DNA of 63,105 nt, the filler included, from Hausera hauseri (taxonomy: Eukaryota): NCBI GenBank assembly GCA_046269625.1. It is 10 parts of 10 records of this genome, joined end to end, with 100 filler letters (N's around TTAATTAATTAA, not from the genome) between each part and the next. Parts side by side here need not be neighbours in the genome. Positions count along the whole stretch, not along the records: positions 30,095 to 34,172 come from JBJURY010775758.1; positions 34,273 to 38,825 come from JBJURY010530676.1; 8 more parts are not named here. One strand, written 5' to 3'. Numbering within the stretch: position 1 is the stretch's first letter; each line of letters opens with the position of its first letter. Of this stretch, positions 1-63,105 are shown piece after piece. The position numbers and the translations under genes were made by a program. The notes beneath the pieces are model-generated. The model was not told where the DNA came from, did no database searches, and worked only from the letters and a program-made list of their open reading frames with translations.

Positions 1-1123
1 AATGCCAGCCTTTGCTCCTTCTTCTTTCCTTTTTAATGGCACTATACAACAACACACATCAACAGCACATCTGGGGGTGGGGGTGTGTGTGTCGGGGTCT
101 TATTCTCCTTTTTTTTTTTTTTTTTCCTCTCACCCCCCTGGTTCCCTAACTGCCATTCCGGGGGTGGGGTCCGGGAGAAGGGCAGGCCGTCGGGTGTTGA
201 CCAGGACTATGTGGGGGTTCAGGGTCTGGGGGATTGCCGGGGGCGGTGCTGGTGCTGTGCTCTCCCTGGGGTTGTTTGGACCCCCTGTGCTTGGCTTTCG
301 GGTACCGTGGTTGGCCCGCTGGCCGGGGTGGCTGCCGGGGCCTGGCGGGAGGTCGGCTGGGGCGTGTGCTTGGTTGTTGGTGGTGTGTGGGGGTGGTCGG
401 TGGCGTGGCCTCTTCGTGCCGGGGGGTGTCCTGTCGGCTGGGCGTGGCCTGGGCCGGGTCTGGGATATCGGCTCCTCTCCACCCGAGAATGAATGGGTCT
501 ACCTCCTGGGTTTGGGCGTGGGCTGCCCCCTGCAGAGGGTGGGTACATGTCTTGGACCTGGGGGGTATAGAGTGCGTATCGGGAATAAGAATGGAATGTA
601 TCGTTATTGTATGTCTTTGAGTGAGTGAGTGTGAGAATGAGGGTGGGACTGTGTGATTGTGTCTGTGTATGAATGGGTATTTGTTAGGCCGGGACTCGGA
701 CTGCCCCCTCCTAGATACAACTGGGGGTGCTTGGCATCGCGCCCCTATTGCGCGGCCCCCTGGTGGGGTGTGCCTTTGCCTGTCGGCGTGCTTGGGGCCC
801 TTGGTGTCGGGGGCTGGGCGCTTGGGCGTGTGTCGGCTCGGCCTGGTGTCTGCCTGGTGGGGCTCGGGTCCTCTGGTCCTGTTGGGCCTTGGCCTGGGTG
901 GTGTGCGTCCTCGGTGCCCGGGCCTCGGTGCCCGGGCCTGGAACTGCATCGGTGCGGCGGGTTCCGGCGGGGGCCTATGAGTTTGTCGCTATTAGACCCG
1001 GGGGGTCACTACATGTAGTCGCTGGTGGGACTCTTCTGGTTCTCCCCTGTGGTCCGATCTGGGGGGTGGGTGAGTGTTCGTACTGTGTGGGTGGCCCTGG
1101 GGGCTCCGCGCTCTGGGTCCCTC
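1..1123. repeat. G/T-rich, GC-rich non-coding stretch, possibly the UTR of a fish non-LTR retrotransposon; insertion site of the EnSpm-like element
   Basis: Strongly G-skewed low-complexity sequence giving overlapping ORFs in many frames; it ends abruptly at CCCAGATAGCA (1124). Family not identified. Confidence 0.3.
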
Positions 1124-1440
1124 CCCAGATAGCAGTGGACTCCGTGGCGGATCCGCCTTCTTACCTGTTAAGATCCGCCCTGCGTATCACCGGTTTGCGC
1201 CTCCGGAGCAGATCCGCCCCGCAAGCCAGGCTCAGCCTAGATGACCGACCCCCCCACACTGTCAGGATAACGGACCCGGCACGGATCAGTAAACCTTAAG
1301 TGCTCTGGTGCTCCGCAAGCCTCTCGGAACACGGACCCCACACGGATCTGTGTGCTGCGCCGTAGGTGGATACGCCCTCTAGGTGGAGCTAGGTGCTCCG
1401 CGTTACGCCCTCTAGGCGGATCTACACGTTCGCGGTCTGT
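1124..1440 (+). repeat. Terminus and subterminal repeats of the EnSpm-like element
   Basis: Repeated GCGGATCCGCC, AGATCCGCCC, ACGGACCC, CACGGATC and TACGCCCTCTAGG motifs within about 300 bp of the terminus. Confidence 0.55.
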
Positions 1441-2479
1441 TGCAGCCAGCGGGCACTTGGAGTTGGAAGTTGAACGAGACACACCTTCTTTTCCTTCGGC
1501 AGATCGAGAACGTCTTGCACTGTAAGTAAACTGTTAAAACTGTTAATATGTGCTTATTTTTGCTGATGGAAAGCGGGTTAATATATATATCAGTCTCTTT
1601 GCTGATTTTCACTTTGTAATGTATAACCACAGCCTGCATGGTTAGCTCACATGACAGTGAAATGGTCAGTCATTTAGATATTCAGTCCTGAGCATATTTT
1701 TTGTACATTTACAATTGTTGTAGGAGCTGTGTTTCATAACTGGTAACAAGAGCTAGCTGTTTGCGGCGTAAATAAAGTTTATTTCTGGCTGCAGTAGACG
1801 CCATTGCTAGCTAGCTAGCGAGCACGAGTCTCCCTTGGGATTACAATAATGAAGAATCAAATAGAGAGACATTAATGTGATTATTGTAAATTCATGGAAT
1901 AAATTGATCCCGTGGCTTCGTTTTTATTTAATTTTATATTTTGAATTGCCATCTGGCACAGTCCGCCATTTTGAATAGCCATGCGGCAGCAGCAAAACCA
2001 TTGCAGCGTCCGCCATTTTGAAAGCGGTACGTCGAAGCGTCCGCCATTTTGATTGTTGCAGAACTGCCAGTCAAGTAATACAAAGAAATAGACAACTTAA
2101 TAAAACACTTTTCTACAAGTTAATTCTTGTCATTCACACTCACTAATATATTTGGGAAACAAACAGACACCAAAGATTTGTTGCTTTTTAACGTGATTAT
2201 TAAAAAGTTTGCTCCTTAAAGATTTAGCTATAACATTTTTATTTTATTTTGAGTGTTTACAACAACTATGTGTGTAACACTATTACTGTGGTGATAAATA
2301 TAGAAACATTCATCTTTAATATTTAATCTGTCAATAATAACCAGATCCTGAAATGTAGATGTGTGTGTGGATTTGCTGAATTAAAAGCACTACTAATGTT
2401 CACATTTAACTAATTTCGATTAACTACATTGATTAATTTAACATATATAAAGACCAGTACATCATCTGTGTGTGGGTGT

Positions 2480-2940
2480 GTGGGTGGATGGATGGAGAGA
2501 GATGGATGGCTTGATAGAGAGAGATGGATGGCCTGGCTGGCTTGGATGGATGGAGAGGGATGGATGGCCTGGCTGGATGGATGGATGGAGAGAAAGAGAT
2601 GGATGGATAGATGGCCTGGCTGGCTTGGAGGGATGGATGGATGGATAGATGGCCTGGCTGGCTTGGAGGGATGGATGGCCTGGCTTGATGGATAGAGAGA
2701 AAGAGAGATGGATGGATGGCCTGGCTGGCTTGGAGGGATGGATGGAGAGAAAGAGAGATGGATGGATAGATGGCCTGGCTGGCTTGGAGGGATGGATGGA
2801 TGGAGAGAAAGAGAGATTGATGGAGAGAAAAAGAGATGGATGGATAGATGGCCTGGCTGGCTTGGAGGGATGGATGGATGGAGAGAAAGAGAGATGGATG
2901 GATAGATGGCCTGGCTGGCTTGGAGGGATGGATGGATAGA
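2480..2940. repeat. Compound GGAT/GAGA/GGCT micro-/minisatellite
   Basis: Repeated units such as GGATGGATAGATGGCCTGGCTGGCTTGGAGGGATGGATGGAGAGAAAGAGAGAT. Confidence 0.95.
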
Positions 2941-3576
2941 AAGAATGAATAAATAAATAATTACTGGTAATCAAATCAGTGTCCATGTCATCCAGATTTC
3001 AGGCTCTGGTAATAATAGACATGGATATGAATATACATTTTCACAACAGTAATAGTGTTACACCTGTTGGCAGTTGTACGTTGTAGTAGTTGCGTATACG
3101 GCTGCAGTAATCGCAGATAAAAACTAGAGGAGGCAACGTCCTTCTTTGCTCAGATGTGCAATGTTTTATTTAAATAAAAGAAATTGTCTGCAAATTTATC
3201 CGGTGGTGGGGGTCATATATTTAAAAACAAAATTCAAATACTTTTATATTTTGGAGATGTTACAAAATTATTTAGATATTTATATAACAAGATTAACTAA
3301 AATAATGACCACATATGTGCATCATTACTGTTTTGATAGAGATTTTTACCTATACCATGATAAAACTGATAACCATGATAGTTTTGTTCTCCACATCATG
3401 ATACAGTATTATGACATTTCTTCTCTAGCTTGTGTACTTGTATTTTAATCAAGTCTGACTCTGAAAAGTTGAATGATTTATTCTTATTCCAATTCTTCAA
3501 CTGTATTTATCTTTGTAAACAAAATAATGTTCCCTTTTCCACAACTCACTTCTTGTTTCTGAAAATTTTCTTTTAG

Positions 3577-5628
3577 ATGAATAGAAAGACTACACCCGTC
3601 ACCATCTCCACCATAAGACGGAGAACTCGTGCAGATGTACAGAAGCGTCTTCAACAGATTAGGGATGACTACAGAAAATCGACCGACTGCAGGATAACAG
3701 AGTGTGACCTTGGACATGATAGTGGACAGTCTTTTGGATACAGTTCAAATAGACCAAATAATACACCTTGTGCAGCCTCAGAATCAGTGTTTGTTTGCGA
3801 TGCAGAAGGTGGTTTGGAATTAGATGAAGACATGTTTGAGAGACCTGTGGCTGGTGACTGTTATGGGCAGGCTCAGTCATCTTCTGAACACTCTGATGAT
3901 GAAGTCTTTGAGACATTTTCACTTGCTGACAGCATTTCAAACTGGGCTGTACACTTTGGCATTTCTTTGGTTGCTTTGACAGCACTTTTGGGGATACTGC
4001 GGATGAAACATCCTGAGCTACCCAAGGATGGTAGGACGCTGCTTAGGACTAACACAGAATACGTAATTCTGGAAAGAGCAGGGGGGCTGTACCACTATGC
4101 TGGTATTCTGTCATCACTTACAGAATCACTATCTAAGTACATACACACACTGGCAGACAGCTCCACTTTGAAGTTGCAAATAAACATAGATGGACTTCCT
4201 TTGTTCAGAAGCTCTAGTTTGCAACTGTGGCCCATTCTTGGTCAATTACGAAGTGTTCCTATGAAAGAACCTGTAGTAATAGGTTTGTTCTCTGGACCAA
4301 AAAAACCCAGCTCAGCAAAAGAGTTTCTTGCAGATTTTGTGACAGAGTTAAAACAGCTTGAAAAAGGTTTTGATTTACAGGGTAAGAAATTGAGGCTCGA
4401 GCTTGACACAGTCATTTGTGACACACCAGCCAGGTCCTTTGTTAAAAATACAAAGAATCACAATGCCTACCATGGTTGTGACAAATGTGAGCAACCTGGA
4501 ACATACATAAACAGACGCATGACATATCCAATCACAGACTATGCTTTAAGGACAGATACATCATTTGAAACAATGGCTGATGAGGGTCATCATCATGACG
4601 GTCCACATCCGTTTCATGGCAGCCATGTTGGCATGGTGTCACAGTTTCCTCTAGATTATATGCATTTGGTTTGCTTAGGTGTTGTTAGGCGATTGCTAAA
4701 TATCTGGTTAAGAGGTCCCTTGAATGTCAGAGTACCTGCAAACATAGTAGAAAGGATGTCAGCAAAACTGGTAGGAATGCGTTCCCATGTTCCTGTTGAG
4801 TTTGCCCGTAAGCCAAGATCGCTGAGGGAATTGGATCGATGGAAGGCCACTGAATTAAGGCAGTTTCTGTTGTACACAGGACCTGTAATGCTTGGTGGCT
4901 TTCTAGACTGCAGCATGTACAGCAATTTCATGTTACTTTTCTCTGGTATTGCACTTTTGGTGAGTCCTAGACTGTCATGCAACACACAATATGCACAGAC
5001 CTTACTTAGAACTTTTGTTAGTCACTTTGGTGAAATATACGGAAAAGATCAACTTGTTTACAATGTACACGCATTGGTCCACCTGCCAGAAGAAGTACAG
5101 AGGCATGGTTGCCTCGACTCTTTTTCTGCATTTCCGTATGAAAATTACCTGCACAAGCTGAAAAAGCTAGTCAGAAAACCAGACTTCCCACTTGCCCAAA
5201 TCATCCGTCGGTTGTCAGAGATAAAAACCACCAATGCTCCTGTAAATGTTTCCTCTTTTAAAAAGCTGCACTTTGTTGGGCCAGTTGTAGGTGGACTGTC
5301 AATAAAAGCACAGTACGGTGAGATGACCTGTGACAAGTGGACAGTTAAAGTTTCATCTAGAGACAATGTTTTTGTCATTGGAAATGACTTTTGCTGCATA
5401 CACAATATTGTAGAGTGCAGCGATGGAGTGTATGTAATGTACAAGGAATTCTCTGACAAGTCTTTATTTTTCACCTACCCATTCAGCTCTGACTTTCTAA
5501 ATATTCATGTAATTTCACAAACATCAGATACACTCAAGTGTGCTAAAGTTTCAGAGCTTGTTCAGAAATGTGCTGTTCTGCCTCATGGAAGTAGCTTTGT
5601 GGCCATACCCCTATTTCACACATTTTAG
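3577..5628 (+). CDS. EnSpm/CACTA-family transposase, 683 aa, intact
   Basis: Motifs LPKDGRTLL, INIDGLPLFRSS, ICDTPARSF, HGCDKC, DYMHLVCLGV, WKATELRQFLLY, YNVHALVHL and FSAFPYEN are typical of this family; no stops. Confidence 0.88.
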   Translation: MNRKTTPVTISTIRRRTRADVQKRLQQIRDDYRKSTDCRITECDLGHDSGQSFGYSSNRPNNTPCAASESVFVCDAEGGLELDEDMFERPVAGDCYGQAQSSSEHSDDEVFETFSLADSISNWAVHFGISLVALTALLGILRMKHPELPKDGRTLLRTNTEYVILERAGGLYHYAGILSSLTESLSKYIHTLADSSTLKLQINIDGLPLFRSSSLQLWPILGQLRSVPMKEPVVIGLFSGPKKPSSAKEFLADFVTELKQLEKGFDLQGKKLRLELDTVICDTPARSFVKNTKNHNAYHGCDKCEQPGTYINRRMTYPITDYALRTDTSFETMADEGHHHDGPHPFHGSHVGMVSQFPLDYMHLVCLGVVRRLLNIWLRGPLNVRVPANIVERMSAKLVGMRSHVPVEFARKPRSLRELDRWKATELRQFLLYTGPVMLGGFLDCSMYSNFMLLFSGIALLVSPRLSCNTQYAQTLLRTFVSHFGEIYGKDQLVYNVHALVHLPEEVQRHGCLDSFSAFPYENYLHKLKKLVRKPDFPLAQIIRRLSEIKTTNAPVNVSSFKKLHFVGPVVGGLSIKAQYGEMTCDKWTVKVSSRDNVFVIGNDFCCIHNIVECSDGVYVMYKEFSDKSLFFTYPFSSDFLNIHVISQTSDTLKCAKVSELVQKCAVLPHGSSFVAIPLFHTF

Positions 5629-5999
5629 GGATGCAACTCATTTGTAATATAGTTCTTCTTTAGTGAGAATGATTTTGAACTTGTTAGCGGTTTTGTAGTA
5701 TTAGCAGTTCAATATTTTTAACACATTTTTTAAAATTGTTTTTGCAAAGTTAGGGTTAGACACCAAACCCCGACTTCGTCGTCACTCTGTACTACTAATC
5801 TACTACTACTACTATACTACTATCTATGAAACTGGGTAACAACTGACTGTAAGTACTGTGGTTTAGTTGTTTTCTGTGTCTTGAAATCCATTGCTGTGTA
5901 GTCATGACATACGATGTATTTGATGTCTTGAAATCACAGTGAACAATTTGCATTGACCTTCCTTTACCTAACTCTAAACTTCCACATGAATGTTATTAC

Positions 6000-6398
6000 C
6001 AGGGGTGGAAAGTAACTAGTTACATTTATTTGCATTACTGCAAATGGATACAATTTGTCTGTACTTGGTACCTTTTTTAGATTTGCAAAACCTGAAATTT
6101 CATTTGAATTTCTTTTGAGTAACTTATGTTACTCTGATACATTCAAAATCATAATTGAGTAAAAAATAGTGTATCTTTTTTTTTTGTAGAAAGTTGTTCC
6201 TTTTGAGACAAGTACGTTCTCATTTTCTTTATAGAATCCACGAATAGAAATTTATCCTGCTCATTTTCAAAAAAAACTTTTATTGAAATTAAAATAAAAT
6301 GTGTGGGACTTTCAGCTATTTACACTGTTAAACCATTTTGTGTTTAAGTGAAATTTCATCAACGTAATGTACATTTTTTTGTACTTTTTCCACCTCTG
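6000..6398. mobile_element. hAT-type non-autonomous element (MITE)
   Basis: Inverted termini CAGGGGTGGAAAGTA ... TACTTTTTCCACCTCTG; near-matching 8-bp flanks GTTATTAC/GTTATTTG. Confidence 0.7.
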
Positions 6399-6569
6399 GT
6401 TATTTGACATGTGGTGAAAAACTTTGGGAATGAACAAGTGTATTGGTTCTATGTACAGAGAAGTTAGTTATTACACGTTAGTCACATAAGACATTTGATT
6501 AATCACTTGTTTTGGGATGCTTCTGTGGAGAAAACTCCATAACTTATTCTTTGTTTCTTATCCTCTTAG

Positions 6570-9500
6570 ATGTTCCACATAATCGAGTTTGCAATCAACA
6601 AATCTGTAGCAGTGGTGCCACAGAAGTGGTACATTGATGGTGTTGCCTACTGGCCAAATTACCGGAGCGACGAGAGAGTCAACCGGGCAATCAGAAATGC
6701 AGAGAATCCAGGATTTGACTGGGAATCATATGATGTTCGCATACTGAAATCATGTGGTAAGCTATTTACCATTATTTATTAAGAAATGTACTTAGTTGCA
6801 AACTGTATTTTCCATGTTATAATTTCATTGTCTGAATTATTTTTACCCGTTTTTTAGACCAGTACGTTGAGGCACGTCAATACCTCAACAAGTCACTGTC
6901 ATGCAACACATCAGATTTGGTGACAGAAGATGAAGAAGAGGACATTCGACCAAAGCGAAAGCGAAAGGCGAAGTTAGTATCTTGTAGTTTTATATTTCCC
7001 CATAAATTCTACTTTATCTATTTAAAACATACATGCAAAGACAGACGTAATGGAAAAACAGTGCCGTGCAGACGTGCACAATTAGAGTATACATCAGGGG
7101 TCTTCAACTCCAGGTCTCTAGTGCTGGTGTAATACAACGTTTAGATATGTCCCTGGTCCAACACAGCTGAATGAAATACCTTGTGAGAATGCAGTCAAGG
7201 TCAGAGTCTTGCTAATGACCTTACTATTTAACAAGTGTGTTTAAACAGATCTCATTTGTAAATGAGTCTTTGAGGCTCAATGTGATTTATCTGTCTAAAT
7301 AAAGGTTGAATGAGCGTTTCAGCAGAGACAGATCTGACAGATCTAATAGCTGCAGGACACCAGATCTAGAGAACTGGAGTTGTAGACCCCTGGTACACAT
7401 TGATAAACAACTTGGCACCAAAAAAAAAGAAAAACATTAGATGAAATTTTTTTAATGTTAGCATGCTTAAGTAGAAATGAAGATCCTACTGTTAATATAT
7501 TACAGTACAGCATAATTATTTAGGGAGGTTATGATAACTGACTGTGGTTATTTTTGCTCTCCAATCTAGACATTTTTTCGGACATTCTGATGTTGACAGC
7601 GAGGAAGATGACCTGAGGAAAAGAGCCCGGGTGCAACCCGAGCCCTCAAGCCAACCACCAGCTCCTGCTGTCCCACCACCACCTGCTGTCCCACCACCAC
7701 CTTGCCATGTGCCAAGGAGCAGCACAGTTGTCCCTACTCCACCCACTCCACCCACTCCACCGATGCTAATTGAAGGTTGGCTACCAGTTCAAGCTTGGCC
7801 AGCAGAAGAGCAAGCCTCTTATGAAAGCCTCATGCATACCAGGAGAAGACATGCAAATGATTCAGACACCGGTCCCTACACTAGTGAGTAATATATATTG
7901 TTATGGGATTTGAATTAAACATTTGAGTGTTTCTCTTTTTATGTTGATGTTTTAGGTATGTCCTGTCCCAAAGTTTCCATGGGGCATTACAAAGCATTCA
8001 AAGTCATTAGATTAATTTTGTTAAAAGGCCTTGCATGGCATTAAAAAGCAGGGGGTATTATGTAAACTCAACTTGTTTCCCCTAAAATAATCCTTGGTGT
8101 GTTGCTTTGATTCTTTCATGCTTGTTTGAGAAATCCTTGCATCTCCCGTGGCAATCACTCAGCTGTACAAAACGCTTGGTGGGACATAGCGCCACATCTG
8201 CTGAGCTCATCATACAAGCTACTTCTTAGATCAACGCTTCTAAGAAATTTCCTTGAGACTGTCACGAACAGCATTGCTGCAGTGACCACCATGTCCATTA
8301 AACACCTTTTGTCCTGATGTTTAAAAAATAAAATCCTTTTTGACCTATGTTTAAGAAAAAACAAACATAGTATTGCTCTCTACTTCATTGTGTTGTAGAT
8401 AGATTGCAGTTGATTGATTCATATTTCCATTCTTCCTAACAGCTGCACTAGCCCATCTAATAAAATTGATGGAATATATGAAAAACCAACAAGAGCAAAT
8501 AGTTGCCAAGCTTAATTATTTGACCAGCAAGTTAAACCAAACTGCCCAGGAAGTGAACATGCCTGTCCCGGTGCAGTTCCCATTATCAACAATGGCAGAA
8601 GTTGACGGTTTCGAAGAATGGCTTAAAGATCCTGCAAATTCTCAACATAAGCAGAGTTTGGTGAGTTCTTCTAGTTTGTTTTGTTTTGATTTGTTTTGTG
8701 TTTTTCCTCAATCCAATCTCCATCCATTCATTATTTTTTACCCGCTTCTTCCGTTTTGGGTCACGGGGGTCGCCCGTGCCCATGTCCAGCAATCACAGTG
8801 CGAGGGGCGGGGGACACCCTGGACGGGTTGCAATAGAGACAAACGAGACAAACAACCATTCACTCTCTCACTCACACCTAGGGACAATTCAGAGTTACCA
8901 ATCAGTCTAACATGCATGTTTTTGGTCTATGGGAGGAAACCGGTGTACCCGGAGGAAACCCACACATGCATGGAGAGAACATGCAAACTCCACCCAGAGA
9001 GGCCCCCAGACCGGGATTTGAACCGGCAACCTTCTCACTGAGAGGCCGCAGCTCTACCAGTTGCGCCACCATGCTGCCCCAATCCAATCTCACTTTACAT
9101 AATGAGAATGTAATCTACATTTTTTTTATGATTATTTATTGAGTCTTTAAAATCCTTTATATTTTAAGTATGGAATTAAAAAAAAAGTTTAAAATGCTTT
9201 ATGAGTGTGTTTTCTCCCCAACATTTATACAGTTCTTATAAGAGGTATTATTTAAACTTTAACTATAGAATAATAATCAACTTTAGCCTTGTCTTGAGAA
9301 AGGGTGGTTCCTTGGAACTGGAAATAACCCACAGTTGACAGTGTGTTTGAGGATGACGAGGGGAGGCAGTGTAGGGGGTTCTCCTGAAGTCCGTCATCTC
9401 CACTGTCTGTCAGGACCCAGCGCTTTCCATTCAGGCATTCAGAGATTAAATTTTAACTGTTGCTTTTTTATTTGTTCCATTTTAGGTTTCCTCCCTGGCA

Positions 9501-10920
9501 ACAATTGGGGGTCAAGACGCGAAACGAGTGACATGGAACATCCTGGCTCACATGTTCACAGATGATGTTGGGAAAATGATAAATTGGAAAGGTGTCAATG
9601 GGAAGAAGTCCTTCAGCCAGATGGCATCTAAAACATTGCTTAGTCGTAAGTATTATTAATGAATGTTTTAAAAAAACTTCTCATGTAGTCTTAGCATGTT
9701 TTTCTACAAACACAAAAATTATGTATTAAACCAAACAAAAAAAATGTTATAAAACTTCTCAACCAACATCTCAAAAATCTCCATCAGTAAAATATGACTT
9801 ATCTTCTCAAATGTTAGTCTTCTATGACAAAATTATGTCACATTCATACTGTCATAACATAGTGACAGTATTACCAAATATGTAAAAAAAAAAATTTAAA
9901 TTAAATTTACATGCTGTTTCAACTCAGCAGAATGTAAAAAATGGCTCGTAAACAGGACCTGCAGACCTTGAAGACATGCTGATGGGGTATTCCAGCCATG
10001 TGACTCAGGTGTTGTCAAACAGGGATATTAAATCTAGTATTTAGTGATATAAAAGTTATTGGTTAGTTTGCCTCGAGGACTGGATTTGGAGACCCTTGCA
10101 TCCTTTAAATGTTCCCAGGTGCATCAGAATAGATAAACAAAATTGATGAGGTCATTTGCAAAGATTCAGATAAGGTGCGAATCTCAGTGTCTGGTGATTC
10201 AATTCTGCACCCCTAATTCTGATGCTTACAATGAGCTCATATGTAACGGTAAAGGTAAATAAATATACGTTGTAGTCCTCAAATATCTGGATATTCAAAG
10301 TTGACATGTATAAAATTATGTTTTCTTTGTGGTTTGTTACAGCAAATAAGCTACTGCTTAAAACATTGCATGATTTCTAACATATCTAGAAAATAACATT
10401 ACAAAAGTTGCAAAAAAATTCCAGAATTGCTTTTTTTTTAAATTCCCTTTTCCGTAAACGGAAGCATCTTACTGAAGCATTTAAAGGGAAAGGTTACCTC
10501 TTAAACTCCCGACACATTAGAGGGATAACACTCATTCATCTAAACTGCCACAAACTGAAGTCACTGACATGTGCTTAAAAATCACAGCTTAAGGTTTACA
10601 ACCAATTTAGATGTGAGCCTATTAAACTTTGCAACATAAAACAGCAGGCAACATTTAGTTTTTAGGAAAACTAACTGGCATTATCTTGTGTATCCTGTCA
10701 AATTCCAAATTGTCATTATGATGGCGGATGATGATAATTTGAGTGAAAATCTGCTTTTGTGATTACAGATTCTGTCAGAAAAAATCCGGTCGCTCGTTCT
10801 TCCACCGACCACGATGTCTCCAAGCACGCCATCCGGTGGTTCAACCTGGCAGCAGATAGGGGACCGTCAAGGAAACGATCCAGTATACCCGAAGTTCGCC
10901 CTGCTGAAAAGGATATGTAA
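6570..10920 (+). CDS. Spliced accessory protein of the EnSpm-like element with a C-terminal DUF4806/BEN-like domain. Exons 6570-6756, 6858-6972, 7570-7883, 8443-8660, 9486-9645, 10769-10920
   Basis: GT-AG introns keep the frame throughout. N-terminus F.IIEF...VAVVP..W...YWP, a Pro-rich middle, then IGGQD..RVTWNIL..MF...INWKG..GKKSF and WF.LAADR, as in transposon-associated DUF4806 proteins. A small extra exon between 7883 and 8443 cannot be excluded. Confidence 0.75.
7095..7392. mobile_element. hAT-type MITE in an intron
   Basis: TIRs CAGGGGTCTTCAACTCCAG / CTGGAGTTGTAGACCCCTG; 8-bp flanks GTATACAT/GTACACAT. Confidence 0.8.
8721..9080 (-). mobile_element. tRNA-derived fish SINE (V-SINE-like), full length
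   Basis: Minus strand has A box TGGCGCAACTGG, B box GGTTCAAATCC and core GGAGTTTGCATGTTCTC..GGGTTTCCTCCGGG; target-site duplication AATCCAATCTC at 8710-8720 and 9081-9091. Confidence 0.85.
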
Positions 10921-10942
10921 CGTCACATGTTCCAGTTCTATG

Positions 10943-11110
10943 TTGTTGATTTCCACAGTGTTATTATTTTGTTGATTTCCACAGTGTTATTATTTTGTTG
11001 ATTTCCACAGTGTTGTTATTTTGTTGATTTCCACAGTGTTATTATTTTGTTGATTCCCACAGTGTTATTATTGTTTTGATTTCCACAGTGTTAGTATTTT
11101 GTTGATTTCC
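10943..11110. repeat. 27-bp tandem repeat, about 6 copies, in the 3' UTR
   Basis: Unit TTGTTGATTTCCACAGTGTTATTATTT repeated head to tail. Confidence 0.9.
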
Positions 11111-11379
11111 TTTAAATTTTGTTTTTCATTTGTACTTTGTACTGTACACTAAATACATTTATGAATTTTCATGCTCATGGTTTGTTTTTTGTCTATTTTG
11201 TTATAGCCTCTTTTAGTGATGCGTTGGTCAATCTGGTGTTTGTGCCAGTTCTTTTAAGTGAACTTAATTCCATTTAATTGGTTGAACACTGTATACAACC
11301 AATCATATGGGAGACTGGTGGAGGTAACTGTCCTGGTATAGAGTAGGGAGAACAGTACAGCATGGTTTGTGGATAACAG

Positions 11380-11502
11380 ACAAAATGAAGTACCCAGAGA
11401 ACCCATTCATGTACACGGAGAACATGCAAACACATGCAGAAAGACCCCTGGCTGGGATTTTAACACCTGCAACAGTGCTACCAACTGCGCCATTGTGCAG
11501 CC
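11380..11502 (-). mobile_element. Degenerate V-SINE-like fragment
   Basis: Resembles 8930-9080 (GGAGAACATGCAAAC, CCAACTGCGCCA). Confidence 0.6.
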
Positions 11503-11761
11503 TCAAAACTGTAAATTTACTCAGAACCCAATTTTAGGTCTTTTGCAGCTTCACAATAAATTATTTTCATGTGTACAATGTTAAACTGATTAGATGTTAT
11601 GGAGTCTTTTTGGAGCTGGTATACAAGTTATAAAGGTTCTGGACCAAATTAGTCCACCTCCGATATGAGTATTGTTGGATTTCATATTTTATTTCCTTTT
11701 TATATTTCTATTCATAGTTGAAATGTCATGTTATAAAGTGTGTACGTGTCTTTCTTAAAAG

Positions 11762-11861
11762 NNNNNNNNNNNNNNNNNNNNNNNNNNNNNNNNNNNNNNN
11801 NNNNNTTAATTAATTAANNNNNNNNNNNNNNNNNNNNNNNNNNNNNNNNNNNNNNNNNNNN
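11762..11861. other. Artificial contig spacer (N44-TTAATTAATTAA-N44), first of nine
   Basis: The same 100-bp spacer with six-frame stops recurs at 19519, 24345, 29995, 34173, 38826, 49407, 53953 and 58580; sequence character is unrelated across spacers. Confidence 0.98.
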
Positions 11862-13199
11862 ATATGTTGAGCGAGAAGTGTATTTAAATCGATGCAGAAT
11901 CGGGTCGTTTAATGAATAAAAGCGAGATAATTTAGTAAGTATTCAATGTAAATTACAAATACAAATATTGGGTAAAAAGGTTATTAGCATAATTTATCCT
12001 CATAATTGCTTTAGATTTGAAATACCTTATCCCTGTGGATCATAAGTCGCATGTACGAACTATAAAACTTTATTTACCCAGATTATGCTGAAATAATGTT
12101 GCATCATCATTAATAAGAATCATAAATACTTAAGCATTAAATGAGATTTATTATAATAAATGTAAAATTACAATGAAATATAACGTTCCTAAACAAATTA
12201 AAATATTATTGACTCTAAAAGTAATTATAGGACAGTAAGCTGTAGCATAATGTATCTATAAATTTATTAGAGTTTAACAAATAAAAAGGGAATCGTTCAA
12301 TATGGGAGAATGTTAGGTCGTTGATTTAAAATCTTTATGAAAATAGATTAGTGATTTATTTCAACCTATGGTGATCGTTATGAAGAAAGTACCTAAAAAA
12401 CCACCACTCTCGGTTTAAGCAGCTTCATACAACTAGATAAAAAACCCTATATTAGTAAAATAAACTTTAAGTGAATGTTACGAAATTAATTAACATATCC
12501 TCAAGTTTAACCGTAAATAAATGTTATATGAGTAATGTTAAATAAAGCGGATATATTACAGGCGCAGACAATGTATCATTGTAGACCACCATTGAACTCA
12601 CACAGCTAATAATGAATTTTATATGTTGGGATACTGATAAAATAATGTTTGTATTATCATCATGAACCGGGAGTTAAGAGTAAGATCACGAACCTGAATA
12701 AAAGATCCAGATATCCTAACAAGTGAATGGAACTCTGCAAATGGACTCGATAATAGATTTCGCTGGAACATTGAATTGAACAGGTGTCACAAACATAATT
12801 GATCATTTTGTCGTCGCACATCGGCAATTAATAATTATAATGATCGGAATTTTCTCGTTCAATCCGACGGATTAGATTCTTAAAACGGGGAGTCGGACCC
12901 GACTATTGATTCAGCGTGGCGACAGCGGACGCCTGGCCGCAGCCAACCAAATGGGCCAAAGGGTACCGGCCTCCGTGGGCAACACATCATCCGCCGTGGC
13001 AAAATAAAAACTATAAAGAGTAAAACAGACGGAAAGAAAATCGCCAAACGAAAAGTGTATGTGTCACTTGGTCTTAGTGTGAACAAGACGTTGGGTGCCT
13101 TCTACTGATTTTTCTCTGCTATACTTGCTAAATATTACTCTGCGTGTTTTGTCTGCATGCGGTGTGTTTGCTTACAAAGGTTGAAGTTTGGGAAAAATT

Positions 13200-16100
13200 G
13201 TCAGATTTTGTTGTGAGTAGTGTCGTGCAAAGACGAATCAGAAGGAAGAGAAGAAGAAGATGAAGCGGGAGAGAGATTGTTGGAGACGGGTGGTTAAAGG
13301 TATTCAAGAGAGTGTTAGAAGGCGAAGGAGTGACAAAAGGTGAAGTGGTGGATGAAGGAGGAGATGAAAATTGAAGTAGAAGTTGGAATTGTATTAGGCG
13401 AAAGAGTAGAAGTAGAAAATGAGATACAGGGAGTGGTAGAGAAAGGAAGAGAGATAGGAATAGAAGTAGAAAGTGTGGAAAATGATAAAGCAGACCTAGA
13501 AGCAGAAGGAGGAGGTGAAACTGGTGTAGCAACAGATAAAGGAACTGCAGGAAGTGTAAGAGTAAGTAAAGAAGTTGACGTGTCGATTGGTGAAGTGTCG
13601 CAACAAAGATGGCGGGCTTTAAGTTGGTAATATGTGCTGTAAGTTCTTTGCCGTCTTTAGAGATAATACATTATGTGAATGCAGCTGTATCAGTTTATAT
13701 GGCCCCAGATACCGCGGTTGAAAACCGCACGGCGTCTGATTTTTTAGCCATACGAATTTTGCCGAATACAAGTCTTCGGGTAAATATATTTTTTCTTTTT
13801 GAAGTGTCCTGCTGACCGTAACAAAGTGATTTTGCACCGCCCATATCGTTTCATCTGTAGGAGTGTCGTCTAAGGCAGTTAGTTTAAACAATGATTGTAC
13901 AGGAGCTCCGAATAAGGCTGCAGTAGGTGAACATCCTGTAAAAGTAGACGGAGTGTTCCGCCAGCCAAGCTGAATAAACGGCAGAAGATTCGTCCAACTA
14001 ATGTTGGACTCTGCAAGGATTCTTAGTGACGTTTTCAATGTTCGGTGGAAGCGTTCTAGGAGGCCATTTGATTGGGCATGACAAGGCGTAGTATGTATGT
14101 GATGGATCCCCAAGCGGTTAACAAGGGATTTGAACAGGTTGGATTCAAACTGTGGACCCTGGTCCGTGATGATGAAACGAGGTGATTTAAACCTGTTAAT
14201 CCATATACAAATGAAAACGTCAGCTATGGTAACGGTGTTTGTGCTCTGCTGAGAAATGGCTCCTGGCCATCGCGAGGAACGGTCCATCATGGTGAGAATG
14301 AATTGATGACCGTTATCTGGAGGAAGAGGGCCAACGATGTCTATATGCACGGACTCGAAACGCGATGTGCAGGAAAAGTGAAACAATGGTGGCTTTAAAT
14401 GCTTAGTTGTTTTGTATTTTTGGCAAGTCACACACTCCTTAACCCAAGTCTGCACATCAGAACGCGTTGACGGCCAAATTACTTGTCGATAGAGTAAACA
14501 AAAAGTAGCCTTAGCACCAGGGTTGTGTAACGAAGGTACGCTAATAAATGCTTGCCTTTGCAATGATGGTGTGAGGATTATTAAGGAATGACCTGGTTTG
14601 GAAGTGTCTAAAGCCACGCCGTCAACAATTGTGCAATACTTGAAAGAATTAAGCATGTTTTGAGGTGGCTGGTTCTGTTGAACTTGAGCTTGCGTAAAAT
14701 CGGTGAAAAATTAATCGAAATAACCGACCTGGATAAAAAATCGGCGACTAAATTATTAACCCCATTAATATGTTTTATGTCGAAGTTAAATGTCGATAAT
14801 TATGATATCTGTCGTTCTTTGCGTGTGGAAGGTTGTTTCATAGCCATGATGTTAAGTAAGGGTTTGTGATCGGTTCGTATAGTAAAATGGCAAGCGAAAA
14901 GTAGGTGGGAGAAATGCTTTAGAGCAAAGACGATGGAAAATAACTCTCGATCGAACGTTGAATATCTACTTTCAGGAGAAGTTAGCTTGCGAGAGAAAAA
15001 TTCTAGCGCTTGATTTTCTCCTTTGTGGATTTGGTGAAGTACAGCACCTACCGCAGTGGTTGAAGCGTCTGTGGTAAGGATGAGTTCCACATCAGGCATG
15101 GGGAAAGCGAGGATGTCGACGGTCTTAATTCCTTTGCGTAAATTATCAAACTTGTCTACCAACTCAGGTGTCCACTGAATTGGCTGATGTTTTTTGCCAC
15201 CGCTTAAGTGTGCAATTGGTGCTGTCAATTCAGAGCAATATGGTACATACTTATGTACAAAGTGTAGTGTACGAAGGAAGCTGTGCATTTTGGTGGTCGT
15301 ACGAGGTAACTGGATATTTTTAAGGGTTTCAACGCGGTCTGGTTGAGGAGAATGGTCGTCTGGTGAAATAACGTGGCCTAAAAAGTTGATGCGTTTTTTG
15401 AAGAAATAGCATTTGTCGAAATTGACTTGGAGATTATGGTGGTTAAGGCGTTGGAATATTGCGCGAAGGTGTTCGTCGTATTGTTTGGTCGAAGACGAAA
15501 CGATCACAATATCATCAATATAAGGGTGCGCAATCGGGAAATCTAAGAGAATCGAAAGGTCTGTGCAGCATTTCTCAAACCGAAAGGCATAAACAAGTAC
15601 TCGTAGAGGCCAAGAGGAGTAGTGGCAGCAGTTTTTTTATGTCTTCGGGTACCACCGGTATTTGGTGGTATGCTTTGGCCAAATCGATGGTCAAATAAAT
15701 GGTAGTTGAATTAAGGCGATGCAGGATGTCCTTGATGAGTGGCAAGGGGCACGCATCCATGATTGTCAACTTGTTCAACTGGCGGTAGTCATTGTATGGT
15801 CTAAAAGTACCATCCTTTTTTGTACGACATGTAAAGGTGACGACCAAGGACATTTGGAACGGCGTACAATTCCGGAGCGTTCTAGTTCAAGAAATTCGGC
15901 TGCTACGGCCTGTCTACGACAAGGTGACAGTGGTCGTACCTTTTGGCGTATTGGTCGTTGATGCTGTGTTATTATTTGATGTACAGTGCTGTTTGTAGGG
16001 GTAAACAAACGATCTTTTTTAAGTACCCGTGAACATGTTGTGGTAACGAATTGCTGTAAAGTTGTAGGCAACTATGATAGATTCGGTGATGATCGTGAAA

Positions 16101-16821
16101 CAGCTTGAGTAGTAGCGGATGCGATTTGTGAATTGTTTTGTGATGTGCAGTCAAGTTTTATTTGATGTAAGATGGTCCAATAGAAAATGGTGTTAGATGA
16201 AATGATTTCGTCAAGTGAATGAACATTGGTGACAATACCACAGTTATCGACGTCGAACCTCGATCGATTATCAATATTATTATTTAAAAATTTACGAATT
16301 GAATTATTTTTATGGAAATTCGAATTATTTATTGATTTTCACCAAATTGACCGTGTCTCGATCGACTGCACAGTAGTCAAAATGCTATTGACATGCTCAG
16401 CAATGCTGCCAGTAATTCCGCTCCTCAGACATCGTTGACTGCAGCCAATCAATAAATTATAATGTGATAGAAAATCGGACCCTAGAATTGCCGTCTGGAC
16501 GTTAGCAACTGTGAACGTCCAGTGGAAAGGTAAAGAAAATTTTGGTAAAATAAAAGATAGTTTAGCCATGCCAGAAATGTGCAGCGCTTGACCTGAAGCG
16601 GTGTATAACGGCTTAATTTTGAATGGTAAATTCTGAACAGGAAAGATTTGTGGTAATAAAGAAATCGCTGCACCTGTATCAATGAGAACATCAATGGATT
16701 GCGTTGTAGGAACGGTGATTACAGCCTTTAGAGTAAAAACAGCAAAACAGGCGTGTCGGCATGCAGAAAGTGAAGTAGTGACTTTGCCAGAGTTTGCCGT
16801 GACTTTTGGTGGCAAATTTAG
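13200..16821 (-). pseudogene. pol: Gypsy pol (protease, RT, RNase H, integrase, S/T/P-rich tail), frameshifted
   Basis: LIDTGAAISLLP and ILGSDFL (PR); DYRQLN, DLAKAYHQIP and YIDDI (RT); TDASTTAVGAVL, YSTFDREL and TDHKPL (RH); HNPG..C..C, HIDIVGPLP, TDQGPQFES, ERFHRTLK and YLGPY (INT). Confidence 0.92.
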
Positions 16822-17902
16822 TTTTTTTGAAGAGGTGAACTAGAACGACTATTAGAAGAAAAGGTAGTGCGTCCGTCGTTCGTATCTGGTTTGAAAGTAC
16901 AGCTTGGAATGCATTTACGAGCTTGATTTTTAAACTTTGCGTGGTAAATGCAAACAACGGTGTCTGAAGAAAACTTTTATTATAAAATTTGCACCCTAGG
17001 CAGCATTTCTTGGCATTCTTATTGAATCTGCTGTAATAATAGCAGATAAACGATTGCGCAGGTGATGGTGACCGGTTTCTAGATGCGGAATGGGCGCGGT
17101 CAGCAACACAATCCCTTCGTCGGGACAGGGAAATTTAATTTAATTTGTTGTTTATATTGTTGACTGTTGCTTGTCATGCTGCATTTTCGGCACGTAACTG
17201 ATTTAGTTGTTGTTCTATTGATGTGTTATTGTTTTGGATACCGGTAGTGGCAACTGCCACCAAAACGACTGGTAGGGAATTTAAGTGTAGAACGTCGCGT
17301 GTCTTATCGGCTTATTTGGCCAATTTTTCAAGAGACGTGGAGTCCACCACTACGGTAAGTAGAGCCCGAATTTGAATGGGTAATACGTTAAGGAAGTAGT
17401 GACGCAGTAGTTCGGGGTTGTGTTCTTTAGTGACGCCGAGAGTGTGCAGATGTGCCAAAGACATGCGTAAAAATTCAGATTGTCGTTGTGTGCCTATAGC
17501 ATTGTCATGGAAGAAGCGTTGTATGATCGTGTCCATTGAGGGTTCTGTGATCTTAAGAACGGCGTTTGAAAGTTGTGAATATGGATCAGGAAGTTCAAAT
17601 ATTTCAATGATGTTGTGAATTCGTGTTTTAATATTGTTAGGGAGTAAGAAGAGGAGATTGTGTGCCTTAGTTAAGGAATCGATGACGTTATTGGCTTGTA
17701 GCTACAGTTGGTGGAATTGCAACCAAGTTTTGCTAAAGCCTTGGTTGTCAATGAAAAATTCAGTGCAGTGAGGGAAATGAGCGGAAGAGGTAGTAGGTGA
17801 AGTGTTATTGGTGGAAGCAAAAGTGGGTTTTTGAAGCAGTATGACAGATTTTGGTTTCGTGCTAATTTTATCCGTGGTGTCTATGATAGGCAATGAATTC
17901 AT
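16818..17902 (-). pseudogene. gag: Gypsy gag with two C-terminal Cys/His knuckles
   Basis: CYYYSRFNKNAKKCCLGCKF and CIYHAKFKNQARKCIPSCTF; helical capsid-like region (LLPNNI..PDPYSQL..SEFLR); ends at slippery AAAAAAC then TAA. Confidence 0.75.
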
Positions 17903-18216
17903 GCCACCACGGGTGCGGAGGTGTATCTGGAGTTGGATATAAGTTGAAGAAGATTGTATGGTTCCAGCGATGGGTATTGTAGAGCCATTGTATGTTAAGA
18001 AAAATGCAGATGGCGTTGTAGACGTCTGTAGTATTTGCGTGTGTTGATGCAATTGTATAAATGTGTTTATTGTTTAAAAAAGCGAGAATGTAAAGTGGGC
18101 GTATAGCCAGGGGCGTGTCGTGGGGCGTCAGCGAACGTTGCCGTCTCACCCAGTGGCATAGGGTGGGCGGCCGGGACTTCGGCCGCGCCGCGGCGGACCC
18201 CAAAATTCGGGGTTGC

Positions 18217-19257
18217 CTAGATCCCCGCATGCAGTTTTATAAAATACGACTGAGAATCGCCAACATCATCATGGTAGGTAATGTACCGCTGAGGCAAAAT
18301 GTTAAACTTATCTTTGAAACACTTAATTGCCGCAGAGAAATTTCTGTTCAACAAATCGTGATATTCACTTTTGCCCTTCGTCGAGTTAATAAGATTAATA
18401 TATTGAGTAAACTTTGCACTGATAGAAAACACTGAAGCTGAAACCGATCTCTTATCAGTCTTACTGTGGAATGTATCCAAGCCAACAACCATAGTCGGAA
18501 TAAATTTTAAATCAATGCCCCGCGGATCATAGCTAATTTTAGCAAACATTTGCATTATGGTTTTATCCTCAACAACCTTACGTCTTTGGTTATCACGATT
18601 AGTGCCATTTCTATGAGTGACGCACTGAGTCAACAAATCTGTGTTAATGGTAAAAGCTTTAACTCGACTGTAAGCTCCGTCATCATTAACAAATATCAAC
18701 GCAATACGAATTTTATTAACTTGGATTTGCTCGTTTAAAACGTCTTCAGTTTCGTGGCTTCGACAGGAAATAACTATGTCGACCGAAGAACTAACTCCAA
18801 ATTTTCTAATCTCTCTTTGAACATCTGCAATAAATTTTGTAAAATGGTTTGAAATTGTTTCAGTGACAATAACCCCAATTCTATGATTAGTACCTCTTGG
18901 AACATAGAATCCAACTTCGCGAAATTTTCGATAATCCTTCGCTTTCGTATTAATGACTCGTCCACCGGATGATACATTATACGGGTTTACCTCTATTCCA
19001 CTTAAAGTCAATGGATCTGCGTCAATTTTTAAATTCCACAACTCCATGTAGTCCTTTGACGTTATAAAATTAACGTGTTCTAGCGTGTTAAATAAAGCCA
19101 TGAAAGTGTTAACGCGGTCGTGTACAATATGGCACAAAAGAAAAATACGTGGATTATTAAATTCGAATTTAGAAGTATTGGAGGAATTTAGAGAAATCAA
19201 ACTGGACAAAAACACCAATATTACTTTGTCCAACACGCCAACGTCCGAGCAGTACAA
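18217..19257 (-). pseudogene. piwi: Piwi-subfamily Argonaute fragment (L2-MID-N-terminal PIWI), planarian SMEDWI-1/2-like, truncated by the gypsy element
   Basis: YSRVK..LLTQCV (MID pocket), QMFAKI, PTMVVGLDTFH (first catalytic Asp), SVFSISAKFTQY, LPQRYITYHDDVGDSQ (normally YRDGVGD); stops right after at the element junction; the first ~40 aa are not Piwi-like. Confidence 0.85.
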
Positions 19258-22200
19258 AATGTCGGAAAAAATTTTCTGACACTATTTATTTTACATCGTG
19301 TCTATTGTGCACGCTGATGAAGATCAACTAAGACTGCTTGAACTTTCCGCAAGTAGTGTTTTCTTTCTATTCTCCGTGCGAATTGAATTTAATCGACCCA
19401 GAGATTTCCCCAGTCGATCAACTTTGTTCAGTGCTTTTTGAACGGATATAATTAGATAATTGAATTCTTTTTTTTCAACGTCATTATAGCGCGAGTGGTA
19501 TTTTCGTGTTCTTTGCAANNNNNNNNNNNNNNNNNNNNNNNNNNNNNNNNNNNNNNNNNNNNTTAATTAATTAANNNNNNNNNNNNNNNNNNNNNNNNNN
19601 NNNNNNNNNNNNNNNNNNCTTTGTCTTTTGCGACACAGGAAATCCGACCGCACCACTGAACTCGCCGTTGTCGAATTAACCAATCAGCATGCGAGCCGCT
19701 TGTGATTGGTCAATTGGTGCGTGGGTGGACCCCCCGCCTTGGCCCAGAACCGGCTTTTTCTCCCTACTGATGTCAATTTAGCTATTTTTATCAATAAAAT
19801 TTAAAGTATTTTATGTATTTGGCTTTTTCATAAGTTTAAATACGAAATACAGTGTCCATTTTCAATTACATATCCTCGGATAGGTGTGCTGCTTAACTGT
19901 CATCAGTGGTCTATATTTAACATTTTATTAGTGGGTGAAAAAATTGAAAAAATAATCTTTTTGGGCGATAGCTCAAAAAGGTTGAGAAACAGTGCTCTAA
20001 ATTGTCATTTTGCAGTTAATTGCATTTATGTTAATTGTAATTAATTGTTTTTATTATTTCAAATATTTCAATTCAAAATGATATTTGGATGTTTGCCCCT
20101 AAAAATGTGACTTTGTTGCATTTTCTAATTTAATGTAAATTCGTAATATTGGTGGAGATTTATTCTGAGCAATTCGGAAGTTAATATTTCTAATGATCTG
20201 ATTAATATTCAGTGTCAATTGTTTTCATATTTTTCTGGTTCTATTGTTCAATTCTCACTAATTACGTTGGGAGAAACTTAAATTAATAATTAATTAATGG
20301 GGAGAACAAATTTGCGTATACCTTTACTCGAGCGCAGTGAATGGGTTTGCGGAGATAAAACGATTGAAACCTTACTTACTTATTAGTAGGTGATGTGTAT
20401 AGGGACAGTATCGTTAAGAAACAATTAATGATTACTGTTTATTCTCCTATATCTTTATTTAATATTACCTTGGCGGTCGTCAGGTAGGTTTGACCTGGTC
20501 GACCAAGAATACCGATTAATTATTACTTATTTAGGTTACTCAGTTACTTACTTCTTCAATAATAAATAACCGTTCGCAATAACAAATATAATTGATATCC
20601 AAATAAAATAACGACAAAAAGTGAAACTTCAAACAATGCACAAATACCTACATGAAGACATACAAGTACTCGAGAGCTTTAAAGTTACAATCAAAAGTGA
20701 CTTATCAAAAGTCGCTGTTACAAAATCTCACAAATCCGTATAATAATTACATGACACACGTAATAATGCGACTACATATAAGATAACGTATTAAAGATTA
20801 TGATCACTGTGATGATAACGTTACAATGTAATAACACAAATATAAAGTCCAATTGTATTCACATAATTTCGAATTTAAAGTATTTAAGATTTCACATTTA
20901 AAATGTCTAAGATTCACACTATCTCAAAATACAATTATGCGAATGTTGAAATATTCGGACATCATAATCCTGGATATTTTAAGGCAGAGAAGAAAATTTA
21001 ATAAAATTTCAAAATAAACATGAAAATTTAATTTGACTAACCTTTATCAATCCATTAAATTTTGTCTTCTCATGTATATCCTATTATTTTCTAGAAAATC
21101 GAACTTTTGTTTAACAAACTACCCAACATCTAATGTCGATGAAAATCATTACAATTTACAATTCAACTATCGTAGAAATGCGTGCAATGGTGTACATGCT
21201 CATTTCAGACACTGCGAATGACAAATGATTGAAAACTAATGGATTGATGAAATGTCACATTTATTTTTATCTAAAACTTCAAATTAAATTGTAGGACTAA
21301 TTAATGCAATACAGTGTGCCAGTCTTTACTCGTGATATTTCTATTTTAGCATGTTTAATATTTAACACATTAAAACCAATATAGTACAAAAATTAATTTC
21401 AAATTTTACTTTTTTGATGGTCGTCATCATTTCATTTATGGATTCGTGTTTATTCATGAAATGATATCAACTATTGATAATTTTTTAATAGTCAGTATGT
21501 AAATGAGGCGCCATAAACATATTACACGAATCTGCATGTCTTTTTTTTAATTACCGATTGTTTCTCTTTGATGTTTACATTTTTAATATTAATAAAAAAC
21601 GATATTTTGAATGGACAAAGAATAGGAAAGTTGCAGAAATTTCATAATGAAATTCTCTAAAATATTACAGTTATTTTTAAATGTATTTGAATTATTGGAA
21701 CTGGTTTTTCAGTGAAACTTTTGTCAGTGTGCACTAACGCGAAGAAAGAAGTTCAAAATTCCTAAACGTCGCTACACGTATTTGAACAAGTACCAATTGC
21801 GTTATGTTGTTAGTAAAACGTTTTTTTTTTAAATTATTAATCAGCGTTATATTTTCTACATCTTTCTGGAAATTTGTTACAAAAATTCAAATTTGCAATT
21901 TGTAAGTGTCACATGTTAGAAAGAAGCAGTGAATTTATAAGGAGCGTATACATTTCCTTCGTTCATCCATCAAATATTAAAAAGCTACTGGATACTTTTA
22001 ATAGAAAATTTCGGAGGCCAATGAGATTTATTTGGGCATCATTGATTAATTTAATTGTGCAATATGTCATTTCTGATAACGCGTCAAGGATTATTCTCAA
22101 GCAATCCGTCATAGCAGCATTTTGAATCATTATTGTTCATGTCAAAAGCGAACATTTATTGTAACAAAAATGTTATTTTAAATACTAAAACATACTTTGA

Positions 22201-22873
22201 ACTTCACTCATGAGATAGTACATGTGCTTGTATGATCCTTGTATGTCTGTGTGTGTGTGTGTGTGTGTCAAATTTGTATTTCTTATAGCACTTTCTCACT
22301 ATTTAATTCATTTGGCTGACGATGACCAACAGTGCCCCAAAATAAAACTCGATTCTAAAGTTTTTGAATATCATTATAATGATGTTATGTGCTACTCTGC
22401 GGTGTGCCTAAAGGGGTTTAAGGAATTTAACTTTCTCCATGGAATCTCACTTCATGATTTTTTCATAGGACCATCGCTAATATATTTCATTTTTGAGGAT
22501 ATTTAAAGCTTTAATATTTTGATACTTTTTGTAAAATGTTAAACTTAAATAAATTTGAAAATTAGAAAGGTGTATTGGAAGCCGAGTAATTATTAAGTGT
22601 CGTATTATAGACGTTATATTGGCGAAATATATATTCAAGAAGTTTACTATTATATAAATTTCCTCGCCTTAGGTTAGTGTTACTACTGTACAAACAAAAA
22701 TGGTAAACCAGTAAGACATTTACATTACTTGTTGGACCAAATTACGTTTAAATACATGCATCAGTTATTTACTAATGTTTAGTGTGTTAATCGACTGTGG
22801 GAAAGGTTGTATGTAAAATTCGACTCATCTGAATAAAATTATGTTTATAAATTTAATATCAATTACTATACAT

Positions 22874-23374
22874 TCACACACAATTCGTTAGCTTTAAAGA
22901 ATTTACTGAAGACCTCTTCCAAATTCTACGACAGGAATGATGCTCACATGACTTGCTAATACATAAATCCGAATTACTTATCCGTTTTTGTACAATATTC
23001 AAATTAGATTTATCCAGCCAAGATGTCAAATTTCGATCAGTTCTGCAATCATCCATCGATCCACAGATGCACCTTTTTGGGGGAGACAAATTCGAAAATT
23101 TTTTGACCAGAGAATTACGCCTTGTAAATTTCAGTAGTTTACAATACCAGTCCCAAATTAGTGTTGGATCATATTGTGATCGTTTGATCATATCATCTTG
23201 ATAAATATCGATTGGACGTTTGCATTTTGATTTGTAGAGTAAATATGCAAAACATATAAAAAGTGCTGTAATCAGTATTGATCCGATTTGTATGCCTTCT
23301 TCGGGCATGTAACGACTGTAGAGATTTTGTTGTTGAGTAACATTTCGGTAGGTTGTAGGTGATTTTATTTTCAT
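22874..23374 (-). CDS. Hypothetical single-pass membrane protein, 166 aa
   Basis: Long ORF in AT-rich DNA with a hydrophobic segment GIQIGSILITALFICFAYLLY followed by basic residues and a Cys-containing tail; no family recognised. Confidence 0.4.
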   Translation of the reverse strand: MKIKSPTTYRNVTQQQNLYSRYMPEEGIQIGSILITALFICFAYLLYKSKCKRPIDIYQDDMIKRSQYDPTLIWDWYCKLLKFTRRNSLVKKFSNLSPPKRCICGSMDDCRTDRNLTSWLDKSNLNIVQKRISNSDLCISKSCEHHSCRRIWKRSSVNSLKLTNCV

Positions 23375-24529
23375 TTATTCCCATAAATTCAAAATTACTT
23401 TCAAGAAGAATTTTTAATGTACATCTCCATTGGATTGAACAATTTGAGAAATAATTGAACCAATAAGATATCGACCAAATACAACAAAGATAAATTAGTA
23501 TGGAATCTATGACTTTATATCGTCTATCTACATAAGGTACGAAATGTTAATGTATATTAAACGTATTAGATTTCAATATTCATGTATATACGTATGTTAT
23601 ATATTGGGGTAGCCCTAATTCAACTCCCACTATATAACAATAGCTACAGTTGAAATTTGAGTACCTTAATACAGGTAAGGTCTATCGTTATCGAATAGAC
23701 AGAATGTACCTTATTTCAATAAGTTTAGTTCAGTAATGCTGGTACTCGCTTGCAGTCGTGTGCAAAACGTTTATCAATATTCTTGTCTTAACTATGTGAC
23801 TTTACAGTAAAATTTTAGACCTTAGTGTAGTCGAATCACCCTTATGGGGCAATGAAAAACCATATAAGAATGTTAAATAACAAATATATTTTACAACAAA
23901 CAATTACTGGATACACCTCTGTATCAAAATTGAAAATCAGAATCAACTGGCTCAGGAATAATTCTCAACGCTTTTCAAAATCTTCTGAGAATGCTTCTCC
24001 AATTGTTTCCTCAATTTAACTTCTCAAAATTCCTAATTATCTTCGCTAAGGAAGCTTCTGAAAACGACTTCAAAATATCTTCAAAATGTCTCTCAACAAC
24101 TTTCCACTACTCTCAAATAACTCAACTCTTTCATATCTGCTACACGTTTATATACCAATGCGACTGCGTACGCGACTGATTTAATTTAATATTCTTGGAA
24201 TTATACATACTTTTCAACCAGTTGTTTTAGCACTGTCAGTTTTAAAAATTAATATAAATTCAATGCTTTCTCCAAAAATTCTAAAAATGTACCAAATTAT
24301 TACTAAATTCCTTCTTTATATTTGTACAAATTCCTAAGTTTGTANNNNNNNNNNNNNNNNNNNNNNNNNNNNNNNNNNNNNNNNNNNNTTAATTAATTAA
24401 NNNNNNNNNNNNNNNNNNNNNNNNNNNNNNNNNNNNNNNNNNNNACATAGCATACACATCGTTGGCTAAAATATTGTATCTCAAATTTGTTTCTTCCTTA
24501 ATACAGATTTCTTAACGTAACGCAAAAAC

Positions 24530-25030
24530 ATGCACGTTTCTTGCATAAAACAGACATTGATAATCATTTCTATATGCTCACTAATCGTGGCCGCAATTTT
24601 TTATGTGCTGATCTGGAGGTTTGATCTATCACACATCCCGAATGTCATCAGCAAATCAGTCGACAACTTCCAAGTAAACTACGTCACGTACAGTCAAACA
24701 GATATTTCGAAATCTTCCAGTTTCAAACTACAAAACCTTGGGAGTGACGTAACCGAGGACGCCGCATTCAATTCGCCTTACTTTATCATTCCAAAGACAT
24801 ATGCAAATAAATCAAGGGAAGTTCCAACAAACTTGTCCAGAAATCCCAAAGTCATTGGCTGTTATTATTGTCAACCATGGTTCTTTAAAGACAGCACATT
24901 TAAGTTCAACCGGGATTTTAAACTGTGTCCATACAGCGAATGCGTGTTCGATTCGAAAGCAAATTTATCTATTGTGGACGTTCTCATTGTCCATGTTGGA
25001 TCAGTTGGAGCGCTCCTCGAAGTGATTTGA
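24530..25030 (+). CDS. Alpha-1,3-fucosyltransferase-like (GT10) N-terminal fragment, truncated
   Basis: Type II membrane anchor, stem region, then CPYSECVF....DVLIVH, resembling the GT10 N-terminal C..C...DA.vFH motif; no catalytic domain before the next gene. Confidence 0.5.
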   Translation: MHVSCIKQTLIIISICSLIVAAIFYVLIWRFDLSHIPNVISKSVDNFQVNYVTYSQTDISKSSSFKLQNLGSDVTEDAAFNSPYFIIPKTYANKSREVPTNLSRNPKVIGCYYCQPWFFKDSTFKFNRDFKLCPYSECVFDSKANLSIVDVLIVHVGSVGALLEVI

Positions 25031-25169
25031 GAGAGTTTTTTGTGACTTCTTCTTGAGCTGTAATAAATAATTTGTTCTAGTTGAAATAAATAATTTGGTC
25101 AGAATAAATAATTTGTTAGAATTTTTGAAACCTTTTTTCGAGCTTATATTTTATTTCTGATACAAGCAA

Positions 25170-26428
25170 ATGGAGGGTTTACTAGATTTTATTGACGTTT
25201 GTCCTCAGTGCGAATCATCAAATGAAACTAATAAGGAGTTGAAATTCTACGTTGGTACTTGCGGACATTCACTGTAACTTTTCAATAAATCCTGTATTCG
25301 TTGATCAGTTGAGTAGATGTGCCCGATGTTTGACAATGTTTGATAAAACAGAAATTACGTGCAATAAATGCCATCAAAAACTTAATCGAGAAAACTACAG
25401 AATTAGATTGTTTGAAAGTGATGCGGCAGAAGCGTACATATTTCAATATAGATATGTTAAGAAACAGTTAGTTTTTGATTTTAGGGTAATATTACGTTTT
25501 CATAATTTTGTCAAATTTCGACAAACGTTCTTGAAGTTGCAAATGTTGTGTAAAATTTTAAGAATTTGGAAAAACTAACAACGTTTTAATGAAATATTTA
25601 AAACAGAAATTTGTAATATTGTTTTGTATTGATCATATAGCATTTAATACTTCTAATAAAATTCAATTATCTTAATGCATGCGAATAATGTTAAATATCA
25701 CTAGCGTTATATATTCTACATATATTTGTAAAATCTTTATTTTCAGTTACCACCGTAATAGATACGATTTTCCAACTCTAGATCAGTACAATGACTATTT
25801 GGAGGAATTTAAGACATTAAGTAAGATGTTGTGTAGCCATAAAATAAATTGAAATCTGCCATACAGTACACGATCTTTTGGATCCTGCAAAGGCTGAATT
25901 GGCCAAGAAAAAGATAAACGATCTGCCTAAAGATAGCCATAAGCGCAAATTAAAAGTACGTCGTTTTGCATTAGCAGATTAATCTGAATGGTCTGTAATT
26001 AGGACGAAGAATTACTCGAGTATGAAGAAATTGAAAAATCGAATCAGGATAAGAGTCTGAGTGTTCTCGACGAAATGAAACTGGAAAAGCAAAATCGTGA
26101 ACAAAACAACAAGCTCCTTGGTCAGAAACTTCTTTTGTCGGATTTACCTCCAGAAGAAATCGTTCGTGAATATGCGGCAGAACTGAGAAGGAAAGAGGAG
26201 CCCAATGACGTTCCAGTTGTCCCAACTGTTATTGCTAACCAACCATATGTCTATAAAACACCCGATTACATGGTCGATAAGCCGTTTACGTACGACGCCG
26301 TGTCACCTTTCGATTTGCGTTGCGTGGCTTTGATGCGTACTCTCCGAACGTCATCCGATGAACTGAAGTTTGGTGGGGGATACACGATTCCGTTTTGGTT
26401 GCATCGGTTAACTCATTTTTGTCAATAA
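25170..26428 (+). CDS. MNAT1: CDK-activating kinase assembly factor MAT1. Exons 25170-25273, 25317-25466, 25747-25820, 25867-25955, 26003-26428
   Basis: Spliced frame gives a C3HC4 RING (CPQC..CGHSLCARC..CNKC), then YRIRLFE, DFPTLDQYNDYLEE, a coiled coil and C-terminal GGGYT; introns of 43, 280, 46 and 47 bp, all GT-AG. Confidence 0.88.
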
Positions 26429-26711
26429 AATTGTTGTTGTCGTTCTACTTTTGATTACGATATTGCTTTTTTACTATCCTGTTCAATAATTTGTGAACTT
26501 ACGCTAAATAAATGTTAAATTTCTATGCGTATGTTCATGCTAGAGGTACCAGTGACGTGCAGAAAGGGAGTGTTTGGCGGCTTAAATTTCCAATTAGAAT
26601 TTGATTTCAAGATCTTTTTGTAAAAATTATTGTCAATTTTATTTTTGGTGATGTTTGTACTTTTGTAAACAATTAAAGTTCAATGAATTTGAAATCAGCA
26701 ATCATTTTGTA

Positions 26712-28947
26712 CAGTGGAATCCCGGTTTAACGAAAAACCCGGTGATTGAGGAAATATTCGTTAAAGCAGGGTAACGGCCGATCCATCTGCATCTAAAGAA
26801 TAAAAATCCATATACTTTATTGAAAAACATTTCGTTAATTAAGACACAAAAAACCATCCAGTGTGGCTTGACGTCGTCGACTTAAGGCCGATTTCGCCAA
26901 AATGGCCTCTAAATCTACGACAGAAATGTTTTCGGATATTCCGTGTTCATTGCAATACTGACGGATCACAGAGACACCAGCAATTGCTTCAGATAGTGAC
27001 ACTGCTTGTGGTTGGAGAGACTCATTTGTTGCCTCTTCTCCTTCGTCATTCTCACTTCGAGCTTGTTGAAGAATCTCTTCATCAGTAAGAATTCCTTCCG
27101 TCGCAATGTCTTCATCGATGTTAACAAATTCTTCCATAGATGACGGTAGACTGAACGTGGAACCAAAATCTTGCCTTAGAACTTCCCAGATGAGCTGCAT
27201 TTCAACCAGATTTTCTTGTGGTTCAGTAAATTCTGCAGGAACAGTGATTATTTCTTGTTGAAATCCGGCCTTTCGAAAACAATTGGCGACAGTGACTGAA
27301 CTGACGCTCTCCCATGCTTTTGCTGCGAAATTAATAGCATCCAAAATACTGACGCGGAATTCTGCCAATGATTTCTTCAACTCAATATGAAGAAGAAGAC
27401 GCTTCACCAGGGCGCTTCTATAGTGCATCTTAAAAGCTGCGATAATTCCTTGATCGCAGGGCTGAATACGTGACGTAGTATTAGGTGGAAGGAAAACTAA
27501 TTCAATAGATGAAAGCGGCGGTGCACAATGGCTTGAGACATTGTCGACAATTAGTAAAATCTTGCGATTATTTCGTGTCATTTGCTGATCGAATTTAGTG
27601 AGCCACTCGTTCCAAAGAGAGCGATTCATCCAAGCTTTGTTACTACTGGCATATTGTACTGGAAGTCTCGCTGCATCGATTCCCTTAAAGCATCGTGGTT
27701 TGGCATAATTGCCAATAAAAAGAAGTTGTCTTTTGTCGCTGCCATCCATGTTAGCACAAAACAACAAAGTCACGCGAACTTTACTTTTCTTACCACCTTC
27801 ACACTTGTCTCCTTGGAAAGCCATTGTCTTGTGTGGCATGCATTCGTAAAAAAGGGCCGATTCGTCAGCATTGTACACATCTGCAGCAGAATAGCGTTGA
27901 AGTAAAGAAGGAAGAATAATTGTTTTCCATCGATAAACCGCATCTTCATCGGCGGCGCCTGCTTCTCCTTGTACAGTTTTAAAAACTATGCAATGTCTCT
28001 TCTTAAAACGGTCGATGAAACCGTTACTGGCTTTAAAGCCTTCCATGCCAAGTTCCAGTGCAATTTGCCGTGCCTTCTCTGCCAATAAAGGTCCACTAAT
28101 TGGCACATTCAAGGTGCGCTGTTAAGTAAACCACATTGAGAGGGCTTTATCCAGAGATCCCATCGATGTTAGATGTTTTCTTGTTGAACCTGCTGCAGTG
28201 GCGTGCCAATCTTCTTTAATTTTATCTTTCATTTTCAAGATGGTAGCTACAGTGCTCGTGGAAAGACCATACTTCATAGCCAATTGACCGTTGCGCAAGT
28301 GATTATTTTCCGCATCATTAATCAAATCAATCTTCTTGTTAATGGAAACAGTAGAACGCTTTGATGACATTCTTGGAGCTTGCTAATAATGATGTCTTCT
28401 GTATTTATACTCACAATAATTATTCTATAATATTATTTTCAAAATAAATAAGCTCTTAAAAATAAATTACCTCGTCTAGGGTCCAGCCAGATAGATATAT
28501 AATAGATATAAATTTATGAGTCATTAAATAACTTTTAGAAGCTCAATGGATAGAATGTATTGATCTTATAAGAGTTTAAATTAAATAAAGGATGAATGAA
28601 GCACGTGTACAAAAATCAATGAGAACTGTTTTTATTCAAAGCAAATTATATTAATAAATAATAATAGAATGACTCTGCATGGAAGAATATCGAAGGCATT
28701 TTATTAATTTGCGTATAAAATAAAAAGAGAATGGGCGTATCATAGGTGAGTTTTCGTTAAGGCGGGGTTTTAATTTTGTAAAATGTGAAGGTAACGTTCG
28801 TTAAATCGAGGTTTTCGTTAAAATGGGGTTCGTTAAAGCGGGGGCTTATATACATATAATGTACGGGGTTTCGGCAGGGACTTCACTATTCTTTCGTTAA
28901 ATCAGGGTTTTCGTTAATACGGGGTTCGTTAAATCGGGGGTTGACTG
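26712..28947 (-). mobile_element. Tigger/pogo DNA transposon, full length
   Basis: Imperfect TIRs CAGTGGAATCCCGGTTTAACGAA and (reverse complement) CAGTCAACCCCCGATTTAACGAA; TA on the left flank; repeated TTCGTTAA....GGG subterminal motifs. Confidence 0.9.
26835..28370 (-). pseudogene. Tigger/pogo (CENP-B-like) transposase, 511 codons with one in-frame TAA at 28122-28124
   Basis: HTH regions, FKASNGFIDRFKKRH, and catalytic Asp motifs YNADES, IVDNVSSH and IQPCDQG; ORFs 28122-28370 and 26835-28112 are in the same frame. Confidence 0.92.
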
Positions 28948-28949
28948 CA

Positions 28950-29994
28950 GTACGGAAAAACCAAGAAGTCTTCATAGCTGACAAGTGGGATATAGGCTGT
29001 ACAACATTGATCAAGCATATAATAGACATAAAAGGCGCACCAATTAACATCAAACCGCATAGAAAACCGGTGAATCTAGAAATCAAAATAAATGAGACCA
29101 TTTAAAACCTATGGAAAAACAATATAATAAAGAAATGTAATTTACCTTGGAAAACTCTGATGATCTGCGTCTGGAAGAAAGAGAAAAACGATGTCAGAAT
29201 TTGTCTAGATTTTAGGCAGTTGAATCTCGTCACAGAAAGGCAAGCATACCCATGCCGAATGTGATGGAAATGATGGATAAACTATATGGAGCTGGATATT
29301 TCACGTAAATCGATATAGAAAACGCATACTACCAGGTCGAACTAGAGGAAGAATCCAAGTTGAAAACAGATTTTTCGACCAAACGCGGACAATTTTGTTT
29401 CAACAGAATGCCTTTTAGTATTACAGCAGCGCCGGGTACATTTCAATAACTGATGACCAAAGTACTGGGAGATATTGAACAAACTATAATATACCTGGAT
29501 GATAAATTGATCTTTTCGAAGTCATTAAAAAACATTACGTAATACTAGAGAAAGTACTAGGTCAAATCAAAAAGGCGGGACTAAGAATAAACCCAGAAAA
29601 ATGCCACATCTTAAAAAACAAGGTAAAATTCTTGGGACACATTGTGAATAACAAAAGCATACAAACGGATCCATCGAAGCTGGACGCCAACAAATTGTTC
29701 GAGAAACCAAAATGTGTAAAACATATGAGAAGCTTTTTAGAGATTTGCAATTTCATAGGAGATTTATTTAAGGGTATGCCACAAAAGCTAAGACATTAGA
29801 ACAGATGTCGGACTGAAAAACAAAAAACTGGTATGGACCGAGTTTTGCAACGAAGCATTTGAAGCAATAAAAATGGCTTTGGCGTCCCCATCAATGCGAG
29901 GGTTCTCAGACTTAAACAATGAATTTATTCTGGATACTGATGCTAGCTTCGATACGATTGGACTAGTATTATCACAGAAAGACAGCACCGGACA
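28950..29994 (+). pseudogene. pol: Ty3/gypsy RT and start of RNase H, degenerate
   Basis: CLDFRQLN, AYYQVEL, FNRMPF, IYLDD, VKFLGHIV and FILDTDAS, with stops and frameshifts. Confidence 0.9.
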
Positions 29995-30189
29995 NNNNNN
30001 NNNNNNNNNNNNNNNNNNNNNNNNNNNNNNNNNNNNNNTTAATTAATTAANNNNNNNNNNNNNNNNNNNNNNNNNNNNNNNNNNNNNNNNNNNNGTGGGG
30101 TTTCCAGTCGACGTGCCGTTGGTCGTCTGGGCCCATTTAGTTTTTTGACGGCTTGTGAAATTTGCAGCCGGATCGACAGATTTTTGCAT

Positions 30190-30517
30190 CTTTAATGTTA
30201 ATTAATGTCTTCGTTGGTTTTCGCAGCTTCTTTATTAGTCTTTTGAGTAATTGACTATTTCCGATTTTTGTAGTTGTAGATCCCGTGTCTATCAACGCAG
30301 TTAATGGATATCCATTTACTTCAATATCTATTTCTGGTCTCATAACAAATTGGGGCCCATTCTTATCACTCGTTTTACATGTAGGTTCTCGGTTATATGG
30401 TGTAGAGTTTTCTTCATAGAATTGTTTTATTCGCAACACTTGGTATGTGGAGTACATTCCCCAATGCTTCACATACTGAGGGGCTGATGGATTTATTAAC
30501 GCTGGTTCATTATACAT
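30190..30517 (-). pseudogene. Retropepsin-like aspartic protease, N-terminal half
   Basis: RPEIDIEVNGYPLTALIDTGSTTT. Confidence 0.85.
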
Positions 30518-32486
30518 TTAACCATGGTATTCATCTGTAGGGTCCAATTGTGGTAAATCTGTCACTAGCTTTCGTTTATACTTTTGTCTGCGAGATTTTA
30601 ATGCAAATCGTTTAAGCTTTGTTATATATCTACCACTTTTAGACATAACATCGGGATCATCTTCATAATTATCATTTTTACCGTTCAAAGTACTGTACGA
30701 TGAATTCTTCTCAACGTCGTTGTTCTTTTCTTTAAGTATTTTTCTCTTCCATTTTGCATTGTGATTTGTTAGGAAACAACTAGCTACTGCCGGTATTACT
30801 GCTATGATAATTTGCCATGAACATTTGACTGCTGCATGAATTCCATAAACCTTACCCAAGGCCGTAAATATTGTGCGTAAGACACTGATAATAAAACATC
30901 GCTAGAAATCCTGATGCTGCTTGGCCAAAATAGAGGAATTTTCCTTACATCTTTTCCATAACACTTCTTGTCACTTTCTTTAAATAATTTCGTCCCATCA
31001 AATTTTCCCATTGTGGTGTCCCTTTTCCGTCCCACATTACTCTTCTCGTTAATTCTGTTATTACTCGTTGCCTCTGTTGAGGGAATAACAGCATTCGCCG
31101 ATAATCTTCTAAATTTTTTTGCGTATAAATCCCTCCTTGAGATATTCCCATAAGTGGTTCGAATCTCTGACTTCTTTGTAAATTTAGCAAACTTAACATT
31201 TCTGGTTTCGGTACTGTTTTTCTTTTTGGCATCCTGATCCACGTCTTATCGTCTAGTTTAAACATAGGTGACATGTTAAAGGTACAATTATCCAGTCGAA
31301 TTGGTTTTATTTTGACGTCGAGTAATATCCTAGTTACGGGCATAACATATCTGGGTTCTGTGTGATAAATCACGGGTAACTCCGAGGTACATTCATCCGT
31401 TGGTCTTATTCTAACTTCCACCTTTTTACATTCAACATTTATAAGTACTTCACCCATCACTCTTCTGATTACTCCATCGCCAAATGGCATTACTGGTGCT
31501 ACCATATCGGGGTTTGTTATTACTAAAGCCATTTTGTTCCGTATGATTTCATAATTTAATTTACATTCGTTCGTTATTATTTCTCTATAAACTTCTAATC
31601 TCTTTTCTAATATAATTGATTAAAAAATCAATCTTATTATCAAAATACTGCGTTAGCTTTATATCTTTTTTGTTTACCTTTGTCTTTGCTTGGGCTATCT
31701 CCTTAGATGAAAGGTAAATACATTTATAGTTAGTTTTGGATATTTCTTCATCGCATTTATTTATTGTTCCAGTAATTTTAAATCGCATCATCTCTTCGGA
31801 ATTTTTTGAGTATACTACCGTTGCGACTTCCTTCATTTTTACTTCTTTGATCCCTTCCTTATATGTTATTGTTTCCTTTTCGGCTGTTTTTCCGACTGTT
31901 TTATTAAATTTTCCTTCTTTTAGCAGTATCAAATGACATCTATTTGAAGTTACTTCCCAAGTCATTTTGGATTCGACCGTATCGCATTCGCCGCTTTCAT
32001 ATTCGCACTAGCTCATTGTCGTCATGAGTTTAGTTTGTGAGTCGAATAATCCTTCGTATTCCTTCAATTGAACTTGATAATCTACCCCTTTACAGGTGCC
32101 TTCTACCGTTTTATCTATTCTTCCAGCTCTAAAGATTCGAGTGTATTTTATCTTATTTCGTACTGCTGGTATCTGTGCATTTTGTATCGTTATCACTCCA
32201 ATTTTAAAGGCATCTTGACATTCGGCTCGCGATATTATTATTGGTTCGAAGGGTGTTGTTGGTTCAATTATTGCGAAATTCCCAGAATAGTACGCGCAGT
32301 TAAACAAGAAAAAAATATTTCTTTACATAACATTCCTTGATCTTGACTTTCATGAATTCAGATTCCTGGTAAATCCAATATGTGACCGTTAGTTGTCGTT
32401 AATTGTTTTGGGTTGGCTTCAGGACATTTTTCTAAATCAATTTAGGAGTACTTCTGTCCTTCCTTAGGTTTTGAACAATCGTACGC
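30518..32486 (-). pseudogene. env: Chuvirus-G/herpes gB-like (class III type) envelope glycoprotein, frameshifted
   Basis: AYDC start, CEYESGEC....TWE....C, NKIDF, GEVLINVECKKVEV....ECTSELPV......YVMPVTRIL, GIYT...L...R...LFP, and a C-terminal hydrophobic VYGIHAAV..SWQIIIAVIP; these match motifs of chuvirus-like glycoproteins captured by retroelements. Confidence 0.8.
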
Positions 32487-32544
32487 TACGGTTGATGTTT
32501 CTGTTGGTCCTCCATATCCCTCGGGTCTTCTTATGTTAGTCATT

Positions 32545-32925
32545 AAACTTGTTAACCATCCGCCTCTACATTGGACCCAATTTTCTAGTGTGTCCTTTAA
32601 AACCTTAACCACTACTTTAATGTTTCGCTCAATTTCTTCTAGGTTTTGGGTCTGGTAATTGATTACAATCACTTTATATAGTAGGTAGGCTATAGCTGTT
32701 TGTACTTTTTGCCGTGTAATTCCTGTCGCGAACATCTTTCCCAATATGTCTTGCTCATGTAATTCATTGATTCGTTCTTCGTTGATATTTTCGTAAAATT
32801 GCCTACTAATACTTAACATGTTGTTTTGTAAGGTTTGAAACAGTTCCTCAGGAATCGTAACCTGCATACCAAAGGATGCGATTGATGTGTGTAATTTTGC
32901 CAACAACGTTCTTAATAATGGATCT
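32545..32925 (-). pseudogene. Bcl-2-family-like domain within ORF 32442-33224
   Basis: BH2-like LKDTLENWVQCRGGW; BH1-like ILGKMFATGITRQKVQTAIAY; BH3-like LFQTLQNNMLSISRQF; spacing is compatible with the Bcl-2 helical bundle. Confidence 0.7.
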
Positions 32926-33651
32926 ATATCCACAGATTCCGGTGATGGGTCTGTTCCTGCCAGTAACAATCGCCGTACTATTTCTTCATTTCTATCACGT
33001 TTATTCAGAATGTCACTTATCTTTAATCCTTTGGGTCTGCCTTTTCTTCTAGCTTCCGTCTGTACTGTGACATCCTGAGTATCACCTATAGGATGCTCTT
33101 CTATTTCTTGGAGTTCCATATCCCTTCTTATATTTTCTATTGTTTCTTCAGCTCTTGCATCCGCATGTATTTCCTTTATCGTAATTGGGTTATACTTTTC
33201 ACTCCTACATCCTACTCTCAACAAATTGTCATAACTATATAGTGTTCTGCCGTAGAAACTTAATCCGTATGTTTTTCTTTATAGAAGGGCTCTAGCTTTC
33301 CTATCTTTTCTCGTAATGCTAATATATCATTTATTTCGTTCATTCTGATGACTCTCATATCTTGATTTCCTTCCATCAACGTTATCCTTACTGCCATATT
33401 TCTCTCTTTTTCATCTTCGACTGCTTTGGCTAGCACTGTGCATGCTATTTCTCTTACCGGACTCGTATCATGGGCAAGTAGTAACAGTAAAAACAAAATC
33501 TCATCTATTTTCTGTGTTGATATTTTGTTGTCAGTTAGCCTAAGTTTCGTAGTAGTTGTTCTGTCTACGTCAACTATGTTTTCAGGATCACTTATCATTA
33601 CTAACTGAATAATGTCGTCCTCCTCATCCAGATCTACATCCGAGCCTCGTA

Positions 33652-34170
33652 TCACTTGTTCAAAAATTGCTTCGTCAAATACCTTCGCAGGTTGGTTTCC
33701 TCTTTCTCTGGTGTGGGTGTACTAGAGCTACTCTTGGGTGTGCTGAGGTTACTTTTCTTTCGTCCTTTTTTCTTTCCTAGGTCACTACTTTCTACGGAGG
33801 TTTCTCTTGATCCGATATCATTAATTATTTTTTTCATTACTTTTCTTTCCTCCTTTTTGGGGTTTCTGCTTTTTGTTTTTTCTTCCGCTACGTAAATACT
33901 ATTTTCTTTTAATCTCTTCTGCTGGGTTTTATAATCTTTTAGCTTTATGTCTAGCTGAGTTCTCATACGTTGAGATAGTATATCATTAATATAATTTACA
34001 CTTTCCTTCTTGTTTTTCTTTTCATGTTCACTATTACTTTCTTCCGTTTCATACTGTTTATCGGATGACTCGTCCGACGTGGCTGAAGTATAGTCCTTTT
34101 TCTTTTGCTTATTATTATTATAAGGCTTTGAGGATTCTCTTTTACGAGATCCGCATGCTTTTGCTATATG
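33652..34170 (-). pseudogene. gag: Gag C-terminus: end of a CCHC zinc knuckle plus K/S/E-rich linker
   Basis: The frame is open from the contig edge: (G)HIAKACGSRKRESSKPY...ESVNYINDILSQRMRTQ. Confidence 0.65.
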
Positions 34171-35439
34171 ACNNNNNNNNNNNNNNNNNNNNNNNNNNNN
34201 NNNNNNNNNNNNNNNNTTAATTAATTAANNNNNNNNNNNNNNNNNNNNNNNNNNNNNNNNNNNNNNNNNNNNTTTGACAAGTGTATTGTCAACAAACTTC
34301 GTGTCCATTTTGTATAATATATTTCAAAAGCATGTTTTAAAAGAAACATTTGTGTTCACCTATTGACAGTGCAGAAAATTGTGGGATTCACGGCCGCGCT
34401 GTACGCAGTAGGCGACAATAAAGACAAGCAAATGATTGAAAGTCATGATTGACACTCAAACAAAAGAAAACAGTTTTATATTCCGCTATTAAAACCCGCC
34501 TACATAATAGCAAATATATGGAACGTTCATTTATATCAACAAAGAAAGCCATTGATTGTTTGAATGTTTAATTAAGTTATTAATTTTGTATTCAAGTTAG
34601 GAATTTATATTTCATTACATTCACAGACTGCTAACTATTGTTTACTGTAATTGAATAGGCACTCCCTCAAACCTCGCGCCGTCTGGGCTGGGGGAGGCAG
34701 TCAACACTAGGTGCGGTCTATAATTCCTGGTATGTTATTAAGTTTTCACTGCCTAATCGTGCTAAGGAGTTCATGCCCGATGATCAATATTTTTTTCACA
34801 ATCAATTAAATAATTATAGAAAAAGGCTCACACAAAAGTTGAAAAAAAAATATTTTTTTGTCTCTGTCTCTGTCGCTCTCTCTTTCGGTACTTTCAGTGC
34901 AAATGATATTTGGAGGCTGCTATTGATAAGAGACTGCCACAAATGTTGATCCTTTGCTTTTCTTCCAGCTGTGCCCCAAGCCAGACCCCTAGCTGACAGC
35001 ATTTTGACCTGTGCTCCTTAATGTCTCTTTATGTCGTCCTTGATCTCTTTTACTCTGTGGGGTCCATTGTAGTGCTATCGTTTATTGCTAGTCGTGTGTC
35101 TATTTCATTTCAAATCCCGTGTATGTATGCACTATCGTTTCATTAATTAACCGTGACAGAGGAAAGCAGATGACCTTGGAGGGAGCACGTGATAACGAAG
35201 CCACATAATTCGTTGCCATAAACAGAATTACAATGGACCTCTACAGGAAATGTTGCAACAAAAATGCCGTCGGCTGGATGCTTAACTGGGGACGGAGGTA
35301 CTGTATGGGCGGCGACCCATAGCTGAACCTGATACATAGTGCCAGGGCTGACGATTCAGTCAGCCAGAATTCTCTGCCCAGGTCTTACCCTTGTCGTCCC
35401 CAGGTCACGGTAGGGAAAGGTACCTTCCTCCATGGTCGT

Positions 35440-36072
35440 TCTTAGGGCCTCAAGGAGTACGGGGGTTCAAATCCTGGCGAAAGCGCTTGCGATTTTTTTT
35501 CTCCTGGATCTTCTAGTAATAAATTCCCCTGATCTCTGGGTAGTGAGATCGGATGTCCGTGTACATTGTCGTGCACGTTAAAAATCCCTTGGCAGTTGGG
35601 GGAGTAAAATCAGACAGAGCTAGGTACGTTAGTCAAGGCAACTCTACCTTCACGGCGCTCCCCGTTTAAATAGTCAGGTCTCTGCCGCCTCTTTCTTTTT
35701 ATTTTAGTAGTTCTTCCTACGTGGGGAGGTGTCCGTGGCCGCTCCTACTGTTTGCCCCTATCTTATGGTGGTGATTCAATTAAAAAGCCAAGGGACCTTA
35801 AGCACTAAGTGCAAAGCAGAAAATGTGGAGCCCCAGCTGAAGGGTGCACTGAAATCGGCTTTGGAACGCATGGGATCGGACAAAACGAGGATAAGCCTCG
35901 TGACTTGCCTTGTACCCGTCTGCTCTCCGGAAAGGAAACGCAACTTGCGAGGTTGGCCTGTCCAAATGCCAAACAAACAAACATTGGCAGTTGGAATTCG
36001 AAAAAGAGTAGGCCTAACGGCTGCTGTCCGGAAAAAATTCTGGTTAAATAAAGATCTTATCTTATCTTATCT
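35440..36072 (+). mobile_element. SINE-like repeat (MetaSINE-like core) with tandem-repeat tail
   Basis: B-box-like GGTTCAAATCC at ~35464, core GTGCACGTTAAAAATCCC at ~35571, tail AATAAAGATCTTATCTTATCTTATC; 5' boundary uncertain. Confidence 0.45.
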
Positions 36073-36154
36073 AGATAATGCTTTCCTTAATTATGGATAA
36101 ACAGTAGTGAGTAGTGACATTGGACAAATAATGTGCTAACACTTTGAAAAATTT

Positions 36155-36376
36155 CACTCTCCGCCACTGTTCTACAGACAACAGCAAAATACAGACCAAA
36201 ATGAGACAGCGAAGCATCACCTGCTGTCTTGCCCCACCCTCCAGGAGCTAAGACGGACTCTACTACCTGACAACTCTAACATAGACAGTGTCCTATATGG
36301 CAGCCCACAGCAGCTTATTAAAACTGCACAGTATCATATATTGGCATCAAAGTCAACAAGAGCTGACGCTCGATAA
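36155..36376 (+). pseudogene. 3' fragment of a non-LTR retrotransposon ORF2 (I/R1-like C-terminal knuckle)
   Basis: ETAKHHLLSCPTLQELRRTLLP....IDSVLYGSPQQL.KTA followed by a stop. Confidence 0.6.
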
Positions 36377-38925
36377 CTGTGGATCGAAGTCAAGATAATG
36401 TCCAAATTTGTCTTTAAAAAGTCAGATTGAATCTGCTACAATTGAATATACACATGGAACCCGCGAGGAGGAGTAGGAAGGAGAACGACTCGGGAAATCG
36501 TACGCGTTCAATTGAAATCATGTACTTGATTTAAAGCATTGCACTTAATTTCAAGGGACGCAACAACGTACTTTATTTTTATCTTATCCTATAATAAAAT
36601 TTTTATAAGAGCTTTTAGTTTTAGTAGGTATAATCACATTATTGTGAATTAATATAAGTTTCTTGGAAAATTATAAGGAAATTGTTATTACCTTTATAAT
36701 TTTTTTTTAATCTAGAAAAATAATTTTTTTAGATTTTTATTTTGAAACGCAAAATGATTTTTTCTACCTGAATATTATTTATATGTGAGAAATCCATTAA
36801 TGCCAGTGAGACTCTGTAAAATAAATCATTCCTACTGACAACGCATCCATCGTTTGTGAGGTCCAGTTATCGAACCTCGGTATCCCTGCCCGTTGGGCAA
36901 TGGAAGTGAACAGAAGCCGAGGCGGCGTTTTCGTTGCAAAATTCCAAGCATTATGTTTGGCCATAAATGGTTAGTAATGCTGAAGGATGGGCAAAAGACA
37001 GAGACTCGCGGCCTTTGGCGGTCAGCCGTGGTGTGTAGGCCTTCTTGGAGACCTAGCATTTTTAAAAACAAGACAATAATACATGTAAGTCCTTAGAATC
37101 AAGTTTTCCCACAAGTGACTGTCATAATCCAGGTGGACGGCTGAAATGAGATACCACGCGGCTATGGACGTCAGGTCCTACTATGAAGGTCATCCTTGGA
37201 CAAGAATAACATAGACAAAGACAACATTTTATCAGTGTTGGCATTGTTGCTAACAAAAGTGATGCAAATCACGAACACATATGACTTTTTCTACATATGG
37301 CTAGTGACGTGTCATCCGGGCTGTAGAAACATGGCGACGCTCTCATCTATAGACGTTGTCATCAATTCCTCTCAAAGTGCTCCAATATAGCTGAAGCCTG
37401 CAACTTTCCTCCTCCCCTACTCACAATCAGTTTCTGGAGAATATGGCTTATATTCATAAAGTAGAAAACCTGATAGCAAGTAACGACCACAAGTGGAGCA
37501 AAAACAACGAAGCCTTGAGCAAATTTCTAACCCCCATAATGCCCTGGGGCGACTAAAATGATGAGCCCCACGGCTTTGGTAATCATCTCTGCTGTTCAAA
37601 CTTCCCATAAACAGAAAGAATTTTAAAAATGAGCAACAATAAATTGATAAGACTAGACACTCCGTCTGTCAGCATGTTTTACCCGTTGTTCCCGCAAATG
37701 CACTGGGGACACTAAAATGTCTCGCTTTCGTAATTATGAGTTAAATTTGACCCGCTTTAAAATTACTAATTTTATTTCACACGATTTAATTACTCTCTCT
37801 CTCTCATTTGTGTTTAATTGTTAGTTCCGCAGCTAAAGTTCCACAGGTTACGTCTGTCGAGTTTCTTTACAGGTTTAAATGCAAGCTAGTTGAATTTTCA
37901 TTAGGGATGTACCAGAATTCCACTCCGGCTACTCGATATCTGGTAGTTTTTGACTAATCCGGCTCCTGTAAAAATGTAAACCTGATTTTGACCGGATTTG
38001 ATTTTCAAGAGACGACGTGACGTCATAATTCATAGCGGAATAAATAAAAGTAATATAAAATTAGAGAATGGAGGAATCCAACATTTTCTCGAATCAGAAT
38101 CTGAATCCTAAAATGTGCTCGAATTCCTCGAATCCGTCATATAAGATTAAGGGAAACAAAGAAACAAATTTTTACCTAATAGGTTTTGATTAAAGCCAAA
38201 TTTAAAATCTGTGTTTAATGCTTCAGAAACAAAGTCAGTGGCAGAGCGTAAGATTTTTGAAAGCCTATTATATTATTTATTTCATGCACATATTACTACG
38301 CGCACACTTTAAATTAATTGCACAAAAATAATGACACTATACTCAAAGAATGGTAAATGATATTTATAGGTAGTAATTACAGAATTGCGTATGTTTGAGA
38401 AATAACTAGCATTTACATGGATATACGTCTTCTTCCCTGCTCCTTATTCTCTAGAGCTTATAAGGAAGCTCTTTACGTCGATTTTTATTTACAAAAATAT
38501 CATTAACTGTGCCGTGGAATCTTGTAATCTTGTTAGTGGTTTCATAATTTCTCATTGCCTCTGTGGCGAAGCAATTCAAATTAATTTAATCTGTTGTTTG
38601 ACTTAGAATTCTCTACACGGCCTCTCAGTGGTAGTTCTTGTTCGGAGAAAAGCACACCGCATCAATCAGGCAGCCGTCTATGTTTGTATTTGATTTTACA
38701 TTTTCGTTGTGCTTACTCCTAATAATTTTTAAAGCCAATTCTAGTTTTTCCTTACTCATGTAATGCTATTTTGTAGTTTACGTCAGCTACAGATAATTCA
38801 TGATAATTTAAGTATATAAGATCGGNNNNNNNNNNNNNNNNNNNNNNNNNNNNNNNNNNNNNNNNNNNNTTAATTAATTAANNNNNNNNNNNNNNNNNNN
38901 NNNNNNNNNNNNNNNNNNNNNNNNN

Positions 38926-41900
38926 AGAGAAATATCCAAAGGGGCCGTTTTTGCGTTAAATGACTTATATAGAGAAATATCCAAAGGGGGCGTACTTGAC
39001 GCCTCCTGACGGGGTAAGGGGAGATAACTTTTTGGACAATTTTTAAGGGGAGATAAATATTTTCTGTTTTAATTAGGTATTTAATTAGCTAATTATGTTT
39101 TAATTAAATAATGTGTTTAATTTTATTTAAATAATAGTTTTGTATAATTATAGGTGTAATAGTTGATAAAGTTGTTTTTCGAGGGTGGTGGGGTCGGCCT
39201 TAGGTGCTGAGGTAGGCTGCTGCAAGGTCGCCGGATCGTCCGCGGGATCGCCGGTAATTAAGTAATTGTTTTAATTAGGTAATTATGGTATAATTATTGT
39301 ATAATTATGTTTGTAAGCCTTGATAAGAGCACGGCAGCCATCCTGTCAGGGTAAGGGTAGTGACTAAGTCCGACTCAGTGGATTTTAAATTTTTTTATCA
39401 TCATCATTCTTTTTGATGACGTAATTTATTTTTTTCTTTAGTTAGACTGAGATACGTTATGTGGAGTATGGGGCGATGAGGTAGTTGCGTGTTATGTCTT
39501 TGTAGTAGTAGAGGCTGTATATACCAATATTCTTTTGATGAAGTCAGCATCTTGATGTAATTTCTTTAGTTACATACAGTAAGGGGTGAAGGGATTGTGG
39601 TGGTACCATGTCTTTGTATCGGGATTGTAGTCTGTTAGGTATATGTATTGTCAGGCATCGTAGGTAGTGGGTCAAGGAAGGGTCATATTTTGCTGTTAAT
39701 GTCACGGTTCTCAAAGGGGTTGGTAGTGCTTTAGGTCATGTTCTTCATGTTTGGGGGTGATATTTGCTGTTAAGGTCGTGGTTCTCAAAGGGGTTGGGGA
39801 TGGTGTAGGTCGTCCTCTTTGTGCTTAAGGACATGAAAATGTGGGGTATTTTCCCGTTAAGGTCAGGGTGATGGTGGGGATTTAGGTCGTGTTTAGGGGC
39901 AAGGAACGGGAATATTTTACTGTTACAGTCGCATTTCTTAGACTGCTCGCAGTGGCTTAGGTCGTCTTCCTCGTGCTTGTGCATGTCTTTGCGAGCAAGT
40001 CGGGACACGGAAGCGGGAATATTTTTCTGCTAAAGTCGTGTTTCTTAGAGTGCTCGCAGTGGTTTAGCTCCGCTTCATCAGGCTTGGGTGTCTCATTGGG
40101 AGTGAGTCGGGATAAGGAAGGGGAATATTTTTCTGTTAAAGCCGCGTTTCTTAAGGGTACTGCCGATGCTTTAGGTCGACTTCCTCGCACTTGTGGATGC
40201 TTTTGGGAGCGGGTCGGGGCAAGGAACGGCGATATTTTCTGTTAGAGTCGCATTTCTCAAGCGTGCTTCCGCTTTTTTAGGTCGACTTCCTCGAACTTGT
40301 GGATGTTTTGGGGAGCAGGTCGGGGCAAGGAACGGCGATATTTTCTGTTACAGTCGCGTTTCTCAAGCGTGCTGCCGGTGGGTTAGCTCGATTTCCACGC
40401 ACCTGTGGGTGTTTTTGGAAGCGAGTCGTGATAAGGAACGGTGATATTTTCTGTTACAGTCGCGTTTCTCAAGCGTGCTGCCGGTGGTTTAGCTCGATTT
40501 CCTCGCACTTGTGGAGGTTTATGCGAGTGAATCGGGACACGGAAGCGGGATATTTTTTGCAAAGGTCGTGTTTCTTACGTCGGCGGGCGGTGGTTTAGGT
40601 CGTATTTAGGGCGATGTAAGTGGGGTATTTTCAGTTAAAGTCGCATTTCTTACGGTTGAGGGCGTGGTTTAGGGCAACTTTTGCATGTTTAGGGACACGT
40701 AAGGGGTGATATTTTCTGTTAAACTCGCGTGTTTTAGAGTGCTGTCGGGGGTTTAGGTCGACTTCATCGCGTTTGTGGGTGTTTTTGGGAGCGAGTCGAG
40801 GTAAGGAACGGCGATATTTTCTGTTAAAGTCGCGTTTCTTAGAGTGCCGCCAGTGGTTTTGGTCGGCTTCCTCGCACTTGTGCGTGTGTTTAGGGACATA
40901 GAAGGGGTGATATTTTCTGTTAAAGTCGCGATTCGTATGGTTGCGGGTGTGGTTTAGGGCAAGTTTTGCATGTTTAGGGACACATAAGGGGTGATATTTT
41001 TCTGTGACGGGCGTATTTCTTACGGATGCGGGGAGTGGTTTAGGACAGGTTCTTCGTGCTTAGGGGCATATTTTTTCTGTTAAGAGCATGTTTGTCAAGG
41101 ATGCGGACAGTGGTTTAGGGCAGTTTCTTCGTGTTTAGGGACAGGCCATATTTTTGTGACCAAAGTCAAGCGGTAAAGCGCGGAACGGGAGTCATGTGAC
41201 AGCAGAAGGTGAAGTCAAGATGGCGACTGAATGGTCCACATGGGCAAAGTCAAGAGGAAGAGGGCGGAACAGGAAAGGGGTCGTGTGACGTCAGAAGGCA
41301 GTAACATTCCGACAAACAAAACTACACTATACGACCAACCCGACCCTTAACAGTGGGTATTTATTAGAACAACGAAACGTATTTGTCCACTTACAAAGGC
41401 TTCCTTTGTCCAGCGAAGAGCAACACAGCTGACCACTCGAATAAATAAAGCCCATTCACCTGACCAACAGACCAGTGTTTACACATGCCTCGGATAATCC
41501 CAATAACATCTTGTTTGTTCGCTGTCCAGCGAAGCACAACACACCTGCCCGACCAACATTCCAGCGAAGCACTCAAGCGAAACATAACTGTAAGGCCGAG
41601 TGACCGTATCTGGCCAGAGGTTAAACGAAGTGGACAAAACCTTCCATTGTTCACTCAAATAAAACACGTCTTTTAACATTCATCTAACCGACCTTTTACA
41701 ACTATACATTCTTTTACAACACTAACTTTTACTAACATTGTTGAATAAAAACACTAAACATAAATCCTTCTTTATTAACAACACTTACTTTTTACTAAGC
41801 TTGTAACTTGTTTTGTAAGCAACAACATTTACAGACAAAGCCGAGTCAGACCTTTGACCTTGGTCAGTGACCCATATCAGCAATCACGAGGAAAAGCTTT

Positions 41901-43486
41901 CGACAATGACCAATCGCGACCTTTGACAGTGACCTTGATCAGTGATCCACATCAGCAACCACGAGGAAAAGACGTGACCTTTGGCACGACAACAACCAAT
42001 TGTGACCTTTGTCATAGACCTTTGTCATGACAAATACCAATCGTTAACGACAAGTCTGCCTGATGTCTTGCACATTTGACCTGTTTGTCTTGTGACATTA
42101 ACCACGACCAATCGTTAACAACAATATTACACGCCCGTTTCTTAACGGGATAACGTTTCCAGTGTACGAACACGGCTTTCGCATTATGCAGACACATCAT
42201 TCATATAATACTAACATGACGGCCGTTGTTTATGTATACAATTATATAGTGTAACGACAAGACTTTTTCACCAAAAGGCCGACATAGTCGTCGTTAAAGG
42301 GATACGTTTTTCACTATACGGGCATGACGGCCGCACTATAAGGACAACATACGGACATGAAGGCCGTTTGTTAACGACACAAATATGTCTTATAGGACAA
42401 AAAGTCTGTTTTGTTTACGGCTGAAAGCCGTTCCTTGTCATTACAACTCTATCAAGGAACATGATAGTGTTGACTAATGGTCGAAGAACACGTCCTCAAC
42501 CATGACACACGATAGTGTTGACTGACAAACGACATTTCCCCAATACAACTTTCACTACAACTTTACCAAGATACATGAACAACAGGATACAAAACATTTC
42601 CCACAAACCAGCAAACTTGCGACCAATGGCACACAATGATGATAATGATTTGTAGACAAGCAACGATAATCTTGACTGATAGAACAACACTACAATTTTA
42701 CCAAGACACAAAACAACACTACATTTCCCCCATACAACATGCCCTTATACAACGAAAAGTACATCCACCAGCGGCACACGATGACGATGATAACTAATAA
42801 AACATTTTCCCAACACTACAATCTCCTATCACTAAAACTTTACCGAGACACTAACAAAGCAACGGACACCCAATACAACCATCATTTCACTCAAACCAGC
42901 AAACTTCCGACCAACGGCACACGATGATGATGATGATGATAATGATAACTAATAAAACATTGCCCCCATCACCACATTCCCCTATTAGTACAACTTTACC
43001 GAGACACAAAACAACACTGCATTTCACCTATCCAGCATGTCCCCAATACAACTACAAGTCCAACTTTACCAAAATACATGATAACAAAAGTGACTTCGAC
43101 GATGCAGAAGAAGAACAAGGGGCCAAAATGACCACTTCACTAGCTCAATTAAGCCCTATAGCAAGTATTGACACACTTTATACAAGACAAACAAGCAAGA
43201 ACTCGCGCAATTATGCACCTCCAATTAGTAGTATAGAGCGAGGTTACGGTTAGAATTTCAGGGGGAGGGCCAAGGGGGAGATATATACGGTATATAAAAA
43301 ATACTCCCTCCCCTTCAAGGGGGGGGGGGGACGTTGAGGTAAGGGGAGATAACTATTTTTGGAAAATTTTTGAGTGGCAGACAAATCTTGTATATTCTGT
43401 TTTTACTTAGGTAATTAAGGGTATGAGCGGGGTAAGGGGAGATAATTTACGGATAAATGGGCCCCGTAACCGCCCACTACACTACT
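38926..43486. mobile_element. Possible non-coding terminal region of a Polinton/Maverick-like element
   Basis: Ends in CCCACTACACTACT (reverse complement AGTAGTGTAGT, like Polinton termini); repeated GGTAAGGGGAGATAA motifs; internal satellite; no Polinton gene on this contig. Confidence 0.3.
39680..41160. repeat. Tandem satellite: about 7 core units of 106-107 bp plus shorter degenerate units
   Basis: Anchor (A/C)GGAA..G.GATATTTTCTGTTA recurs at 39901, 40007, 40114, 40221, 40327, 40433 and 40539. Confidence 0.9.
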
Positions 43487-43489
43487 AAT

Positions 43490-43666
43490 TGGCGATGCAT
43501 AGACAGAAGAGAGCCGGAGGAAGACTGAGACAGAAAATTCTGGACTATTTGACAACATGGCACGGATGGAAGTCATCAACTGTTTTGATGTATAACAGAA
43601 AAGAAAGGCAGATGTGGAGAGACATGATCGCCAATACCATTAGGCAGTGCACTTGATGATGATGAT
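43490..43666 (+). mobile_element. RTE-type LINE 3' end
   Basis: GRLRQKILDYL...RQMWRDMIAN....CT* followed by a (TGA)n tail. Confidence 0.6.
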
Positions 43667-44434
43667 GGGAAAGGCTGATCAGCATATACTTCGGACATAT
43701 TGATGTATTGTTTTTGATCACACCCACGTTGAACATATTTGGTGCATGTATTGCCAGGGTCAAGCCGAAGTGAGAAGTAATAAGAAAGCTGTAGGTTGGA
43801 TGGAAATGCTCACACAGAAGAAACACTGATAATGGATGAGGCAGACAATGTGCAGTTAATGTAAAAAGTGATGCTAGAGGAGGATGAACAGAGGAAGTTG
43901 TTAGAGGATAATGTATGTAAGGAGAATGAAGGAAATTTGTGTACAGAATGGTGTGGGAAGGAAGTAGGTCCTGGTATGTGAAACAAGATGAACCTAACGT
44001 GAACATGTTACAGAGATCATTAGTAAGGAAACTATTCGGTGGCGTGGTGCAGATATGAACATGCACTGAATGCTATGATGCTGGTTCATAACCACACGGG
44101 TATAATAAATAAGGTTGCTTATAGATATTTTCATGCTGACCACTACTGTTACAACTAAATCTAGTTCGTTCCATTTACAAAACATAGGGCCATTCTAATT
44201 TAGGATAATTTAATACATTTACTTATAACGCGTTCCAATATGGAGTTATCTCCCCCTTTACTGCGAGCGCTGCCACAGACAGTGTTTTTCTCTTTGAGTC
44301 AATTAACGCCGCCAGCGCATCCAGCTCTATCCAGGTTTTTTTCTTTATATCTGCGATATTAGTGCACAGCCAGAAATATGACTCGTTTTTTTGCACACTG
44401 TACAACTTACGACTCACTTCCATAAAACAGTATA

Positions 44435-44800
44435 GGCATTATATAACTATGTAGGACAAGCTGCTTTCGAAACTGCAGACAGGCAACCGAAAAACTGGGG
44501 TCCAAAAGAAGCGATAAAAAGACAGTTTGAATTCCTCATTAAAGGACTTTAACATCAATGTGAATTCGTGGAAGACACGCTTTGAACCGTCTCAAGTGGC
44601 GCACTAAATTTACACAAGGAGCTACCTTCTGTCATAACCACAGAACGATGGTCGCCCAGGAAAAGGGAATCGCTCACATGAATCGACTCACCTGTCAGGT
44701 GCCAACAAAGCCTACATCTTAATGCTCAACATGTGGCAAGGTCATGCAAACCAGGATTGCCCTGATTAGCCATTCTCGCACTCATCATCTCATCTCTCCT
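44435..44800 (+). mobile_element. RTE-type LINE 3' fragment with C2H2-like end
   Basis: Frameshifted GQ.KR.KDSL...KDFNINVNSW...R..WR and CSTCGKVMQTRIALISHSRTH. Confidence 0.6.
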
Positions 44801-44899
44801 GCCCTTCCTACTTCTATTGAATATCCCTTATGATTTCATTGACTCTTTGGTGAAGAACATCATCATCATTTATCAGATGGACGAACAACAACAATTGTG

Positions 44900-45195
44900 T
44901 CGACGCGTGTTTGTAGGGCTTTTTCATTAGTAGCAATCAATACATGTCATCAGCATATCTGATGTTATTTATATTGTGTCCTCCTAATAATATTCCTGGT
45001 TTGTCTTCTATATCTTTCATTATTATCTCACTATATATGGAGATCAGACCAAGTGCGACACCCTTGTCGCACCCCTCTTCTTATTTCCTCATCATGACCA
45101 CAGCCATTTATTGGCAGTATATGTTCTTTATTAATCTCATATCTTTCCCATCTATATTTATATTTTCCAGAATGTTAATTATTTCACTGTATTAG
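44900..45195 (-). mobile_element. LINE reverse-transcriptase fragment
   Basis: Minus strand gives RGCDKG / RQGCR-like and NINNIRYADD motifs. Confidence 0.65.
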
Positions 45196-46779
45196 CGAAA
45201 CCATCACTACTACAAAATGTAAATCTTCTCGCTATTTTACATTCTCATGTTTTATTGTGCTGCTTCGATAGTTACTTGATTTCTGCGCCAATTCTACATT
45301 TTGTGACATGTCAAAGCCTTTAATATAAACATAATTACTGATAAACGACATAAACATAAAAATTATCATTGTTCCATCACAAAAGAAAAACACGAGAACT
45401 AAACGAAAAACAAGTTTGTGTAGTACTGCTAATTTTTAATCATCCAAAATTGATTTTTGAAATTAGGTTTTTATTGTAGTAGTAAAGTCGCCGATCAGTC
45501 CATCTGTGATTTCAACTTGTCAGTTGAGATTCTTCAATCGTATGTTGCTGGGGAAAAATGAGAAAATTAAGTTTTCCATCAACATCGAATTAAGGTAAGA
45601 CAAATAATAAATTTCACTGTATCATATCAAAGATCTGAGCGTAGAATATATTATAGGCTACCACCTATTTTATCCCAAACAAGTCGGTATTACAGGAGGC
45701 ACTTTAGTTTAATATATGCAGTTAAACGAAACACAGTAGCACATGCCACAGTTGAAGAAATCACAGTAAAATAGATCACCATTAGACAGATCACAGTTAA
45801 TAGACCACAATTAAACAGACCATAGTTAAAAAAAAGGCATGATTAAATATGATGCATATTGAGTTTAGAAAGCGTTTTATACATATTTATATACGTAATG
45901 CGAGCGAGACTGGCCGAATGATTAGGCGTTAGTTTCTCTTATTTAGTCTTATATAGTGAATGTCCGGAGTTCAAATCTAGTTCATTCAGTCGTAAACGGA
46001 TACTAGCGATATTTTCTGTGGGTTTAATGGCGTTAAAAGCTACCACATAAACTCTCATGTGCTCCTTGCCAACAAGAACATCGGGTCCTACGTTATATTA
46101 ACTGTGGCCGTAAGGCAGCTACATAATCTCATTTGATACGCAACAGAAAACTCACAAGAGAAGTAATCAACATGAGGATATCTGATCATCAGAAGGATAC
46201 ACCCTTCGAACAAATGTCATGGCCTTCGCTTTCTGACAAGATTTAGGCAGCATTGCTGTTACATTCTTATGAGATATTAAAAAAAAATGAAATAAAATAC
46301 AATTTGAAGCACACGATTCTCGGAGACTCGAACATTAAACGGTATTCGCGCTCAACGAAAACTTCCGGAGATCGGAAACTCGGTTTACATCGAATCTTTA
46401 TGACGACCGATTAACGCTCGAGATTATTGGCGTGTTGTTTTGTTTCGGAGACAGGACTAGGCAGGGCAATCTCAAGCCGTTCAGTACTATTATAAGCATT
46501 GTATGCTACGTATGTAAGTTCGTTCGCTCTTTTTGAGTAGATAAACATGTTTTATTCGAAATCATCATTTATTTCTCATTAATATATGGGATCTTTTGTT
46601 TTATAAAAGTTTTCGCTTTTTAATATAGATTTTTTTTCACTAAGCAAGGGGAATCAGTCGTGAAAAGTGGTCCTTCCGAAGAATTCTTTGAAGTTAAACT
46701 ATCAAGGCTTGATATAAGCAACATGGTTGGTTCAAATGGACCAGTTGAGCTCGGAAGTGATGATCGGATGCCACAGTGT

Positions 46780-47330
46780 TCTTGACCGATTGTTCAAAGT
46801 ATCTTTCGTAGTCTTCCGTTTTGAAGAAAAAACAGAAAAGGAAATAATATCGAAAGGTAGGCCCATTCTAGACATTACAGTTAAAACAAAATTGAAAAAT
46901 GTTTCGCGTTGTTTCAAATCAGAGTATCATCAACGTGGTTAACCGCATGCAAATCAAGAAAGAGACTGTATTGTTGGCCATATGTGCTGTTCGAAACACA
47001 GATTGTAGTGTGGAATAATGATGGCCTGAGCGATATAAGCAATTTTCACAAAGCCAAGAAAAGCCATGAAAAGTCACAGTCACGCCTTTCACACAATAAC
47101 TACATTAAAAACTTTTGGAAAAAGCAGAACAGACTTTCAATTAAACGATCAACGAAGGCTAGTCCTTTTAAAATATAACACAGAAGTTGATTCAAATAGG
47201 GAATTAATTAAACGATTGATTGATATGACCTGTTTTCTGGCGAAACAAGAATTCCCATTCAGAGGTCATAATGAGCAGTAAGAATCTCGTAATGGGAGAA
47301 ACTATACTGAATTACTCCAATTACGTGGAG
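46780..47330 (+). pseudogene. hAT transposase N-terminal fragment (ZMYM1-like, TTF zinc finger plus DUF4371 region)
   Basis: WLTAC....LYCWP..LF....W...G, HEKS..H, NRELIKRLID..CFLAKQEFPFRGHNE; frameshifted. Confidence 0.8.
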
Positions 47331-47654
47331 AAAGGTTAAACATTATTTTGATGAGTAAAGTAAAGTAAAAGAACATGACAGCATGACAGCTCCTAAGACG
47401 AGAAGTAGAGATTATGCAGATAATCACAGAATGAAGGATACGATTTTAAACACGAGATTTTAGTCTGGTACTAACTACTTGCTCCCACACCTCTACGAAT
47501 TGCGAAACTAGGAGTTTTGCTATATGTAGGATTGCGATAGAAAGTAGTTGGTAATACAAGGAAATGTAGGTATGAGGAAAAACATAAGAGAGACACAGCA
47601 CAGAAAGGCGTGGTTATAGGCGATCGATTCTCTCGCAAAATACTGGGGCGTCAT

Positions 47655-48185
47655 AATCATCAGGTGCCACGCTGCGAAGCATAGGCCGTCATGGATTTCT
47701 CGCGATTCCTGGTGTCCAAAATCATCTCTGCTGCTGACCTACTTCCGAGCCATTCTTGCAAACCATCCAGACAATTCATTATTTGCTGTCCACTACTTCT
47801 ATATCCTGGTATTTTGCTCGTGGTGACCAAGTTCTCCAGATCTTCTCTTCCTAAAATATGGCCGATCATACGTGTTTGTCTCTTTCTGATTTTACTGATA
47901 AGCGTTCTGTTTGCGTCTGCTTCTTATAAAACATCTTTATTTATTTTCTTTGCTGTCCATGGGATTTTCAACATTCTTCTGAGAAACCACATCTCCGGTG
48001 CCTTTAAATAATTGTGCTCAATGTCCAAGATTCGCAGCCATACATTAGTATAGGTTCGATATAGCAGTGCAGGACTCTCTTTCTCAATTGTAATGACAGA
48101 TCTGTCGTACATAATATGCTTTTCATTTTATGGAACGCTATTTTTGCCTGTGCAATTCTACTTTTTATTTCCGTGTCACATCACT
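47655..48185 (-). mobile_element. RTE-type LINE 3' region
   Basis: EIKSRIAQAK.AF, EMWFLRRMLKIPWT, GHILGREDLENLVTT.KI.G.RS.G, ending GT* with a TGA-type tail. Confidence 0.8.
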
Positions 48186-49506
48186 GGGAAATAGAAATGA
48201 GAAAGAAGTGGTGATAAGGCGAAAACAACACATAGAGGGCGGGGAATTTGTAGAAGGAGAACTTTATAACAGAGGATAGAGAGAGTGATGGAGTCCGAAG
48301 TGGAGATTTAAGAAAAGGAGGGTAGGAATAATACACTGGAAGTATTCAGTATTAAACAAAAGAATGGTAGACATTCATTCCTGCGGACTGAAATTTAAAA
48401 AAAATTAAATACGACAGTTCTCCGAGGAATGGTGGGGTAATGATATCCATCTATCACGATCAGATAGCCGTGACCTGGATATCTTGGTCAATGGAATGGT
48501 CAGGAGTGTTGAACTGGTCAACTACCGGACAAGATCTTTACTAGCCGATGTTCAGGCAGTGTTCTTTTTAAACGCCCACTTAAATTAAGAATCAATAAAA
48601 CAACTAAAAAAATAAGAGATTTCGAGCGAATTATACAAGAAAGCTGGATATTTTCCTGAATATAATATAGGCAGGCAGAAGTCGGGTGTACAATGGATCG
48701 ATTGGCACAAAATGTAAACATAATGCTGAGAAAGTCGTTTGATGAAGACGGGCATACGGATGCGCAAAATCTATTTAAATGTCACTCTTTTTCACTCTCT
48801 GTATGTGTCTCCTTAGAGTCTGTAGCACGTGAACCTGATTTTGAGCAGAGATTTCCACAACTGTCGATCCATTGATTTCTACCAGCTATACCCCAAGTCA
48901 GACCTATATTTGATTGCATTTTGGTTGCACTGTTCTTCAATGTTTCCGTAGGTCCTCCTCGTCCTCTCTTTCTCTGTGAGGTCCATTGTAATGTTATCCG
49001 TGGCAGCAGGTCCTGTGTCTACCTCACCTCTTGTCTTATCCAACTGTTGTTAACAATGGCTGTTTTCTTGTTTCTTTTTGCAAATCATTATTTCTTTTTA
49101 TTTTTGCCCAACAAACACTTTGTAAAAGTGAATCGATGGAGGAAAATGCTGAGTAAAAGAAGCCCATCGAGGAAAAAAAAATTATAACCAAAACGGCCAT
49201 GAAGCCCAAGATTAACAGAAATCTCAGCCACACATCTGAAAAATATGAAGTGGAAAGACAGAAGCATAAGCCAGTGTAAGAAATATTAGAAATAGTACGC
49301 TAACATGAAGAATCATACAATAAGAAAAAATATTGATATCCTACAATGGATTTTTTTTTTGTGTTTTTCAACTCGTATCGCGGAGAGGGTAGCTCTAGAT
49401 AAGCCCNNNNNNNNNNNNNNNNNNNNNNNNNNNNNNNNNNNNNNNNNNNNTTAATTAATTAANNNNNNNNNNNNNNNNNNNNNNNNNNNNNNNNNNNNNN
49501 NNNNNN

Positions 49507-50055
49507 AAACCTGGATAAACTATTTATCAAGTCTAGATATAAAACTGGAATACAGGAAAGGAACAGATCACACAAACGCCGACGTGTTATCCCGAACCAA
49601 TTGCGGCACATGCAGGCAATATTTGTTAGCTAACGAAGAGGCCAAAACACATAAAATAAAGACTCAGAGGTTAAGCACAGTAGAATCGACAGAAGCATAT
49701 CCATATAAAAAAGACAGCAAAGAAATTGAATAAATAAAAGAAGACACCTCAAAGAAAGAGGAAAAGGAAATTCGTAGTAGAAAATGGCACAGAGAAGACA
49801 TGAAAAGTTAAGATATGGATACAAACGGATAAGAGGGGAAAAATGATAAAGCAATGCCACGTTATGTTATCCCACGCCGGAATAGAAAAAGTATCAAAAT
49901 ACATAAACAATAACTAAGTTATGATAAACATGAAAGACACCATCAAGGAAGTGATTGGACGCCGTGAAGCATGTCAACTAAACAAGACGGTGACAGAGGT
50001 TACGAAGAAAGAGACCCTGAGACTCACTGCAAACGAACCATTCGAGAAGATGAGA
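49507..50055 (+). pseudogene. pol: Ty3/gypsy RNase H to integrase zinc-finger fragment
   Basis: LEYRKGTDHTNADVLSR, then H..L.HAGIEK and EACQLNK, degenerate. Confidence 0.7.
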
Positions 50056-50600
50056 GTATTTATTAATGTCTTGATTTATGTACTGAATAGTTTCACATGC
50101 ACTGCTTTGATAGGACATATGTTACCTATAATTCAAATTAATTAGCTATATTTCCAGCATATTGCATATATAGTACCTGCAGATTACAATTCCTAAATCA
50201 CATACATACTCACCGTGTATTACCTGCATATTACTCATATTAGCTAAATATTACTTGTATTTTACACACATGCACACAGAGACATATACCTGAGCTATAC
50301 ATTTTTTCAGATTAATTGCATTTTACATGCCGAGACATGCACATGCACACCATACATATGAATCATTCATTTCTCAAGTTACTTGCATTTTACCCTCTCT
50401 CACAAACACACACAAACTATAAAAAGTGTTTAGCGTTATGCCTGAGTTATATTGCTATAAAATAAATGTGTTATGAAATTAGTTGGCCTTATCCTACATA
50501 GTAGTTATTTAGTTTTACTTGGCCTTATCCTATATCCCACATTACAACACAATATTTCTATACAAGATTTATTAAACAAAGAATAACAATATGTACATAT

Positions 50601-53150
50601 TTACAATGCCACATGTCCGTGAAGTAGTGTATGGATTCTATCACCCAGGATCTGCCTCTTGTCATCCATCCGATCTAGGCTCTTCTTCTGTAATGTTATT
50701 GTCTCAATGTTATGATCCCTAGACAGGATCCTTCGCATCTCTGATGTGATGTGAGTCTGTTCATGCAGAACTCTATGCTGGAGATTTATGACGTGGACTA
50801 CATACCTTTCCCTACTATCTAGGTGGCAGAGCAGCTTTCTATTCTTTCCATGGGGAGGAGGCTTGCTCTCAGGGAGGAAAGGCAGCTGTTGATGTCTTGC
50901 GTAGATAGAAGCCGGATATTCCATATCTACCTACAGTATGTATCCCGTATCTCCAGTGGGATGCAGGTCCAATATTGGAATTTTTTCACGATTTTCGACC
51001 CATTAGAAATTATCGTATGTCAATGGGGCGCTTATTGCTTAACCATACAGGTTCTTGGCATATAGGTATGATATACATGAGGATTCCTTGGATGGATCAT
51101 ACTGGGCCATATACTTGTTGTTGGCCTCGCTATACCAGTGGATGGCCTAGCATATTCCACCTCTAATACCTCTCTCAATCATAAGTATTATGTCGTAATC
51201 CTTTATGATCTGCAGCCGGACACCTGTATATCTCAGCATTGCTGCCCAGCTCACCCCTGGAGCCGTAAAGAAATGAGCCGGATTAGAAGCATAGTTCTTC
51301 ATTGTAACATCCCTGAAACTCTCAAAGGCATCTGTGATCAGCAGCACATCCATCTTGAGGGATATGTCACTGTATTCTCCTAATGTTATGCTTTGGAATG
51401 CCTGCCCGATGTTATGAGCATGCTGGTAGTTTATCTCACTATATTGCAATCAGAGAGAATATTGTAAAAGTCCTTCTTGGCCAGCAATGAGGTCTCATCC
51501 AATGTTTTCCATGAAGTTATGTAGTCATAAGGAAACATGTTTTTCCTCTTGACGATGTCAAATGTAGTAGGGAAGAACCGCTTAGTCTCCCTGAGTTCTT
51601 CTAAAGGGCGGTTCTTCACTAAACTGTCAAGTGAAGACGACATTAAACGGAAACTGTCTATGAAGCGAAGCCTCATTCTTTCAACATGCTTTGTAAATGT
51701 GATATATTTTTCCTCACCATTAGAGATCACCTCAATGTTTCCTTTAATGCTGCCCAGTTCCAGAACAATGAAATTGTAGACATAGCCATTGAGATTATGA
51801 AACACTACAAACACATATGTACATGTTTTTCAACGTAGATTGCAGTTGTTGCATGCCGCGCCTCGATATTTGCCTGTAAAATGCTAATTATCCTTGACTT
51901 TATGATTCTCCTTAGTGAGTTATTTGGAGCACAAGTAACATGCTGTTGCCTTGCGCCATTTATCTTCTTACTGCTTCGACATGCTCATTGTAACTTTATG
52001 CTCCTGCTACATATCTCCAATATTATGAGCCATATCTTCAAGTCGTTTCATGAAATGAGCTGCTGCGCCTGGACCCCTGAATAAAAATGGTTCACTGTCC
52101 AGTTCTTTGGCATGCATGCAATATGATGAGAGCTCATGATATTGGTATGCCGTTGTGCTGCTATGTTGTAGATTAGGACTGAAACTCTGAACTGGACACA
52201 GGATCGCTTCAAAGTCGCAATAGATAACTACTGGGACTTTGATCTTCTTCTCGAACTCCTTAAATTCAATGTAATCCTTTTTGGAAAATTCTGGCCTGAT
52301 ACAATAATTGTTGCTGCAGTACATCTTGTGCGCCTTCAGCTTTTCCACAGCTAACTTTCCGCTGAAATGGGACAAGCATCGTTTGTATATTTTCATTCTT
52401 TCCTTATGTTTTGTAATTTGGGATTTGATTAGACGTTCAATGTTCTTTATCCAGATAAAATGCCTCTTTTCACCATCATCTACTAGGAGCAGATCCCTAT
52501 GATCTTCCGATTTAGCATCTCATATCTGCAGGGGATAGAATTTGTCTTCCTCATCCAATCCCAAGATATTTATTGATATACTGTTGAGTCGTCCGAATTT
52601 TTTGACTTCATCTATGGATGGTGGGAACTTGATACTTTGAAAGTCATAGTTGTGCTGCACATTTTTATGTAGCCAAACTAGTGAAGCACTATGCTGATCC
52701 CGTACGAGTTTTGATAGAATGGTATACATGAAACACATTTTGTCGTTATTATGGACATTGACACATGTTTTTTATTAACGATCCAATCAGGGAGCTAAAT
52801 ATATGAACTGTCCCGCATGGGAGAGTACTTGTGAACATATACAATCAATCTCTTGATGGTTGCCAGAATTCATCCGCTCTTCTTATCCTGGCTGTCCCCG
52901 GCTTCACGGATCAGTTTCTCTTGCGCCTCTTGCATCCATTCTGCTACATTGGTGTTTTCCAATATTGGCCTATTTTTGGTCTTGACGTCCCTATTGGATT
53001 CTTAGCCATCAATACTGATGTATATTGCCTCCAATTTTATATTCACTTTAAGGACTTTGAGCTCCGCCATGTTGTCCTGGAGAATTCCCTCTTTTTCCTC
53101 CTTTGTATATTTTAGGAAATCATATAGCGTTGTTTTTATCCAGTTGCATC
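50601..53150 (-). pseudogene. polB: Polinton/Maverick-type protein-primed DNA polymerase B, frameshifted and internally deleted
   Basis: SSYI.LP.WI.NKK.CVNV.NND.MCF, VVIYCDFEAIL, HFTGKYRGAACNNCNL, FHNLNGY, FIDSFRLMSSSLDSLV, FPYDY, DVLLITDAFESFR, IERGIRGGI, DDKR.IL.D.IHTL.HGH. Confidence 0.9.
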
Positions 53151-53444
53151 AATAACATAGATGCGGTATTTTCTTTTTAATGTTGCAGCATCAACTCGCA
53201 TCTGTCTTTGATTTTTTGTTGGAGCCACTTCGTCTGATGTGGCTGCACCTGATGTGGCTTTGCCTGATCATTCTTCAAAGCATCATACTTCAAAGCAAAT
53301 GCATCAAGATTATGTTGCGCATTGAAGATAGTCTTCTTGGACTTTGATGCAAGGTGACTCAAATGATGTTTGTGATTATACTAGCAGCGCATACAGTCTC
53401 GCATCCTAGACATATATAATATTGGAACCTTTTGGATTTGTATC

Positions 53445-53756
53445 CTAATACCGCTGCATCGTTTCATGACACTGTTGCGGATTATGTGCCTTGGATGTGC
53501 AATAAGCATAGGAACCGCACATCTGAATTGCTTTTTGGACACTTGTTGTCATTGGCATATTACTGCTGAATATTTCTTTCTTCGATTTTGTGAAGGTATC
53601 CAGATGATGTTTATGCTGGTTGTAAAATTCTTCATAACCGCTCCGGCACACTACCTCACATGTAGGACACACATAGTATTGAGTCTTGTTGTGTCGGTAT
53701 CCGAAATAATGCTGCATTACACTGTGGCAATTCTGCTTCTCATGTTTCTGTGCCAT
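53445..53756 (-). CDS. Cys/His-rich ORF upstream of polB, probably part of the Polinton
   Basis: YVCPTC....HKHH and C..C....H motifs, same strand as polB. Confidence 0.35.
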   Translation of the reverse strand: MAQKHEKQNCHSVMQHYFGYRHNKTQYYVCPTCEVVCRSGYEEFYNQHKHHLDTFTKSKKEIFSSNMPMTTSVQKAIQMCGSYAYCTSKAHNPQQCHETMQRY

Positions 53757-54052
53757 GCAAAATTTGTAGAAGTTGCAAATCTAAACAAACCAATTATTTG
53801 AGGAGCGCAAATAACAAAAACTCACCATTCGTTGAAGTGATTTTGGAAATAATGAAATATATTGCCACATCAACGTACACTGCCTCGTTTATAGCTGTTT
53901 ATTTTAATTTGGATAATTGATGCAGTAAAACAAAAACACGTAAGGAAAAAAANNNNNNNNNNNNNNNNNNNNNNNNNNNNNNNNNNNNNNNNNNNNTTAA
54001 TTAATTAANNNNNNNNNNNNNNNNNNNNNNNNNNNNNNNNNNNNNNNNNNNN

Positions 54053-54118
54053 TTAATTGAGTCTATGCCTCGGCGTTGCCGAGCTTTTATTAAAGCAAAA
54101 GGTTTCGCAACTAAATAG
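54053..54118 (+). mobile_element. Tc1 transposase extreme C-terminus
   Basis: LIESMPRRCRAFIKAKGFATK*. Confidence 0.75.
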
Positions 54119-57100
54119 TGATTTGTTTCAGTGTTTTTCTTGAAAACTATCATTTGTTGACACTTTTTAAAAGAAATAAAAACGTTATAAATGGGTTTCA
54201 GAAAATGCACGAAAGGTGAAAAGTGTATATCATGCAAAATGCACCTCTAATAGAAAAAAACTGGCAAATAATAGTTCCAAAAATGGATCCATTTGATGTA
54301 AAATTGTCCAAAAACATTTCTGAACAAAAATTATGATACATATAAATATATATCGAAAATTAAGAAAAAGTGTAAATAAACATAATCAATAATGAAGTAT
54401 CTATATGCAACACTTAAATCAATTTGCGACGTAACAGGCTTTTAATGCACGATAATGGCAGATTGTTGATAGCAAGTACTGATAACAACTCGGTCGGCTG
54501 ATATTTTTGAAATTTTGAAATGTTCTGCTGTGGAATTAATTATGAATCAATTACCACATTTGTACCGGACTACATTTAAAATGAATAGAAAAATTTAAAC
54601 TCTCAAAAAGTACAATTTGCGAAACGATATTTTTTATCTAAAGTATGCAATTCATACGCACAAACATGTTATAAAGTTGAATTTCTTGTGAAAGAATAAT
54701 GGGAAATAAAAAGAGTAATGTTGGGTCAAAAGGAAGAGCAATCATCTACACCGTTCCTTTCGATCCACACGACAGAATTTACTATCTCCAACCATGCACG
54801 CATGATCTTAGTAATTCATTTTTAACATTTTATAATTAGCTGAGTAATTAATTTTATTTTATTTTCAGATTTACCACAAATGCCCAATTTTTGTTAAATT
54901 GTGACTACCAGATAACAACAGAATTTTAAGTAACATTGATTACTACTTATCACGTTTTCAAACTTTAAGTACTCTGGTAACTTTTACACACGACTTCAAA
55001 TTCTAAATAAATGTGAATTTTTAAACTGACTTTCGATTTTATATACATTTTATGAAGCAACTTCATTCATAAGCACTATCTATTAACTGTTGTTTATGAT
55101 TAAATTACGAAAGGTCGTCTCGGTTCGTCAGAGTTTATTTGGCAACCAAAAACAAGGACAATTGCCGAATTATAAGGAGTAATCTTTCATGATGTCTAAA
55201 TAGCGGATTTAAACACTCCAGATTCTTCAGAGCAACAAATTCCGTTCGGGATTATTTTAAAATAACAATCTGAGCACGCATTTTACTTTCCGAACCAAAA
55301 GTTGGACTATGACTGATAAAATAAATTCAAAATCAATATTTTCAGAATACAGTTGGAGAACACACCGGTTTTTTAATTAGTCGCAATAACATTGTGAAAG
55401 TGAAAAAGGTTCGGCTTCATTTAAACAAAATATTTTTGTACCATTAGAAATTAGGTCGGGTGAATTAGTCATATAGATCCCTTCCGGTGCACTTGTACAT
55501 AAAACTAACGTTCGCGCACAAACTATTTGACACGGAGTTATTTGGGAATTGTTGTACAAACAGTAATAATTTCTGTGGTTGAGTTGTCGGAATCGTTTGA
55601 CTGGAATTAGAAATGTTTGGAGCCACCGAGATATTGTATTTTGTATTCCGGGATTAGGTACTGACTGTGAAATAAATTTTGGCTAGGATGAAAACAACAA
55701 AGGCAATATTGGTTGCATTGAATGGGTGATGCTAATCGGTTTTATCATTGATATTGCTTGTGATAAACTAACTTAGTTGTGAAGAGACTGTTTGATGTAG
55801 TAGAAGCGATAACGGCATTTTTTGGTTCAGTAATCGCATTTTTTGAAGAACATGGGTCGATTGATGTTGTCGGAATGGGATTCTGCATTTGTTAGTAGGT
55901 CAGTGGAATTTGGTTGCGGTACTTGACTAACAATATCATTATTCGTGGGCGACACATATTGTTATCTGTTTTGGTGGTGTGGTTTGATTGGGACTATTGT
56001 TGAGTTACAGAAACTGTAAATTTTGTATTACAAAGTAGAATTACAATTTACTCATTAAAATTAAAATGTTTATATAATAAGAAAACGTTCATATTACTTT
56101 TAGTACCGTGAAAGACCATTGTTTTCAGGGTGTCCCTCCCCGAGGGCCTCCCACCATTTATCATTTGGGTCAATATACAAACAAAGATTTTGTCATCCAT
56201 TCGAATAATACATCTCTCATCAACGATCAAAATGACAACAAAGAAACGATAATTATAATTACATGTACCTTTAAATATATTATCACGAGGTTGGTAATCA
56301 CTTTCTGAAACTGTTTCTGATCGATTAGATTTTGGTGCAATACCTTTAATAAATTTCACTAATTCATCACCTTTTAATATGCTTATACCAGAAGCAGAAT
56401 ATGTAAAATTCAATCTCTAATACGTGTCCGAACCCGAGTCTATATTTTTTTCTGAAAAGGCAGTTATTAAAATGAATTTAAGATACAGTTGACATTGTCA
56501 AATTATAAGAGAAAATAAGTTTATCACAACGTTTAAAATGCAACCGCCAGCTATTAGTATTTGATTTGGTTCCTCGTCATATATTGTGCCAGCATGAATT
56601 ATTTCAATATATTGGTTTCTCTCTGTTACTGATATAAGAAATAAATAACCTTATATATACATAAAGAGAAACGATCCGAATAAAATTCGACATTCATATC
56701 TTTAATACCACCGATATCTGTGCATGCTAGCATAATTTCAAATAAATCTATTTTCAACATTGGTAAGAGAACTTGTGTTTCAAGGTCTCTATATGTAAAA
56801 TTTAATTCCAAGACTCTTGGACTCTGTTTTGTCTTGTCGTGAAGAAGACCAGTTAAGCCAATAATTAAATCTCGAATTTCGCTTCCGTTTGGCAGATAAG
56901 TTATCTCGGGAGAAATTGCAACAGTATAGAAAATAGTAATCGAGGACAGAGCGATGTCAGCATTTGTGGGATTAAAGAATTGCCAAAAGAACCAATTTCA
57001 GCAAATAAATAAGAATTGTCTACACTTATTTGAAACCATTGAGAATCTGGTGTTACAGAGGAAGCGGAAAATTTTTATTTTTGGAGTTCCTTTAAGAATG

Positions 57101-57289
57101 ATTTTACTCTTAATGTGTGAATTGAGATTTCCGAGATAAGAATTCGTAAAACTCTTTGGAAAACATCTCAGTGAAACTTCAGTGGCAGTACATGTAACAT
57201 TTTTCAGCATTCAAAGAATCCTCTTTGTGGAGCTTGTCAAATTCTTTAAGAGACTGGCCTAAGGTCTCTCCGTTGGACGATTCCAAATT

Positions 57290-58050
57290 TACATATTGGA
57301 AAATTTTTTGATAAATACAACTGCTTCCATTCTAGTGTCGGGCGTCTTGTGAATTAAATAGCCCAATAAAATGTCAGCGTAAGAATCTAGTGGTACCGCT
57401 TGTAGCTCAACAGCTAAATTATTATAATCCAAAATATTAAAGCCAAGATTATTTATTAATTTATATAAGTTTTTGTACAAATCGCTACATTTTGGAGGAA
57501 GGGTTTTCAAATTTTTTCGGAATTTCTTTGAAACTTCAAATGAGGTGCTAGAATCTTGTGCGATCGTAAGTATCTGCTTGGAACAGGTCATCCGCTTTCG
57601 ACGTTTTCAAATTTTGATGTCAATTTCATCACAGGTATCGGTTTCAACTCATTCAAAGAAATTTCCAAAATAGTTCTACCTTCCCATTTATAAATTTCTC
57701 TACATGCTTTACGAAGCTCTTCACTACGATCCTCCATTAACTTAGGAAATAATATTATTACCTCCTTTAAAGGTAGGATTGTTCAACCAAATTCGCTCAA
57801 CGCCTCTCTGAAGAAACAAAATACATCCAACAACAATTATAGGCTGCAGAGAAGTCATATTGGCCAACAGTACTTCAACAACATTCTGAATTTCAATGTT
57901 TCAAAATCCAACTGTCGATTTCTCAAATGTCTAAAACCCAAACCTTTCTGAACAATGTCATTGGCAACTTAGTTAACTAGAAAGGCATCAATAATGATGA
58001 AAATCGAGGCCGAAACCAAAACCACCGCGCCACAAAAATGTTTTAAAATT
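57290..58050 (-). pseudogene. TOG/HEAT-repeat (XMAP215/CKAP5-like) pseudogene fragment
   Basis: Across frameshifts: VANDIVQKGL, QPIIVVGCI, REALSEFG, LKEVIILFPKLMEDRSEELR, EIYKW, ELKP, PVPSRYLRS, matching the end of TOG1 in XMAP215-family proteins; a further HEAT-like HKTPDTRMEA. Confidence 0.7.
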
Positions 58051-61000
58051 TAGATATACGTAGTTCAGTATACATGAAAGAACTGTATTTTTCCATCGTT
58101 CAACTATGTCTATGTTATTATTGCGAATAAGAATTACTGCTTATGTTAAACACGTTTCTAAGTACTTTATATATTTTGCATTAGATTTTGACCTTAATGT
58201 CGTCAAACATTCCTTAAGGGATGGTGTGAAACTATTGGAGATTTTACAACTAAATATATTATACAAAGAAAAATAAATAAATCCCCCAAGGGACGGACAG
58301 TTGCCAATGGAATAATGTCACAAATATCAGATACTGGTAAGCTTGTTTGTTGATCTATACGCAACGATCGGAATATCTTCAAACTTGAATTCGAGTATCA
58401 GTAAGGAAGAAATCGCAATTCTGACACGTTGCAAATCTACAAATTGCTCAATACTTTTTGACAGTTTTCTCTGAAAATTGTTTTCCGACTTGAAACTGAA
58501 AACTTGTTTGGCTTGAACTTATTTTTATTTTTTGATGTGCGGGGGGTGTGTGATTATCTGATATTCATTTTTCACGATTNNNNNNNNNNNNNNNNNNNNN
58601 NNNNNNNNNNNNNNNNNNNNNNNTTAATTAATTAANNNNNNNNNNNNNNNNNNNNNNNNNNNNNNNNNNNNNNNNNNNNAATGCGGTCGCAATATTAATA
58701 AAATAGAATTTAACCTCATTTACGAAACCCCACTGTATTTTCTCGCAACGTCACAATAACCTTTTCCCATATTGTTCTGCTCGGGAAAGAAGTTTCTAGT
58801 CCAACGTGTTTGTATAACCTCTGCTTCTTTTATACGTTATAACGAGAATATCTTCATTTCAAATATCTGGATGTTTTAAGGAAAATCACTCACCGTTTCC
58901 GTGGTTCTCTTGAATTTGATGCAGGATACAACATTATTGGGCAATGTATTTTGCAGGAAAAATGTAATTAGTTAGGACTAGCAATATTGTCAATAACAAA
59001 CATTTTCATTTTTCATATTTTTATCACTTTGTGTTTCAATATCCATAATTAAAAAGTATGTATAATCAAGTAGGAAGATCAAATTGTTATAAAAGAACAC
59101 TGTAGTGTGTAGTGTAAAGGATGTATAAAGGGTGTGGTTGAAAGTATATTTAAAAAAGAAAATTATATTACAAATTACATGTTATTAACCAGAATAATAA
59201 TAATAATATGAGAAAGTAATTTATTTGACCCGAAACGGAATGCAGAAACTTTAATGAATATAACGCCTACGTTCGACTTAGAAACATTGGTTAAAATTAT
59301 CCAGGAAATTATCAGAATGATTATGAAATCTCTACTAACTTAATTAAGATATTATGATATCGAGAATCCCACGCATTAGCAAGGCTATATAAGGAATTGA
59401 AACTGAACAGAGAGGGAGAAATAAATTTGGATTGCAATTTCCGTCGAGTCATTTACAGAAGCTAAAGAGGAGCCGAAAGATCGAAAGGCGAACCGATTAG
59501 AATATATTGGAAGACGATAAGCGAAGCGAATAATATTCCGAAACCAACTTCAGGGGAATTAAAATTTTGGCTAATCATCGTACCGGCACTGTACGTCAGC
59601 GGTATATTTGTTATTAAAAATAAAGTCGTTATATTATTAAACATGCTGATAGTTGCTGACCGCCCCTTAAGGGGGTTAAACAACAATAAGTTTAAACTCA
59701 ACTAAATATTAAATAGTTAATTACTATAAAATTGTTAACCACATTAGACGTTATTACATTCAGTACACGCACTTTAAAATCTGTAGACACAATCAACTGA
59801 ACGAGAACATCAGTTCTTTCCTTCACAAGCTAAATTAATTGTAAACTTGAATTTATTGTTATAGTTTGGGAGTTGATTAGGGCCCACCGAAGCATAACAC
59901 ACACACACACACACATACATTCCCATGAAGGTAAATCACCCACCACCAATTACATATCTAGTTTTGTCTAAATGTATCAAAATTAAAATGGCGGTCGTTT
60001 TTGCCTTATATATTTAAATTTCACCAATTGAAAAATTCACCTGTGTCAGAAACAGAGTCGAAATATAAAATGGAAATTCAACTAACACCTTTCGCAAGTT
60101 CGACAAAACGTACAAGGAAACTGAAATGAAGACACTTCAATAGAATTGTCATGAATCAAAATCAAAGCTGGTGATTTGCTTTTTCATAATCGAATAATCG
60201 AATATTCGATATTCGATCTTCAGCGAGCTCCAGCATTGTTGCTAAAAGTGATATTGAGATAATATTTTATTTTGCCTTTACAAGTCACTTACTACACATG
60301 CGCGCAAAAATTTGTGAAATATGGAAATAATAGAGATTGCAAAACTTTCTAAATGCGACTCACTTGACATGAACTTACATTTGTTCACGAAATGTTCGAA
60401 TGGTTATGTAAAATTAAATACAATTTTAAAGTGTCAGTTGAATTTTCATTTAAAATTGAAAAAATTCCAAATAATCCACTGACTTGTATAAAAATATTAA
60501 CATCTGTACTTCGACTGAGATAAGGAAAATTACCACCGGTTTTCATATGTGCTCGTTTAGCTTGTGGATAACACTTTATCAGGTTAAAATTAACCGTTGA
60601 TGTTAGGGCGTTTTTGTCACAAACCTAGAAAAAATCCAAAGTAAAAATACCAAATTAGTGTAAATAAAATTAAAATCACTTTATGTTAGAATATTATATT
60701 TTTATTCTTTGAACCTTTCTTCCTGAATGTTTCTAAAGACCAAAACACCAGACTGAAGGAATGCAGAACAATGATACTTTTTGTATTCACAAAAATTGGA
60801 ATATTACACTACAAAATGTCATACAAAAATAAAATACAAATTCATTTTATCCGGATTCGAATGCCTTATTATTTTAAATAACTTTATTATTAACGGTCAC
60901 TACATTGTAGACCGGATCACCTATTATCAATAAATAATGCACTTTAATCGATGCTTAATTCTCGACCAAAACACTTAAGTTCTGGTTGTACAATAACCAC

Positions 61001-61796
61001 TGGCAGTTAAAGCAGTTTATTTTATTTATTACAAATTTCCCGGCTGTATTGAACTGGTCTGGTGACGATACTCCTAACAGTTGGTTGAAAACAACTAGGC
61101 TGTTCTACGCAGGATTTTGTCAAAGTGGGGGGATTTACATCATGTTTATTGCGTAATATCAAAATCTTCTTGTATTAATGGTTCCCCACACATACCTTCT
61201 GTTTTACGGCATATCTTACACATGCAGTTCCCAATATGACATTTCTAAATTTATTCATGTTTAAATGTTGATAAAACGTCACCAACAATAAAATTCATTA
61301 GGCTTTAGAGCCTAATGGGAAAATTTTTAAAATCAGATTCCACGGAGGGAGTTTTAAGCCCCTAAGTGACTCTTGTTTGGATTCCGGTTAATTTTTATCC
61401 CAATATACCTCTCAACATGGGATTCCAACGCCCTCCATGATCTTTCCTAATGAAATAAAAAAATTCCGCATTTATTTCTATCAACTTGGCATCCGATGAA
61501 ATAATTTATTTTTTTATTATTAATTATTTCAATTATTTTGGATTAGATTAATTTTCAATAAACATTCAGTTTAAAAATATAGTAAAATATAGTAACTAAT
61601 AAGAGTATAGCGATTAATCAATAGATAAAGGGTAAACGGCCATTTTCAAATAACGATAATACTGGTCAACAAGGTTTCCTTTTCTCATAGGCCATTACTC
61701 ATTTCTGATAGTTCGTGATGAGCAGATCAGAAATCTGTATTTACTTTTCCTCCATCACGCATTGTTCAAAAGTTATTTACATTTTACGAAAATGTA

Positions 61797-62640
61797 AACA
61801 GTATGTCCCAAAAATAACGAAACTTTTAATTTAGATCATGGAACACGTAGTGCCATCTATTGAAAATATACGTTTTAGAACGATATCTTTCCTCTTTCAA
61901 ACGCACCCACGTTCATACAAATCGGTTGACAGGTTAAAAACATACGGGCGTTTTGATGACAGTAGTTTTTGTGCTTATGTCGTAAAAATACAATGGAACA
62001 AAGAGCAAATATTAAATTTTGTTTTACACTTGGAAAATAATTCGCCGAGATATACGAATTGATGAAAAAAGCTTACGGCGATGATTGTTCATCTCGTTCC
62101 CAAGTTTATAAGTGGTTTATAAGATTTAAAAATGGTTGTGAAGACTGCAATAATGATAAAAGACCTGGACGTCCAGAAGCTGAAAATAGTGCTGAATTAG
62201 TCCAAAAAGTAAGTAAAATCACTGCTATCGATGCGAATTTACTGAGAGAATATTGGCTGAAGAATTAAAACTAGTAAAAATACTATTTGGAGAATTTTAA
62301 CTGAAGATTTGGGTAAAAGAAAGGTTTGTGCACGTTTTGTTCCACATGAATTAAATGAAGACCAAAAAAATCGCTCGTGTAGAGCATTGCAAAGACATCA
62401 TTTCAACTTCTGAAAATGATCCAGATTTTCTTGATTCGATCATAACTGGTGACGAAACATGGTGCTTCAAATATGATACAGAAACTAAGCGTCAATCTGC
62501 AGAATGGAAGTCGAAAACCAAAAAAATTACGTTTCGAAAAGTCAAGAATCAAGATTATGTTGATTACCTTCTATGATTCAAGGGTATTGTCCACAAGGAA
62601 TTTGTTCCAGGTCAAACTATTGATGGACACACTGTGTATT
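61797..62640 (+). mobile_element. Mariner transposon relic: 5' end plus truncated transposase starting at ATG 61993
   Basis: MEQRANIKFC..LGK, AYGDDC.SRSQVYKW..RFK.G, RPGRP, VCARFVPH.L, IITGDETW, KRQSAEW, KSRIK.ML..F.D; stops and frameshifts; the third catalytic Asp is missing. Confidence 0.9.
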
Positions 62641-63105
62641 ATAGGAGTGCTGTTTATCTACAAAATTGTCAGATTATGAATTTAAATGGCCAAATTTATA
62701 TTATTTTTAAAAATTGGTTTAAAATAAGCCACGCATACCTTTGATGATTTCATGTTGTAAAATGAAGCCAGCTGCCGTGTATAGTATTCCGTTCATCATT
62801 TTCACATTAATTATTTACAATCTCTCAAACGAAGTCTTTAAAATGCAATTAGAACACTACATAAATAGACACGTTTCATAAATGAAACAGAATAGAATAT
62901 TACTCAGGTACTAAAAATTTAGCTCTAGTCACTAATCGTTGAGTTATTAAACGTAACTTAACACTGCCTGTCCCATGTGAATTACATGTAATAGAGAAGT
63001 TTATTAGTAGATAGAAATAAGCATATGAAATGAAGATTCCCTCGCCTTAAACTAGTCTGCAATAATGATCGAATTAAAAAATGTTAACAATACTAGTAAT
63101 ATTAA

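Follow-up and report, generated by a model that had tools for sequence, protein, structure and literature searches.

How does an envelope glycoprotein (Env) that lies between Gag and protease, in the middle of a single polyprotein, reach the endoplasmic reticulum (ER)? The question is raised by a locus in the window, the 63,105-nucleotide stretch of Hausera hauseri DNA that was analysed. The window consists of short contigs joined by 100-nt spacers, and domain order was judged only within the one contig that carries the element, 4,078 bp long (30095 to 34172), on its minus strand.

Domain order and state of the contig copy

The first-pass annotation had read the minus strand as CCHC knuckle, linker, Bcl-2-like domain, AYDC-initiated glycoprotein, hydrophobic segments and DTG protease, and our analysis confirmed this order, the knuckle by its tail only. 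The contig starts inside the knuckle motif, so that H-x4-C is present and the first two cysteines lie beyond its end; CCHC identity was assigned from context. The linker does exist, but a helical-plus-ubiquitin-like (Ubl) module within it had been overlooked. LTRs, capsid, reverse transcriptase (RT) and integrase fall outside the span of the contig. The resulting order, from knuckle tail through linker, ubiquitin-like module, Bcl-2-like domain, chuvirus/gB-type glycoprotein and membrane segment to protease, is set out in Table 1.

Table 1. Features of the contig copy, listed in the order in which the minus strand is read
Feature	Positions	Strand	Evidence and remarks
CCHC zinc knuckle tail (H-x4-C)	34153..34170	-	translation; cut by contig end
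Charged low-complexity linker	33540..34152	-	frame change near 33695; no Pfam family
Helical segment and ubiquitin-like domain	33170..33540	-	7-module profile; split by frame change near 33272
Basic GRP[KR] motif, presumably AT-hook-like	33020..33075	-	motif scan
Bcl-2-like domain ending in BH2-like W-x4-GGW	32555..32860	-	Pfam, PDB sequence match, pairwise tests
Short hydrophilic joint where relatives carry an internal hydrophobic signal segment	32499..32554	-	hydropathy, spacing
Chuvirus/gB-type (class III) glycoprotein ectodomain, ~520 codons	30945..32498	-	PF24664, tblastn, 14 cysteines
Transmembrane segment, then weaker second hydrophobic stretch	30765..30944	-	frame change near 30893
Basic cytosolic tail and spacer up to protease	30350..30764	-	translation; stop at 30518-20
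Retropepsin-type aspartyl protease (DTGS), N-terminal half, truncated	30200..30349	-	Pfam

The pieces had been said to abut without gaps; they are adjacent, but the contig copy cannot be read through without a break. Translation of the 1,311 codons of the domain path encountered four in-frame stops (32442-44, 32008-10, 30945-47 and 30518-20) and six frame changes (near 33695, 33272, 32380, 32314, 31600 and 30893). One natural stop-free frame, 32445-33278, carries the Bcl-2-like domain on into AYDC. The contig copy is a dead, decayed element, and its breaks are mostly private to it. At three of the four stops at least 99% of the depth of other copies differs from the stop (approximately 0.03 expected per codon), and all three length differences listed coincide with frame changes, each supported by only 15 to 50% of the depth; for one of the stops and three of the frame changes, no counterpart appears among the 40 of 899 substitutions listed. 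Many other copies cover all 30 bins of the contig. Depth here is a sum over the contigs of one run, possibly the window's own source, and shows that there are many copies, being neither a copy number nor independent support. Over the last ~130 nt of the contig it reaches 94,000, far above the remainder, and these nucleotides look like another repeat.

The embedded envelope and its lineage

The glycoprotein pieces match PF24664 (E 1.4e-38 and 5e-4), and by tblastn the contig is colinear with intact relatives (best E for a long polyprotein, 2e-101); the colinearity with single natural ORFs spans Bcl-2, Env, anchor and protease. All 14 invariant cysteines are kept in the window ectodomain. Exactly 14 cysteines were found in each of 15 embedded ectodomains of relatives, and the 14 columns are invariant in 13 aligned embedded Envs and common to 55 free-standing glycoproteins, 14 of the 69 such proteins having been dropped for want of a usable start or end. 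Fold evidence comes from a relative, P0002, 44% identical over a 224-aa piece, whose model (pLDDT 83) matched herpes gB in Foldseek (E 2.7e-13, TM-score approximately 0.33 to 0.40) and chuvirus-type glycoproteins (E 1e-43). An Env sequence profile run against the PDB retrieved gB only (33 of 33 matches). The embedded Env is, as modelled, a gB-like class III fusogen, as the first-pass annotation had supposed. N-glycosylation sequons were not enriched in the embedded ectodomains (2.1 observed versus 3.2 expected). A word-index search of longer proteins with the Env piece returned no match, a scan of viral contigs found no relative of the element, and an Atlas search gave no usable match.

Chuvirus glycoproteins, such as those of Wenling fish chu-like virus and Hardyhead chuvirus, share PF24664, the 14 cysteines and a YDC start after the signal. 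They differ in that negative-strand RNA viruses encode them as genes of their own, with the signal at the N-terminus; they fall outside the window's clade, and identity over the query is only 31% for these nearest named viral glycoproteins, compared with 33 to 45% for the best long embedded relatives. In a tree from which 12 of 157 sequences were left out as too short, the window's Env fell in a clade of 24 tips (support 0.97); 16 of these are embedded Envs, and none is a full-length free-standing Env. Two clade-specific Env motifs, also present in the window, occurred in 13 and 12 of 15 embedded Envs and in none of 58 free-standing proteins (11 of 69 dropped, without a usable start or end); by eye, both are present in all six Schmidtea mediterranea entries in the supplement of PMC13524379. 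The motif patterns were written after those S. mediterranea rows had been viewed, and the test is not blind.

In the relatives, Env and then protease lie within one ORF in 9 of the 11 matches longer than 1,200 aa. The gag-env-pro order in one polyprotein that had been proposed is borne out by L002, in which a single ORF of 3,703 aa runs from gag, with two knuckles, to beyond integrase. In L001 the frame stays open for 3,426 aa, from Ubl to past the integrase, and P0005 runs from Bcl-2 to protease in one frame. The stretch from knuckle to Ubl is unbroken in L002, L003, P0003 and P0006; in L003 a stop lies between Bcl-2 and the signal. The distance from knuckle tail to YDC is 559 codons in the contig copy versus 240 to 866 in six relatives. 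The contig's protease matches Pfam Asp_protease_2 (E 1e-4) and RVP (E 2e-3), and the contig ends inside it; relatives continue in the order protease, RT, RNase H and integrase, with gypsy-type domains. No tRNA genes were found in L001 to L003. An RT at 28950-29994 on the plus strand was rejected as the pol of the element: it lies on another contig and is only 37 to 44% identical to the family RT cores, which are 53 to 95% identical among themselves. Judged by sequence, intact members would encode Gag, knuckles, Ubl, optional Bcl-2, Env, protease(s), RT, RNase H and integrase in one polyprotein.

The novelty that the first-pass annotation implied for this layout did not hold up, as the layout is already described in the relevant parts of PMC6431247 and PMC13524379; its pointer to Burro was apt. 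In the account of the giant Ty3/gypsy elements Burro and GYPSM1 in PMC6431247, a knuckle, a Ubi2/SUMO-like domain, a BCL2-like domain, a mononegavirus-like Env and a protease follow one another in order and in frame, the planarian Burro reading Ubl-BCL2-env-protease; high copy number and decaying fragments in another planarian are also reported there. The likeness is judged at the level of this published description. Burro-type elements are characterised by a size over 30 kb with LTRs and by an N-terminal Gag with two or three CCHC knuckles; the fragment covers 4,078 bp and includes a knuckle tail.

PMC13524379, in the parts that bear on this lineage, catalogues flatworm, nematode and bryozoan GAG-ENV-POL elements whose Env is of gB type, describes GAG-ENV-POL elements as not monophyletic, and cites Sacco et al. 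(2022) for non-canonical nematode metaviruses with env upstream of pol. Six of its elements, Smed_errantivirus_1-6 of S. mediterranea (cysteine type C1a), share with ours the gene order, the gB-like fold and the two clade-specific motifs, and in some elements the ectodomain is said to be flanked by "two transmembrane domains". Its main text makes no mention of Bcl, polyprotein or single ORF, and so does not deal with cargo domains or processing. The architecture is unusual but known, and the locus is a dead fragment that adds little itself; what our comparison adds beyond the published layout is the evidence on topology.

We consider it very likely that the contig preserves, in decayed form, part of the interior of a high-copy Ty3/gypsy LTR retroelement that is of Burro type and belongs to the flatworm GAG-ENV-POL lineage; its host is probably a triclad. 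Evidence on the host comes from another contig, on which all three matches of a PIWI fragment are to triclad PIWI-1 (54 to 56%); the assembly may be mixed.

Cargo between the knuckle and the envelope

The Ubl profile was built from seven natural modules of six relatives, the window copy being left out, and was run against a read-through of the window with X at the frame break. It scored 22.2 bits (E 7e-6 among 1,339 targets), a score reached by none of 977 scored shuffles, and the L003 module matches Pfam ubiquitin (E 6e-5). Pairwise Ubl tests between window and relatives were not significant. An earlier profile from three relatives was set aside as weak (8.5 bits), with its region picked post hoc. 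The GRP[KR] motif, which we take to be AT-hook-like, was found by motif scan in the window and 4 of 12 relatives, and also in L003.

The Bcl-2-like domain has a Pfam match (E 8e-5) under the curated cut-off. Its best PDB sequence match was BOK (E 0.0076), Bcl-xL also being matched, and tests against 12 relatives gave z values of 10.9, 10.5 and 4.0 with three of them. A BH2-like GGW is present and the BH1 region is divergent. A single-sequence fold model of the frame was unusable (pLDDT 35), and a word-index protein search with it returned no match. The BH2-like motif was found in 5 of 15 relatives and in L003; on this sequence comparison, Bcl-2 is an optional cargo of the clade. MATH, BIR or ankyrin cargo is characteristic of Burro-type elements. 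A Pfam search found none of these domains within the contig's 4 kb; the D. tigrina element likewise has no MATH in ORF1, and ankyrin is present in the relative P0151. The Burro1 anti-apoptotic cargo shown to work, as PMC13465017 reports in citing Lee et al. (2026), is a BIR/RING protein and not of the contig's Bcl-2 type.

Topology and a route through the ER

Threading of the middle of the polyprotein through the ER, which the first-pass annotation had regarded as necessary, has sequence evidence, as predicted segments, in the relatives but not in the contig copy, which lacks the required hydrophobic segment. All 13 embedded Envs scored have a hydrophobic segment no more than 35 residues from YDC, compared with 1 of 148 upstream control windows, and a signal-like segment precedes YDC in L001 and L002 as well, for a total of 15 embedded Envs. 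The best 11-residue hydropathy before YDC is 0.60 in the contig copy versus 2.15 to 3.42 in all 13 relatives, the spacing from GGW to YDC is 24 residues versus 46 to 79 in six relatives, and no signal segment was found there in any of the three frames. Depth at the joint drops to 69, compared with 4,000 to 10,000 on both flanks, with similar dips elsewhere. It is only suggested that the segment was lost from the contig copy alone; its absence is probably due to decay.

Downstream of Env, the number of strong hydrophobic segments from the anchor to RT is even in eight of nine polyproteins, an arrangement that leaves their protease and RT facing the cytosol; the exception is P0151. The second hydrophobic stretch after the anchor scores 1.5 to 2.1 in 13 of 14 relatives and 2.5 in the contig copy; a protease facing the lumen would result if this stretch spanned the membrane. 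Between membrane segment and DTG the contig copy has 213 codons, versus 130 to 463 in 15 relatives. Further signal-plus-anchor pairs bracket non-enzymatic modules after integrase in six of eight polyproteins, and in L001 such a pair also lies between proteases. No conserved internal start codon was found near the Env signal in 15 relatives: eight have a Met no more than 20 residues before the hydrophobic core, and seven have none there. Production of Env from a separate mRNA would likewise preserve the cysteines and a signal.

The same element could instead make its functional Env from a spliced or internally started mRNA with an N-terminal signal, the Env in the polyprotein being a passenger excised by protease in the cytosol. 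In errantiviruses, Env is translated from a spliced mRNA, and this reading would account equally well for cysteines and signal, would need no 1:1:1 stoichiometry and could draw on the upstream Met of eight relatives. We nevertheless judge it unlikely, given the seven relatives without such a Met, the fact that recognition of an internal signal does not normally depend on where it emerges, and the extra signal-plus-anchor pairs, which fit repeated threading.

It is very improbable that gag and the remainder are separate frames joined, as in most retroviruses, by a programmed -1 frameshift near 33700, the first break being functional. The knuckle-linker frame does overlap the next in a -1 relation (33721-33652), and of the thin depth at this point only some 15% carries a length difference, but by eye the overlap holds no in-frame X XXY YYZ slippery site, four relatives read from knuckle to Ubl without a break, and the five other frame changes are plainly decay. 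A short, degraded contig from a fragmented assembly, with a Bcl-2 score under the Pfam cut-off, might also owe its order to accident: an ordinary gypsy element could have received nested insertions of an endogenous chuvirus glycoprotein and a host Bcl-2 pseudogene, or the assembly could be chimeric. That reading is largely refuted already and retains hardly any probability: the contig is colinear with single natural ORFs from Bcl-2 through protease, Bcl-2 to Env is one stop-free frame in this very copy, every bin is covered by many other copies, and the named viral glycoproteins are less similar than the embedded relatives.

Flavivirus and alphavirus structural polyproteins combine a cytosolic capsid, an internal signal, a lumenal glycoprotein and a stop-transfer segment, and in flaviviruses cytosolic enzymes follow the stop-transfer. 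They have class II fusogens and no reverse transcription and are unrelated, and serve as an analogy only. We favour, with some reserve, a flavivirus-like route of internal signal, lumenal Env, stop-transfer and cytosolic Pol, based on domain order, the single ORF in relatives, the class III fold, the conserved cysteines and the signal-like segment; translocation, cleavage, budding and any infectivity are what we infer from these. Gag-Ubl-Bcl-2 would be synthesised in the cytosol, and an internal signal just upstream of the YDC motif would direct the ribosome to the ER. The ectodomain, of some 530 residues, would pass into the lumen and form seven disulfides, until the segment after it halts transfer, so that protease and Pol, still joined to the Env tail, would come out on the cytosolic side. 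A cut by signal peptidase before YDC would give the Gag-side product a hydrophobic anchor at its C-terminus, and the Pol enzymes would be released by the element's own protease. Gag, Env and Pol would reach one membrane 1:1:1, a delivery we liken to that of flavivirus polyproteins, and particles could bud there. The contig copy itself is incapable of any step of this route. Taken together, the identity of the element and the ER-threading mechanism are likely to be the best explanation.

The comparison sharpens the question of how a mid-polyprotein envelope reaches the ER: invariant cysteines, an internal signal and paired hydrophobic segments point to one particular route, for which a cleavage site is predicted. 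An optional Bcl-2 cargo may bear on how elements of this clade interfere with host apoptosis. More tentatively, and with rather less than even confidence, these may be reverse-transcribing viruses whose flavivirus-like polyprotein is threaded more than once through the ER, with Env and an unnamed post-integrase module lumenal and the cleaved Env signal serving as tail anchor of Gag-Ubl-Bcl-2. Our literature search found no paper with this processing route; most subscription journals and Grohme 2018, Sacco 2022 and Lee 2026 lay outside it, and these three may describe an internal signal. If the reading is right, this anchoring would bring capsid assembly and the Bcl-2 domain together to the ER in a single step, and the captured Bcl-2 would regain the membrane anchor that cellular Bcl-2 proteins have after BH2.

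Domain order and decay of the window copy

The element fragment occupies a single contig (30095-34172), on whose minus strand a knuckle tail, a charged linker, a Bcl-2-like domain, a glycoprotein (Env), hydrophobic segments and a DTGS protease follow one another; the knuckle-linker-Bcl-2-glycoprotein-protease order claimed by the first-pass annotation, an unusual layout, is real. Of the knuckle, the tail H-x4-C alone is present, at the contig edge. The Bcl-2-like domain is under the Pfam cut-off (E 8e-5), with BOK as its top PDB match (E 0.0076), while the glycoprotein, which begins at AYDC, matches PF24664 (Monjiviricetes_fusion; E 1.4e-38 and 5e-4) and the protease match has an E value of 1e-4. 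The linker also contains a helical segment and a ubiquitin-like (Ubl) domain. A Ubl profile of seven modules from six relatives, with the window left out, matched the window read-through, in which X was placed at the break, with E 7e-6, a value reached by 0 of 977 scored shuffles; the Ubl module of L003, a related metagenome locus, matches Pfam ubiquitin (E 6e-5). A basic GRP[KR] motif between Ubl and Bcl-2, which we take to be AT-hook-like, is present too in relatives lacking Bcl-2.

The window copy is decayed, with six frame changes and four in-frame stops in 1,311 codons. It was compared with one public run, possibly the source of the window itself, in which 9,356 contigs, mostly 80-95% alike, lie on this stretch and contigs from other copies cover 30 of 30 bins. 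At three of the four stops at least 99% of run depth reads otherwise (about 0.03 expected per codon), and the length differences listed (3/3), carried by 15-50% of depth, coincide with frame changes. No entry among those listed for the run corresponds to the remaining stop or to three of the frame changes.

Relatives, fold and lineage

The one-ORF question raised by the first-pass annotation was addressed with natural relatives. When 1.84 billion representatives were searched with a 224-aa Env piece, 583 matched, 150 of them listed. Eleven of the matches listed exceed 1,200 aa, and nine of these have Env then protease in one ORF; of the other two, one reaches no further than the membrane segment, while P0138 places Env after integrase, as is usual. 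Three cluster members (P0151, P0154 and P0161) encode Env, protease, RT, RNase H and integrase in a single ORF. A metagenome scan of 169 candidates left four loci. L002 carries a 3,703-aa ORF that encodes gag, two knuckles, a pair of Ubl modules, Env, proteases, RT, RNase H and integrase. In L001, Ubl, a Bcl-2-like domain, Env and pol share an open frame of 3,426 aa, and in L003 the order is identical to that of the window, one stop separating Bcl-2 and Env. The window is colinear with the relative proteins and has ordinary spacings: the knuckle lies 559 codons from the YDC motif (240-866 in relatives), and the protease lies 213 codons from the membrane segment (relatives, 130-463).

Tandem aspartyl-protease domains occur in the polyproteins P0005, P0006, P0008, P0151, L001 and L002, with up to six Pfam stretches (P0151). 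The full Env-Pol polyprotein P0003 (HBK71150.1) is a database entry assigned to a Flavobacteriaceae MAG and annotated as a hypothetical protein; its source is probably an animal contig wrongly binned.

A model of the relative P0002 (87-sequence alignment, pLDDT 83, pTM 0.60) matched herpesvirus gB (E 2.7e-13, TM-scores 0.33-0.40), the class III fusogen fold that had been suggested, and chuvirus-type glycoproteins (E 1e-43). All 33 PDB matches of the Env sequence profile were gB (best E 0.004), and among named proteins that stand free, glycoproteins of fish chuviruses come closest (31% identity). In a midpoint-rooted FastTree of 145 Env pieces, the window lies within a 24-tip clade (support 0.97) containing 16 polyprotein-embedded Envs, seven fragments and no full-length free-standing glycoprotein; embedded Env P0084 lies outside it.

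According to PMC13524379, Nematoda, Bryozoa and Platyhelminthes have GAG-ENV-POL elements whose Env is of the gB type; six S. mediterranea elements are listed there. Two Env motifs, whose patterns were picked after the S. mediterranea rows had been viewed, occur in 13/15 and 12/15 embedded relatives, 0/58 free-standing proteins and the window, and by eye in 6/6 S. mediterranea entries of that paper. The window copy is a dead copy of an already described kind of element. It works like Burro and is likely a member of that group, and the earlier comparison with Burro named the right system. PMC13465017 cites a 2026 study in which stem cells are protected by Burro1's BIR/RING cargo, PMC8532177 shows that PIWI controls Burro1 expression, and PMC11410931 adds nothing on structure.

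Other contigs and the host

The window comprises ten short contigs joined by nine 100-nt spacers (11762-58679; 44 N, a 12-base linker and 44 N), so features on either side of a spacer are unlinked and the window is not a single locus. The adjoining RT fragment sits on another contig and shares 37-44% identity with the RT cores of relatives, compared with 53-95% among the cores themselves; being too distant, it was ruled out as the element's pol. The PIWI fragment has only three matches, all triclad PIWI-1 (54-56% identity), which by sequence is consistent with a planarian host. The first contig, repeats included, has what we take to be a teleost-like look; the assembly may therefore be mixed and the host uncertain.

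Features of the window and of two related metagenome loci
Feature	Coordinates	Strand	Remarks
Transposase-like ORF, 683 aa	3577-5628	 	contig 1-11761; weak DUF4218 match
Second LTR element, degraded	13619-17134	-	RT, RNase H, integrase; different contig from the element's
PIWI fragment, 354 codons	18217-19281	-	one frame; separate contig from the element's
169-codon frame	24521-25030	+	signal anchor; no match in Pfam search; presumably resembles a fucosyltransferase start
Pogo/Tigger-type DNA transposon	about 26710-28950	-	428-codon frame with DDE_1 and HTH; one in-frame stop between it and N-terminal part; terminal repeats by eye
RT fragment	28950-29994	+	
GRP[KR] motif	33020-33075	-	
Tandem array	39700-41100	 	period ~106 nt
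Protein-primed polymerase B fragments	51431-52519	-	E 6e-5; presumably Polinton-like
Post-integrase segment-module-segment stretch	L001 about 9000-10282; L002 about 9900-11208	 	
Accessory ORF 3' of polyprotein	L001 10617-12107; L002 12085-13473	 	RNase T-family exonuclease domain (E 1e-5; E 1e-3)

A putative route through the ER

Exactly 14 cysteines in invariant columns are found in 13/13 aligned embedded ectodomains; these columns are common to 55 free-standing glycoproteins at 95-100%, L001 and L002 likewise have 14 cysteines, and the window keeps all 14. A hydrophobic segment lies at most 35 residues upstream of YDC in 13/13 embedded Envs but in only 1/148 upstream control windows, and is followed by small residues, the pattern of a signal-peptidase site. 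Strong hydrophobic segments from the Env anchor to RT are even in number in 8/9 polyproteins, and paired segments lie past the integrase in 6/8. The simplest reading of these sequence features is that an internal signal before YDC would direct the polyprotein to the ER, the Env ectodomain would be lumenal, the segment after it would act as a stop-transfer, and protease and Pol would be cytosolic. We did not find this processing route in the papers searched.

Three points count against the ER route. N-glycosylation sequons are not enriched in embedded ectodomains (2.1 seen, 3.2 expected). A weaker second hydrophobic stretch follows the Env anchor, so that the model holds only if this stretch does not span the membrane. 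Finally, a separate Env mRNA would equally conserve the cysteines and signal, though a Met lies just upstream in only 8/15 relatives. The window copy lacks the signal segment, with 24 hydrophilic residues between GGW, the end of the Bcl-2-like domain, and YDC, compared with 46-79 residues in six relatives. Other-copy depth drops to 69 at this site, which suggests that the signal was lost in the window copy itself.

In L001, L002, P0003, P0084, P0151 and P0154, the polyprotein goes on past integrase with a second hydrophobic segment, then 250-400 residues that match no Pfam family, then a further membrane segment. This stretch is a candidate for a second module in the lumen; in L001 a comparable one lies between two proteases.

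The value added here lies in the topology evidence from the relatives, which yields a testable processing route for the embedded Env.
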